Source: Octopus vulgaris
Taxonomy: Eukaryota
DNA: 64,000 bases
Direction: 5' to 3'
NCBI GenBank assembly: GCA_951406725.2
Contig: OX597827.1
Span: forward strand, 71,982,001-72,046,000
This document shows, in pieces, positions 1-64,000 of this stretch (positions are counted from its first letter, which is position 1; each line of letters begins with the position of its first letter). The position numbers and the translations under genes were made by a program. The notes beneath the pieces are model-generated. The model saw nothing but the letters and a program-made list of their open reading frames with translations. It was not told where the DNA came from and searched no databases.

Positions 1-811
1 CTAGTAGTCTAACCCACAAAAAATAATCAATCAATCAAGATATATGCATTAATGATAGAATTTTTTTTTTTTTGTAAAATTAGAAAGAAAACACACACAC
101 ACACACATTTAAGCTAAAGGTCAAAGTTTATGAAATTTTGGACTTTTTCTTTTTTTTTTACAATATTTTTTCTTCTTCCATTTTTCCTTCAAATTTATCC
201 TATCAAACTTCTAACAAGATACTTTTTTTTCTATTTTTCTTGGGATTATTTATATTTTTTTTTTGTATTTTTTTTTTATGTTGTTTAATTTTGTTTCTGT
301 TTCTGTCTCCACTTATTTCAGTGATGAGCTTAAAATAATGAAAGAAATAGTTTAATAATAAAATAAAAAAAAAAAAAGGAAAAAAAAAATTACAGGTTCA
401 TCTCAATCCTGAACTTTTTTTTCACCCCACCTTTTATCATACTCTTTTAGCGATGATGTTTTTTTTAATATTTTCTTTACTATCATACACCAGTATTTTC
501 TTTTTTTGGTAATATATATATATATATACATACAAACACATACATATATATATTTTATAGCAAGTATATAATAAATGGGGGTGGTGGTTTGTGTTGCTTA
601 CAAGGGTCCAGCTTAAATCCCTTAAGCACACGCATACTTAATCTTACAATGGACCACATAAAAAGGGGGGGAGAGAGAGAGAGAGAGAAAAAAAAAGAAA
701 AAAAGTGGGGGGAGGGGGCAGGTGTATCCAGAGAACACTGGAAGTAGCTGACTATACTACTGCACCAACAATAGAAAGAAAGAAGAACAACAACAACAAA
801 AACTAGCCGTT
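1..811 (-). other. Probable PAP 3' UTR and downstream region
   Basis: Follows the stop codon; U-rich and A-rich tracts; ATTAAA candidates on the minus strand at 469-464, 356-351 and 289-284. Actual end unknown. Confidence 0.55.
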
Positions 812-910
812 TCATTTAAGTTTTAACCGTATTGCATTACGTGGAATAGCAAAAGGTTGCGAAGCCACCTGAGTTGTTGGACTGGTCAGTTCGGGAACAT
901 CATACATGGA
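812..910 (-). CDS. PAPOLA: PAP terminal coding exon (SMYDVPELTSPTTQVASQPFAIPRNAIRLKLK*)
   Basis: Long pyrimidine tract plus cttgcAG|, phase 0, TGA at 814-812; resembles the vertebrate end LSDIPALPANPIPVIKNSIKLRLNR. Confidence 0.9.
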   Translation of the reverse strand, partial: SMYDVPELTSPTTQVASQPFAIPRNAIRLKLK

Positions 911-1868
911 CTGCAAGAGAGGAGAAAAAAAGAAAAGAAAGAAAGAACGAAAACTGTTACTGGCATCTTCTGGATGAGCATGGATAAATATCAAATATTT
1001 TTATAAAGAGATGGACATGGAAATGGATTAACGGAAAGAGTAGAGCAAACAGATTTATCGAATGCTTTGCAGCCAATTAGCTATATGCTTCTGCAGTGAA
1101 TGTGTGGTTGTATGGTTAAGAAATTTGCTTCCCAACCACGTGGTTTCAGGTTCAGATGGAAACTGAAAGAAGCCTATCCTCCATGTGTGTGTCTAATGTC
1201 GGCATTTCCATGTTTGCACGGATTGGATGGAGTTCTTGGAGACAGAGTTTTCTATGGCTGGAAGCCTTCCTGTTGCCAGCCCTCACCTCTTTCCAAGCAA
1301 GGTAACATCCCCACCCTGGCCAAACATGTTTTCACAAAAATTCAGAATTGAATAATATATTCATTTACAACAGTTATGCAAATGTCAAGACAAGGAGACA
1401 CAAACATACACGCACACATATATATGTATATGTGTGTGAGTGTGTCCATGCACATACACAATGGTTTACTTTCAGTTTCCAAATCCATGCACAAGGCTCT
1501 GGACAGCTCAGGCCTCTACATAAGAAGACACTTGCCCAAGGTGCCACACAGTAGGACTGGACTTGAAACAACAGTTGGGAAGCAAATTTCTTAACCACAC
1601 AGCCATGCCTACACCCCTATATTAAAACTGATAAAAATGACTTATGTGCAAGCAGTTTTCTAAGAGGAATCAACATGTAAGCAGCAAATATTTGTATGGT
1701 ATTTAATTCTGCTGAGCCATAAGTGGTGGAGGTAAAATATTGTCAGTAAAGAACAGAGGTGCTGGTTGAAAAGCAACCTATTTCTAATACTAAAAGCCTG
1801 CAACTGCCACCATTTACTATAACAATAGATTCATGGTTATCAAATCAAATTTTGAATGAATATTATAT

Positions 1869-2099
1869 ATTTCTTTATTGCCCACAAGGGGCTAAACATA
1901 GAGGGGACAAACAAGGACAGACAAAGGGATTAAGTCGATTATATTGACCCCAGTGTGTAACTGGTACTTTACTTATCAACCCCGAAAGGATGAAAGGCAA
2001 AGTCGACCTCGGCGGAATTTGAACTCAGAACGTAACAGTAGATGAAATACAGCTAAGCATTTCGCCCGGCGTACTAACGTTTCTGCCAGCTTGCCACCT
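1869..2099 (-). mobile_element. tRNA-derived SINE (family with CCTTTCATCCTTTCGGGGTCGATAAA core, Nin/Deu-like)
   Basis: A/B-box head (GCTGGCAGAAACGT...GTTCAAATTCC); about 23-bp TSD caaattttgaatgaatattatat at 1846-1868 and 2100-2122; many copies in the window. Confidence 0.9.
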
Positions 2100-2301
2100 C
2101 AAATTTTGAATGAATATTATATGCTTTTTATTCAGCATGCAGGCATGAACTGGTTGAGTGTCACAGCATTTCATCCACTTCATTGTTTGATATACACAGC
2201 GAAAGACAACCAACTAGCTTTTAAGTTTTTGGTTTGTTTGTTGGGGGAAGGGGCTGCTTTCATGTAAAAGAAAATAAATTTGTGACCAATTCCCCACTTA
2301 C

Positions 2302-2403
2302 TTCATCATTTTCTTTCAGCTGTTTTGGAGGTGAATCGTTAAGTAATGGAGACTGTGAACGCTTCTTTGGATTGCTGGGTGGAGAATTCAAATCAGGAGC
2401 ACT
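2302..2403 (-). CDS. PAPOLA: PAP repeat exon R6 (SAPDLNSPPSNPKKRSQSPLLNDSPPKQLKENDE)
   Basis: 102 nt, phase 0/0, cttgcAG| ... |GTAAGT. Confidence 0.85.
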
Positions 2404-2594
2404 CTGCAAGAGACAATACATATGACTGGTCAGCTAGAAGAAAATTTTGAATCAAAGGCCTATGTGATCTCTTTTTAGACGTCCGTTCCAACCATTTATA
2501 ACATTAAACTATATATACATTTATAATTATCTAATAAATACAACAGAATCTCATAGCTGTATATACAACAACTTTCTGTTACCTATATATATAT

Positions 2595-2728
2595 ATGGAC
2601 CTTAAGTAATGCATATGTAAAATTTGAATGAAATCGATTGGGTAATTCTCGAGTTTTAGGGATTCACACAGACAGACAAACCCAACCGATTTCATTCAAA
2701 TTTTACATATGCATTACTTAAGGCCCAT
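2595..2728. repeat. Inverted repeat, about 49-bp arms
   Basis: atggaccttaagtaatgcatatgtaaaatttgaatgaaatcgattgggt and its near-perfect reverse complement at 2680-2728. Confidence 0.85.
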
Positions 2729-3214
2729 GGAGTGTCATGGGCCCAAAAAATTTTTCAACTTCTTGCCTAATGCAGAATTTTTCTGTTACTTCCTTCTGTA
2801 GAAATACACTTTTTGGTTCACAATGTATATTGTAAATTATGAATAATTTAGTAAGCTGATATTTGAAACAAATTAACACGAAGATTTAATGGGATGTTTT
2901 GATTTAGGTCGCTTGAAAACAAGAAGCTTATACAGGAGAACCAAGAGTCATTTTGGACAGGTTGGTATTAAAATAGTTAAATTTAACTAACTAAAAACTG
3001 TAGCAACAAACAGAACCTCATATATGATTAAAATATAACCATTTTTTGTCCCCAACCCATGCTAACATAGAAAGGGGTCATTAAATGTTGACAACAATTT
3101 TATAAGGAATAACAACAAACAGGCTCTCATTCATATGTATGTATATTGTTCTTTGTATCTTCTATCTGAATGTTTTGCGTTCTTGTCCCATTTTGTATTT
3201 TTATATATATATAT

Positions 3215-3435
3215 CATCATCGTTTAACGTCCGCTTTCCATGCTGGCATGGATTGGACGGTTTGACTGAGGGCTGGCAAGCCAGAAGGCTGCACCAGGCT
3301 CCAATCTGATCTGGCAAAATTTCTACAGCTGGATGCCCTTCCTAACACCAACCACTCCGAGAGTGTAATGGGTGCTTTTCGTGTGCCACCAGCACGAGGA
3401 CCAGTCAGGTGGTACTGGCATCAACCATGCTTGAA
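3215..3435 (-). mobile_element. SINE-like repeat (GGAAGGGCATCCAGCTGTAGAAA core, (ATG)n tail)
   Basis: Same element at about 19490, 23265, 26205, 32420-32910, 34130-34395, 37780 and 43085. Confidence 0.85.
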
Positions 3436-4865
3436 TGGTGCTTTTTACGTACCACCAGCACAGGACCAGTCTGCCAGCACTGGCATCAATCACACTCGAA
3501 TGGTGCTTTTTATGTGCCACCAGCACAGGACCAGTCTGCCAGCACTGGCATCAATCACACTCGAATGGTGCTTTTTATGTGCCACCAGCACAGGACCAGT
3601 CTGCCAGCACTGGCATCAATCACACTCGAATGGTGCTTTTTATGTGCCACCAGTACAGGACCAGTCTGCCAGCACTGGCATCAATCACACTCGAATGGTG
3701 CTTTTTATGTGCCACCAGCACAGGACCAGTCTGCCAGCACGGGCATCAATCACACTCGAATGGTGCTTTTTATGTGCCACCAGCACAGGACCAGTCTGCC
3801 AGCACTGGCATCAATCACACTCGAATGGTGCTTTTTATGTGCCACCAGCACAGGACCAGTCTGCCAGCACTGGCATCAATCACACTCGAATGGTGCTTTT
3901 TATGTGCCACCAGCACAGGACCAGTCTGCCAGCACTGGCATCAATCACACTCGAATGGTGCTTTTTATGTGCCACCAGCACAGGACCAGTCTGCCAGCAC
4001 TGGCATCAATCACACTCGAATGGTGCTTTTTATGTGCCACCAGTACAGGACCAGTCTGCCAGCACTGGCATCAATCACACTCGAATGGTGCTTTTTATGT
4101 GCCACCAGCACAGGACCAGTCTGCCAGCACTGGCATCAATCACACTCGAATGGTGCTTTTTATGTGCCACCAGCACAGGACCAGTCTGCCAGCACTGGCA
4201 TCAATCACACTCGAATGGTGCTTTTTATGTGCCACCAGCACAGGACCAGTCTGCCAGCACTGGCATCAATCACACTCGAATGGTGCTTTTTATGTGCCAC
4301 CAGCACAGGACCAGTCTGCCAGCACTGGCATCAATCACACTCGAATGGTGCTTTTTATGTGCCACCAGCACAGGACCAGTCTGCCAGCACTGGCATCAAT
4401 CACACTCGAATGGTGCTTTTTATGTGCCACCAGCACAGGACCAGTCTGCCAGCACTGGCATCAATCACACTCGAATGGTGCTTTTTATGTGCCACCAGCA
4501 CAGGACCAGTCTGCCAGCACTGGCATCAATCACACTCGAATGGTGCTTTTTATGTGCCACCAGCACAGGACCAGTCTGCCAGCACTGGCATCAATCACAC
4601 TCGAATGGTGCTTTTTATGTGCCACCAGCACAGGACCAGTCTGCCAGCACTGGCATCAATCACACTCGAATGGTGCTTTTTATGTGCCACCAGCACAGGA
4701 CCAGTCTGCCAGCACTGGCATCAATCACACTCGAATGGTGCTTTTTATGTGCCACCAGCACAGGACCAGTCTGCCAGCACTGGCATCAATCACACTCGAA
4801 TGGTGCTTTTTATGTGCCACCAGCACAGGACCAGTCTGCCAGCACTGGCACTGACCACACTCCAA
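3436..4865. repeat. Minisatellite, 22 x 65 bp, nearly identical units
   Basis: Unit tggtgctttttatgtgccaccagcacaggaccagtctgccagcactggcatcaatcacactcgaa recurs at 3436, 3501, 3566 ... 4801. Confidence 0.98.
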
Positions 4866-4881
4866 TGGTGCTTCTTAATTA

Positions 4882-4930
<49 letters not shown>

Positions 4931-4938
<8 letters not shown>

Positions 4939-5380
4939 ATATTTCTGAATGGTCATATTGTCAGTTTAGCCAATAAAAACACACGCACTATATATTTGGT
5001 GTTATTTTGCTTCAGTGATATTTATTTTTTACATTAATCTTAATCTTATTTCGGCCAAAGTTCTTTCGTCACACTCCTGTGACCGCATCAGTGGTCCTTT
5101 GTTTTCTTCTCACTTACTTGTGTCTCTCCTTACTAACCGTCAGCCATTTTGTATTTCTATTGTATGGCTGACGGTTAGTAAGGAGAGACACAAGTAAGTG
5201 AGAAGAAAACAAAGGACCACTGATGCGGTCACAGGAGTGTGACGAAAGAACTTTGGCCGAAATAAGATTAAGATTAATGTAAAAAATAAATATCACTGAA
5301 GCAAAATAACACCAAATATATAGTGCGTGTGTTTTTATTGGCTAAACTGGCAATATGACCATTCCGAAATATAACAATAT
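4931..5380. mobile_element. Long palindrome (217-bp arms, 16-nt loop), probably an inverted Penelope-like pseudo-LTR in a (TA)n tract
   Basis: 4931-5147 is the reverse complement of 5164-5380 with 2 mismatches; (TA)n on both sides; contains a hammerhead-like motif. The palindrome is certain, the family is inferred. Confidence 0.8.
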
Positions 5381-5434
5381 CTGTTTCAACACACGACTTC
5401 ACATAAAAAATCTTGCACAACAAATATTTAAACG

Positions 5435-5469
<35 letters not shown>

Positions 5470-5737
5470 GTAATCAGTTATAACAATCATATTCTCATTG
5501 AAATAATTAAAATGCAACTTATAGCTATAACAACAAACAGGTTGTCCTATATATCTAATTAAACATAACAAATCTAACAACAAACAGAATTTCCATCTGG
5601 CATAAACTAATTAGAAGCTATGCATGTTAATCCATGAATTATGAAATTAGTATGCAATTAAAACTGTGCTCGTCTTCAGCAAGAAATTTAACAGACAAAG
5701 GCAAGAATGATGATGATGATGAAAAAAAAAACGTTAC

Positions 5738-5836
5738 TTCTTTTTCTTTCATCTGTTTTGGAGGTGAATCATTAAGTAATGGTGACTGTGAACGCTTCTT
5801 GGGATTGTTGGGCGACGAATTCGTATCAGGAGCACT
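5738..5836 (-). CDS. PAPOLA: PAP repeat exon R5 (SAPDTNSSPNNPKKRSQSPLLNDSPPKQMKEKE)
   Basis: 99 nt, phase 0/0, cttgcAG| ... |GTAACG. Confidence 0.85.
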
Positions 5837-6059
5837 CTGCAAGAAACAAACAGATATTACATGTAAAGCGACCCAAAGCAGCACGTTGTGCTCTTAACCA
5901 GTTCTGCTTATTTAAAAAGATTTTCAAAAGTAAAATAAAGTGTAAAATCATTTTAAATAAGTGAAACCGGTTAAGTTAATAAATACTTTTAAAAGACTAC
6001 TGCTTTTTCAGATTCTTTTCCTTATATTTTTACTTTTGCAGTAACCCCCAACCCTACTT

Positions 6060-6113
<54 letters not shown>

Positions 6114-6854
6114 AAAAAATACAAACTGGGACAAGAACACAAAACATTTAGAAGACGATACAAAAAACAAGGACGGGACATTCGAAGCCTTCAATCTTCA
6201 GTCAAGAACCGGATCATCCTAGCAATTTCATTATATATATATATATCAAGGTACAGTGTGGTTGTGTGGTTAAGAAATTTGCTTCTCAATCACAATGCTC
6301 TGAATTCAGTCCCACTGCATGGCACCTTAGGCAAGTGTCTTCCCCTATAGCTTTGAGCCAACCAAGGCCTTAAGACAGAAACTCAAAGAAGCCTGTCATG
6401 TGTGTGGGTGTGTCTGTGTGTCCCCTTAATAGTTGTAATTTTGTGTCAGTGTCCCATAAGCTATACAATTCTTTTCCAATGTTCTGCAAAACCATGTTTG
6501 ACCATGTTCAGTTGGTAACAGGTAAGGATTGGCAACAGTAAGTGCCTCCAGCTGTAAAACAAAATCTGCCTCAACAACCTACACCCAACCCAAGCAGGCA
6601 TGGAAACGTGGATGTTAAAACTTACGCACTGAATAAGCCCTATCAACTAATAGATTCCCATTTTTAATATCAAATCGTAACAGCTCACTGTCTCTGCCCC
6701 AAGCCAATGAGGGAGCTTCTATGCACTGCTAGAAATAGCAAAACAGATCTCCCTCATATGCGTGGTTACCTGTCTAGGTGATAGTGTTACAAGACTAGAA
6801 ACTGGAGAAGTTTATTGCTGTTAGTATACAACAGTAGTTCACAGCCATTTTTTA

Positions 6855-7047
6855 TCTATTCCTTTACTTGTTTCAGTCATTTGACTGCGGCCATGCTGGA
6901 GCACCGCCTTTAGTCGAGCAAATCGACCCCGGGACTTATTCTTTGTTAAGCCCAGTACTTATTCTATCGGTCTCTTTTACCGAACCGCTAAGTGACGTAA
7001 ACACACCAGCATCGGTTGTCAAGCAATGCTAGGGGGGACAAACACAG

Positions 7048-7094
<47 letters not shown>

Positions 7095-7260
7095 TACGAC
7101 AGGCTTCTTTCAGTTTCCGTCTACCAAATCCACTCACAAAGCATTGGTAGGCCCGGGGCTATAGCAGAAGACACTTGCCCAAGATGCCACGCAGTGGGAC
7201 TGAACCCGGAACCATGTGGTTGGTTAGCAAGCTACTTACCACACAGCCGCTACTGCGCCT
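6855..7260 (-). mobile_element. tRNA-derived SINE (CORE-like CTTGGGCAAGTGTCTTC, internal TA/TG microsatellite)
   Basis: Full-length copy; homologous to copies at 11400, 47700, 52050, 55023, 59680, 61500 and 62095. Confidence 0.88.
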
Positions 7261-7516
7261 ATGGACCCTTTTGTTTATTATTTTATTCTGGTGAACCCCT
7301 ATAGCCACTCAATGTTTACAAACTAATTTTACAGATACTCCTTTCAAAATTCTTATTTGGTGATTGTATGTCACAGCTTAAAATCCCAACCATAGCATGA
7401 CCCCCACAATCAAATACACGAGCCCTTTAGATATCTCTTCCAAGTTTGTGCCGTCAATACAAAGATCTTGAAGACTGCTGAGAGATATAAAATATATTAA
7501 ATAAAACATTACTTAC

Positions 7517-7615
7517 TTCACTTTCTTTTATCTTTTTGGGGGTCAAATCATTATGAAGAGGTGATCTTGAGCGTTTTCGTGAACTGTTCGGTGAACAATT
7601 TGAATCAGGGACACT
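7517..7615 (-). CDS. PAPOLA: PAP repeat exon R4 (SVPDSNCSPNSSRKRSRSPLHNDLTPKKIKKSE)
   Basis: 99 nt, phase 0/0, cttctAG| ... |GTAAGT. Confidence 0.85.
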
Positions 7616-8724
7616 CTAGAAGAAGGAACACAGTACATGTAACAATGAAACATTTAGGATTTTTGAGGGATTTTCTGAAGTAAACAATACTGCCACCCAG
7701 TTCAATACAACTTCCTAAAAATCTTTGTGTTTTCTTTTTATTCTTAACTAAAACAGCAGCACCCCACCTTTCTCTCTCTCTCTCTTTGAGTCAATGTAGA
7801 GGAGTTACACTTGATGAAATCTCCAAGTGGTTCAAATGCCCAACTCTTGATAGCCAAGTGGCTAAAAAGCATCAGCAGAAGAGCATTCAGGAATCATGAC
7901 CTGGATGCAGCGCAGCCCACATACAGTGTAAGAAGTTAAGGGCCAAGACACTTGCCTGAGAGGGATTTCTTCTCTGAAGACCTTCTGATGTTCAGCTCTC
8001 GAGAGTTGTGCGTGTGTGTGTGTGTGCATACATTAATTCATACACATATTTCTTTCCCTTCTTTTGCTGGTTTCAGTCATAGGACACCCACTTAAATACC
8101 TTTAGCTGATTATATCGGGCCCCAATACTAATTTATTGAATTTGAAAAGAGAAAGGCAAAGTCTACCTGGACATAAAACAAACTAATCAAATACCATAAG
8201 GTATTTTTGATTAATGTTCATCTAACAGTGCTGCCTTCTGATTATGCATGCACACACACAAAGAATATATTTAACTTATTTTAATAATGGTCTATGGCCA
8301 TGCTGGGGCACCATCGTGAAGACTAGTCAAACAAATTGAACTTATTTTTTAAATATTGTACTGATTCTATTGGTCATTTTTGCCAAACCACCAAGTTATA
8401 AGGACATAAACAAACCAACATTGGTTGTCTAGCAATGGAGGAAGTGTGAGAAACACAAATCAAAGACCAAAATCAAGGCTGTGACCCAGCACGGATGCAG
8501 TCTAATGACTGAAACAAGTAAAAGGAAAAAAGATAGGGGTCCTTCCCAGGCTGTGGGGATTTGAAAAGATAATGACAATGTGTTTGAATGCTTACATTAT
8601 ATGCTACGTAGACATGGATGCTTGAAAAAACTAAGAGACATCATACTTCAACACTTCAAGATCAAATCTGATATGGCATATAATCAAACAACCTTTATGT
8701 TTTTTTAATTTTTTATTTACTCAC

Positions 8725-8823
8725 TTCATTTTCTTTCATCTGTTTTGGAGGTGAATCATTAAGTACTGGTGACTGTGAACGCTTCATTGCATTGTTGGGT
8801 GAAGAATTCAAATCAGGAACATT
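8725..8823 (-). CDS. PAPOLA: PAP repeat exon R3 (NVPDLNSSPNNAMKRSQSPVLNDSPPKQMKENE)
   Basis: 99 nt, phase 0/0, cttccAG| ... |GTGAGT. Confidence 0.85.
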
Positions 8824-9370
8824 CTGGAAGGAACAACAGACATCAATGGTCAACAAGGTGAATTTCTTTATTAAAAGACATTGAATCCAATGCTTGGTTT
8901 AATACTATTACCTGGTCCCTTAAGTGCTTTTTATTCAAGAGGGAAAAGGGGCAGTGTCCATGACCGTTTACATAGCCTCTGAGATTGACGGGATGGAGGG
9001 AAGAAGCTATCCTCAAACCAGAGGCCTGGCTGGAAGAAACTGGTGGATGACTAAGTCTATCAGGCAAGTAGAGCGCGGTGGAATTTAAAGTCAGAACACA
9101 AAGAGATGGAAAGAAATACTGTAAGATGTCTGGTTTGATTTCCTTAGCTCTACCAATCTACCGTCTTGGACTGATAGAACTATTTTTCATGTCACTCTCA
9201 AAGGGATAAAAGGCAGAGTTGAACTATCAGCACAAACAGTTATAATAAATACCACAGAGCATCCTGTCCCACCCCAACAACTCTACCAGTTCAATGCCAT
9301 TAATAGGAGATATCAAAAAATCTTGGAATTCAGATATTTTATTGAGTAAAATAGGTTTTTTTTTTTTTAA

Positions 9371-9664
9371 ACCAACTCCATGAAATTGCTGCCCCTAATT
9401 CTCTCATAAGTGGAGGTGCATGGCTTAATGGTCAGAATTGTGATCAGAAAATTTATCATCATCATTGTTTAACGTCCACATTCCATGCTAGCATGGGTTG
9501 GTCAGTTTGAGTGACGACTGGCAAGCCATTCAACCCATGCTAGCATGGAAAGCGGACGTCAAATGACGGATGATGGTAATGAATCTTCTGATCATAATTC
9601 TAACCACTAAGCAAAGCACCTCCACTTATGAGAGAATTAGGGGCAGCAATCTCAAGGGGTTGGT
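9371..9664. repeat. Fold-back inverted duplication, about 130-bp arms
   Basis: attgctgcccctaattctctcataagtggaggtgc...catgggttg versus caacccatg...gcacctccacttatgagagaattaggggcagcaat. Confidence 0.85.
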
Positions 9665-10321
9665 AGAAAAAAAATAATATAAAACTGTGGTTTCGATTCC
9701 TGGACCAGGTGATGTATTGAATTCTTGAGCAAAACACTTCCTTTCACATTGCCCCAGTCCACTCAGCCGGTAAAAATGAGTAATCCTGCAATAGACTGGC
9801 ATCTTGTCCCAGGGAGGAATATCAACACCAGAGAAACCAGGAAACCCGCCTGATGTTCCTTACGGAGTAATGTGGATTGACCAATTCTATCATACAAAAC
9901 AGTATGTTTTGAAGTTTTCATGATTATATTACAACCTTCCATCAAGATTTTTATGTAACAACTTTTTGTTGTGTTCAAAACCTAATAATAATAATTACAG
10001 AGCTATCTACTTTATTGAATTTCTTCAAATTCTTGATTCTTTTTGAAATTAACTGAAACACTGGTAGCAGAATTCCCTTCAAATCATCATTTAACATCCA
10101 CTTTCCTATGCTTGCATAGGTCGGATGGAATTCACAGAGACAGCAGGTGTTCTATGGCTGGATGCCCTTCCTGTCACCAACTCTCACCTGTTCCCAAGCA
10201 AAGTAATGTGCTTTCCCCAGAAGACTGGAGACAAACAACCTCGTTTCTACGACGATGAAGTTAATTTACAACCATTGTATGATGTCTAACGAAGGATTCA
10301 CACAAACACACACCCACATGT

Positions 10322-10625
10322 GGAGGCACATGGCCTAGTGGTTAGAGCAGCGGACTTGCGGTCAAGGGATCGCAGGTTCAAATCTCAGACTGGGCAATGT
10401 GTGTGTTTATGAGCGAAACACCTAAGCTCCACGCAGCTCCGGCAGAAGGTAATGGCGAACTTCTGCTGACTCTTTCGCCACAACTTTCTCTCACTCTTTC
10501 CTCCTGCATCTTGCAGCTCACCTGCAACACACTGGCATCTCATCCAGGTGGGGAACCTATACACCAAGGAAACCGGGAAACCAGCCCTTATGAGCCAGGC
10601 GTGGCTCGAGAAGGAACAAACAATA
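10322..10625 (+). mobile_element. tRNA(Arg-like)-headed SINE, third family
   Basis: GGAGGCACATGGCCTAGTGGTTAGAGCAGCGGACTTGCGGTC...GGTTCAAATC head, then body and (AAC)-like tail. Confidence 0.8.
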
Positions 10626-11399
10626 TATATATATACATGTGACAATTCCAGTTTCTGTCTACGAAATCCACTGGCAAAGCTTTGGGCAACCCAGGGCTCT
10701 TTAGTAGATGACACTTGCCCAAGGTAACATGCAGTGGTTGGAAAGCAAAAATCGTAACCACACAGCAATAAAAGAGCTAAAAGTTGGTAGATTGCGAGAA
10801 ACAGTAAAGCAACAGACAAAATGCCTTGCAGTGTTTAATCATGTTGTTCAAATTGAGTTCAGATCCTGCAGGAACAGAGCTTTAATTTCATTCATCCATC
10901 CATTATCACCAAACGTCCATTTTCCAAGCTGGCATGGGTTAGATGGTGTGACAGGAGATGACCACCTGAAGTGCTGTGCAGGGTTCACTGTCTATTTTGA
11001 CATGGTTTCTATGGCTGGATGCCCTTCCTAGCACCAAACACTTTACAGTGTGTACTGGGTGCTTTTTACATGGCATCAGCACTTACGAGCCCACAAAATT
11101 AGGGATGCTCAGCTAGAGAGGGATGCAGGGGACACGCCTGTATGCAAGGGCAACCATACTTAGCTTGGTGGTAAGCACAGCAAACCACCAGGGATCCCAA
11201 GCCCTTGTCACCACATCTGAATAATTAAAAACTGCAACCTTCCTAAATGTGTGTAGCCTTGAACCAATGGAAGAAATATATTTCAAATTCTTATTAATTT
11301 ATAAAAAGACATTCAATTTATTAGGTAACCTTTACATGGCCACTTGGTGCTGGAAACAGCAGTCAAATCATCCTGAAATGAAAGGACATGTAATTTCTT

Positions 11400-11770
11400 A
11401 GGCACAGGTGTAGCTGTGTGGTAAGAAGCTTGCTTCCCAACCACATAGTTCTGGGTTCAGTCCAACTGCATGGCACCTTGGGTAAGTGTCTTCTACTAAA
11501 GCCTCAAGCTGACCAAAGCATTGTGAGTGGATCTGGTAGGCAGAAACTGAAAGAAGCCCATTGTATTTGTGTATGTGTGTGTGTGTGTATATATATCTGT
11601 TCCTCCCATCACCACTTGACAACCAGTGTTGGTGTGTTTACAACCCTGTAACTTAGTGGTTCAGCAAAAGAGACTAATAGGATAAGTACGAGGCTTAAAA
11701 AATAAGTCCTGGGGTCAAGTTGTTCAACTAAGACCTTCCAAGGCAGTGCTCCAGCATAGCCACAATAAAA
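11400..11770 (+). mobile_element. CORE-like tRNA SINE copy
   Basis: Homologous to 6855-7260 in the opposite orientation. Confidence 0.85.
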
Positions 11771-11968
11771 GAGTAATGTAGTCTTGTATATACCAAACTA
11801 GAAGGGCAGTGGCAGCTGAAATGTCTTTGATGCTTGACCAGGACTGACTGTTGAATAGAAGACCTCCCACCCCTTTAAAATAATTCCTTTCAAGTTTGCA
11901 CCTTCTAAACCTATTGTTCTCAGAGAATACTGAGAAATATTAAAGATATTAAATAAAACATTACTTAC

Positions 11969-12067
11969 TTCACTTTCTTTTATCTTTTTAGGGGTCAAAT
12001 CATTATGTAGAGGTGACCTTGAGCGTTTTCGTGAACTGTTCGGTGAACAATTTGAATCAGGAATACT
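11969..12067 (-). CDS. PAPOLA: PAP repeat exon R2 (SIPDSNCSPNSSRKRSRSPLHNDLTPKKIKESE)
   Basis: 99 nt, phase 0/0, cttgcAG| ... |GTAAGT. Confidence 0.85.
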
Positions 12068-12086
12068 CTGCAAGAAGGAACACATC

Positions 12087-12153
12087 ACATGTAGCAGTGA
12101 AACATGTAGCAGTGAAACACATGTAGCAGTGAAACACATGTAGCAGTGAAACA
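12087..12153. repeat. 4 x 15-17-nt tandem repeat (acatgtagcagtgaa)
   Basis: Directly visible just upstream of the R2 acceptor. Confidence 0.9.
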
Positions 12154-12559
12154 CTTTGGTTTCTTCAGCTAACAGAAAGGTCTCTCCGCCCCATTCACTC
12201 AGTGAGTAGAACACTTCCGAGACAGTGTTTTGAAAGTGTGTCCATTAACTTCCATGGTATTATTCCTTCATTTCTTAGGCTCTCCACCATCTAATAATAC
12301 ACTAAACCTCTCTGCTAAATCACAAAGTAAACCCGACCCTTTAACCACGGTGTTTGACTTCAAAACTAAATTTGTGAATTTTTGCTAATCTACATGAATA
12401 AATAAAAAGTCCCAGAAATTCAAGAGGTTGATGGCAGAACTAGTTGAGCATCAGATGAAATACCTTGTGGTGTTTGGTTACATCCCTTTACATTCTGCAT
12501 TTGAATCCTACCCAGATCAACTTCCCATCATTCTGAGATAAATACAGTAGTCAATATGT

Positions 12560-12794
12560 GTTTCTTTATTACCCACAAGGGGCTAAACATAGATGGGGAC
12601 AAACAAGGACAGACAAACGGATTAAGTCGATTCCATCGACCCCCAGTACGTAACTGGTACTTAATTTATCGACCCCGAAAGGATGAAAGGCAAAGTCGAC
12701 CTCGGCGGAATTTGAACTCAGAACGTAGCAACGGGCGAAATACCGCGAAGCACTTCGCCTGGCGTGCTAACGTCTCTGCCAGCTCGCCGCCTTA
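12560..12794 (-). mobile_element. Nin/Deu-like tRNA SINE copy
   Basis: Homologous to 1869-2099; flanking direct repeat tagtcaata. Confidence 0.88.
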
Positions 12795-12974
12795 TTGACA
12801 ATAGTCAATACGGCCACAAAGAAAACAAAAGAAATTCCAAAGCAGGTTCCAAATTTGAAATCTCGTTATTTCCCTTTCGTTCCAATGTCATTTGTAATCA
12901 ATATTATAAACTTTACATTTTTGAAATTGGAATTCATAAAATTCAGCTACTTCAACCATTTCAATATGAATTAA

Positions 12975-13195
12975 CCCTTTAGTGTTTGCATTATTCTGCC
13001 AGAATTAATCCTTTTTTATCCACATTGCTTTGAACTAATCATGCATTATCTTGTAGCTATGAGATTATGATGAGGTAGCTGATAATTTTTAAGACGATAT
13101 TGTAGGGTTGGTGTAAGAGACCAGATGTGGCCAGTTTGAACATAAAACAGGCAGAATACTTCTGGCCGGATATGGCTGGTTTAAATGCTAAAGGG
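12975..13195. mobile_element. piggyBac-type MITE, 221 bp
   Basis: TTAA|CCCTTTAG ... CTAAAGGG|TTAA. Confidence 0.88.
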
Positions 13196-13527
13196 TTAAA
13201 AATTTCATGGGAAGTGGGGAAGAAAAGAAAAAAAAACCACTACTACTACTACAATAGCCTCTCTTCCTCACAGTTAGTTGTTTGCTAACTCCTTGCAAGT
13301 TATTTGTTAACCTCACTTGTCCTGGTGGCACAAGAAAAAACACCCAGTACACACTGTGAACTGGTTGACATTAGAAAGAGAATCAAGCTGAAGAAACCGT
13401 GCCAACTTGACACATCATCCCTGCAGCTCAACAGATCCTGTCAAACCGTCCAGCCTACACCAACATACAAAATGAATGAATGAATGGATGGATGGATGGA
13501 TGGATGGATGGAGGTGGTGGTGATGGT

Positions 13528-13976
13528 GAAGAAAAAAAGAAGAGAAAGGAGAAGAAAAAGAAGAGAAAGAAGAGAAAGGAGAAGAAAAAGAAGAGGAGGC
13601 GGTAGAAGAGAAAGGAGAAGAAAAAGAAGAGAAAGAAGAAGGAAGAAGAGGAAGAGAAAGAAGAGAAAGGAGAAGAAAAAGAAGAGAAAGAAGAGAAAGG
13701 AGAAGAAAAAGAAGAGGAGGAGGAAGAAGAAGAAGAGAAAGAAGAAGGAAGAAGAGGAAGAAGAAAAGGAAGAAGAAAAGGAAGAAGAAAAGGAAGAAGA
13801 GAAAGAAGAAAAGGAAGAAGAGGAAGAAGAAGGAAGAAGAGAAAGAAGAAGAAAAGGAAGAAGAGGAAGAAGGAAGATGAAGGAAGAAGAAAAGGAAGAA
13901 GAAGGAAGAAAAGGAAGAAGAGGAAGAAGAAGAAGAAGAAGAGGAAGATGATGAAGATGATGATGATGATGATGAC
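13528..13976. repeat. Polypurine (GAA/GAG/AAAG) tract followed by (GAT)n
   Basis: About 420 nt of almost pure purine on the + strand. Confidence 0.95.
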
Positions 13977-14407
13977 TGAAGTCTGACAGGTTCATCTCCT
14001 CTCTTTGTTCATTATGTGTCTTTTCTCTCAGACTTCCTAAACTAACTCTTCTGCCAATTCTCCCCTCTCAGAACTTTTCACTCTCGGGAATTGCCTTCTT
14101 TCCTAAATGTCAAAGTCGCAGCTGCACAGCCTGAACCTTGGCTGCACCAATTTCACCCATCTCATAGGGTCAGTGAAGATCCTGGACACAATTCCTTCTT
14201 CCTGAGTAAAAACCAATTTTAAAAAAAACAAAAAGGACAACGAGGGAGAGAATACAGAATATTCTTTGAGCATGTTTTTGTTTTTTTTTTTTGTTTCGAA
14301 CTTTGCCGAGGCAAAGAGAAAAGGAAATAGAATACAAAAAAAAAAAAAGAAGAAAAAAAATCAAGCAAGCAGAACAAAAGAGAGAAACAAGTGATAATTG
14401 AATTTAC

Positions 14408-14509
14408 ATCTTCATCTTCTCCTGTAGTTTTGGAGGTTGAATCATTATGTTGAGGAGATCGTATGCGTTTTCGTGAACTGTTTAGGGAACAATTCAAATC
14501 AGGAGTACT
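14408..14509 (-). CDS. PAPOLA: PAP repeat exon R1 (STPDLNCSLNSSRKRIRSPQHNDSTSKTTGEDED)
   Basis: 102 nt, phase 0/0, tttcAG| ... |GTAAAT; paralogous to R2-R6 and the most diverged. Confidence 0.78.
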
Positions 14510-14535
14510 CTGAAAGAAAGTGTGTATTAGATGTA

Positions 14536-14955
14536 ATAGCAAAAACAATCTAATTGCCCACCCTCTTGATTAACCGAAATAACCGTCACCACACCCATAA
14601 AATTATCAACCATCTTACAAACAATAACTTTGAGCACCTTTTCAAACTCCACCCATCTAACACCCGTGGACATATTTACAAAGTAAGAAAACAGCACAGC
14701 TCCCATGACTTCAGGTAACATTTTTTCACGCTGAGAGTTGCTGAAGCATGGAACAAACTGCCGGCATCAGTTGTTAGTTGTCGGAGATTCACCAACACTA
14801 CACTTGATTTTCTCCCTCCATACACACACAAGCATGTATCTGACTCATACATTGTTCGCTTTCCAGACATTTCTACATTACTGCATGTACTTTATATGCA
14901 CTTTCTGACAAGTTGTGGTGCACCTGAGCACTGTATACAATAATTTCATTATATT
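14536..14955 (+). mobile_element. 3' end of a CR1/L2-like LINE, decayed
   Basis: Encodes FFTLRVAEAWNKLPASVV, the typical FFxxRVxxxWNxLP terminal motif; (ATT)n tail. Confidence 0.7.
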
Positions 14956-15361
14956 ATATATTATTCCATTCAAAGAAAACATCTTCTCAACATATATTCA
15001 CAAAATCTTACTTTTTTTTTTTTTTTTCACTACAAGAAATAATGCTGCTTCTTGGTCCTAAATGTCTCTCAACTGATCAACTTTGACCCCAATTATGACA
15101 ATATGGTTGCTCATTCTGTTAACCAGTTGCAAGGCCAAATCCAGCCCAATCTTTCTACATGTTTTATGTTCAAATTGACCCAATCAGGCCTCTTACACCT
15201 ACCCTACTATGTCATTCTAAAAAATAAACAATCACATCATTAATATCTCAATGCTAAAAGATAATATGTGATTGATTCAAAACAATTTGAATAAATAAGT
15301 ATTACAGCTGACAGAATAATATGAATGCTAAAGGGTCAAAAAGGACTGACGGCCTTTGAAC

Positions 15362-15613
15362 CGGGGCTGTGGAGTCGAAATAAAAGACTCCTACACCTCT
15401 ACTATTGGCACCTCCCAACTTCGAATTCTCTTTATGCAATTAAAGAGATTGTAGTCTACATATCTTATAAAGCATATGCATACACCCGTGCTTTGAGTAG
15501 GCTTGTATGTTATTACTGGTTTACATTAAAGAATAAAGGTAGTTGGAGTCGGTATAGGTTTACTATACTGCAGCTACCCTTTAACTGTTTCCGACTCCAA
15601 TGCCGCAGCCCTG
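15362..15613. mobile_element. hAT-type MITE
   Basis: Termini cggggctgtgg / ccgcagccctg with an 8-bp TSD ctttgaac on both sides. Confidence 0.8.
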
Positions 15614-16174
15614 CTTTGAACCAATGTCATTTATTTGTCATGGTCAGTGATGTAGAGTCCTTCAACAACATCAACACTGACTCAATATTTTTTTTAACTC
15701 TTCAGGCCACTTTCACAAGAAGTCTTTATTATGCTGCTTGACTTGCTAAAACTAGCAGCTTAACCTCCATCCTACCATCCTAACCTTTTAACCACTTAAA
15801 TAAATTTCATGGTCATTCCCATAATGATGTAATTATCTGTCAAAAATAATTGGTTGTCTTATATGAGTTATACTATCTCATAATAAACAATGATGACTAA
15901 AACAAACTAAGAAAGAACTAAGGCTATTCTTAAAAAGACAAGGTGGTCATAGCTAGATTGACCATGATCACAGGACTGCTGAACCAGGGCTGGTCATGGA
16001 GTCAAGCCATTTCCTGAGTACAGTCATCTTGAAGAGACCATGTTTGGATCACAAGTTCATATCAAGATCCAAATTATCATATAGTGTGCCTTACCAAAAT
16101 AAAGAATATTTGCTGGGACAATGCCAAACTGCCAAGAGAGACCCATATAGTGAGATATTAGAGAAATCAATTAA

Positions 16175-16395
16175 CCCTTTAGCATTTAAACTGGCCATAT
16201 CTGGCCAAAAGTATTCTGTCTGTTTTATGTTCAAAATGGCCAGATCTGGTCTCTCACACCAACCCTACAATATCATTTTAAAAATTAACAGCTACCTCAT
16301 CAAAATCTCATCGCTACAAGATAATGCCTGATTAATTCAAAACAATGTGGATGAAGAAGCATTAATTGTGGCAGAATAATGCAAACACTAAAGGG
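16175..16395. mobile_element. piggyBac-type MITE, 221 bp, inverted relative to the 12975 copy
   Basis: TTAA TSD, CCCTTTAG TIRs, about 90% identical by eye to the reverse complement of 12975-13195. More copies near 15150, 33265, 47075, 49585 and 62636. Confidence 0.88.
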
Positions 16396-18011
16396 TTAAA
16401 CAAACTGTAATAAATTATCATTAGATGATCCCCCCCCCCGCCTTTAAATCCATCTAACAAATCCCAAGACTGCTAAGTTAAAAATAACGATCCACTGCCA
16501 AACATAGCGCATTCCTGTGAGGTTTTCTAACGGGAAGCTTGCCACCAGATACAACACACTCATACAATACACACTCAGCCTGATGTTCAATAAAGGCTTT
16601 ACAGAGGAAAAGAGTTATTTTTAATCTGGCCTCATTTCCAAAATTTTTCATAATCATTCTATAAAAAAACCATTTATGAGAGTTAAATCTTTCCCTTCTG
16701 ATTACTTGCAGTCTTGAGGAAGGGACATTGCCAATGACCTCCTCAGAGATCTTGAACTTAATGCTGTTAGTTATAATGGTATGTTAAACCTGTTGCAGGT
16801 CAAAACCTGCAGGAAAGAGACATGAGTAAGGAGAAGATTCCAGAGGATTTATGCTCTGATGAGGAAGGAGTGGATATTGTAGTTAGCCCAGGGCCTTGGG
16901 GAGGTAATGAGATGAGAAAAGAGACATCAAATCAGTCAGAAGTACCTAAGTGTAGGAGGTACAAGATCAGCCTCCTACGAGGAACAGAGGCTATTATTAT
17001 AGTACTGATAGAAAAGACACTGAGAGAAGACAGCATGCCAGTGGGTCAAAGACTGGAATGCATCTGCGAGTGATTTAATGTCAATCAGTAGAGTTGCCTA
17101 ACTTCGGATGTAGCAACACCCTCCCAGATGAAGAAGCAATCTTCTACAATGGGACTCACTTGAGCTTTAAGGATATCAGCAGTGGTTTGGGGAACTTAAC
17201 CACAGACTAACAAATAGATGGAATTAAACCAGTTCTTCAACACAGATTAGAACAGTTAAAATATTCCACTATAGCATGTACTAAAATCTATAAGCATACT
17301 TGTAGAACAGAGAAATTTACAGTAAAAGACACAAAAAAGAAGTTAAGGCATTTTGTTTTTCCTTCATTTTATATTCTGCATTTCTTTGTGAATGGATGAT
17401 TGCTTATTGATTTCCAACAGGACAATTATTGATTCACTATAATGATTGGAGTAATAAAGGGAGGTGTGTGCACATGGGTGGAATAAATATCAAAGTGTGT
17501 TTCTGTTGAGATGTACGAGTTTCTCACCTTCCTCATTAATATATAGTTAAAAGATATATTTATAGAAGCACACACACACGTGTATCCATGTATGTGTGCA
17601 TGCTTCTGTAAATCCACATACAAGTACACACACACACATTTTCAGACATCTAATACATACCCATATAGACATGTATACATACATGTATGCATGTACGTAG
17701 ATAGAAACACAAATTTGTGCACATATACATGGACTTTTGCATGGTTTCCATAGACAAAATTCCACTCTCACAGTATTGGTCAACCAAAAGCTATGACAGA
17801 AGACATTTGGTCAAGGTGCTGTGCAGTGGGTTTGAATAAGGAACCACAAGCTTACACAGTAAGCTTCTTAACCACACAACCGTGCCTGCACTCACACTAT
17901 GGAGACAGGAATACATTGACTTCAAGTAGAAACCAGATTTATAAACGCAAGATGCTCCACAACAGAGAAGTCCTCAGCAAAAACTCACGAAACTTATGAA
18001 AATTTACTCAC

Positions 18012-18368
18012 CTGACTGTCTTTAGCCTCAGATTCCGAAGTTTCGTTCTCAACAGCATTTGAGTCATCACTAGCTCCAGATATTGAATTGCACTGGTCAG
18101 AAAGTTTGTTGGTCTCTTTTATGGCGCCAGCACCATTTGGTAGAGAGCAAGCACCACTACTGTTGGCTAGATTCGAAGCTGTTGAACAGTCCAAGTCAAC
18201 CATGTCCTGGCTCGAATCCTCCAAACTGTCAATCGAAGTGTTTTGGCGTGTCACTTCCGTTTCCGTCCGACAGTTGGAAAGACCACCATTGACGGCAGTT
18301 TTAGTTGGTGTGGTGGTACTACTTGTTGAAGAAGTATTTAAACTAGTGTTTCCTTGGTATTTCCCTTC
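18012..18368 (-). CDS. PAPOLA: PAP Ser/Thr-rich C-terminal exon (EGKYQGNTSLNTSSTSSTTTPTK...SESEAKDSQ)
   Basis: 357 nt open, phase 0/0, ttttacAG| ... CAG|GTGAGT; low-complexity S/T-rich sequence as expected for the PAP tail. Confidence 0.88.
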
Positions 18369-18526
18369 CTGTAAAAATCAAGATAAAGACATTTTTTTTT
18401 TCCTTCTTCTTAAAATGCATGAAAGACTAATATTTTCATTTAAGTGGCTCACTATAGAAAGACTGAAAAAAGTCTTTTAAGCAATATTGATGTCCATATT
18501 TAGAATATAAAAATAAAAGTAAAAAT

Positions 18527-18742
18527 ATTCTTTTCTACTCTAGGCACAAGGCCCAAAATTTTGGGGAAGGGGGCCAGTCAATTAGATTGACCCCAGTATG
18601 CAACTGGTACTTAATTTATCAAACCTGAAAGGATGAAAGGCAAAGTCGACCTCGGCGGAATTTGAACTCAGAACGTAAAGACAGAAGAAAAAGTACTAAG
18701 CATTTCACCCAGCGTGCCAACGTTTCTACCAGCTTGCCACCT
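18527..18742 (-). mobile_element. Nin/Deu-like SINE, variant tail
   Basis: Shared head and core; tail ...ccttgtgcctagagtagaaaagaat, also seen at 36375 and 49753. Confidence 0.8.
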
Positions 18743-19006
18743 TATAAAAGTAGAAATATTGATAAATGCATAAATATGTCGTATATTAATAATGTGCCTC
18801 AAAACTAATTCATTTTTAGATAATAGCTTAACATACAAAGAGTTAAAAACTCCTTGGATAGAGAGAAGGCAGAAAGCATCTTTCTGCCATTCCTTTTCTT
18901 CTCTCCATATCCAAGGGCTAAACAACAAAAGCATTTGCTTGCTTGTTAAGATACTGATACTTTCTTCTGATACTGAGATTTCTTAATAGACTACAGTGAT
19001 CTTTAA

Positions 19007-19228
19007 CCCTTTTGTTACCGTATTTATTTTGAGATGCTCTGTGTTTCTTTCAATTAATTTTAAATATAACAAAGAATTTAGTAAAATAAGTTCACTATCA
19101 TTCAGCTAGTGTTAGGAACATAAATTGTGACTAAGGTTTGGTGGAAAATTTTAATTCAAAACTTAGGTAAACATGACATTTGTACTACAGACCCAGGAGC
19201 GGTTTCAGCCGGGTTGGTATTGAAAGGG
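19007..19228. mobile_element. Second piggyBac-type MITE family
   Basis: TTAA|CCCTTT...AAAGGG|TTAA; fragments also near 2860-2980 and 44940. Confidence 0.75.
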
Positions 19229-20017
19229 TTAAACATGATTGAGATGTCTTTCCTTATTATAGCCATTCACTTAACAAAAGCTCTCAAGCAGACCAACAAG
19301 CAAAACCTTCTAGCAATGACCAAAATATCAGTTGCATCTCCCATCCCATAGAACTATATTACACAATGTGTCCTTCCTTTTGTAAGATTGTATGGTCTGA
19401 TTTTAGAGCAATTTGGCTGCTATTTCAAGCATGACCTTTTGGGGATTTTTTTCTTTTTAACCCTTTAGCATTCTGATTACTCTGTCAAACCATCATCATC
19501 ATTGTTTAACATACTTGCTGGCATGGGTTGGACAGTTTGACTGGGGACTGGCAAGCCAGGAGGCTGCTCCAGGCTCCAGCCTGATCTGGCAATGTTTCTA
19601 CAGCTGGATGCCCTTCCTAACACCAACCACTCGGAGAGTGTAGTGGGTGCCTTTTGCGTGCCACCAGCATGGGAGCCAGTCAGGCAGCTCGGATGGTGCT
19701 TTGTACATGCTACTGGCACAGGGGCCATTCGGGGTGGGGAGCATTGACCACGTTCAGATGGTTCTTTTTACGTGCCACCGGCACGAGGAGCCAGTCAGGC
19801 AGCACTAGCAACAACCCATGCATGCATGGTGCTTATTGCGTGCCACCAGCACCATGACAATATTATTTTAATAAATTATTAGTTTCAAATTTAACTGAAT
19901 CAAAGCCAATGTATTTCAACAGGGTAACTAAAGAGTTTGGTTTATCCTGTATGTGTGTTTCTTTTTAAAGAAAAAAAACAGTTTTACAATATAGTATCCA
20001 AGTAACTTTATACTTAC

Positions 20018-20096
20018 ACTAGAAGTTTTCCTTCGGTCTTTATTTAATTTTCCCCTGTTTAACACATCTTTTGGTAAGTATTGGTCTAGCTGTTTC
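20018..20096 (-). CDS. PAPOLA: PAP exon, NLS1 region (KQLDQYLPKDVLNRGKLNKDRRKTSS)
   Basis: 79 nt, ccAG| ... |GTAAGT; homologous to RKQLHQLLP...KKKK. Confidence 0.92.
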
Positions 20097-21554
20097 CTGG
20101 AAAGCACAACAATATAGAATATAAGCAAATACATGTGATAACCCAGCTAAAGCATGCATAGCCAGACCACTGACATGATCCAGTATAACATTATTAAATA
20201 CATCACAACATCGATATTACATAAGAAAACATCTCACAAACACTAATATTCAGGTTTATCTTTCCAAGAATTTATAAAGAAGTTTTGAAATTATATCTAC
20301 AATGAAACCACAAGCACACACTCACGCACACAAGCTTTGCAGTTTTTACCTAATATTGCCTAGTTTATGTTTTTATCAAAGGTAGTAGGTAGTGATTTTC
20401 TTCGCTACTTCAGGGAGTAACAACCTTGCCTGACAAGAGTCCCAGGTTCAGCTGGCTCCGGCTGACAGTACCCGGTATGGGCCCCTATCCAGGGTTACGG
20501 AAAGGAAACAACTTTCAAAGTAATCCGGAATGGAGTCCCATAGGTGGTTTAGTGTTCGACTCGACACTCTTCCAGAAGCTCCTACAACCAAGCTGGTGCC
20601 AAAAGTAATGCTCTGCACTCCTTTGGACTACATCAGCAAAGCCAAGAGAGGAATCCCAACGATTGGGCTACCCAGGATTTTCTTATATCTTCTTACAGTT
20701 TTGCCCAGGCCTGAGCAAAACTGGAGAGGACATGAAATGTAAAAACCAGACAGGATTAGTTTATGCGCAACTCCATTGTCTCCTGAGACAAAAGGATGCC
20801 AACAACGTTTTTACTTCTATCTCCTCCCTCTCAAGGTTTATCTATAAAGAGCTGCAGCTTTAAACAGTCTACAGCAATCTAGGCGCCAACTAGAAAATAT
20901 ATTGTCTGGTTCTTCAGGCCACTTTCTAGTACAGCCTGGTAACATGTACCATAATTTCAGTAATTGTTTTAGATGCCAGAGCAGTCATGAGTAGACATAG
21001 GCACCTTCTTGACCCTCTGACCCATTTCACCTACTGCAATGGTTCTCAATAAGAGTCCACACAAGATTTTGTTGTTAAAATTTATGTGGAATAAATTGGT
21101 TATACTTCTACAATACACAAAATATTTCAATGATTTTTTAAATACAATTCCAAATATTTAATTATAATCATAATAGGGCTTTTTTTAAACATTGAATGTT
21201 TATCGGGGTCCAATAGAGTAAAACAGGAACCAAAAAGGTCCATAGGCAAAAAAAACCCACTGTGCTAGTGGCACATCCAGGAATGAAACCTAGAGGGTGT
21301 GAGAGTGAGCTGCACCAGTACCCAGCTGGTATTCCATTGTCAGTTGACTGGAGTAGCACAAAATGAAATGACTTACACACGAACAAAATGTGGCAACTGG
21401 TGCATGAATTGAACTCATGACATTATGGTCTGGAGTCAACCACCCTAGCTACAAGGCCACATGTCTTCAGTGAAAACTAATATGCAAGAACATTTCCAGT
21501 TCTTAGAGCCAACCTTGTGTGTAATAATTTTTTTAGAAATGAACGATTACTTAC

Positions 21555-21624
21555 CTCTTTACGTGCTTTATATCAATTGTCATATCCTCTTTGTACAGTT
21601 TTATTTGGACAGCCTGTTTGTAAA
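21555..21624 (-). CDS. PAPOLA: PAP exon (VYKQAVQIKLYKEDMTIDIKHVKR)
   Basis: 70 nt, ttttcAG| ... AG|GTAAGT; homologous to VYRQAINSKMFEVDMKIAAMHVKR. Confidence 0.93.
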
Positions 21625-22602
21625 CTGAAAACAACAACACCCCCTGTCAGTCAAGTCAAACAGAATTGCAAAATAATTGAAATTACACAAAAGAAAAATC
21701 AAACAGTTAATCCTATGACACAGACTCACAGATCCTTGGTCCTCGTTTCCAATTTTTCATGGGAACATGTCTGACCATGGGGAAACATTACCTGGCTTGG
21801 AAACAGGTGAAAATTTGCAACAACAAGGACATCTAGATGTAGAAAATCTGCTCCAACGAATTCCATCTGATGCATGCAAGCATGGAAAATTGATGTTTAA
21901 TAGACAGGCAGATTCAATGCAGTTCTCATCCTCAACCAGTTTTGCAGTATGCTGTATGGAGGTAAACATGGACAGCCTTTCCATGTCTGCTCTGGGTAGC
22001 AAAATTTTTCTATAGACTGTTTCTATGGACTTCACTAGAAGGGGGGGGGTTACCATTTTTTTTAAATAAGAAGAGGTTGTTGCTAGTTCATAGCTCAACA
22101 ATCTTTTATTAATCCAGGCCCAAGACTGGCTGGTATCCACATTTAGATAGCAATAAATGGAAATTGCTGGTTCTCAGAAAAGGAACCAGGGTTTGGGTGA
22201 GGGTTATTTCTTTTATTAACACTGGAAGGATGAAAAGCCAAATTAACCTCCACAGGATTTGAACACAGAAGACAAACAGCCAGAATGAATACTGCAAGGC
22301 ACTTTGCTCTGTGCATTAGTCCTGCTAATTGATCAACAACAGAGATCAGTAGCTGCTTTTTCAATACACTTAGCTTTATTCCCAACAGGACACAAAAAGG
22401 TCGTGCTATAGGTCCTGATCATTAATTAACCAAGAGTCTTTGCTTTACAACAAACACGTAGCAGCCAATATGCAGTAAAACTATATATTATCATTACCAA
22501 CAGAGAGAGCAGTTAGCTTTTTCTATCATCTTCACTCATACATATATGAGAGAAAGAGAGAAATATGTTGTACCATTTTGCGTTAGTTTGGATTATAATA
22601 CC

Positions 22603-22639
<37 letters not shown>

Positions 22640-22816
22640 TATATATCTATGTGTGTATATCTATTTATATATTTATCCATGTATGTATGGATATATATAT
22701 ATATATAAGCTCAACCAGCCAGTGTGATACTGGCGATATCATTTGCAGTACCTATCACCTGGCTGGCTGGCAGAACTTAAAACATGAAACAAATGAAAAA
22801 ATTAGAATCAACTTAC

Positions 22817-22920
22817 CAATATCTATGAAACCTTGAATATCATGAGTCAGGTCTACATTTATGGTTTCAAACTTATTAAAATCCAAACCAATGAACCACT
22901 GGCACATATATTTATCCTCA
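22817..22920 (-). CDS. PAPOLA: PAP exon (SEDKYMCQWFIGLDFNKFETINVDLTHDIQGFIDI)
   Basis: 104 nt, ttttcAG| ... G|GTAAGT; WxIGL...VDLTxDIQ motif. Confidence 0.95.
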
Positions 22921-25129
22921 CTGAAAACAAGGCAGAGAAAAAGAAAACATTTCAAAAAAGAGAAGGAAAAATATGCTATAACCATCACCTGGTAACAATA
23001 AGATATTCTATTTTCAAACCTTAAGTACCAAATATTTTACTTCAGCAACAATTATCTTGGCCCCCTATCACACACACATTTGAATAATTTGAATTTAGTC
23101 AGAACCAGCTTAGTTGCAAAATGGTGAAATAAAATTACATTGCAGGGACCAAGATCGCAATCACTTTTCTTTTTATTAGAAATTAGAGTGAGACTAGCAG
23201 AAAAATCTATGTGCAAAGATAAATTGAAGGCCAACAAAGCAGTAGATTTATATATATATCCTCATCACCATCATTTAATGTCCATTTTCCATGCTAGCAT
23301 GGGTTGGACAGTTCAACCGGGGTCTGGAGGCTGCGCCAGGCTCCAGTCTGATCTGGCAGTGTTTCTACAGCTGGATGCCCTTCCTAACACCAACCACTCC
23401 GTGAGTGTAGTGGGTGCTTTTTACATGCCACAGGCACAGGGGCCAGAGGAGGCTGGCAACGACCACGATCGGCTGGTGCTTTTTATGTGCCACCGGCACG
23501 GAAGCCAGCCAAGGCAGCACTGGCATTTGCCATGTTCGGATGGTGCTTTTTACGTGCCACCGGCACTGGTATCACAACAACAATTTCCATTTGATTTTTA
23601 TTTTGATGTACTTGACTCAATAGGTCTCCTAGGTAGACTACAATTGATACATACATATACGGATTTAATTACGATAGAATTGTCCAATCTAAAACATATC
23701 TTAATACATTCGGAATATAAAGAGATAGAAATATAAAAATATATGAATGCTAAAACTATGCATGGGAGCATTCCTTGGAAGTGAACCGTAAGATTCACAT
23801 GTACTCTTTGAATATACTCTAGAAATGGTTGTCAGAATACTCTATTTCCTTTAAATATGGTACTAAAAACTCTTTTTAAACATCTATTACTCCCCCCATT
23901 CCATAATTTATTTTGTTTTTTTTTCATATTTCATTATTTTTATCTATACTCTATTATATTTATATATCTATATATTTATTTGTCCATGCATATTTTTAGC
24001 ATTCACACATTTATATATTTCTATATCTTTATATTCTGAATGTATTAATATGTGTTTTAGATTGGACAACTATCATAATTAAATCCATATATGTATGTAT
24101 CAATCGTAGTCTGCCTGATTTGAACCTCTTCTCTCTATCTCTCATACTTGTCTGGTGTCTCGGGTCTGACTCAAGCACTTCTATGCTTTCTATACTTTTC
24201 AAAAGAAAATTATAATTACACACACACACACACACGTGCTACTTGAACCACAAGTGGTGAGTCAAGAGAGTTTGGCAGTCGCTGGTTGATAGCTATACAA
24301 AATGAGCTTTTCACAAGATGATTCATAATCCATGCAATCAAATACAGTCAACATCATGACTGACTAATTTAATTACTTCAAGGTGATGAACCAACAAAAC
24401 TAGCTCTGCACGGTCACTGGAGCTGTTAGAAATAGCACAGATATTTCTTGCAAAGCCCAACCTGCTACCATCTTAGATAATGTAATTCTACATACATCTA
24501 AAATGATAGGATTGTCATGGTTGGAAGGTTTGTGTTATAAGTGTGCTCATTCAGTGTTGACCTGAGGTTCATTCGTAAAAACTACCAGGTTTAGCATGTA
24601 CTGTCATGCCCTTATCTGAATTACGTGAAGGCCATCGTCTTGTAACATTTCATGATGAATAGAATGCAGAGATACACAGCTACAAAAATTATCTTGGGTC
24701 TTGTCCGCCAGTGTCAGACAGGTCAATGGTGATAAATATCTACTAGAATGAACAGTTGTCTAGACAGAATTCAGAAAAGTCCAACTTATTAGCAAACCCT
24801 TTTTAATACCAAATTACCTCAGTCAGCTTCTAGGTCTATGCTACAAAACCAACTATTTTAAAGTAATATTCTTAGCCTTTTTGTTTTTATTTTCTGACAT
24901 TGCCATGTGATGTTTGAGTGCCACTGGGAGTCTGCTCAGTTGAAAGTATCCAGGCCAGCCTGCCCGCCCACTTTCTACCCTAGATCTCAGAAGCTTTGCT
25001 ATCAGAAACAAACTACAACTTTGCATCATAATTTTATGTAAGGACTTTTCATTTAGGTATGTTCTGAAAACCAGGTTAAAATACCAATCATTGACTTCTG
25101 TAAAATGATCCAACAAATATCAGCTTAAT

Positions 25130-25171
<42 letters not shown>

Positions 25172-25172
<1 letters not shown>

Positions 25173-25402
25173 TTTTTTATTGCCCACAAGGGGCTAAACA
25201 TAGAAGGGACAAACAAGGACAGACAAACAGATTAAGTCGATTACATCAACCCCAGTGCGAAACTGGTACTTTATTTATCGACCCCGAAAGGATGAAAGGC
25301 AAAGTCGGCCTCGTCGGAATTTGAACTCAGAACGTAACGACAGACGAAATACTGCTAAGCATTTCGCACAACGCGCTAACGTGTCTGCCAGCTCGCTGCC
25401 TT
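25172..25402 (-). mobile_element. Nin/Deu-like SINE in a (TA)n tract
   Basis: Homologous to 1869-2099. Confidence 0.88.
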
Positions 25403-25480
25403 TATATATATATATATATTTATACACACACACACATACATACAAACATTGACAAAAAAATAAGAGAAATGAAATCTTAC

Positions 25481-25591
25481 CTTTCGTTTAATGGCTTGAA
25501 AGCTTCAGGATTGACATGGGCAATTTTTATGTACCTATTCCTTTCTAGATTGCCTACTAACAAACGAATTTTTGACTCAATGTAACCATGC
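25481..25591 (-). CDS. PAPOLA: PAP exon, RNA-binding domain (HGYIESKIRLLVGNLERNRYIKIAHVNPEAFKPLNE)
   Basis: 111 nt, tcAG| ... AG|GTAAGA; ESKIR.LVG.LE motif. Confidence 0.95.
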
Positions 25592-26822
25592 CTGAAATGA
25601 AATCCAACAAGCTTTGCTAATTAAGCTAATTATGAACAGCTGAAAAACAAAAGCTGCATTTGGCAAACTAAATAAAAAGAAAAGATAATGATAAATTTCA
25701 TAGGAACTTTGAAATGAGGCAATAATTTTCCATATCTACTTCAGGTTAGTCTACTTAATGATATTATCATGAACATCTCTGAATTTTAACCTCCTGAAAA
25801 TTTTGTAAACAAAAATGCCTGCGATAAGATATAAAGATTTGAGAGCAAAATGAAGTTCAACGCAAAATGTACTTGGTCATAGTAATCATAATAAAATTAA
25901 TTCAGATTTTATATTTAATTGGCACAAGATAAATCTTTTGGGAAGGCCACTGAGAATGTACAATATACAGCACTGTATTTTTTTTCTAAGGCCATTTTCT
26001 GCAGTGAATGTAACAAAGGGGCCTCAACTAAGTTGCAAAAGATTATTTTTCAATCTCTTACAGATAGTGAAACTATATATAAACTACACTGATCTTACCC
26101 AAGCTGAGAAATTAGCAGAGTCCCCTTATTTAGTTCTTAGCCACTGCTATCTCCAATGCCAATTTGATGAAAAGGGCCATAAAGCTCCTCGTGTTAAATA
26201 TTCATCATCATCATCATTTAGCGTCCGCTTTCCATGCTAGCATGAGTTGGACAGTTCAACTGGGGTCTGGGAAGCCAGAAGGCTGCACCAGGCCCAGTCT
26301 GATCTGGCAATGTTTCTACGGCTGGATGCCCTTCCTAACGCCAACCACTCTGTGAGTGTAGTGAGTGCTTTTTACATGCTTTTTAAATATTTTTTTTTTT
26401 TTTTTTTATTTTACAAGTTTCAGTCATTGGATTCTTACCATACTGGAGCACTGTAAATATTCAGCTGCTGATAATCAATGCCAATGCTTATTTCATTGAT
26501 TATGGGAGAGAAAGGCCAAGCCGACTTGGGTGTAAAAGGACACAATAAAACAAGGCATGTTTGTTCCATGCTCTACCAAATCTTCCATCCAATACCAGCA
26601 TTTCCATCTCTCAAAATTCCAATAACATGTCTTTGATCAACCCAAGACACTTGCCAAACAGGCTGTGATTGAACCCAGAATGGCACAGACGCACAAAGCA
26701 AACCACAAATGAGCCCACCCACCCACAACCATCACAACCAAAGTATCTTGGCTGAAATACATCGAGAAGACAGGATAAAAATATAAAAGAATATAAAAAA
26801 ACCATGTAAAAGAATCCCTTAC

Positions 26823-26876
26823 CATTCTAAGTAATGCATGTCTGTTTCTGCTCGTGCTATAACAACAATGTAATGT
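26823..26876 (-). CDS. PAPOLA: PAP exon (RHYIVVIARAETDMHYLEW)
   Basis: 54 nt, tttcAG| ... TG|GTAAGG; homologous to KHYIVLLASAPTEKQRLEW. Confidence 0.94.
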
Positions 26877-27774
26877 CTGAAAGAAATCAAAAGAGAGATA
26901 AATGACATCAATGCCATGAAAAGACAGAATTCATTCATTCATAAATTAACATAATACATAAATATATAATTGACATATATGATTAGCATAATATATGGAT
27001 GCATAAAGATTAGGTCGGATAAGCTAGAAAGACAGGATATTCAAAGAAATAAGAAACGTTAGCAGCCCAGGCAAAACGCTTAGCGAGGATAACAAACACT
27101 GCAGTACTAGAAAAGTTGAAGTCCAAAGACACCGGTTGTTGAGAACTGAATCCACATAACTTTCACATTTTGGACACGAGTCACTGTCCAAGATTATTAT
27201 TTAACAAGAGGTGTTGAAAGGAAGAGAACAAGAAGATGTCAAAGACATTTGTGAACTGAAGAATTGATGACCTCAAAGAAGAGTTTGGCTGAATGCACAA
27301 AGCCCATAAGCAGAGGTGAGTAACTGATGCTAGCTTTTTTTCTTTAATAAAATTTGTGATCAAAACAACTGTCTTGGACTTCCTCTGAAAGGTCAGCAGA
27401 AAATAGTTTCAGGATGACATGCTCATCACACACCTAGCTTATTGATTAGACATCTTTCAAGAGATGAGTAAGTTAATTCATTTTTACAAGGAAACATTTC
27501 TTCCATTGTCAATATCCAAGATATGATGAATGCCTTGTTTCAACAAATGAATCTTTAGCAGAAGCCAGCCAACATCAAAAATATTGCTATGGTTACCAGG
27601 ATAGACCAATTTCTTCATAAGTTCAGGTGATAAACAATTGTGTAGAGTGGTAAATGTGAGAGGCCTGTCCAATGCATACCAACACGGAACAATGAATATA
27701 AAATGACAACAGTATCCTTGGCAACTTAATGAACAGTGAAACATAAACCCAACTTTGTTAGGAATGACTCCTAC

Positions 27775-27859
27775 CTGTATTTTTGAAAAAATGGTGCTGG
27801 TTCAAATAATTTACTCCAATCCTCTTTGTTTTCCAAGATTCGAGACACAACTTCCAAAC
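27775..27859 (-). CDS. PAPOLA: PAP exon (GLEVVSRILENKEDWSKLFEPAPFFQKY)
   Basis: 85 nt, tcAG| ... AG|GTAGGA. Confidence 0.95.
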
Positions 27860-28414
27860 CTGAGAAATATTTAATTAGAAATTAATTTTTTGAAATTTTT
27901 GCTTGTATCTGTAAATTTTCATCAAAACAGATGTAACTTATAGATAAATTGAAATATATTTATGGATAATCATTAACTGTAAAATTAAAACAATAGAGAT
28001 AAAGGAATATATATATATTTCCAATTCTAAGAAAAGAAAAAACTTCTAGGATATTTCAAATTATGCCATTATTTTCAAGATGGGGTGCACACTGCACTGG
28101 TAGGGTATATTAATTTGGTAGGGGATGAGTTACTTCAGAATAAATATAAAAAGTACATCATCAACTTAACAATAGTGCTTTGTTTTAAGAAGGAGCAGAG
28201 TTTACAACCAAATTTTTTTTTAAATACTACAGTAATTCTTTGAAAATGATAAATGAATGAGGCTTTAAACAAGCTTCATCCTTTAACATACAAGCATTCC
28301 AGTAACATACAATGGTTAACAACAATTCCTTCAGCTTCTATAAAACCCCTCGTGGAATCTTAACATTCTTTTGAAATAAGGAATCACAATCAAAGAAATG
28401 CTTAGAGAGATTCA

Positions 28415-28573
<159 letters not shown>

Positions 28574-29438
28574 TTACATTGTATATTGTAAAGAACATTG
28601 TAAAAAGTAATTAATTGCTTGAGATATTTGAGTAGTCTGTCATACTTTAAACCTTTCATCACATGGCAAAACCAAAGCCCCCGATGCTATCCCCAACTCA
28701 GTTGAAAAGTCTTGAGTTATTTGGTTGTCACATTAGTGCCAGTGCCATACAAAAAGCACCCAGTGTGCCCACCCGATGAAGTAGTTGACATTAGGAAGGT
28801 GATCCAGCCAAAGAAACCGTGCCAAAGCACACAATGGAGCTTGGCACAATCCTCTGGATCATTAGTTCCTGTCAAGTGATCTAACCCAGGCCAGAATGGA
28901 ACATATATGACAATTAAGTCTATCCCCACAAATGGGTCATTGCAGGATTTGAGCTCAGATCACAAAGAGTTGGGACAAATGTAAACAAGGTATCCTGTCC
29001 AATGTTCTAACACTTCCACCACTGTACTGCCCAGGATTAGCATTTTTCTTTTTCTTTTTTTAAATTTAACTTTGAAGGGATTTGGACTCAGAGTAGAGAG
29101 TCAGAACACTACAAGGCATTTTGTCTGATGCTCCAATGACTAATTTTTCTGAGAAATAACTAGGATTTATCACAAATTGTACATATACAATCTACCAAAT
29201 TGACTCTTATGGCTGTGATCAGTCTGGGGGTATAGTAGACACTTGTCCAAGGAGGTGAAGCGGGATTGAACCAAAGACCAAGTAATTGAGAAACCGGTTT
29301 CTTAACCACACGGCCACATTATGTCATGCACCAAGTCTAACAATGAAGACATCAATGTTAAACACATACAAAATATTAATATTACTTGATGAAAAGGTTT
29401 ACATTATTAAAACAAACAATAGTAGATTTGCTACTCAC

Positions 29439-29514
29439 CCTTGGGTCCCAAACAGTGAAACCCAGTTTGTTTTCTGGTTCCAAATGTTTCAATAGTACAG
29501 GTTGAGGCCAACTC
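29439..29514 (-). CDS. PAPOLA: PAP exon (SWPQPVLLKHLEPENKLGFTVWDPR)
   Basis: 76 nt, ccAG|G AGT TGG ... AGG|GTGAGT. Confidence 0.96.
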
Positions 29515-30379
29515 CTGGAAACAAAGTCATTTTTACTGATTACTAATGATCGGTGGAGACAAAATGTAAAAATCCAAACAAAGAAAATGTGAAAATTACA
29601 AATTGTTGATTTATGAGAGGAAGAACAGATTCCTTTTTGATTAGAACCCAAACACTGCAGGGTTTAAAAAACAATGTGAAATCCATACACAAAGGTACTG
29701 CTACCTTTTGTGACCATATTACTAATAAAATACATTACATTTCAATTATCAAGATCAATAAATAACTCTAAGGGAATTACTAAATAAAATTACTAACTTT
29801 TTACATTATTAAACTAGCATTGGAATTTCAGTTTTTCTCATAAAATTACAACAAAAGACTTTAATTAGGTATAAAATTAAGCAGGCTGGTATCTAAAGGG
29901 TTGTTTAAGTGAAATAGCTTTACCCAAATACAGAACCTTGTTCATTGGAAGTATATCTTTTACTTCAGATCTACTGAGAACTTATTATATATGCATCATT
30001 CTATGACACAAAAGAAATTCATTTTCTTTTAAATACTGAAAAAGCACAATATAAAATATAGTATTTAATTCTCATTCTTAGAGTAAAAACTTGAAATTCC
30101 AGCTCTCTTTATCATGGCTGCCAAAGTAATGTGGGGTGGAGATGAGATAATCAGAGACCAAACAGAGCATTGTGGTCTTGCGAACTAAATGGCAACCTCA
30201 TTAATGTTGGTGGAATATAAAAAGCACCCAGTACTCATTGTAAAGTGGTTGGCATTAGGAAGGGCATCCAGCTACAGAAGCGATGCCAAAGCAGACACTG
30301 GAGCACAATGCAGATCAGAGTCAAACTCTTTAACCCACACCAGCATGGATATAGGCATTAAATGATGAAAGAAAATTCA

Positions 30380-30658
<279 letters not shown>

Positions 30659-30673
30659 TTAAAACAATATATA

Positions 30674-30905
30674 TTTCCTTATTACCCACAAGGGGCTAAA
30701 CATAGAGGGGACAAACAAGGACAGACAAAACGGATTAAGTCGATTACATTGACCCCAGTGCGTAACTGGTACTTAATTTATCAACCCCGAAAGGATGAAA
30801 GGCAAAGTCGACCTCGGCGGAATTTGAACCCAGAACGTAACGGCAGACGAAATACGGCTACGCATTTCGCCCGGCGTGCTAACGTTTCTGCCAGCTCGCC
30901 ACCTT
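30674..30905 (-). mobile_element. Nin/Deu-like SINE, young and CpG-rich
   Basis: Full length; lies inside the 17-bp TSD atgattaaaacaatata (30655-30671, 30967-30983) together with a 5' extension. Confidence 0.9.
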
Positions 30906-30909
30906 ATTT

Positions 30910-30966
30910 TTAGTTCACGCGGATAGCCGTGCTCTTCATCGACGGACGAGCTGAGTGATACCCCGT
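30910..30966 (-). pseudogene. 5.8S rRNA 5' fragment fused to the SINE 5' end
   Basis: Minus strand reads ACGGGGTATCACTCAGCTCGTCCGTCGATGAAGAGCACGGCTATCCGCGTGAACTAA, collinear without gaps with metazoan 5.8S GCGGTGGATCACTCGGCTCGTGCGTCGATGAAGAGCGCAGCCAGCTGCGTGAACTAA (recalled). Confidence 0.8.
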
Positions 30967-31020
30967 ATGATTAAAACAATATAAACATGGAAATGCTGAC
31001 AGCAATGACGATATGACAAG

Positions 31021-31227
31021 GGATGCCGAAAAGTTCCTGGCTTTAAGGGTATCGCAAAAGAACTGGTTGAAGGCCCAACCTTCTGGGTTCTTTTACATGG
31101 CTTAGAAAAACAAGGATCACTGCAATAAGTGTGTGAATCTGAGAGTGGGATATGTTGGATAGAATCATAATTAACTGATCCTCCTGTATTTTCTTTTACC
31201 CAAAGCCAGGGACTTTGCAGTACCCCC
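31021..31227. mobile_element. Tc1/mariner-type MITE
   Basis: Imperfect TIRs ggatgccgaaaagttcctggcttt / aaagccagggactttgcagtacccc. Confidence 0.65.
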
Positions 31228-31494
31228 TCATAATTTGCAATGAATAGATGGTCAGTTGTTTATCTTTTATCTGCTTCAGTCATTACACTATGGCCATGCT
31301 GGGGCACCACACTGAAAAATTTTAGTCAAATGAATCAACCCCAGTGCTTCTTTCTTTTTAAAAGCCTGGTGTACTTATTCTATAACCTTTTGCCAAACCG
31401 CTAAGGTACAAGAATGTAAACACACCGACACCGGTTATCAAATGGTGGTGATGGGACAAACACACACAATTTTCTATCAGTTTCCACACATTTA

Positions 31495-31662
<168 letters not shown>

Positions 31663-31709
31663 TTAAATATGTAAACATTTTAAATTAGTAAACAGCAACA
31701 ATAATCAAA

Positions 31710-32106
31710 TCTCTCTATATATATAAAGCTGAAGTTGTCTGTGTATGGCAGGTTTGGTAGCCTTCAACTAATACTATCTCCTCCGAGACCCTGCGGCGCA
31801 AGTTGACCAAAATTGAGAGTATGATAGAAGAAGGCTGGCTCTTCCTTCCGTAGAAGAAAAAATTCAAATCAGACCATGTTAACACCAAAAATTATTTACA
31901 TCAAAAAGGTGCTTTTTTTTTTCTATGAAAATCCCTATTTTTTATGATTTTTTTACTGCTGTGTCGCCATTTTCCGGTGTATTTCAACCAGAAAAATGTT
32001 CACTTAAAGAGAATAACAAGCTACATAATGCAAAATTTTTACTTTTCAAAAATTCCAATTCTAAAGGGTCGAAACAAACCTGAGCAATGCCGAGCGATGC
32101 TGCTAG
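31710..32106 (+). mobile_element. Non-autonomous Helitron
   Basis: A|TC 5' end (tctctctatatatataaag), subterminal hairpin-like cctgagcaatgccgagcg, CTAG|T 3' end. Confidence 0.8.
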
Positions 32107-32968
32107 TTTACAAATATAGTTATTCCGATAATTAATGTAGAGTGACCACTGAAGCATAAAAGAGAAAGAGACAGCAAAACTAATATGATTATAGCGACAT
32201 ACTGAAGCGAAACTCATTCAGATAAATCAAACAATCTGCTGTATCCCACAATTTTTGTTTAGGTTTAGAAGACCAATAGCAACAAAAATAAAATTTTGAA
32301 TCAGTAGGTGCACTCCATAGTAACAAGTGAGTTTAAACAATATACAGAGTTGGAAATATTGAAATAACTGCAAGTCAAACTGATAATGCAGATAAATTCA
32401 CACAACACGTAAAAATCACCAGCCTCGCCTGGCCCCCGTGCCGGTGGCACGTAAAAGCACCATCCATTCGTGGCCGTTTGCCAGCTCCATCTGGCACCTG
32501 TGCGGGTGGCACGTAAAAAGCACCCACTATACTCACGGAGTGGTTGGCGTTAGGAAGGGCATCCAGCCATAGAAACACTGCCAGATGAGACTGGGCCTGA
32601 TGCAGCCTTCCGGCTTCACAGACCCCAGTTGAACTGTCCAACCCATGCTAGCTTGGAAAGTGGACGCTAAATGATGATGATGATGATGATCGTGGACGTT
32701 GCCAGCCTCCTCTGGCCCCTGTGCCGGTGGCATGTAAAAAGCACCCACTACACTCACAGAGTGGTTGGCATTAGGAAGGGCATCCAGCTGTAGAAACACT
32801 GCCAGATCAGACTGGTGCCTGGTGCAGCCTCCTGGCTTCCCAGGCCCCAGTCGAACCGTCCAACCCATGCTTGCATGGAAAAAGGACGTTAAACGATGAT
32901 GATGATGATGCTGATATGAAGACAGGCAGGCACAACAAGGAAAACACGACATAATATGAACGATGTTA

Positions 32969-33091
<123 letters not shown>

Positions 33092-34421
33092 CTAGAAGAG
33101 GAAAAAATAAAATTGCTTTAAAAATGGTGAATAAAATTGACAGTCATTTATCTTCACAAACCAAACCAGAACTGAAAAAAACTGATGGGTCATGGGTTTA
33201 AGTATTGTGACATTTTGAGCTCAGTGATGACATGGCATGGGTTTTGGCCACCCACTGCTTTAAACACCCCTTTAGCATTCAAACCAGCCATATCAGGCCA
33301 AAATATTTAACCTGTTTTATATTGAAACTGACCAGCTCTCGCCTCTCACCTCAGCCCTACCATGTCATTCTAAAACTAGAAAAATCACATCACTGAAATC
33401 TCTAAACTACAATATAATGCATGACTAATTCAAAACAATGTGAATAAATAAGCCTCACATTTGACAGAATAATCTGAACACTAAAGGGTTAAACACCCCT
33501 TTAACTACAGCAAACATACATACAGAGTGACCCTGTGCAGTCTACGTACCCTATGCTACACCACTTCTTTACCCCACTTTAAAAATTAAGAGAGTACAGA
33601 TCAATGCTGACTGAACAGACCTGTAAGTAAATACTTTCCAGTCATGACCCTCCTGTCTTTTTGAGAGTATCAAAGGCTGCATTAGCTGTAATGACATTAC
33701 TTGTTAAAGGTTATAGAATGTAATCTAAGAGGAGGGAGTTTGGCTGCTATTTCAAACATCCAAATAGTGGTGAAATCATTTGCATTTTTTTTTTCCCACC
33801 TACTAAACTTTGAATAAGAGTGGATTTTGATCATTTTACCAACATAAATTTATATCAACAAGGATTTCCACTATAGGAAATTGCGTTATAGGAGAAAAAA
33901 CACATTTAAAAATAAAACAATGAAAACCTAATGAGAATATTCAAAATACATTTCATCTCTAAAGATGAGGTCAACAGCCTGAATAATTATTATTTAATTA
34001 TCATGAGATTATTCTATTTCTGCAACAGAAATATATTCAGATCATTACCAGTGACGCTTTACTGGCACTTGTGGTGGTGTCACAAAAAAAAAAATTTGAG
34101 CGAGGTCTTTGCCAGTGCTGCTGGACTGGCTCCTGTGCAGGTGGCACGTTAAAAACAACATTTAAGTGTGGCCGTTGCCAGTACCGTCTGACTGACCCTC
34201 ATGCCGGTGGCACGTAAAAGCACCCACTACACTCTCGGAGTGGTTGGCATTAGGAAGGGCATCCAGCTGTAGAAACTCTGCCAGAACAGATTGGAGCCTG
34301 GTGCAACCATCTAGTTCGCCAGTCCTCAGTAAAATTGTCCAACCCATGCTAGCATGGAAAGCGGACGTTAAACGATGATGATAATGATGATGATGATTTA
34401 CAATAGAATGTTTATACAAAC

Positions 34422-34475
34422 CTCAATTCCATCAAATACCATTTTTAAAACAGGAACATATGCTTCCTCCACAGC
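34422..34475 (-). CDS. PAPOLA: PAP exon (AVEEAYVPVLKMVFDGIE)
   Basis: 54 nt, ttAG| ... GAG|GTTTGT; homologous to AVEEAFVPVIKLCFDGIE. Confidence 0.95.
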
Positions 34476-35418
34476 CTAATAAAGACAAAAAAAAAGGTAT
34501 TCAATGAAGCATGAAACATAGATGAAATAAGGAGATCAATAGAGAAAATATGGTAAATCATTTACTAACAATAGGACAATTAATTACAACTTGCCCTATC
34601 AAAATTAGATGTCACATCTAAATTTTCATGTCTGTCTTGGGATTGAAATTTTTTCATATTATTATAATCAGGAGTCCAGATTTATTCCTCCAGTCTTGAC
34701 CATCAGAGAGTCACAGGTCACATATAGGTCTGTCAGTAAACAGGGCAGCCTTTCAAGGCCTTATTCCCAATGCCAGTGGGTTTCTTTGTCTACATTCTCA
34801 GAAGAGTAGCATTATACAAGGGAGGGATATAAGGTGAAAGGTACATATGTTTGGAGCTGATGCTAGTCAAAGAAGACAAATAGTTACACACCACCAGTCT
34901 CACAACTCTAGTAGGTCATGATACTAAAATGCTATTGGTTTAGGTTATGCTTAGTCCACATTATTCTGTAAGGAACATAGGACTAGTTTTCTGGTTTCTC
35001 TAGCGTATATATTCCCCCTGGATGGGACACCAGTTCCTCGCAGGATTACTCATTTTGCCTGCTGAATGGACTGGAGCAGTGTGAAATGAAGTGTTTTGCT
35101 CAAGAACACAACACAACCCAGTCCAGGAATTGAAACCACAATCATACAATTATGAGTCCAACACTCTAACCAGTAAGCCACATGCCTCCACACAAAAATA
35201 CCAACACCTAAAAATAGTTTAATTTCTTTTTAAATTTAACAGTGGACTGACATGATTAATACTGATTCATGATTAATTTGTAACCAATTAAATTAAATTG
35301 AAAACAAATACGATAAGGGAGGGTTAGTGGATTAGCTTAGTACATGCAAAGTAGTACTGAACTACTGAAACTTTTAAAAGCTGACATTCAGTATGCTGTG
35401 TGTTTTCTGAGAGCTTAC

Positions 35419-35528
35419 CCTTAATTCCTTGACCTCACTTTGCTGTTTAAGAAGTTCTCCAAACGAGGTGAAGAAGTCGGATCTCTCAATATGTCTGGGT
35501 GCTATACATAAGGTATCAATATCAGCAC
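35419..35528 (-). CDS. PAPOLA: PAP exon with catalytic DxD (GADIDTLCIAPRHIERSDFFTSFGELLKQQSEVKELR)
   Basis: 110 nt, tttcAG| ... AGG|GTAAGC; ADID catalytic aspartates intact. Confidence 0.97.
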
Positions 35529-36021
35529 CTGAAAGACAAACAACAATATTATTACTGAAAAGCAACAAGTCTCCATTTCAATAAACAAAAGAATTTTTTT
35601 TAAAAAAAAGAAGAAAAAAGAGTGTATAACGTATTTAAAGACAAGTAAGATGCATCTATTTTTTTTTTTTCTAACCCCTAAAAAATGTTTCAAAAGAGAA
35701 AATCACTTTGGGACCTACACATGAACTTGGACCTCCATAAGCTAATTTTGTTCCTGTCTCCCACTGCTATAGGCTAATTTTTGATCAGAATGATCTCTTC
35801 TATCTAGTCCGACATCATCATCATCATCATCATTTAAGATCTGTTTTCCATGCTGGCAAGCCAAAGGACTGCACCAAGCTCCACTCATCTGTTTTGGCAA
35901 GGTACCTACGGCTAGATGTTCTTCCTAACACCCACCACTTTACAGAGTGTACTGGGTACTTTTTACATGGTGCCAGTACAGATGCTTTGTACGTAGCACC
36001 ATGATGATAATATTCAAACAT

Positions 36022-36323
36022 TATAACCTCCGCCTTAGCAAAGGCAGACGTATTGTTTGTGGACAAGATATTTCAAGAACCACTGGATGGGTTCGGATGA
36101 AACTTTCAGGTATGTTTGGCCTCATGACTGGCACAAACTGATTAGATTTTGGGATCAATCTGGTACCAGACAAGGATTCTAGATTATATGTCAGGTTTTT
36201 AAAATTTTTGAGAGTGGTCGGGTTCATTTTTAGTATTCTCATTTTAAAAATCATCTCCAGTTGAGTGTTGAGAGGACGTTGGTGTTGCCTTGGTGGAGGT
36301 TTGCACTCTCAGAGTGCTCTTGT
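36022..36323. mobile_element. Helentron/HINE-like non-autonomous element
   Basis: Subterminal inverted repeats acctccgcc / ggtggaggt plus terminal stem gcactctcagagtgc; second copy inverted at about 47210-47577. Confidence 0.6.
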
Positions 36324-36374
36324 TACTGCTTGTAATATAATGCTTTCTAATGTATTGCTAGATTGCTTTACATA

Positions 36375-36810
36375 TTCTTTTCTACTCTAGGCACAAGGCC
36401 CGAAATTTTGGGGGAGGGCACCAGTCGATTAGATCAACCTCAGTGCACAACTGGCACTTAATTTATTGACCTCCAAAAGAATGAAAGGCAAAGTTGACCT
36501 CAGCAGAATTTGAACTCAGAACGTAAAGACAGATGAAATACCGCTAAGCATTTCGCCCGGCATGCTAACGTTTCTCATTTCTTTACTGCCCACAATGGGC
36601 TACACACACAGAGGGGACAAACAAGGACAGACAAACTGATTAAGTCGATTATATCGACCCCAGTGTGTAACTGGTACTTATTTAATCGACCCCAAAAAGA
36701 TGAGAGGCAATGTCAACCTCGGCGGAATTTGAACTCAGAACATAGCGGCAGACGAAATACCGCTAAGCATTTCGCCTGGCATGCTAACGTTTCTGCCAGC
36801 TCACTGCCTT
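36375..36810 (-). mobile_element. Two adjacent or nested Nin/Deu-like SINEs
   Basis: Two cores and two heads in tandem. Confidence 0.8.
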
Positions 36811-36987
36811 CACACACACACACACACATTCTGTGAATTACTTCAGTCATAATCTTCTCATCTAAAAAGTTCTTTAGGAAGTTGCCATCCTTTCACCATG
36901 GACATAAAAGACATTTTCTTTTTTCACTGAATATTGATATCAACATGGAATTCTAGAGAGAGAGACACACACAGACAAAGAAATTAC

Positions 36988-37072
36988 CTTTAGTGTGGAC
37001 TCCCAATCTATATGACCCAAAGGTGAAAACCTTTCCACCAAAAGTGGCAATTCGGTTCTCCGGAATGTTATT
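36988..37072 (-). CDS. PAPOLA: PAP exon with the nucleotidyltransferase GS motif (NNIPENRIATFGGKVFTFGSYRLGVHTK)
   Basis: 85 nt, ttttcAG| ... G|GTAATT; FTFGSYRLGVHTK is the PAP signature. Confidence 0.97.
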
Positions 37073-38304
37073 CTGAAAAATAAGAATACACACATTTAAA
37101 TAAATGATTGTATCACCTGAGCAAAAAACATCAAATATTATTTATGTGGTGTCAAATAATTTTTGTATTCTGAGTAACAAAGAGTAAAGAATTGTCTGAA
37201 TACTTAAACAGGCCTAGTTTTGGCTTTTTTTTTTTTTCTTCTTTTTAAAGTGTACAATTATTTTTATGAAAAATAAAATTAAATATTATTCAAGCAATAA
37301 TTCTTATACACCAGGTATATTTTCTACTAAGCTTAGATCAAGCCAATGACGAAGCCGCTATCTAATCAGGTGACCGGTGAAATTAACAGCCAACTTGCTG
37401 GAAAAAGGAGGACACATTCAATTGGTCATGGTTGGAACAACTATACGTTCACCTGCTCCAATTAGTGATCTTAAGCTTCAACAATAAAACCTAACTCAGC
37501 TCAGATAAAATCAAATTAAAATTTTATATGAATAATTGATCTGAGGAATATTAAGGTAATCAACAACCATTTTTATAGAACAGTATAACAGCAATATACA
37601 TACATACATACACACACAGATCAGAGGAATATGGTGCAACATGCTGCTTTCTCACTGCTCTTAACTCACTCTACAGCCAGGTAATTGAGATTTATTTTTA
37701 TTCTTTAGTGTAAGATATTGTTGAATATTTTATACAAGACTTGGTCAAATAAAAGCTGTCAAATGTGAATATGTTCAGAATCATCATCGTTTAACATCTA
37801 CACTTTCCATGCTGGCATGGGCTGGATGGTTTGACTGAAGACTGGCAAACCAGAAGGTTGTACCAGGCTCCAGTCTGATCTGGCAAGGTTTCTACAGCTG
37901 GATGCCTTCCCTATCGCCAACCACTTCAAGAGCGAGGTGGGTGCTTTTATGTGCCACCGGCATGAGAGTCAGTCAGGCGGTTCTGGCAACGACTATGCTC
38001 AAAAGGTGTTTTTACGTGCTACCTGCACAGGAGCTAGTCCGGCAGCACTGGAAATGTCCATGCTCAAATGTTGTTTTTCATGCACCACTGGCACATGTGC
38101 CAGTAAGGCGACGCTGGCAATGATCATGCTTGAATGATGCTTTCAAGTGTTGCTGGCACGGGAGCCAATCCGTGGCCCTGGCAACAATCATGCTCAGATG
38201 GTTAACCAATATATTTGAACCAAAAGTTGTAGTGTGAAAAGGCAGAAATTATAGAATTTAGAGATAAAGATTTTTACTTATGACCAATGAGGATAAGAGC
38301 TTAC

Positions 38305-38371
38305 CTTTTGACGGCTAACATCTTTGATCCATTCTCTGACCAAATTATTAATTTTACTCAATACTTCCATA
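38305..38371 (-). CDS. PAPOLA: PAP exon (RMEVLSKINNLVREWIKDVSRQK)
   Basis: 67 nt, ccAG| ... |GTAAGC, in frame; homologous to LGKLNNLVKEWIREISESK. Confidence 0.95.
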
Positions 38372-39361
38372 CTGGTAGGAAAAACAAAATAAAATTTACA
38401 TGAAACAATACTCAACAGTTGAAATTGCATATATTAAACATTACTGCTACAAATATATTCAGTAGTGAAAAACTTAGAACAAGACACTATTTCACATTGC
38501 TTTAGGCCACCCCAGCTGGCAACAATGAGTTGTACCTGTATTTCAAAGGACCAGCCTTGTCACATTCCATGTCATGCTGAATCTCCCTGCATTAAGGGTA
38601 CTCGTGTCTGTGGAGTGCTCAGCCGCTTATATGTTAATTTCACAAGCAGGCTGGTTTCCTGATCGGATCAACTGGAAGCCAGTTAATGCTGCACATACAG
38701 TTCAATAAATATATCACAGTAGTCTTTCAGCTACAAGCTGAAGGATGTAGCTTTCACTGATCGTCATGATTCTAAGTTTCCTAAAAGTTTAATGATGAAG
38801 TGGTTAGCCATATTAAGATGGCTAGTATACTTTACGTTGTCGAGTGCTTACTGTTTACATCTCGCTCAGAGATTTATTATTGCTTAATGATGAAGTGATC
38901 ATTCAAAACAAGTGAGAAAGAGGAGAAAAGAAAGAAAGCAAACACTTATAATAAAACCTATTAATACACAAGTCATTCCTTCACTACAGTATAGGTCAGA
39001 CAAGTCTGTCAGTGTAGATGACATATTTAGATGATGTGCTGGAAAAATAACTCCCACTTCTCTTAACCACTTAATGCAAGAGAATATTTTTGTAATAATT
39101 GTTTTAAAAAATAAAATTGCAACCCATTAATAAAAACATAGAAAATAAATAATAGGACAAAATCTGTTTTTATTCCTGCACATAAAACTAGGTTAATTAC
39201 CAAACATATACGTATGTATGGAAGAATGAATAAATGAATGCATATCGGAATAGTCTTAATAGATTGTAAGGCTTTGTTTTAAGCAAAAAATTAACTACTG
39301 CTGTATTTCTCAATCCGTTTAGATCCACGTGTCCATCTGTTACAAGAAAAGCAATACTAAC

Positions 39362-39526
39362 CGATGATTAAGCTCCTCCTCAGTTTCAAAAACCCCATAT
39401 GGTCTAAGTGCTAACTCCAATTTGTGTGATAACTCCTGATCAGAACTTTTTGGACCTTCAAAACTGATTGGAGAAGTGATTCCCGGATATTGCTTCTCCT
39501 TCTCTTTCTCCTTTGGTTCCAACATC
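39362..39526 (-). CDS. PAPOLA: Poly(A) polymerase, first recognisable coding exon (MLEPKEKEKEKQYPGITSPISFEGPKSSDQELSHKLELALRPYGVFETEEELNH)
   Basis: Matches the PAP N-terminus (YGITSPIS...PFGVFEEEEEL). Acceptor tttcttAG|G ATG, donor CG|GTTAGT. ATG at 39525-39523. Confidence 0.93.
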
Positions 39527-42286
39527 CTAAGAAATAAAATAGAAAATTAGAGACATTGTGTTACTTCAAAGCAAAATTTATCAAACAGATTTTGTTTTCT
39601 TCTTTCACTGATATAAAAATAAAATAGAAAAACTATTTTACAATTGATTTAAACTATTGGTCGCCAAATAAATTTGTTCACATTTTATACTTATTTTTTT
39701 GGCTCCGTTATATTCTTGAGATGGAGTCTGTAGAATATTTACATTACTTTTGGGGATGTATATTTGTTTATTTACAAAGCTGTTCTTGTTATTTGTCTTA
39801 AATGAGGTAAACTTATTTTCAAATTTCAAATATGATACAAAAGTTGTAGAGGAAGAATAGAGCTGCAAAAGAAATATGCTACAATTAAAATATTTTTCCT
39901 GATAATTCAAAATAACATTGGAAAAGGGAAAAAAACGAATTTATTAGACAACCCAATAATTACATAATCAGGAGAGGCTAAATACTTTCACTGGACTGCA
40001 ATAGTGACCTCCTTAGGGTTTTTTTTTATCAATTCTTCACACAGGATAAGCTACACACAACAGAAGGTGGGTGCGGGCATGGCTATGAGGTTAAAAAGTT
40101 TGTTTTGCAATTATGTCTGTTCAATTCCAATATGTGACAACTTGGGCAATTTTGTTCAGGCATAGCCTTGGATTGACTGACCATTGTCTTGTGAATGGAA
40201 TTTGGTCAGTAGAAACTATGCAGAAGCCTATCACGTGAGCACATGGGTGAATGAACGTATGCCAATGCATGCAAAACAATAAGTATTCAATATGAAGTAT
40301 CAAGTCAATGAAGGGACATCAAAGTTTTTAGTTCACCCTGTAGTATTTAGATATCTTTCTATGACAATACCTAAGTGGACTGTATGGTTGCTCAACCTTC
40401 TAGAAATAGCAATCAAATCCCCTGCAAATAACATCTATATTATCCAATGTACATCATCATCCTCCTCCTTTCTTGAAAAAGAAAGAACCATTTGGTTATA
40501 CAGAAATATTTGATGTAGCAACTTAAACAAATCTACACTTGGTTCAAAAGAGACATACTTCAGGTAAGCCAAAACTCATAACAAGAACATCCATGTAAAT
40601 AAATAAATATACACAAAAAAATATCATAAAGAAAACCTGCAGACTCTATCTAAAGAATATGACTGAGCCTATAAAATAAATTTCATCTTACTGACAAAAA
40701 GACTGCAACCAGTCCCTTGGAAAGCCAAAATTATTTCTGATATAAAAAAAAATCAGTAAATGGTTTAAGTTTTACATCACTAACACTTTTTATACAACAA
40801 TTTATACAACAATCCCAAGACCCTCCAATTCCACATTTGGTAACTCCAAGTCTAGCACTCTTAAGCCTTGTGTGGATTTTTTTTCTTTCTTTTTAAATAT
40901 TTGCTTCATTGAGAGAGAAACGGAGATACTCATCACCCTTTCCAGACCCTCTGGAGGAAGTTATCAGATTGGCAACTGGCCCAAATGCTTGCAACGGAGT
41001 GGGCTACACTAAAGGAACTCGAGGACCAGGTGGTAATGTTGAACTTGGCAACAGATTGAGACCATCACTCACAAATATATCCATTATGCAGATGTTAGTC
41101 TTTGTTAATAAGGTTCTAGCTTACATGAGCACAGCTGATAGGATAAAGGAAAATAGTTCAGCATCACCTCACTTGTTTTCCTTTGTCAATGATCATTTCA
41201 ACATCATCATATAGGTGCAGGCATGGCTATGTGGTGGTAAGATGTTTGCTTCTCAACCACACAATGGGACTGAATCCAATCTCACTCCCCACAAAAAAAA
41301 AATCTACAGATGCAACAATTTCGGTACACATGTACAAGTCACACAAGTTCCTAGTTCTCACACAAAGTTTCCACCAACTATATCACTGCTTCAGAACTAC
41401 TGGGCTTTCAAAGTTTAACCAACATCAATGACTAAGCAACTGATATATCTACTATCTAACACGGATCATAATTTTAATGATTAGAATTCAAATCAAAATT
41501 CAGTACAGGGGAACCAACAGTATCTCCTCCTCCTCCCACCTCCTTGAGCCCTGGGATTTATTAGGCCAGTTACCTGGTTTCCACAGCATTATAAGTGACC
41601 GAAATCACAACATTCCCTTGAATAGGATGTTAGTCTGTCAACAATTTTGAAAACAAGTCAATTATATTCAACAAGTGCCTTATTTTACTGACCCCTGAAG
41701 GGATGAAAGGCAAAGTTGACCTCAGCAGGGCTTGAGCTCAGAATGTAAGGAACTGGAAGAAATGTTGCTAAGCATATTGTCTGATATGCTAACAATACTG
41801 CCACTCACCCTTTATCATATTGGCACTATCAGTTATGATGACAAGGGTTCCAGTTGACTCAATCAACAGAACAGCCAGCTTGTGAAATTAATGTGCATGT
41901 GGCTGAGCACTCCATAGACACGTGTACCTTTAAAGTAGTTCTCAGGGAGATTCAGCTTGACAGAGTCTGATAAGGCTGGCCCTTTGAAATACAGGTACTA
42001 CTCATTTTTGCCAGCTGACTGAGCTGCAGCATCATGAAAAATAAAGTGTCTTGCTCAAGGATACAATGCGTCACCAGGAATTGAACTCACTACCTTGCAA
42101 TTGTGAGCCAAATACCCTAACCACTAAGCCATGCGCCTTCACCCTTTATCATACACATTAGAGGGAAAGCATGAAAGCAATAAACATCTACTGTACATGA
42201 ACTAATGGCTAATATGATAATTTTGAATTAAATGAAATCAGAGCTTCACAAATTTACAGTTCTATATTTAAGAGATGAGGAATTAG

Positions 42287-42750
42287 GTACATTATTTACA
42301 TTTAACGGATATTTATCCTCATCTTGTTTGTTGATAACATAACGTTTCAGCTGATACACCCTCCAGCCTTCATCGAGTGTCTTGGGGAAATTTCGAACCT
42401 GGGTTCTCATTCCTAAGGTATTTTTCAATATTATTATTATTATTATTCAGGTCACTACCTGGAATCAAACTCGGAATCTTGGGGTTAGTAGCCCACGCTC
42501 TTAACCCCAAGATTCCAAGGGGCACATGGCATAGTGGTTAAGAGCACGGGCTATTAACACCAAGATTCCAAGTTCAATTCCAGAAAGTGACCTGAAAAAT
42601 AATAATAATAATATTGCAAAATACCTTAGGAATGAGGACCCAGGTTCGAAATTTCCCCAAGACACCTGATGAAGGCTGGAGGGTATATCAGCCGAAACAC
42701 GTTATCAACAAACAAGATGAGGATAAATATCCATCAAATGTAAATAATGT
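42287..42750. mobile_element. Inverted dimer of a tRNA-headed element carrying a Penelope-type hammerhead motif
   Basis: 42287-42506 is the approximate reverse complement of 42536-42750; A box TGGCATAGTGG, B box GTTCAATTCC, then GACAC-CTGATGA-A-GGCTG...CAGCC-GAAAC. Confidence 0.75.
42661..42706 (+). ncRNA. Minimal type-I hammerhead ribozyme-like motif (degenerate stem I)
   Basis: CTGATGA core 42666-42672, stem II GGCTG/CAGCC, GAAA 42694-42697. Confidence 0.6.
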
Positions 42751-43343
42751 TCACATATTTACTTGTTCCAGTTTTATCAATGCCAATGATAATGGAAAAA
42801 GCAAGACATACCAGGCAGGATTTGAATAACTGACATAGCAAAGTAGCTAACCTAAAGTAAATAATTTGAGTTCCTTTGTGTCAATTCTCCTATCCTAATA
42901 TCAATGTCACAAAAAGGGGTTAATACTGAATATTAGCTGAATACTGAATGACAATTTAACTGTATAATCTGCTAGGATTAGACATAACTTATGCTGAGAA
43001 TTCCATTCACATATATAAACAAATAAGTAGTAGTTGATAGCTACCAGACTAAAATACAATCTAGAATTAACACTTTCTACAACATCATCAGCATCATCGT
43101 TTAGCATCCGTTTTCCATGTTGGCATGGATTGCACAGTTTGACCAGATCTAGCACGCTGGAGAGCTGGAACAGGTTCCCGTCAGATTTGGCTTGGTTTCT
43201 ATGGCTGGATGCCCTTCCTAATGCCAACCACTTATCAGAATGTGCTGGGTGCTTATTACATGGCACTGACAGAGGTACTTTTTATGTGGCACCAGCACAG
43301 GTGCTTTTCACATAGCCTGGCACAAAACAAATAGACTGTATTC

Positions 43344-43427
43344 TGGCAGTGGAGAGGGATTTGAACACATACCTCCAAAGAGACTGGTGCCTTAAAATAG
43401 CCCCTTAGACTACTCGACTATACTACC
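43344..43427 (-). pseudogene. tRNA-Leu(AAG) pseudogene
   Basis: GGTAGTATAGTCGAGTAGTCTAAGGGGCTATTTTAAGGCACCAGTCTCTTTGGAGGTATGTGTTCAAATCCCTCTCCACTGCCA aligns end to end with metazoan tRNA-Leu(AAG); many CpG transitions break the stems. Confidence 0.85.
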
Positions 43428-43949
43428 AGCACTTTATTAATTCCTCATCACCAGTCAAAAGCATCCGGCCCACATTGTAAAGTAGTGGGCATTAGAAGGG
43501 AATGTGTAATTAATATTTGAAACAAACAAGCAGCCTGTACTGCCAGTGTTTTCTTAATAGGCATACTTTTCCGTCCTTTTCTAATTAGAGGTTATTTAGT
43601 GCTGCTGAGTACTCAGTCCAAGTAAAAAATTTAAAAAACTCAGAAATTTTGATGGCAAAGCAATGCATTGGCTATTAGTGTTAAAAGTCATCGAAAACTG
43701 AACCTATCTAGTGCAACACTAGAAGAGGTTAGTAACCTCTCTAGTGTTGAATCCATAATGAAAGGAACCCCATACACTCCAAAATGGTTAACAAATCAAA
43801 CAAACAATGTAGGGTTTACTCTTGTTGACAACATATGACGTTCTCTAGTGGTGGTGCCATGATATAAACACTAAATAGTGGTTGGTGTTAGGAAGGGCAT
43901 CTTGTGGAAACCATCCTTGAAGGACTCCTGCTAAGTCTTGCTTTACTGA

Positions 43950-44600
43950 CTGCACCTTCATACATGCCTTGCATACATGTCTCACAAGCCATGGCATTTC
44001 CTTAAACTAGCTGATTAATTAAGCAAGTAGTAACTAGAACATGACCTAGTTGGCCAGATTTTTTTCAGCAATGCAGCAATTATCTCTGGCAGTCCATTCA
44101 CTTTTCCTGCCTTCATATCATTAATTGCTCTTTCAGCTACATTACTGCGACTTGAATAACTAATCTCTTTGACGGGTCTACTTGGTATAGGACCTCTCTT
44201 TTCCACGCATTCCTCTTATTCAACAGCCATAGTATTTCTATGCCTGCTTCCTTTTTCGTACCAGTAAGGGAAAGTGTGGTGTTACCATTCCAAATACACT
44301 CCTCCTAAAGAATGGCTTGGTTGTAACACACTACCTTGCAATCCAAAACACCTTGTACTTTCAGGCCTTATATAACAGAACATGTGCAAACCTCTCACTT
44401 TCTGCTTCTTTCTTTTTAAGTATACCAAATACCTTGTTTCTCTTCTTGCTATTTGGAATTTCCCTCCGCTGTCCCCTTTTTTCCCCAGTCTTTCAAGCCC
44501 TACCTCTTAGCATCTAGGCTTCTCTTTCTCTACAGTATCATTCCATTATAATGTCCCCTTCTGTCTTGACAAGGGCTAGGTCTAATCCTCAGCAGAGTAT
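43950..44600 (-). mobile_element. Decayed RTE-like LINE ORF fragment
   Basis: VAERAINDMKAGKVNGLPEIIAALLK resembles the EVxxAIxxMKxGKAxGxxxIxxExLK pre-RT motif. Confidence 0.65.
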
Positions 44601-45637
44601 CATATACAAGCTCCCAATTGACTCAGTTGGCCCGTTTAATCTAATTAAGGTGCAAACTGTCAATATTTTAGCAGATACTGTTCAAAATTGTTTAAAAATT
44701 GCAAATTCGTCAATGTTTTCCAGTATTAAGCTTTTTCCATCTTACACACTGCTTCTTTTTGTCCCTTTAATAGTGGTTTCTGATCTTGGCACAAGGTCAG
44801 CAGTTTTGAAGGGAGCTGTTTAATCGATTCCATCAACCCCAGTATTTGACTGGTACTTTATTTAATGGTCTTGGAAGGAAGAAAGGCATCATCAACTCCA
44901 GTATTCAACCAGAAGAAATACCACTCAACGTTGTGTGTGATCTGTGTTTCTTTCAATTACATTAAATATAACAAAGAATTTCGTGAAATAACTTAGTTAT
45001 CATTAAACTAGTAATTTGAGAGGGGGAGTCAATTTCATCAACTCCAGTATTCAACCAGTACTTAAAAAACGAAAGGCAAAGTTAACCTCAGTAGGGTTTG
45101 AGCCCAGAATATAAAGAATCAGAAGTTGAGTTTAAAAAATGTTAATTTTCACTGAGACATTGCTTTGTCTTTATATAAGTTCAAGAATTAGTTTTAAAAT
45201 GTTCTCCCTTACTAGATGTGAGTAGCCGGGCAGATCCCTCTGCAGGAACCTGCACTGCTACCATCACCATCCTCAGTAATTCCCTCATCTCCTAGCATGA
45301 AACTGGACCCACCCATTCCCATCTTCCCAAGGTTCATAGTCCTGCAACTACATGGTGACCTCAACAGTGCAGATGGTACAAAAAAATAAAAACAAAAGCA
45401 CTCAGCCCACACTGTAAAGTGGTGGACATTAGAAGGGCATCTGGCTGTTAAAACCATACCAATGCAGACATTGGAGCTTGATGCAGCCCCTGAACACATC
45501 AGATCCTGTCAAACCATCCAATACATGCCAGCATGGAACGACAGACATTAAATAATTATGACTACAATTTTGCCAACTTACTGCTTTTGTCCCTTTAATA
45601 ACAAACCTAAGTGTGGGGAGTATATATATATAAAAAT

Positions 45638-45847
45638 AAGGCGGTGAGCTGGCAGAAACGTTAGCACGCCGGGCGAAATGCGTAGCTGTATTTCGTCCGC
45701 AGTTCAAATTCTGCCGAGGTCGACTTTGCCTTTCATCCTTTCGGGGTCGATAAATAAAGTACCAGTTACGCACTGGGGTCGATGTAATCGACTTAATGCC
45801 TTTGTCTGTCCCCTCTATGTTTAGCCCTTTGTGGGCAGTAAAGAAAT
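45638..45847 (+). mobile_element. Nin/Deu-like SINE
   Basis: Homologous to 1869-2099, with an internal deletion in the head. Confidence 0.88.
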
Positions 45848-47694
45848 ATATATATATATATATATATAAAAATGAAAGGAGCTGAAACACCAACAGATAA
45901 CATGAATTGTGATTCAGTGGCCATACACACAAACACATAAAACCCACCGTGGATGCAGAAATGATTAAATGATTTTAAGTTTGCTTTGCAACCATTTGGT
46001 CCCAATGTGTGACATCTTGGCTCTGTGTCTTTACCAGAGCCTTGGGATCAATCCAAGCTTTATAAGTGAAATCGGGGAGATGAAACCTATTGGACAGATT
46101 GTTCCTGTTAATTCAAAGGTCCAGTCTTGTCATACAATGTCAAGCTGAATCTGCTTGCTGCTTTACTCAGCCACTAAACATGCCAATTCAATGAGTAGGT
46201 TGGTTATTTTTTTTTTCAGAGCAACTAGAAGAAATCAACAAGAATTCATCATATATACTCTACACACACAAACACACAAAGGTAGATGCCTCAGTTGTAA
46301 TTTTGTGAATGGCAATTTATTTCTAAATCAGTACAAACTTTGTGTGTGTATGTGTGTGTGGACTTACACATGCATGTGTGTATGTGATTGCTGTCTTACA
46401 CCTTCTTCCTGGAAGGGAAGTAGATAAGCAAATAATAATGAACTTCTGCACTAAATAACCTCTAATTAGAGAAAAGGACAGAAAAGTATGCCTATTAAGA
46501 AAACAGTGGCGGTACAGGTTGCTTGTTTGTTTCAAATATTAAATTACACATAAAATACCTTAGTTTGACGGGATATTGGCATACACCAATGTTTGATAAG
46601 ACAATAGTTAATTAACCAATAATTGAAGCTGTGGTGGAAGGTGGGGGGGGGGTTAACACAAAACAAAATAAAATAAAGGTTTAGATTAGGCACAATATCA
46701 AGTTTATATACTTGACATAAATCAAACTGCTATTGGACTAGGCTTGTTTTAAGAATGAGCAAAGATTAAAATGTTTTAGACTATTGAGAGCTTTGGAAAT
46801 AAAAGACTGAGATCTACACGATAACCAACAGTTTGATCTCCAATCCCTCATTAGCTGTTTATTCCTAGATGCATATGAAGTTTCTATTCTTAATTTGTTG
46901 CACAGGTTGGACAAATATGTTTCATAACTAAATGCCTTTCTTGTTGAAGTTTTGTTCCATCAGCAGTTATGTCAGGCAACAAAGCACAGAACCATAGACA
47001 TTTTGCAAATCTTCCAATACAGACTATCTTAATGTCCTTTACTGCATTTTCTTTTTTTTTTTTTTTCATAACTCCAACCCTTCTGCATTTAAACCAGCCA
47101 TATCTGGCCTCTCACACCTACACTACAATGTACTTCTAAAAATAAACAAACACATTATATTGATCTTGAAGCTACAAGCTAATATATGATTAATTCATAA
47201 CAATGTAAACAAGAGCACTCAGAACGCAATCTTCTGCCAAGGCAACACCAACGTCCACTCAACGATTAGCTGGAGATGATTTTTAAAATGAGAATATCTA
47301 AAATAAACTCAACTGCTCTCACAAACGAGAATACTAAAAATGAACCCAACCGCTCTCAAAAAAAAAAAAACAAAAAAACTGGAAAAATAATCCAGAATCC
47401 TTGTCCGATACCAGATCAATCCCAAAATCTAATCAGTTTGTGCCAGTCACAAGGCCAAACATTCTTGAAAGTTTCATCCTAATCCATCCAGCGGTTCTTG
47501 AGATATCTTGTCCATGGACAAACAAACAAACACAACTGAAAACAATACTTCCACTTTCACTTAGGCAGAGGTAATAATAAATAAGCATTACATTCAACAG
47601 AGTAATCTGAAAGCTCAAGGGTTTAAAGTCTTTAGTCTCATCTAAAACAATCAGCATAATACTAATCCCTTTATCTGTCATTTTTTTTTTTCTT

Positions 47695-48060
47695 TTTCTT
47701 ATTTCAGTCATTTGACTGCAGCCATGCTAGGGCACTGCCTGGACAGTTAGTTGAACAGATTTGAGTCCAGCACTTACATTTTTTTAAGCTTGGTACTTAT
47801 TCTATCTTTCCCTTTTGCTGAACTGCTAAGTTACAGGGACATAAACGCACCAATACCGGTTGTAAAGTGGTGGTGGGGGACAAACACACACACAGACACA
47901 CATATATGGTAGGCTTCTTTCAGTTTCCATCTACCAAATCCACTCACAAGTCTTTGGTCAACCCAAGGTTATAGTAGAAGACACTTGCCCAAGGTGCCAC
48001 ACAGTGGGACTGAACCAGGAACTATGTGGTTGGGAAGAAAAATTTCTTAGCACAAAGCCA
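47695..48060 (-). mobile_element. CORE-like tRNA SINE
   Basis: Homologous to 6855-7260. Confidence 0.8.
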
Positions 48061-48799
48061 CATCAGATCTTTTCAGCTTGGTGTTTGTTCTCAAATATTC
48101 AAATTTGCATGCAGTATGCAATCTGAGAGACTTCAAGTCTGTTCTTGCTGAACCAATCCTATTACTTAGGATAGAACTAAGTCCTTCAAAGGAAGCTGGA
48201 TTCTTTGAGGCACCTCCAAGATCTTCATTTCTGTAATATTTATATCTGACAGAGTTGCATCTAACTTAGATGAAAGCTCATGTCTCCAATTTTAAACCTT
48301 TCAATATACTGAGTTCCTTATTATCAGATCAACTTTTAACCCTTTACCATTTAAGCTGGCCATATCGTGCTGGTGCCACATTAAAAAGCATCCATCCCAT
48401 ACACTGTAGAGTGGTTGGTGTTAGGAAGGGCATCCAGCTGTAGAAGCCATACAAGAACAGACAACAGCACCTCATGCGGACCCTGGCCCTACCAGCTCCA
48501 GTCAAACTATCCAGTCCATGCTGGCATGGAAAATGGATGCTAAATGATGACGATGAGGATGATCCAGCCAAAATATTCTAATTGTTTTATGCTCAAACCA
48601 GATAGGCTCAACCATCTATCTCTTCAGTTATTTGGATAACTGAAGAGATGGCAGCGTGAATTTCCACCTCGGCATCCGAAACTCAGAGTTTTATCTTGGC
48701 TACCGAATAATTGTCACATATTACATTTACAGATAAATTCCTCTATTTACATAATATCGAGGTCTCTTTCTTTCTTTTGTTATCTTACCGTTTTTATCA

Positions 48800-48832
<33 letters not shown>

Positions 48833-51800
48833 TACATACACACAAGTTGGTAGTAACAAATGGGAGTACTTAACTCAGTAAAGAGGATGTAAATTCTCTC
48901 TCTCTCTACACACACACTCATATTATATTGTATATATACATACATTTATATATATGTGTATAATGCATGTGTCTATGACTGCCTCTATGACATTAACACA
49001 TCTTGAGCCAGCTAATGATATCTTCCTCATTGTACCTCAAGAGTACCTCATTCATTTAGAGCAGTTTAATGGTTCCTTCATTTTTCACATAACAACTGTT
49101 GCGTTTTTCACATTTTCAACAAACAAATAAGCATGCACGGATGTGGGGGTGGGAGAAGCTGACTGAAACAGCAGCTGCATTGTAGACTGTGCAATGCAAT
49201 TGCAGGCAAGCAAACACTGACTGCTGCAATGTCAACTGGTGCAGTGTCGGGCAACATTTTTTATCTGCAAGTAACAGTTGCTGCTGTTAGCTGACATCCA
49301 GTCTCCTCTGGCACAATCCTGCCAACTTTCTTGCACTTCATTCTCAGACAAATTACAAGTGGAATGTATCAATATATGATAAGTATGGTTGTCAGCCCTT
49401 TCATGGCGTCTGCATAGTTTCTTTCTGCAATGTTATCCTTGAAGTTATGTGCAGAGTCCAGGAGATGCAATCACTTAAACTGCAAATGATGCCAGCTGTA
49501 AGGTTACTTTTTGAGAGCCAGAAAAAATATGTTTGTCACAGCCATATCATATTTGGCGCAGAGTTCTTTGTTCACTGGAGTTTAACCCTTTATTTAGCAT
49601 TTAAACTGGCCCCTTATCCAGCCTCTCACACATACCCTACAATGTCATTCTAAAAATAAACAATCACATCACTGAAATTTCAAAGCTATGAGATAATGCA
49701 TGGTTAAGTCAAAACAGTGTGATTAAATAAACAGTACTTTTGACAGAGTAATATCCTTTCTACTATAGGCACAAGGCCTAAAATTCCAGCAGGAGGGGCT
49801 CAGTCAATTACATCAACCGTAGTTCAGAACTGGTACTTATTTTAGCAACCCCACAACAAGCAAAACTGACCTCAGCAGAATTTGAACTCAGAACATAAAG
49901 ATGGAAAAATACTGCTAGACATTTTGCCCAATGTGCTAATATGATTTAAAGCTCAGTTCCATGTTTAGAAATCTCTCTTCTATTAGACTGAAACTGCCCA
50001 GAACAGTTTATCATTAGCACAGTATTCAAGAGTCTACACAGTGAAGTACTTAAATCTTCATTATTCTGTGTACTTGTCATCACAGAAACAAACACCTAGT
50101 ATCATACCTTGCCATCATTGCCATTTACCTATCACCATTGGAATTTTACCAATGTCTTTACTTCTGTTTTAGGTGCCTGTGTGGCTGCAAGTAGACAGAC
50201 ACTGCTTGATCCTCACATCTGTAACCCAGCAGAACATCAAAGATCTGACAGCCGGAGACAGGCAGGACTGTTTCTATTCAAACCCTAGATGGAAGCAGCC
50301 TTTGTTTTTTTCATAAAGCCTTGTCACAGAGTATATATGGCTATCTGTAGATCCAACACAACTAAATGTCATTGTGCCCTAGTGAATACTACTAATGTTA
50401 ATGCATGACAGTTTATTAGTCATGAAACTAGTTTTAATTGCAGTCAGTTTCTATATCTTGAGGTCATTGACTTGTGTACATGCAGATAGACATATCTGCC
50501 TATATACATAAAGAGGAACGTATACAAATATATCATCATCATTTAACATCCAATTTCAATGCTAGCATGGGTTGGATGGTTTGACAGGAGCTAGCTAAAC
50601 AGTAAACTGCACCATGCATTATATTCAAAGAATGACAAGACCATCTGTTCTACCTTTCAACTAATGGACTTTTGGAGGAGTAAACATTAGTTTTATTGTT
50701 TCAAATAAACTTAGAACAACTAATACACTAATGGATTTTGAGTTACCTTTTTTGCTAAACCAAAAAATATTTAATCTTTAAATGTGAAAAACGGCGACTA
50801 AGGATAAGACAAAGTATTTTGTTTTATTTGAAGGTAACTTGTGTTTTTGGTACTCTGTGGTCATGTCATTCACTCCACACCATTCTGGAATTATCGCCTG
50901 TATTATAAATAACTCTGTGAATGTTTGGCAAGAATTTTGCCCAGAAATAAAGAGTGAAATATTGGAATGTTGTGTTTGAGCCAACATCATTCTTTTCATA
51001 TAAACACACATAATACCCAAGCATATTGTATGCATACAAAGGGAGTGAGAGAGAGAGGGCATGGAAGTATTACTATGAAAATACTAAGAGTTATCCAACT
51101 CCTACTGCTTCCCATTTCCATAATAAAATGTATAAACAATACCTCTTTTATATACTCACCACCATGTCCAGTTTATTATGGTCACACATGCCCCCAAGTG
51201 ATACTTATTGCCTCCTCCTTCACCCTTCCTAACTATGGCTTCACAACACTCACTGTCCCATCCCAAATCCCACAATCAGCTTCAGCACTGCCCATTGACC
51301 TGCACAGAGGCTCATAAAATAATCATTCCTATTCTCCCTGGCACACAAGCTAACTCTTGTCACTAGTGCACAAAGACCTTTATTTGCATATCAATACAAT
51401 TATTTTCTACACTTCCACACACATTAAAGGGTGAACCATTGACACTCCTACAAAATCACATTCAACTTTGCCCCACACCAAAGGTTTTTCAGTACTAATT
51501 GCTTTTTTTTTTTTTTCTTCTTCTGTCCCTCTATCTCCACCACTGGCCTTACATTTATCTCAATACTATTCAACATCCTCAAGTTCAGAAGAGGCAATCC
51601 CAAAATCTCAAATTTTAATTCACCACCACAGCATAGGAATTCATCTAAACTCATGAATCTCACTGTATTATTTTTGCTAATGGAGACCATCAATTTCCTC
51701 ATATTTGTATGGACATGCATATGCGTAAGTATGTATATGAGTGTATGTGTTTATATAAATATATATAGACCAGTAGTTCATATATCCAAAGAACAACACT

Positions 51801-52049
51801 TTAAAACAGAGTAGTAATATTTAGAAGGTTGTCTGTTATGGCCAGAGGCACAAACTCAGAGGCTATGTGTTTGGCCATTGGAGTTTCACAAGTTGCCTAT
51901 ACAGCTAAGAGATTTACAGGTGCAAAATCAATGGTTACTTTCTGACCTTTTAAATACACAACACACACACAGATATGTTAGTCATGGCCTGGGCCAATAA
52001 TGGCCAAATCTAATCTAAGTTATCTAAGTTGTGTGTGTGTGTTTGTGTA

Positions 52050-52660
52050 TATGTAACTGTATGGTAAGAAACTTGTTTCCCAATCAAATGGTTCCAGGTT
52101 CAGTCACACTGCGTGGCTTGGGCAAGTGTCTTCTACTATAGCCTCAGGCCAACCAAAGCCTTGAGAGGATTTGGAAGATGGAAACTGAAAGAAGCCCATC
52201 ATATATATGTATCTATGTGTATGTATGTGTGTGTCTTACTGTATGTGTTCATTTTCACACCACCACTTGACAACCAGTGTTGGTGTGTTTATATCCCTGT
52301 AACTTAGTGGTTTGGCAAGAGAGACTGATAGAATGAGTACCAGGCTTATTAAAAAAAAAAACAAGTACTGGGATAGATACACTCAACTAAAAACTCTTCA
52401 AAGCAGTGCCCCAGCATGGCCACAGTCAAATGACTGAAGCAAGTAAAAGATAAAAAGATATGTATATTTTTTTTTTGTTTCGGTCATTTGACTGCAGCCA
52501 TGCTGGAGCACTACCTTGAAGAGTTTTAGTCAAACAAATCACCCCCCAAGACATTCTTTGTAAGCCTAACACATTTTATTGGTCTCTTTTGCCAAACCGC
52601 TAAGTTACAGGGACAAAACACACCAGCATTGGTTGCCAAGCAATGGCAGGGAACAACACG
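52050..52660. mobile_element. Two CORE-like SINEs, tail to tail
   Basis: Plus copy at about 52050-52455, then an inverted 3' part at about 52475-52660. Confidence 0.75.
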
Positions 52661-53499
52661 CACACACAGGCACAAAATACAATATATACTCAATGATATG
52701 CATACATAGAAAAAAATGGAATATATTTTTATGCATTTGTGTACAAATATTCATCCGCATGTATATTCATGTTTCTCCATACTAGTATAGGTTAGTCATA
52801 TACATATTGAGTCACTGGTGCTTTCTGTTTTTAAACAAGGGACTTTTCATTCAACACATCTTTGAATGGGCAGATCTAGAAAACAATATTTGTTGACAGG
52901 AAATTGTCAACAATCAAATTCAAAGCTCAGTGCATTTTTTCTTTCTTTTTCATGCAAAAGACAGAATTAAAGATTCACACATACAAAAGATATTCCATGC
53001 ATGTATGTGCCTATATATGTGTTGGTGCCATGTAAAAAGCATCCAGCCCACATTGTAAAGTGGTTGGCATTTGGAAAGGTATCCAGCTGTAAAAACCATG
53101 CCAAAACTGACCTCACCTGTGCTAGTGCCCACTATCTGACCATTGTCACCAACAAATGCTGTTCCCATTGTGTCTGAGATGGAATCATTTGTTTTACAGG
53201 CAAGCTGACACAGTCTCAAACACCCTCAGTCACTTGGTGTCAACTTTCCTGAAGGTCCATGCTTCACAGTCATGCAATGCTACAGGAAAGACTGGGGTTT
53301 TCAGAATTTTCAGTTCAATCCTTTAGCAGTTGTATTGAGTGAACCCTGAGCTAGCCTAGCACCGATTTCTGGCTGCAGTTTGCTCTTTGGTCAAACTTGT
53401 AACCATAGACAAGCATGCTCCTTTAGCATCATATGGTAAACTACTCTGATTTTTGTCAATCAATATATATTAGTGATAGAGGCAGTATTAATACAGAGA

Positions 53500-53820
53500 G
53501 GTAATATTTATACCCACTTAAGTGCAGATGTTCCGTTAGAACAAACTATACAGCTGTAGATACCACGAGAGAAACTCTCATATTGGCTTTTGGTACAAAA
53601 TGTACTCACATTTATATTGCTATTGTCGATCAGATTCTTGAGTTCAACCACAAAACTAGCTATCAGCATGATGTTATTAGCATAACGAAGGTTATTAAAT
53701 TGCTGAAAGCTGACTCTTAACTCCAATCCAGTCAAGCTTATCCACTGACTTCTGCATCAACTTCTCAGCATAGAAACAGGGCAACCTTGCTGAACTTCTT
53801 ACTGGTACTAAACTACCATG
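53500..53820 (-). mobile_element. Decayed LINE reverse-transcriptase fragment
   Basis: FNNLRYANNIMLIASFVVELKNLI resembles INNLRYADDIxLIAxSxxELQxLL of RTE-type RT, with YADD decayed to YANN. Confidence 0.7.
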
Positions 53821-54025
53821 CATGCACACATTCCACTCTAAAAGCCTCCTCCTGAACAAAGCCCCCATACAGTCTCTGCTTGAAGTTCACTGCTAAGACC
53901 TACCACATCCCAATCATCCAGAACACTTTCTACCAAGGTGGATATAGGAATCAAACTGTTTTTGTAATCAATAAATGCCACAAAAAGCGAAGCGTGTGGA
54001 AACAACAGATAGATACGTAACCTAC

Positions 54026-54062
54026 ATATATTTGTGCATGTACAAGCTTGTGTGAGGGTGTG

Positions 54063-54107
<45 letters not shown>

Positions 54108-54129
54108 CCTCACACAAGCTTGTACTTGC

Positions 54130-54139
<10 letters not shown>
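54026..54139. repeat. Inverted repeat with 40-bp arms around (TA)n
   Basis: atatatttgtgcatgtacaagcttgtgtgagggtgtgtat and its reverse complement, 1 mismatch. Confidence 0.9.
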
Positions 54140-54178
<39 letters not shown>

Positions 54179-54264
54179 ATCCAAACAAGAAAGCACAAAA
54201 AAACACAACAACGCGAGGACGTGGAACAAATATAGTATTATTGGATGCTCAGGAAAGAAGGAGG

Positions 54265-54299
54265 GTTTAACATTTCGAGCGGAGCTCTTCGTCGGAAAC
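54265..54299 (-). ncRNA. Minimal hammerhead-like motif in a Penelope-like fragment (54174-54356) within (TA)n
   Basis: GTTT-CCGACGA-A-GAGC-TCC-GCTC-GAAA-TG-TT-AAAC: stems I and II perfect, core U4 replaced by C. Confidence 0.6.
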
Positions 54300-54479
54300 A
54301 TAGAAGGAAAGACAGAGGGAAAAAAATCACCAACGGTACACACGAGGTCACATTTCATATATATATATATATAGAGAGAGAGAGAGGGGGGGGATTTCAG
54401 GTGTAGAAAGAGGGACTGGAATCAAAGACCAAAATACTAGTAAGCAAGAAAGCAGACAAATTATTAATCCCTTCAGGGA

Positions 54480-55020
54480 AACAGCCCAGATAGATAAGTA
54501 AGAAAAAAAGGTCTAAGTAGAAATTCTGTATGGTGTACCCAGTGCAAGCTGTAGACATGTAAAGAGGTGAAGAGGAATCACAGGAAGGTTAACAGAGAAA
54601 GTAGCCTTTGAGTTGCAGATGCGCAGAAACTATAATCACTAAGAATACACAGGAAATAGATTTCCTCCAATGCTAAGGAACATCTTCACAGGTAGCAGAC
54701 AGTTCCCTTTACCTTAGCGGCCAGGTTAGCAGTGGAGGATGCTCTGAAAGCATGGTTGCTAGAATTAGAACCAGTTGGGCAAAGTTCAGAGAGCTATTAC
54801 CTTTGTTGGTAACAAAGGGTTTCTCCCTCAGAGTGAAAGGCAGATTGTATGATGCTCGTGTCCAAACAGCTATTTTATATAGTAGCAAAATGTGGGTTGT
54901 GATTGCAGAAGATATACAAAGGCCTAAAAAAGCAAAATGAAGCCAGCATGCTCCGCTGGATGTGCAATGTCAGTGCGCATGTATGACAACATGTAAATGT
55001 GTTGAGAGAAAAATTGGGTA
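54480..55020 (+). mobile_element. RTE-clade LINE C-terminal fragment
   Basis: ARIRTSWAKFRELLPLL...KGRLYDARVQTAILYSSKMW...EASMLRWMC; frameshifted. Confidence 0.8.
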
Positions 55021-55022
55021 TA

Positions 55023-55176
55023 GGCGCAGGAGTTGCTTGCTAACCAACCACATGGTTCCGGGTTCAGTCCCACTGCGTGGCATCTTGGGCAAGTGACTTC
55101 TGCTATAGCCCCGGGCCGACCAATGCCTTGTGAGTGGATTTAGTAGACGGAAACTGAAAGAAGCCTGTCGTATATA

Positions 55177-55207
<31 letters not shown>

Positions 55208-55456
55208 GTATATATATATGTATGTGTGTGTATATGTTTGTGGGTGTATATGTTTGTGTGTCTGTGTTTGTCCCCCTAGCAATGCTTGACAACTGATGCT
55301 GGTGTGTTTACGTCCCTGTCACTTAGCGGTTCGGAAAAAAGAGACCGATAGAATAAGTACTGGGCTTACAAACGAATAAGTCCCGGGGTCGATTTGCTCG
55401 ACTAAAGGTGGTGCTCCAGCATGGCCGCAGTCAAATGACTGAAACAAGTAAAAGAG
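55023..55456 (+). mobile_element. CORE-like tRNA SINE, young copy
   Basis: Near-identical to the reverse complement of 6855-7260. Confidence 0.88.
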
Positions 55457-55613
55457 AGAGTGTATATGAAGCATCACTGCTGCTAGTGACACTTACAAGG
55501 CACCCAGTACCCTCTATAAAGTGGCTGGCATTAGGAAGGACATTCAGCCATAGAAACTATGCCAAAGCAAACTGCAAAACTGTCAAAAATATGAAAATTT
55601 GCTCAGATATACG

Positions 55614-55663
<50 letters not shown>

Positions 55664-56986
55664 ATATACAGATAGATTGATAGATGTAAACATCTGTACA
55701 TACACACAAATACACATACCCATGTAGAGCTGTATGTACACAGATATATATATATATATATATGGAATAATGGACATACAAGGAGTGCAGTGGTATCACA
55801 GGCAATAAACACTAAGAGCACAGGGCAAATAGACTTTCTCGAATGCCCAGGAGAATCCATTCTGTAGTTGATAGCTTATATTAATCAAGGTGAGTGAATT
55901 TATCAGTGGAGGAGGATGTTTTGCAAGTGTAGCTGCTAGAATATGAACAGGCTACAAAAAAATTGAGGCCCAATACCTATACTGGTAACAAAGGAAGCAA
56001 GACTTCCTTTTGTACCCCTTCAAAAACACCCCTAATTTATATATTTTTTTTTTTTCACACAAATCCCCGTTTTTGGCTATGGAGAATATGAATCTGCCAA
56101 AAAATTGGCAAAAATCAGCATTTTGAAATTACCCCCAACACCCTAAATTCTTCGTTTTTAACTTTTTTCCGAAATTTTTTGGTCAAAATATGCAGAAAAC
56201 TAGAGATTATGAGTCTAAAAAAAATTTCCCAAACTTTTCCTGGTTAGGGTGTTAAGGGTTCGAGTTTTAGGGTTAGGGTTACGGGAAAAGAGAAAAATGA
56301 AGAAATTGGAGGGAATGGGGAAGTGGAGAGCAATTTCAATATTCCGATTTTTGGCAATTTTCCGGAATCTCCATATCCGAAAACGTGGGTTTTTGGTAAA
56401 AAGAAAAAAAAAATAATATGCGGGAAAATGGGAGGGGGAGAGAAAGTCTTTTCAAAAAGGGTTTCACCACAAGAGTGAAAAGCAAATTGTATGAAGTTGT
56501 ATGAACAGCAGTGATATATAATACTCAGATGTGAAAATACATAAACATCAATCTGTGGTGCCCAGTGAGTGCTTTAAGGGTCTTGAATTGAAATTCTTTT
56601 AAATGTTGTTAGCATTCAATAATATACACATATGCATATATATGCAGACAAACACATATATATACATATATAAACATATACAACTGCACATATATATACA
56701 TACATATGCTGGCCTGCTCGCTTAGCCAGCAGGGTAACGCCATTTGAAGGCGAAAACAATGTGAAGCACACTGTGACCAGCGATGTGTAGCAAAATCTGA
56801 TAGCCTGTTTGGTCACGGTGATATACATATGCAAATATATATACATATATATACCTATATACATATACGTATATATATACCTATGTAAATAAATATATAT
56901 TTTTACAACCATCCAGCATTCTGAACACCTTTTTTCTTTCATACAAATATGTATATATATATATATATATATATACATACACATAA

Positions 56987-57023
<37 letters not shown>

Positions 57024-57664
57024 CATACATATACATACACATACATATATATATATACACATACACATATATATACATGCTGAGACCCCTTCAGTCATGA
57101 CTGACTGTGGGATTGCACCTAGAAAGTTACTCTCCCAGGCACAAGTCCGGGTAAGGTTGTTTATGGAAGACCAGAAGTCACAATTACATACCGGCCTAAA
57201 CTCTCCACACCACTGATGTTATCCAAGGGAAAGGCAACAGCCAACACAGCTTGGCACCTGTGACATCGCAACTCATTTCTTCAGCTGAGTGAACTGGAGC
57301 AACGTGAAATAAAGTGTCTTGCTCAAGAACACAACAAGCAGCCCAGTCCGGAATTCAAACTCACAACTTCACGATTGTAAACTCGACACTAACCACTGAG
57401 CCATGCGCCTTCACTATATATATATACATATATATATACACACATATATATATATATACACATATATATATACACATATATATATATACACATATATATA
57501 TATATATACATATATATATACATATATACATATATATACATATATATATATACATATATACATATATATACATATATATATACACACACACATATATATA
57601 TACACATATATATATCTACATACACATATCAACATGTATATATAAATATATATATATACATATA

Positions 57665-58839
57665 TCTCTTATTATAAAAGGCAGATTTTATCTGCCTCCC
57701 TTTGTCAGTTATAGAAATCTACAATATAGGATTTCTTCAATTACAATTTACCTAGCATTTTTAAGAGTAGAATGCATCGGGTTTTGCCAGGTCCAGTTTT
57801 TAAAATTTAAACTCCAATTAAGCAAAATTTACAGAAAACTCACATTCTGGTGTGTATGTCAAATGCTTTTCTTAGTCTGGTTTACAGCACACGCAAACGC
57901 ATACACACAGTGTGCAACGAATAAAGTGAAACTAGATGTAATATTTGTTTCTGTCTATCACGCTGATAGATACATGAGTAAAATGTATGGCAAGCTAACA
58001 GATAAGAGTGAGTGAAAATGTTCTTGGAAGAGAGTAAATAGCGACAGAATGATTTGAGGAAGACTAAACTGAAAGTATGAAACAGTGTTTATGTATAAAC
58101 AGACGACACTTATATAAACCCTTTCGTTACCAAACCGCCCGAATTTACCTATTCATATTTAAATGAGAATATCAGAGTAAATCTCTTTAGTACATTCGTG
58201 AAAACACGTATTATACTTCGTAAACACTTCAAATACAGTTTTGTACAAAAATCGAAGTGTAATTTTAATTCCGTGAATTATGGGAGATTTTTTTCCGAAA
58301 TTTGTTCCTATTGTGTTTTCAAAATTTGTAATTCTGACAAAAAATGGATACGAATTTCATTATATCAAGCAGTGAGTCAGAATTCGAAGGATTTTCTACT
58401 GAAGACCTTCATAAATCTAACTCTATGACTGAAAAAAAAAGCATCTTTATATAAGAGTGAAGTTGTGTGTCTGTCTCCTACGATTTAGATTCCTAACTAC
58501 TCCCACATTTTGCGGTGCAGTTTAACCAAAAGCGGGTATCTTATAGTCGTGATTCATATCGAGCCCTTCTGGGTATTAGCGCGCGTCTACGATGAGTCTA
58601 CGATTTTAAAAAAATTTACCATCATATTTTTCCATTTTAATGCATTTTTTTCGCTTTTATATAAGGGAAGTAACTCTCTAAAAATATCTACAATGTGTCA
58701 ACGATTTTTAAAAAAAATTTACCTTAATTTTTTTTCAATTTTTAATGCATTTTTTTACTATTTTTTGGCTATAACTCTCTAAAAATGCTTATATAGTTAT
58801 TTCCCTTACAACCCGAGCAATGCCAGGCGATACTGCTAG
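57665..58839 (+). mobile_element. Composite non-autonomous Helitron
   Basis: A|TC start (tctcttattataaaag), second TC start at 58444, 3' cccgagcaatgccaggcgatactgCTAG|T shared with the 31710 element. Confidence 0.72.
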
Positions 58840-59010
58840 TATATATATTTATACACATATATACACACACACAAATATACATACAGACATATATACACAT
58901 CTATATATACGTATACATGCATATATGTATGTATACATATATGTATGTATATATACACACACGTATATTTACACACACAATATATATATATACATACATC
59001 CATATATATA

Positions 59011-59167
59011 CCGTATTTTAATGTGTATATGGAACCCTATTTTGTCAAAAATTAGGTTTAAAAAATACAGGAGTTCCTTATACATGGAATAGTATAATCC
59101 CTTACAAAACCTTTTCCAAATTTGAAGCCCCAAAATTTAGAGGATTCCTTATACACGTTAAAATACG

Positions 59168-59168
<1 letters not shown>
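59011..59168. mobile_element. pogo/Tc1-type MITE
   Basis: TIRs ccgtattttaatgtgtata / tatacacgttaaaatacgg within TA/TG repeats. Confidence 0.7.
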
Positions 59169-59240
<72 letters not shown>

Positions 59241-59391
59241 TACCTATGTATATAGGTATGTGTATATTTACATGTATATATGTAAATATCCATATAAATA
59301 TATACAAACACGCATGTATACATAAATAAACATATGTACGTGTAAATATATATATATGTATAGAAAACAGTCATTTTATTCCACACAGGTC

Positions 59392-59670
59392 AAAATAAAA
59401 GAAAGAGAAGTTGAAAATGTAAAGGGATTTGTTTAGATTCTTTTATTTAATACATTTTTAAAGACTCACTCCGTTTCATAGATATCTCTGATTTTTTTTC
59501 AAAAGTTGTGATAGAAAGACATGGAGATATGCTGCAACTGACTCTCCACATCATTCTATCTCAATTTTGAAAATTAGAGAACTCTATGAAACTGGGTGAG
59601 TCTTTAAACATTTTTAAATAAAAATTCTAAACATATCCCAGTGCATTTTCAACTTCTTTCATTTATTTTT
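59392..59670. repeat. Imperfect inverted repeat, about 135-bp arms
   Basis: gaagttgaaaatg...aaagactcac...gtttcataga versus tctatgaaac...gtgagtcttt...cattttcaacttc. Confidence 0.75.
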
Positions 59671-59679
59671 ATATATAGA

Positions 59680-60220
59680 GGTGCAGGAGTAGCTGTGTAG
59701 TAAGTATATATATACATATGTATATATACACATATGTATATACATATATGTGTATATATACATACACTCCTAAGTATACATGTGTAAATCCATACACAAA
59801 TATACACATATATGTACATACATATACACATATCTGTAAAGAATGCATACTCATATACAACCACGTGGTTCTGGGTTCAGTCCCACTGCGTGGCACCTTG
59901 GGTAAGTGTCTTCTACTATAGCCTTGGCCAACCAAAGCCTTGTGAGTGGATTTGGTAGACGGAAACTGAAAGAATCCTGTCATGTATATTTATATATATA
60001 TGTATATGTGTGTGTGTGTATATGTTTGCGTCCCCCAACATCGCTTGGCAACCAATGCTGGTGTGTTTACGTCCCCATAACTTAGTGGTTCGGCAAAAGA
60101 GACCGATAGAATAACTACTAGGCTTACACAGAAATAAGTCCTGGGGCTGATTTGCTCGACTAAAGGCGGTGCTCCAGCATGACCACAGTCAAAATGACTG
60201 AAACAAGTAAAAGAATAAAA
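59680..60220 (+). mobile_element. CORE-like SINE with a (TA/CA) insertion in its head
   Basis: Head split at about 59703 and 59858. Confidence 0.82.
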
Positions 60221-62012
60221 GAATATATATATATATTATTGTGTCTGGAGAGTCACCAATTCAATTTCCACTCATTTTTTCTAAAATTTACGTTGCTTCT
60301 TGCAACCTCTTCAATAGACATTGACTGTCCATTATTGGAGCTGCATTCTTTTTCAAGAAAATAGAAAGAGAACACAGTTCTGATAACAGAGTCAATGACT
60401 ATTGAAGGTGTTTCAAGAAGCAATGAAAATTTTAGAAAAAAATTAAGTAAATGAATGGAAATCAAACCAATAAGTGTGTTAATGAGCCATTAAAACAGAA
60501 TGACTCTCTCCAGACAATAAAATAGGCTTCAACACACAAATTCACATAAAGAATCTTGGAAGCCAAATACAAAAACTATATATATATACACAGACATACA
60601 CATATGTTCATGTATACATATGAATATGTAAATATACACATGTATATGAAAATATAAATGCTTATGTACAAATGTGTATATGTGTGTATACACACACATA
60701 CTTGTAAAAATGTATATAGTGTGTGTGTGTAGGTATGTATACAAACACACACATTTGTAAATACATATGCTGTCACACACATATTTATATACACAGATAG
60801 AAAGATGAGATGGGTTTCAGTGCAGGCCAATAGTAAACTCAATAGTACAACCTGGCTTAGTTTTTTGAAGCATTAATATAGTTCACTCACATACAGAGCT
60901 CTTGTTTGCCAAGATGTATCTCAATGTTGGTGATGTGTCAGGTATTTCTTGGAGGATTTTGTCCAAGTACCGTTTCAGTGGTTCCATTTAGTCTTCGACT
61001 TCTTTTGGAATAATACTGAATAAGGCAAGATGAGTTTAGGTGAAAAAAAAAAAAAAAAAAAAAAAAGAAGTTTTCTCTCTATGTTGTTAAGTGATGTGAA
61101 TTTGATTTTTTACAGGGCATCAATAGTCCAGGGGCCAAACCTCAGGTAACTTGTGAAGTAGATACCAGCATTGTCTGAACGATGTTGGTGGAATATTTCA
61201 CACACTGTACAAATTTGGAACTCACGTTGGCAAACATGAATACACACAAACATATATATTGTATAAAGGATCGTGGGTAAGGCCAGAACAAGGCGAAGTA
61301 CATGCAAGGCAAATCACAAGGAAACAAATATTGAATGCAAGGTAAGTCTACATCAATTCATATCTTTGTTTTCTTGTGATTACTTTGCAGTGTCCTGGCC
61401 TTACCCACGATCTTTTATTCAATATATTCTACACAATGCTTCACAGTAATTATTCCATTATATAGATAAGTATACGCTGACGCACACAATTTATGTGTCA
61501 CTCATTTGACTGCAACCATGCAGGGGCACTGCCTTGAAGGGTTTTAGTTAAACAAGTCGACCCCAGGACTTATTTTAAGCCTAGTACTTATTCTATTGGT
61601 CCTTTTACTGAACCACTAAGTCACGGGGATGTAAACAGACCAACACTGGTTGTCAAGTGGTGGTGGAAGACAAACACAGACACAGACATACACACACACG
61701 ATAGGCTTCTTTTAGTTTCTGCTAACTAAATCCACTCACTTTGACCATAGTAGAAGACATCTGCCGAAGGTGCCATGCAGTGGGGACTGAACCCAGAATC
61801 ATGTGGTTGGGAGGCCAACTCCTTGTCACACAGCCAGGCCTGCACATATATATGTGTGTGTCTGCGTATATATATAAATTGTAAAGCATAACACATCACA
61901 CCCCTTCTTTTTTCCAATCTTAAACTTTCTCTGAGAATCAATCTAAATAAATTCATTGTGTACATCCTTTTGATTTTTATTGTTTTTCCTGCTTTTGGTC
62001 TTAATTTTGATT

Positions 62013-62067
<55 letters not shown>

Positions 62068-62244
62068 CATAAGAGATATATATATTCTACTTGTCCATGG
62101 TGGAGCACAATCTTAAAGGGTTTTAGACAAACTGACTCCAGGACTTGTGCTTTGTATTCATTCTATTAGTATCTTTTGCCAAACCGCTAAGTTACAGGGA
62201 TGTAAACACATTGATTGTTAAGCGATGGGGGTGGGGACAAATAC

Positions 62245-62277
<33 letters not shown>

Positions 62278-63439
62278 CGATGAGCTTTTTTCAGAAGTTG
62301 TCTATCAAATCCACTCGCATGGCTTTGGTCAGCCCGTGGCTATAGTTCAAGATACTTGCCCAAAGTGCCATGCAGTGGGAATGAACCCAGAACCATGTGG
62401 TTTGGAAGCAAGCTTCTTACCACACAGCCATACCTGTATATATAATCAATTATTTTATATACATATATAAACTTAGATGAGTTATTTGTATGAATATATT
62501 AATAACTGACTGTACATTCTTACTTTTGCAACCGTCTCATCACTCACCCTTATTTTTCTCCCCATCTTGTCATGTACCAGTCACTGCCCTCCAGCCTGCT
62601 ACCCAAATAATATTCATCATACCCATGCTACATTCACCCTTTAGCATTTAAACCGGCCATATCCGGCCAAAAATATTCTACCCGTTTTATGTTCAAACTG
62701 GCCAGAACTGGTCTCTCACACCAACCCTACAATATTGTTTTAAAAATTAACAGCTACCTCATCAGAATCTCATAGCTACAAGGTAATGCATGATTAATTC
62801 AAAACAATGTAGATGAAGAAGCGTTAATTTTGGCAGAATAATGCGAACACTAAAGGATTCATCCACCCGTTTCTGTCTTTCATCGTTTTAGGTTCCAATT
62901 CCTTTCTTCTGCCTCGTAAGACAAATGCACGTGTCTTAGGATATTAAGCACTCCACACTTCTCCCCGACCGGTTTTTGGATTTTCTCCTGTCATCGTTTT
63001 CTTCCCAATTTCCTTCTACAGTCTACATTTCTTAAGCTGAGTACTTTCTATATATTTTCTGTGTACAAAGCGACTCCTCCTGTGCTGGTGCCATGGTGGA
63101 GTCGTATCCCAGCCCTCTCTACTCTCTAAGAGTGGTTGGTAAGCAAGACAATATCTCTAAATCTGGTGCAACCAAAAAAACAAAAAAATACATCCAGCAC
63201 AATTTGTAAAGTGGTCGGTGGTAGGTAGAGCATCCAGCCGTAGAAACCAGACTAAATGACAACTAAAGACAGTCCATAGAAAGCAGCGGCTTACAATATA
63301 GTAAGACTCGGAACATAACAATCTGTCTAACCCATGCCCACACTGAAATCAGGCGTAAAATGATGATTCCATCAAATACTTGTGAGTAGATATACGTGTA
63401 TGCACGAATGTATATATATGAGTGTATATATATAGACAC

Positions 63440-64000
63440 ACACACACACACACACACAGAGTCAATTATATACATATATATTTATATTTATATATATACA
63501 CACACACAGTCAATTATATACATATATATCTATATATATATAAATACATACACACATACAGAGTCAATTATATACATATATATCTATATATATATAAATA
63601 CATACACACATACAGAGTCAATTATATACATATATATCTATATATATATAAATACATACACACATACAGAGTCAATTATATACATATATATCTATATATA
63701 TATAAAAATACATACACACACACAGAGTCAATTATATACATATATATCTATATATATATAAATACATACACACACAGAGTCAGTTATATACATATATATC
63801 TATATATATATAAATACATACACACACACAGAGTCAATTATATACATATATATCTATATATATATAAATACATACACACACACACAGAGTCAATTATATA
63901 CATATATATCTATATATATATAAATACTTACACACACACACAGAGTCAATTATATACATATATATCTATATATATATAAATACATACACACACACAGAGT
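63440..64000. repeat. Minisatellite, about 54-56-bp unit, about 11 copies, running off the window end
   Basis: cagagtcaattatatacatatatatctatatatatataaatacatacacaca repeated. Confidence 0.95.

Follow-up and report, generated by a model that had tools for sequence, protein, structure and literature searches.

A splice-variable array of six duplicated NLS2-like exons in the tail of an octopus poly(A) polymerase

A canonical poly(A) polymerase (PAP) gene of Octopus vulgaris carries six tandemly duplicated exons (E1 to E6) in the region encoding the C-terminal tail of the enzyme. We propose that these exons are duplicated copies of an NLS2-like/CDK motif, and that skipping of E2, or of E1 together with E2, likely switches the tail from two intact NLS2 to one and trims predicted phosphosites; we consider this account about evenly poised between right and wrong. 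In the best reading, splicing of the array would switch the enzyme between one and two NLS2 copies and at the same time determine how many S/T-P sites it has (13 to 19), the function being predicted. Isoforms of the gene in automated annotation and splicing of PAP tails are already known; hence, the octopus array is a testable lead and not a new kind of system.

The window analyzed is a 64,000-nucleotide stretch of O. vulgaris contig OX597827.1, and the exons of the host gene map to its minus strand. The upstream coding exons (20018..39525, with the ATG at 39525) encode three domains and an NLS1 region near residues 480-505. In protein P0012, Pfam domains PF20750 (residues 15-209), PF04928 (215-359), and PF04926 (from 363) follow each other in the NTPase, central, and RNA-binding order of a canonical nuclear PAP. 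The closest PDB matches of the octopus protein were PAP-gamma and PAP-alpha (E<1e-200). The tail begins with an S/T-rich exon (18368-18012; 119 aa, protein 508-626), the final exon ahead of the array, and ends with the coding part of the last exon (910-812; 32 aa plus stop), which encodes a conserved C-terminal PAP peptide. Comparable C-terminal ends are present in mollusc, hemichordate, and vertebrate PAP homologues.

Between these two exons lie, all on the minus strand, E1 (14408..14509; 102 nt, 34 aa; a degenerate A-type unit), E2 (11969..12067; A-type, the main cassette exon), E3 (8725..8823; B-type), E4 (7517..7615; A-type), E5 (5738..5836; B-type), and E6 (2302..2403; 102 nt, 34 aa; B-type); E2 to E5 are each 99 nt and 33 aa long. 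The original prediction of six homologous, spliceable segments was confirmed: each is in phase 0/0, lacks a stop codon, and has a GT donor and a YAG acceptor with 14 to 16 pyrimidines per 22 nt. Pairwise identity among the six is 62-95%, and the introns between copies are repeat-rich and 1.1-3.3 kb long. A profile of the six exons found no seventh or decayed copy in the window (six matches with E<1e-23; the next at E=0.16). A genome search with E5, in which only the best candidates were scored, gave five matches among six candidates and none outside the array; a retrocopy is therefore an unlikely source of the RNA joints described below.

The copies appear to be under selection, as had been proposed. 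In any one reading frame, only 18.6% of the 99-nt windows in the array region lack a stop codon; therefore, six stop-free copies out of six are unlikely by chance (about 4e-5 if the copies are assumed independent, which they are not fully). The dN/dS ratio is below 1 in 14 of 15 exon pairs, with E2/E4 at 0.06 and E3/E6 (1.26) as the sole exception, and all 15 pairs are more alike in the exons than in the flanks. The same units also occur in three Octopus species and Argonauta. E2 and E4 are 95% identical and have homologous intron flanks, a likeness that probably stems from recent duplication or gene conversion; the unit tree, built on 33 columns and largely unresolved, is compatible with both.

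Its sequence identifies the unit as a copy of a PAP tail motif that is ancient and, as a rule, single-copy. This motif has the spacing of a bipartite NLS and carries CDK-type sites. Of 120 homologue tails, 93 contained the motif and 27 were without its strict form; among 2400 shuffled tails, 91 contained it. An independent profile combined 20 single-copy motifs, drawn from gastropods, worms, a brachiopod, a hemichordate, and vertebrate PAP-gamma. Against this profile, E2 to E6 score 20-23 bits (0/300 shuffles each) and E1 scores 6 bits (1/300 shuffles). The unit is most likely the NLS2 of PAP, judging from its pattern, from the position of the motif in PAP-gamma proteins (residues about 641-700, a place similar to that of mouse NLS2, K656-657), and from its presumed match to the NLS2 of vertebrate PAP-alpha. 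With the classical bipartite pattern defined as two basic residues, a spacer of 10-12, and three basic residues out of five, E2 and E4 match and E1, E3, E5, and E6 do not. E2 combines the full bipartite pattern with a full CDK consensus site. E1 retains the first basic cluster and has lost the second cluster and the full CDK site. The B-type units keep SP and SPPK, and their second basic cluster is lost or weakened; in E3 it is weakened, and the CDK consensus is kept in the window. The array holds 17 of the 19 S/T-P sites of the tail and five of its six full CDK sites within 200 aa, a clustering of S/T-P and S/T-P-x-K/R sites as predicted for a multi-site CDK substrate tail. A folded solenoid repeat is disfavored by composition (13% hydrophobic residues vs 38% in the core). 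The Atlas returned no match for residues 627-826, which is uninformative.

Splicing was examined in contigs from runs that were marked 'RNA?' or unlabelled, none being on record as RNA; they were treated as RNA because the contigs skip introns exactly. Skipping was read from contig break points; assembly loses rare paths, and the contigs carry neither ratios nor tissue labels. A k=31 graph simulation recreated the observed break points. E2, or E1 together with E2, was skipped in six of eight runs (X1, X3, X5, X7, X10, and X13), representing five of six studies, the calls for X13 and X5 being based on assembled lengths and not on letters; no skip was seen in runs X15 and X17. In run X10, the S/T exon was joined directly to E3. 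Some runs assembled the skipped form as their sole path, and others did not contain it. The break points place frame-preserving exons both in and out of mRNA, and the alternative that all six units are always included as a constitutive repeat fails on these skips.

Twelve RefSeq isoforms were examined as well. They use 7 of the 64 combinations, far from the free use of all subsets once envisaged. Each has four to six units and 791-858 aa, and E6 is present in all 12, which leaves no place among them for a predicted one-repeat form of about 691 aa. The all-six product, predicted at 858 aa, equals RefSeq isoform X1 in two Octopus species, and five isoforms (all six, -E2, -E5, -E1, and -E1E2) are annotated alike in two Octopus species. 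A tail length that varies by in-frame splicing, as originally predicted, is thus found in RNA contigs and RefSeq isoforms. E1 was skipped together with E2 in RNA and is skipped by itself in RefSeq X4. In two species, RefSeq X3 lacks E5, whereas all RNA runs examined were free of E5 skips. The -E1, -E5, -E3E4, and -E4E5 forms are known from RefSeq models alone. All 12 isoforms retain E2 or E4, which is weak evidence because losing both requires a double skip that is rare anyway.

RNA editing in the repeats was considered and set aside: the exon differences are few (S/T exon, E3, and E5), all trace to runs under the second organism code, and they look like species alleles or E6 placed on E3. Looping of inverted repeats as the cause of skipping is unpersuasive. 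Inverted pairs flank nearly all exons; the best surround E1 and E3+E4, and the main cassette E2 has a weak pair only. Intronic polyadenylation after E4 is suggested by two old O. bimaculoides models and is neither supported nor excluded by the runs.

E2 and E4 are 88-91% identical to their Argonauta counterparts, the S/T exon is 84% identical, and B-type units are 45-70% identical. The full bipartite pattern occurs in E2 and E4, in Argonauta units 1 and 3, and in units 1 and 3 of P0005 and P0021. By this comparison, E2 and E4, the units keeping the full NLS pattern, are the conserved copies. P0004, P0005, and P0021 are cephalopod-like proteins, placed in a sister lineage from a tree, and P0004 is missing exactly the first intact unit of P0021. 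The sister-lineage proteins repeat both the intact-decayed-intact order and the skipping of the first intact unit. A triplet of this intact-decayed-intact type, present in a cephalopod ancestor of octopods and the sister lineage, is the probable origin of the array. The motif is also duplicated in several unrelated lineages, and the view of the array as unique to this PAP is not supported: oyster PAP isoforms have one to four copies, and mussels, some teleosts, and a hemichordate have two. A literature search listed nothing on PAP tail arrays in molluscs or cephalopods, a weak result since subscription papers were outside the search.

In vertebrates, mouse NLS2 is described as bipartite with K656-657, and its loss makes PAP cytoplasmic (PMC10908868); acetylation blocks importin binding, and 14-3-3 drives PAP to the cytoplasm (PMC2874999). 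In the proposed octopus switch, E4 would act as a near-constitutive NLS2 and E2 as an optional second one, and E1, E3, E5, and E6 would be decayed copies that serve as spacers with extra S/T-P sites. By analogy with PAP-alpha, an enzyme with more intact NLS2 may bind importin-alpha more tightly and be better retained in the nucleus, and modification of the linker sites (phosphorylation by CDK/ERK, or acetylation) or their binding by 14-3-3 might release the enzyme or alter its activity. Several observations temper this scheme. A second NLS2 may be redundant, since the enzyme also has NLS1. Mouse oocyte PAP is activated by phosphorylation, and the phosphorylated sites, S537/545/558, fall outside the NLS2-bearing 605-745 fragment (PMC8191758). 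The B-type copies evolve fast, as the E3/E6 ratio indicates. If the switch is real, splicing would adjust the import-signal valency of a housekeeping enzyme.

A wider account makes the NLS2/CDK motif an ancestral mollusc cassette exon, multiplied independently and spliced as a dosage dial for nuclear PAP retention; we offer it tentatively. Isoforms that skip the motif are present in chiton, snail, oyster, and cephalopods. Copies number three to six in cephalopods and two to four in oysters and are found in other animals too, and their independent multiplication, a part of the same account, is equally tentative. If the account is true, splicing would set how much PAP is available to polyadenylate mRNA in the cytoplasm of oocytes or neurons.

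The array may instead be a tolerated expansion, in which a symmetric exon was duplicated in a disordered tail, one intact NLS2 suffices, and skipping of near-identical neighbors is harmless leakiness. The rapid divergence of B-type copies between Octopus and Argonauta and the decay of E1 agree with this, and motif duplication in unrelated lineages is expected of an easily duplicated phase-0 exon. Most tandem duplicated exons are reported to become constitutive (PMC8373072), and the S/T tail is described as dispensable for activity in vitro (PMC6309179). However, the optional E2 is as well conserved as E4, the order of units and the skipping of the first intact one recur in the sister lineage, and a skipped form that is the only path in some runs and missing in others is unlike low-level noise. 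We find a tolerated expansion doubtful.

The array could also set the number of proline-directed/RS-like sites, tail length, and charge, and thereby a CDK1/ERK or 14-3-3 threshold. Octopus isoforms carry 13-19 S/T-P sites compared with 5 in Aplysia and 8 in a mammalian PAP-gamma, most of the octopus sites are in the array, and the B-type units hold on to SP and SPPK despite losing the second basic cluster. Vertebrate PAP is repressed by M-phase hyperphosphorylation (PMC6309179, PMC2874999, PMC10908868). Nevertheless, conservation is concentrated in the two units with intact basic clusters and not in the site-bearing B units, and the common skips shift the site count modestly, from 19 to 16 or 14. 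As the principal role of the array, such a threshold is unlikely. It would resemble the control of other multi-site tails and is compatible with the NLS2 switch.

The joints between units bear on the two weakest alternatives. The S/T exon-E1, E3-E4, and E4-E5 joints were found at exact intron ends in four of four runs and the E2-E3 joint in two of four; the E1-E2 connection is a loose end in RNA contigs, and E5-to-E6 was read indirectly (X17 record 16). None of the RNA stretches examined spans E6 or the last exon. E1 to E6 are neither mutually exclusive nor freely combined. A Dscam-like choice of one exon out of six, one of the modes first suggested and in keeping with the shared phase of tandem homologous exons, is highly improbable and is refuted for the runs examined, since consecutive copies are joined in RNA and no RefSeq isoform has fewer than four units. 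Dead pseudo-exons or an assembly artefact, to which the repeat-rich introns might point, are refuted by the exact-end spliced joints, purifying selection, and units shared by three Octopus species and Argonauta, and their probability is negligible.

In the octopus gene, a single PAP tail motif occupies an exon by itself and varies in copy number by splicing; at least two mollusc lineages have multiplied it. It provides a natural allelic series for NLS2/CDK motif function and for dosage control of the place and timing of PAP.

The nearest known system is vertebrate PAP-alpha (PAPOLA), whose C-terminal regulatory tail has an NLS2, CDK sites, and alternative 3' exons. It shares with the octopus enzyme a canonical PAP core and a tail that is S/T-rich, contains a basic motif of bipartite type together with S/T-P sites, and closes with a conserved peptide; in both, alternative splicing affects the tail only (PMC6309179, PMC10908868). 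PAP-alpha differs in having one NLS2 and splice forms that exchange last exons (PAP I, II, IV, VIII, and IX; PMC6309179, PMC10908868), and the role of alternative C-termini in canonical PAP is called unclear (PMC6309179). Octopus has six copies of the NLS2-like exon itself, and splicing varies their number. Dscam1-type clusters, as catalogued in PMC8373072, likewise consist of adjacent homologous internal exons (62-95% identity and the same phase here), but they swap one variant for another, whereas octopus copies are co-included and the motif number changes. Oyster PAP arrays resemble the octopus array in having the motif in tandem with one copy constant, according to annotation and not DNA-level exon structure (Crassostrea virginica X1-X4, Magallana gigas X1-X7, Ostrea, and Saccostrea). 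RefSeq copies per isoform are 4/3/2/1 in C. virginica and 3/2/2/1 in M. gigas. Because the oyster units are 42-44 aa long, differ in sequence, and form a branch separate from cephalopods, the oyster array is likely an independent expansion. In tau 3R/4R, splicing of one of several homologous repeats alters the valency of a disordered region. The tau sequence is unrelated, and the octopus repeat is a predicted import/phosphorylation motif on a core RNA-processing enzyme.

Six homologous exons (E1 to E6, in transcript order) lie on the minus strand in the tail of a canonical poly(A) polymerase (PAP) gene: E1 at 14509-14408 (102 nt), E2 at 12067-11969 (99 nt), E3 at 8823-8725 (99 nt), E4 at 7615-7517 (99 nt), E5 at 5836-5738 (99 nt), and E6 at 2403-2302 (102 nt). 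As originally noted, 6/6 have a pyrimidine tract, YAG, GT, and phase 0/0, and are stop-free. No seventh copy was found within the window. When the 2.8-Gb genome was searched with E5, five of six candidates matched, every match inside the array. E1, E2, and E4 form group A, in which E2 and E4 share 95% identity and homologous flanks; E3, E5, and E6 form group B (identity 88-89%). Exon identity exceeded flank identity in 15/15 pairs, and dN/dS was below 1 in 14/15, single values being noisy in these 33-codon comparisons. The B-type exons have low dS (0.10-0.28) and near-background flank identity, which suggests exon-limited gene conversion or splicing-signal constraint.

Inverted repeat-element pairs surround E1 (12971-13199 vs 16171-16399, 91% over 229 nt) and E3 plus E4 (6880-7261 vs 11399-11770, 73% over 397 nt); the pair around E2 is weak. 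Long pre-mRNA duplexes could arise from such intronic pairs. The E5-E6 intron carries 23 copies of a 65-nt unit (3371-4877, 98% matches) and an adjoining 450-nt stretch (4931-5380) that is 96% self-complementary.

The S/T-rich exon upstream of E1 (S/T exon, 18012-18368, minus strand) matched Octopus and Argonauta PAPs in the databases. The exons of the 858-aa protein lie in the window between the ATG (39525) and the stop (812); the protein contains the three canonical PAP domains, and its best solved-structure matches are PAP-gamma and PAP-alpha. Window residues agree with the named O. vulgaris model P0006 in all three units that P0006 contains. P0006 (1176 aa) places a C2H2 zinc-finger protein before PAP. 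Nothing in the window matches the zinc-finger part, the PAP ATG is preceded by a splice acceptor, and the RNA contigs extend no farther than about 1.6-1.8 kb upstream of the S/T exon; the fusion is therefore probably a prediction error. Two older O. bimaculoides models (P0018 and P0019) end by reading 20 aa through the E4 donor (7516 downwards), and the window has hexamer poly(A) signals 229 and 237 nt downstream. These models represent either an intronically polyadenylated form without the terminal peptide or a broken-assembly artefact.

The S/T exon was present in 18 of the 24 runs listed, and eight runs from six studies were examined. Contigs were compared with 5000-13400 and 14050-18500, four runs each; E6 and the last exon (coding part 812-910) lie outside both. 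On the first stretch, exact intron-end joints were found for E3-E4 and E4-E5 in 4/4 runs and for E2-E3 in 2/4; on the second, the S/T-E1 joint was found in 4/4. A loose X15 contig end beyond E1 is the start of E2. In X17, record 16 continues from E5 into E3-like sequence with eight differences, which fits E6. Consecutive copies are therefore co-included, and the mutually exclusive one-of-six use once proposed is contradicted.

Skipping was inferred from contig break points against a k=31 simulation built on window alleles, in which each form has a distinct signature; the pieces found agree with these signatures. Assembly loses rare paths and the contigs have no tissue labels; they show presence, not ratio or regulation. 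In X10, a 2200-nt contig ends in E3 and matches three further bases, as only the S/T exon end would give, and a 221-nt E3-E4-E5 piece is also present, which indicates skipping of E1 and E2. In X13, S/T-E1 followed by 88 nt points, by its length, to E2 skipping. The 221-nt piece and free 88-nt E3 of X5 suggest that E2 is absent and that E3 is reached by two routes. Mixed forms are indicated in X3 (three forms; contigs stop one base past the S/T exon, with a 132-nt E1 piece), X7 (break one base past E1), and X1 (depth 8.9 for E2-E3 vs 21.2 for E3). No skip was seen in X15 and X17, from one study, within the stretches compared. By contig break points, which indicate presence only, E2 skipping occurs in 6/8 runs and 5/6 studies. 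The predicted in-frame alternative splicing is thus borne out for E2 and E1+E2.

In agreement with the contigs, RefSeq annotates seven O. sinensis isoforms (X1-X7: all six, -E2, -E5, -E1, -E3E4, -E4E5, -E1E2) and five of O. bimaculoides (X1-X5: all six, -E2, -E5, -E1, -E1E2). These 12 isoforms use 7 of 64 combinations with 4-6 units each, far from free use of any subset; other clusters may contain further isoforms. E6 is present in 12/12, as is E2 or E4. The -E3E4 and -E4E5 models were given low weight because they could result from mis-mapping between E2/E4 or E3/E5.

A single-copy motif, KR-x-x-SP followed by 5-8 residues, (S/T)P, and a basic cluster, is found in the homologue tails of Aplysia and other gastropods, Lingula, nemerteans, annelids, a priapulid, a hemichordate, and vertebrate PAP-gamma. 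Built from 20 single copies, excluding cephalopods and bivalves, a profile scored E2-E6 at 20-23 bits (reached by 0/300 shuffles) and E1 at 6 bits (1/300). The pattern occurs in 93/120 homologue tails vs 91/2400 shuffled tails, counted as clusters, not species; 27 of the 120 clusters have no copy, 71 one, 18 two, 2 three, and 2 five. Its spacing is that of a bipartite nuclear localization signal (NLS), and its position in PAP-gamma resembles that of NLS2, the second nuclear-import signal, in PAP-alpha. The unit likely corresponds to PAP-alpha NLS2. According to the available part of PMC10908868, mouse PAP-alpha has a bipartite NLS2 downstream of the S/T region (lysines 656-657), whose inactivation sends PAP to the cytoplasm. 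The strict bipartite pattern is present in E2 and E4 and in 0/4 of E1, E3, E5, and E6.

Argonauta has five units (A, B', A, B, B), with the strict pattern in units 1 and 3. E2 and E4 are 88-91% identical to its A units and the S/T exon 84%; E3, E5, and E6 match the units at the corresponding positions with 45, 70, and 68% identity. The cephalopod-like proteins P0005 and P0021, a fully supported sister clade to octopods, have three units (intact-decayed-intact), and what a third such protein, P0004, is missing is precisely the first intact unit of P0021. Together with E2 skipping, this makes the optional exon the first apparently intact signal in both lineages.

Duplication, co-inclusion, E2 and E1+E2 skipping, motif homology, and two intact conserved copies are established. 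We lean about evenly towards an NLS2-dosage switch as their function: skipping E2 would leave PAP with one instead of two predicted importin-alpha sites, which may be modulated by phosphorylation of the linker or modification of the lysines. The available sections of PMC2874999 and PMC6309179 report that, in vertebrates, tail acetylation prevents binding to importin, PAP bound by 14-3-3 is inhibited and relocates to the cytoplasm, sumoylation increases nuclear localization, and M-phase hyperphosphorylation lowers activity. Since NLS1, the first import signal, is also present, extra NLS2 copies could be redundant; a merely tolerated expansion is possible but unlikely, set beside the two conserved intact copies. 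A mainly phospho-count role appears doubtful. The array holds 17/19 predicted tail S/T-P sites and 5/6 full CDK sites, and isoforms range from 13 to 19 S/T-P sites; a simple CDK account is disfavoured by mouse oocyte PAP-alpha, in which the available text of PMC8191758 reports activating phosphorylation at S537/545/558 and none in residues 605-745. The remaining readings together are very improbable.

The array is not peculiar to the octopus gene: two copies of the motif occur in Mytilus, Ptychodera, and several teleost PAP-gamma proteins, and a coral carries two or three units that resemble it loosely. Oysters (P0291, P0056, P0292, P0293, P0307, and relatives) have, by annotation, their own splice-variable array of 1-4 copies; annotated isoforms carry 4, 3, 2, and 1 copies in C. 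virginica (X1-X4) and 3, 2, 2, and 1 in M. gigas. Some teleost PAP-gamma isoforms (P0103, P0097, P0104, P0109, and others) continue past the standard C-terminal peptide into a second copy of the motif region. In 7/7 mollusc isoform pairs, chosen after inspecting tails, the inserted or deleted segment bears the motif; they include Gigantopelta (only copy lost) and a chiton (degenerate copy). Isoforms of Mytilus (P0031), Argopecten (X2), and Porites (X3) differ in other segments, and tail splicing is thus not confined to motif-bearing segments. No description of a mollusc PAP tail exon array was found in the literature searched, which did not extend to subscription papers, and the array isoforms are already present as automated models. 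In the parts available, PAP tail splicing is described as known but of unclear significance (PMC6309179), and tandem exon duplication as common and usually constitutive in outcome (PMC8373072). The array is real and spliced, and elaborates a regulatory tail already known in PAP.

Follow-up and report, generated by a model that had tools for sequence, protein, structure and literature searches.

A tandemly repeated exon multiplies CDK-type sites in the tail of an octopus poly(A) polymerase

The window that we analysed, 64,000 nucleotides of the Octopus vulgaris genome, contains a poly(A) polymerase (PAP) gene whose C-terminal tail is encoded in part by short homologous exons, which raises the question of what is multiplied: an import signal (NLS), a set of phosphorylation sites, or nothing of consequence. 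The gene is intact, lies on the minus strand, and has 24 coding exons with an open spliced frame (858-aa model). Judged from its translation and domains, it is a canonical nuclear PAP of the PAPOLA/G type. First, the aspartate triad (D108, D110, D162) can be read from the translation. Second, Pfam PAP_NTPase, PAP_central, and PAP_RNA-bind are above cut-off in the O. bimaculoides homologue, which was the protein scanned and is identical in aa 1-510. The protein also matches the PAP-gamma structure 4lt6 (E 7e-215). Its C-terminal tail, like that of other such enzymes, is S/T-rich and predicted to be disordered, with pLDDT under 50 across nearly all of 501-818; solved PAP structures stop near residue 514. 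A search of Rfam for structured RNA gave no match anywhere in the window. The gene is laid out as follows:

21555..39526, minus strand: coding exons 1-15, nucleotidyltransferase, central, and RNA-binding domains (aa 1-480)
20018..20096, minus strand: exon 16, counterpart by position of vertebrate NLS1, bipartite pattern not matched
18012..18368, minus strand: exon 17, acidic S/T-rich linker of 119 aa, net charge -11, one T-P-x-K site
14408..14509, minus strand: R1, decayed B-like copy, 102 nt, donor GTAAAT
11969..12067, minus strand: R2, type B, 99 nt, bipartite NLS consensus, full CDK site TPKK adjoining the major basic cluster
8725..8823, minus strand: R3, type A, 99 nt, three S-P, one full CDK consensus, without NLS consensus
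7517..7615, minus strand: R4, type B, 99 nt, 95% nucleotide identity to R2
5738..5836, minus strand: R5, type A, 99 nt, donor GTAACG, the weakest
2302..2403, minus strand: R6, type A, 102 nt, phase-0 repeat exon
812..910, minus strand: terminal coding exon, 32 aa and stop

The six repeat exons (99-102 nt, phase 0-0) fall in the disordered tail in the order R1-B-A-B-A-A (R1 to R6). Splice sites and frame are intact in all six, and the introns between them vary in length (1.1-3.5 kb) and have in common only the exon flanks and apparent dispersed repeats. The original prediction of five in-frame repeat exons in 2302-12067 was borne out: R2-R6 have AG/GT ends, are in phase 0-0, stop-free, and in frame with the PAP ORF, and score above chance on the profile described below. 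They are not the full set, since a sixth, decayed copy lies outside that range at 14509-14408. The peptide that the prediction gave for type B is exact in both B exons; the one for type A is exact in 5836-5738, whereas 8823-8725 begins MKR and 2403-2302 ends QLK. We rejected an assembly artefact, as the exon copies are just 62-95% identical and the array recurs in the O. bimaculoides and Argonauta proteins. Pfam gave no family for the repeat in the two exons scanned.

CDK-type sites are indeed multiplied, as had been claimed. Each of R2-R6 has three S/T-P sites and one full CDK consensus, in agreement with the two or three foreseen, and S/T-P-x-K/R, given as the CDK1 consensus in passages of PMC10908868, is found in five of the six window copies; R1 retains the first basic cluster and R-x-x-S-P and has lost the second cluster and the full CDK site. 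The tail totals 19 S/T-P and 6 full CDK sites; in 56 other PAPs, the corresponding medians are 6 and 1, and the highest S/T-P count is 14. The R-x-x-S-P motif occurs in all six copies, so that the RSRSP described as an addition of type B is not specific to it. RS dipeptides number two per B copy and fewer in A copies, and nowhere form the extended run typical of an RS domain or SR-kinase substrate. The SUMO consensus was found in none of the six repeats.

It had also been claimed that each copy multiplies the NLS. The bipartite pattern that we used, a regular-expression consensus (KR, a 10-12 residue linker, K-[KR]-x-[KR]), is matched by only two of the six copies, R2 and R4 (type B), and by none of the type A copies and R1 (0/4). 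All 5 matches to K-[KR]-x-[KR] in the 858-aa model lie within R1, R2, and R4. R1 has only a monopartite-type KRIR, and the KQMK/KQLK of type A is no proper second basic patch and fits none of the three NLS patterns applied, regular expressions that weak or long-linker signals would escape. A basic pair followed by a second basic patch, proposed for both types, is thus a property of type B and not of type A. Adjacent repeats could also pair across exon borders. At the NLS1-equivalent, the pattern failed in 34/34 lophotrochozoan proteins and passed in 7/9 vertebrate ones. Because only two copies still resemble import signals, it is more likely that the array adjusts phosphorylation than that it multiplies the strength of import. 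One could still suppose that each copy works both as an NLS and as a CDK site, and that copy number sets import strength and the threshold of M-phase inhibition: the basic pair and one full CDK site are present in all five copies R2-R6 of this genome, the S/T-P count exceeds the maximum in the other PAPs, and vertebrate repression is said in passages of PMC2241896 to need phosphorylation of consensus and non-consensus sites. This is quite unlikely, given the lack of any NLS pattern in A copies and, as seen below, their state in relatives.

The repeated unit is not an octopus invention. All copies show homology to a short motif, made up of a basic pair, an S-P, a CDK-type site, and a second basic cluster, that is also found in the tails of other molluscs, annelids, nemerteans, and a brachiopod, and in PAP-gamma tails of shark, coelacanth, teleosts, and mammals. 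In our alignments no other tail element of invertebrate PAPs or vertebrate PAP-gamma is as well conserved: the only invariant tail columns among 36 invertebrate PAPs are K640, R641, and K653, and conservation of S644 and P645 reaches at least 90%. Passages of PMC3287031 and PMC10908868 call the PAP tail conserved in vertebrates only, or unconserved in sequence. A profile built from 53 non-cephalopod windows of PAP tails alone finds all six copies in tail order, with the B copies top-scoring. R2-R6 obtain 12.9-23.7 bits (0/500 shuffles per exon reach the observed score) and R1 11.0 bits (reached by 1/500), which rules out a chance motif in S/K/P/R-rich sequence. The alignment to vertebrate and lophotrochozoan tails that had been proposed as a check thus gave homology to a single-copy motif, on the vertebrate side with PAP-gamma only, as no PAPOLA-named tail is among the 120 matches listed; the vertebrate PAPOLA peptide quoted in the original prediction was not found as a string in the literature searched. 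The terminal coding exon resembles the C-terminal end of other animal PAPs in sequence and position.

The module is single-copy in 40 of the 56 named non-cephalopod proteins. Another 8 (mussels, oysters, a hemichordate, and a fish) carry 2-3 copies, which rules out a multiplication specific to octopus, and the last 8 have no match at 15 bits, some of their tails being short or partial. Other molluscs do have a single-copy homologous module, on which the homology claim depended, since the 36-residue cassette by which Gigantopelta isoforms X1 and X2 differ holds exactly the motif. Predicted isoforms of two oysters differ by 42-aa cassettes, and both kinds of cassette, like the octopus exons, end a few residues past the second cluster; for single-copy species, exon boundaries were deduced solely from isoform differences. 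An S/T-P at P0 or P-1 of the major cluster accompanies 33/53 non-cephalopod and 9/11 cephalopod pattern matches; as it is missing from 20/53 non-cephalopod modules, the CDK gate would be dispensable in many lineages.

The two types have had different fates. Our cephalopod comparison comprised O. bimaculoides, Argonauta, and two cephalopod-like proteins; two weak matches among 50%-identity representatives were set aside, and shorter proteins carrying the tail were searched for without a match. The window PAP is near-identical to that of O. bimaculoides, with 6 differences in all, 5 of them inside the repeats and 0 in aa 1-510. Type B is identical to Argonauta at 29-30/33 residues and type A at 13, 18, and 22 of 33, and the order B-A-B-A-A is common to Octopus and Argonauta. 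R2 and R4 are separated by 4 synonymous and 1 non-synonymous difference (pS 0.18, pN 0.01, Fisher p 0.008, on only 5 differences), and for A-A pairs the surplus of synonymous differences is not significant. The full CDK site is missing from O. bimaculoides R3 and from 2/5 Argonauta copies, the module profile gives negative scores to two of the three Argonauta A copies, and the CDK gate is kept in 1/3 B-like copies of the two cephalopod-like proteins. Type-A copies shed both basic pair and CDK consensus in close relatives, which does not fit the idea of copy number as a finely held setting. At the level of sequence, they drift, keeping mainly proline-directed sites, and B copies are strongly conserved.

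Much of this could be expected from mostly neutral accretion, in which symmetric exons duplicate readily and are tolerated in a disordered tail, one B copy doing the ancestral job and the rest drifting: the differences from O. bimaculoides concentrate in the repeats, the A-A pairs lack a significant synonymous excess, R1 and several copies of relatives are decayed, and other animals have 0 to 3 copies. Yet we hold this explanation to be unlikely, because Octopus and Argonauta have conserved the two B copies and have an identical array order, six exons retain splice sites and frame despite the introns that separate them, and S-P follows the first cluster in 22/22 cephalopod units listed, those outside the window having been chosen by that anchor. 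In a tree of these 22 units over 33 residues, octopod A stands apart from B (bootstrap 97 and 92), and both B copies of Argonauta group together (bootstrap 100), which hints at concerted evolution. This tree is unrooted and does not settle a common origin of the octopod arrays and those of the two cephalopod-like proteins.

R-P-x-S-P, an optimal DYRK consensus, stands at the R-x-x-S-P site in many other animals. What is conserved for its function could be R-x-x-S-P itself, as a target of DYRK/CLK/HIPK-type kinases, or an SR-like surface through which PAP is coupled to splicing factors; import would then be secondary. The motif is in 6/6 copies, and vertebrate PAP tails bind U1A and U2AF65 according to passages of PMC6309179; but invariance is highest for the basic pair and for the lysine that opens the second cluster, which are spaced as in an NLS, and the RS dipeptides of B copies are well below an RS domain, which leaves this idea very improbable.

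We moderately favour a CDK-gated NLS exon that was duplicated and partly specialised into phosphosite-only copies, and whose dose splicing can vary. The ancestral animal PAP tail would have held one short disordered module: a bipartite classical NLS, with R-x-x-S-P in its linker and a CDK site directly before the major basic cluster. In octopods, this symmetric exon would have been duplicated in tandem to give R1-B-A-B-A-A, followed by divergence. The two B copies would stay working CDK-gated NLS, bound by importin-alpha when unphosphorylated and more weakly once CDK1 phosphorylates the Thr just before KKIK. The A copies, their major-site basic residue gone, would at most serve as additional proline-directed phosphosites and as spacers, so that the tail carries more phosphate in M phase. 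Passages of 10.1101/043679, citing earlier work, report inhibition of import by CDK1 phosphorylation at P0 and P-1. In vertebrates, NLS2 inactivation moves PAP-alpha to the cytoplasm, and M-phase phosphorylation by cdc2/cyclin B cuts activity, as passages of PMC10908868, PMC2241896, and PMC6309179 state. The literature is nevertheless more mixed than the original prediction had it, as CDK1/ERK phosphorylation of mammalian PAP-alpha at S537/545/558 is described as activating in passages of PMC8191758. In mouse oocytes, the same source places the phosphorylated activating sites upstream of NLS2 and finds the 605-745 piece, which contains NLS2, without phosphorylation shift.

Since every copy is phase 0-0, skipping any one preserves the frame, and isoforms differ in site number. 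Among the O. bimaculoides isoforms, which are database predictions, X4 is without R1 and X3 without R5, and these two exons are the ones whose donors depart from the consensus. Alternative use of neighbouring homologous exons is also seen in the tandem duplications of PMC8373072, where, in the cases described, one exon is substituted for another, whereas the octopus predicted isoforms include five of six together. Alternative splicing of last exons is known for PAP-alpha, and even for mammals it is called unclear what divergent PAP C-termini signify (both in passages of PMC6309179). A bolder and rather improbable extension is that animal PAPs have in common a so far unrecognised CDK-gated NLS module encoded by an exon, and that several lineages separately amplified it into a splice-tunable rheostat. 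Octopod B copies would be NLS-plus-priming (the Thr site) and would alternate with phosphosite-only A copies, and cells would set by exon inclusion the CDK activity required for silencing PAP or for letting it out into the cytoplasm. Were this true, it could serve, e.g., cytoplasmic polyadenylation in oocytes or neurons. The lineages concerned would be coleoid cephalopods, mussels and oysters, a hemichordate, and a fish.

The array read from this genome varies a regulatory module that was already known, and its ingredients (the enzyme, the type of motif, the duplication of exons) are familiar too. Molluscs and annelids share the conserved tail module with vertebrate PAP-gamma, and its natural variants with 0 to 6 copies provide a ready-made series for how CDK site number shapes multisite inhibition of PAP; they also bear on whether NLS-adjacent phosphorylation controls where PAP works. 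The C-terminal region of vertebrate PAP-alpha/gamma is like that of octopus in enzyme family and in the tail position of the motif, and differs in having one motif copy, where octopus has six tandem exon copies of two sequence types and a non-canonical NLS1-equivalent. Octopus type B shares with CDK-regulated classical NLS composite motifs (Kosugi 2009, Rona 2014, as cited in passages of PMC4588043 and 10.1101/043679) a full CDK site at P0 of the major cluster; it differs by the spliceable array with NLS-deficient sister copies. Pteriomorph bivalve tails (Mytilus, Ostrea, Saccostrea, Crassostrea) have 2-3 tandem module copies and predicted isoforms that skip a 42-residue cassette, with a longer unit, S/T-P at P-1 rather than P0, and fewer copies than octopus. 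Gastropods and most other bivalves have one module copy, and since these intervening lineages carry a single one, the pteriomorph and cephalopod duplications appear to be separate.

The repeat array in the tail of the octopus poly(A) polymerase (PAP) is a genuine novel form of an already known PAP regulatory module, a short motif made of a basic pair, an S-P, a CDK-type site and a second basic cluster. A weak literature search on octopus, cephalopod or mollusc PAP and on tandem exon duplication returned no description of it, and the repeats are already contained in public protein predictions. The window encodes one PAP gene, on the minus strand, whose first 23 spliced coding exons (39526 to 2302) give an 826-codon open frame without stop. 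Two exons complete the gene model and the array respectively, the second being one of these 23:

910-812, minus strand: last PAP coding exon, 32 residues and the stop, for a total protein of 858 aa
14509-14408, minus strand: R1, a sixth repeat exon just upstream of the other five

The protein differs from the Octopus bimaculoides isoforms X4 and X3 by six and five substitutions, none within residues 1-510. In the O. bimaculoides homolog, all three PAP Pfam domains score above cut-off, and the protein matches the cores of PAP-gamma and PAP-alpha known from solved structures. Structure prediction on 36 aligned named invertebrate PAPs gave pLDDT below 50 almost throughout residues 501-818, which places the repeats in a disordered tail. 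The open frame requires a GC donor at 30488-30487 (minus strand), making the intron after coding exon 8 GC-AG. The start codon immediately follows a splice acceptor (39527-39526), and a non-coding first exon should therefore lie upstream; a compositionally distinct stretch at ~56.0-56.5 kb may be this exon or the promoter.

The five repeat exons originally predicted are all present at their claimed positions. With R1, they form six phase 0-0 exons, each 99 or 102 nt long and bounded by an AG acceptor and a GT donor, in the mRNA order R1, B, A, B, A, A (R1 to R6). The peptide quoted for type B is exact in both B exons, and the one quoted for type A in a single A exon of three. R2-R6 carry three S/T-P sites and one full CDK consensus (S/T-P-x-K/R) apiece; R1 has two minimal S/T-P sites and no full consensus. 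DNA identity among copies is 62-95% and the introns between them (1.1-3.5 kb) are unrelated, which excludes assembly duplication as their source. R2 and R4 also have common intron flanks (~40 nt upstream, 40-80 nt downstream), and are thus either the most recent duplicates or a pair made alike by homogenisation. The R5-R6 intron contains a 65-bp minisatellite (3371-4877; 23 copies, 98% identity), whose left edge belongs to a dispersed repeat with many occurrences in the window.

Homology to the single-copy module of other animals was assessed with a search using the O. bimaculoides protein (120 matches listed). The comparison set comprised 56 named non-cephalopod proteins among the matches listed and three shorter isoforms; it omits unnamed records, the majority of redundant isoforms and numerous PAP-gamma entries from teleosts. 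A module profile built from 53 pattern-selected windows of 43 of the 56 proteins, with zero cephalopod sequences, recovers all six repeats in order (23.7 bits for both B copies; 17.3, 12.9 and 14.4 for the A copies; 11.0 for R1). Observed scores were attained by 0/500 shuffles for each of R2-R6 and by 1/500 for R1, bearing out the predicted homology. Across the unselected 36-protein invertebrate alignment, invariance within the tail is limited to K640 and R641 (the basic pair) and K653 (the lysine that opens the second cluster), with S644 and P645 (the S-P) conserved in at least 90%. The consensus of this alignment also reveals an 'HSKSDTEL'-type segment in many invertebrate tails, resembled by a short stretch of the exon 17 linker (18368-18012, minus strand); from sequence, it would be a second conserved tail motif. 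With a cut-off of 15 bits, 40/56 proteins carry one module, six carry two (Mytilus, three oysters, Ptychodera, Poecilia PAP-gamma), two carry three (Crassostrea gigas, Crassostrea virginica) and eight carry none; for the 43 proteins used in training, these counts involve some circularity. The vertebrate proteins matched are either PAP-gamma or unassigned, the latter with tails of the gamma type. Because the 120 matches listed include no named PAPOLA tail, the connection with NLS2 proper is drawn from position, from the PAP-gamma paralog and from the quoted, putative PAPOLA bipartite peptide, a string that literature searches did not turn up. The C-terminus of the predicted Solemya PAP is formed by some five 21-residue tandem repeats that bear no relation to the module and may reflect a faulty gene model. 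According to a phylogenetic comparison, the S/T-rich region lacks sequence conservation and the C-terminal domain is vertebrate-only (PMC3287031), a view that the conserved module qualifies.

The proposal that each repeat exon adds an NLS does not hold. Under NLS consensus patterns, the bipartite classical NLS fits R2 and R4 only, R1 has a monopartite-type core, and none of the three A copies (R3, R5, R6) fits any pattern applied, because their second cluster is K-Q-x-K. All five K-[KR]-x-[KR] matches of the whole protein fall in R1, R2 and R4. The NLS1-equivalent region (20096-20018, minus strand) fails the bipartite pattern in 34/34 lophotrochozoan PAPs and passes in 7/9 vertebrate ones, with a tested linker of 9-13 residues only and basic clusters slightly beyond it in several invertebrates. 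At the level of motifs, these two observations suggest that the chief import signal of octopus PAP lies in the B exons. The RSRSP of type B, read as an SR-kinase-like addition, is one form of R-x-x-S-P, an element present in 6/6 copies, and is too short for an RS domain. The CDK-consensus threonine of the B copies occupies P0 of the major basic cluster, and an S/T-P lies at P0 or P-1 in 33/53 non-cephalopod and 9/11 cephalopod pattern matches; CDK1 phosphorylation at these positions reportedly inhibits import, according to passages in 10.1101/043679 (citing earlier work) and PMC4588043.

The two types of copies differ in constraint. R2 and R4 are separated by four synonymous changes and one non-synonymous change (pS 0.18, pN 0.01, Fisher p 0.008), and the three A-A pairs have pN 0.09-0.12 with no significant excess of synonymous change. 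In the PAP of Argonauta hians, five units follow the B-A-B-A-A order seen in R2-R6; compared ungapped with those of Octopus, the B units agree at 29/33 and 30/33 residues and the A units at 13, 18 and 22/33, two of the latter no longer scoring on the profile. The full CDK consensus is gone from O. bimaculoides R3. Of two unnamed cephalopod-like proteins, one has two units and the other three, and their A-like copies lack the motif. A largely neutral history of the A copies is a serious rival reading. The cephalopod-like proteins are each encoded on contigs of only ~2.8 kb, hence apparently derive from spliced transcripts, and are the only transcript-level sign of multi-unit tail expression. 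The two Argonauta B units are 32/33 identical and have in common residues that the B units of Octopus lack, a hint of gene conversion between these exons.

The repeats do multiply CDK sites, as predicted: the tail has 19 S/T-P and six full sites, versus medians of 6 and 1 elsewhere. Net charge per unit is 0 to +3 (-1 in R1), and three phosphates would reverse it. On the gene structure, homology, disorder, motif content and constraint documented here, we infer a mechanism in which B copies would act as CDK-gated NLSs, A copies would contribute phosphosites unless largely neutral, and exon skipping would vary the dose. Passages of earlier work on vertebrates report that PAP activity falls upon M-phase hyperphosphorylation by cdc2/cyclin B and that NLS2 inactivation shifts PAP to the cytoplasm (PMC2241896, PMC6309179, PMC10908868). 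Against a simple threshold model, ERK phosphorylation of S537 is reported to increase activity (PMC2241896); in mouse oocytes, the sites reported as activating, S537/545/558, are located upstream of NLS2, and the 605-745 piece gave no phosphorylation shift (PMC8191758).

Regarding skipping, database-predicted O. bimaculoides isoforms lack R1 (X4) or R5 (X3), and among the six repeats it is R1 and R5 that have donors deviating from GTRAGT. In Gigantopelta, Ostrea and Saccostrea, the two members of a predicted isoform pair are distinguished by a cassette of 36 or 42 residues with one module. The R1-R2 intron has a GAA-rich low-complexity tract (13528-13975), pyrimidine-rich on the transcribed strand, that could influence R1/R2 splicing.
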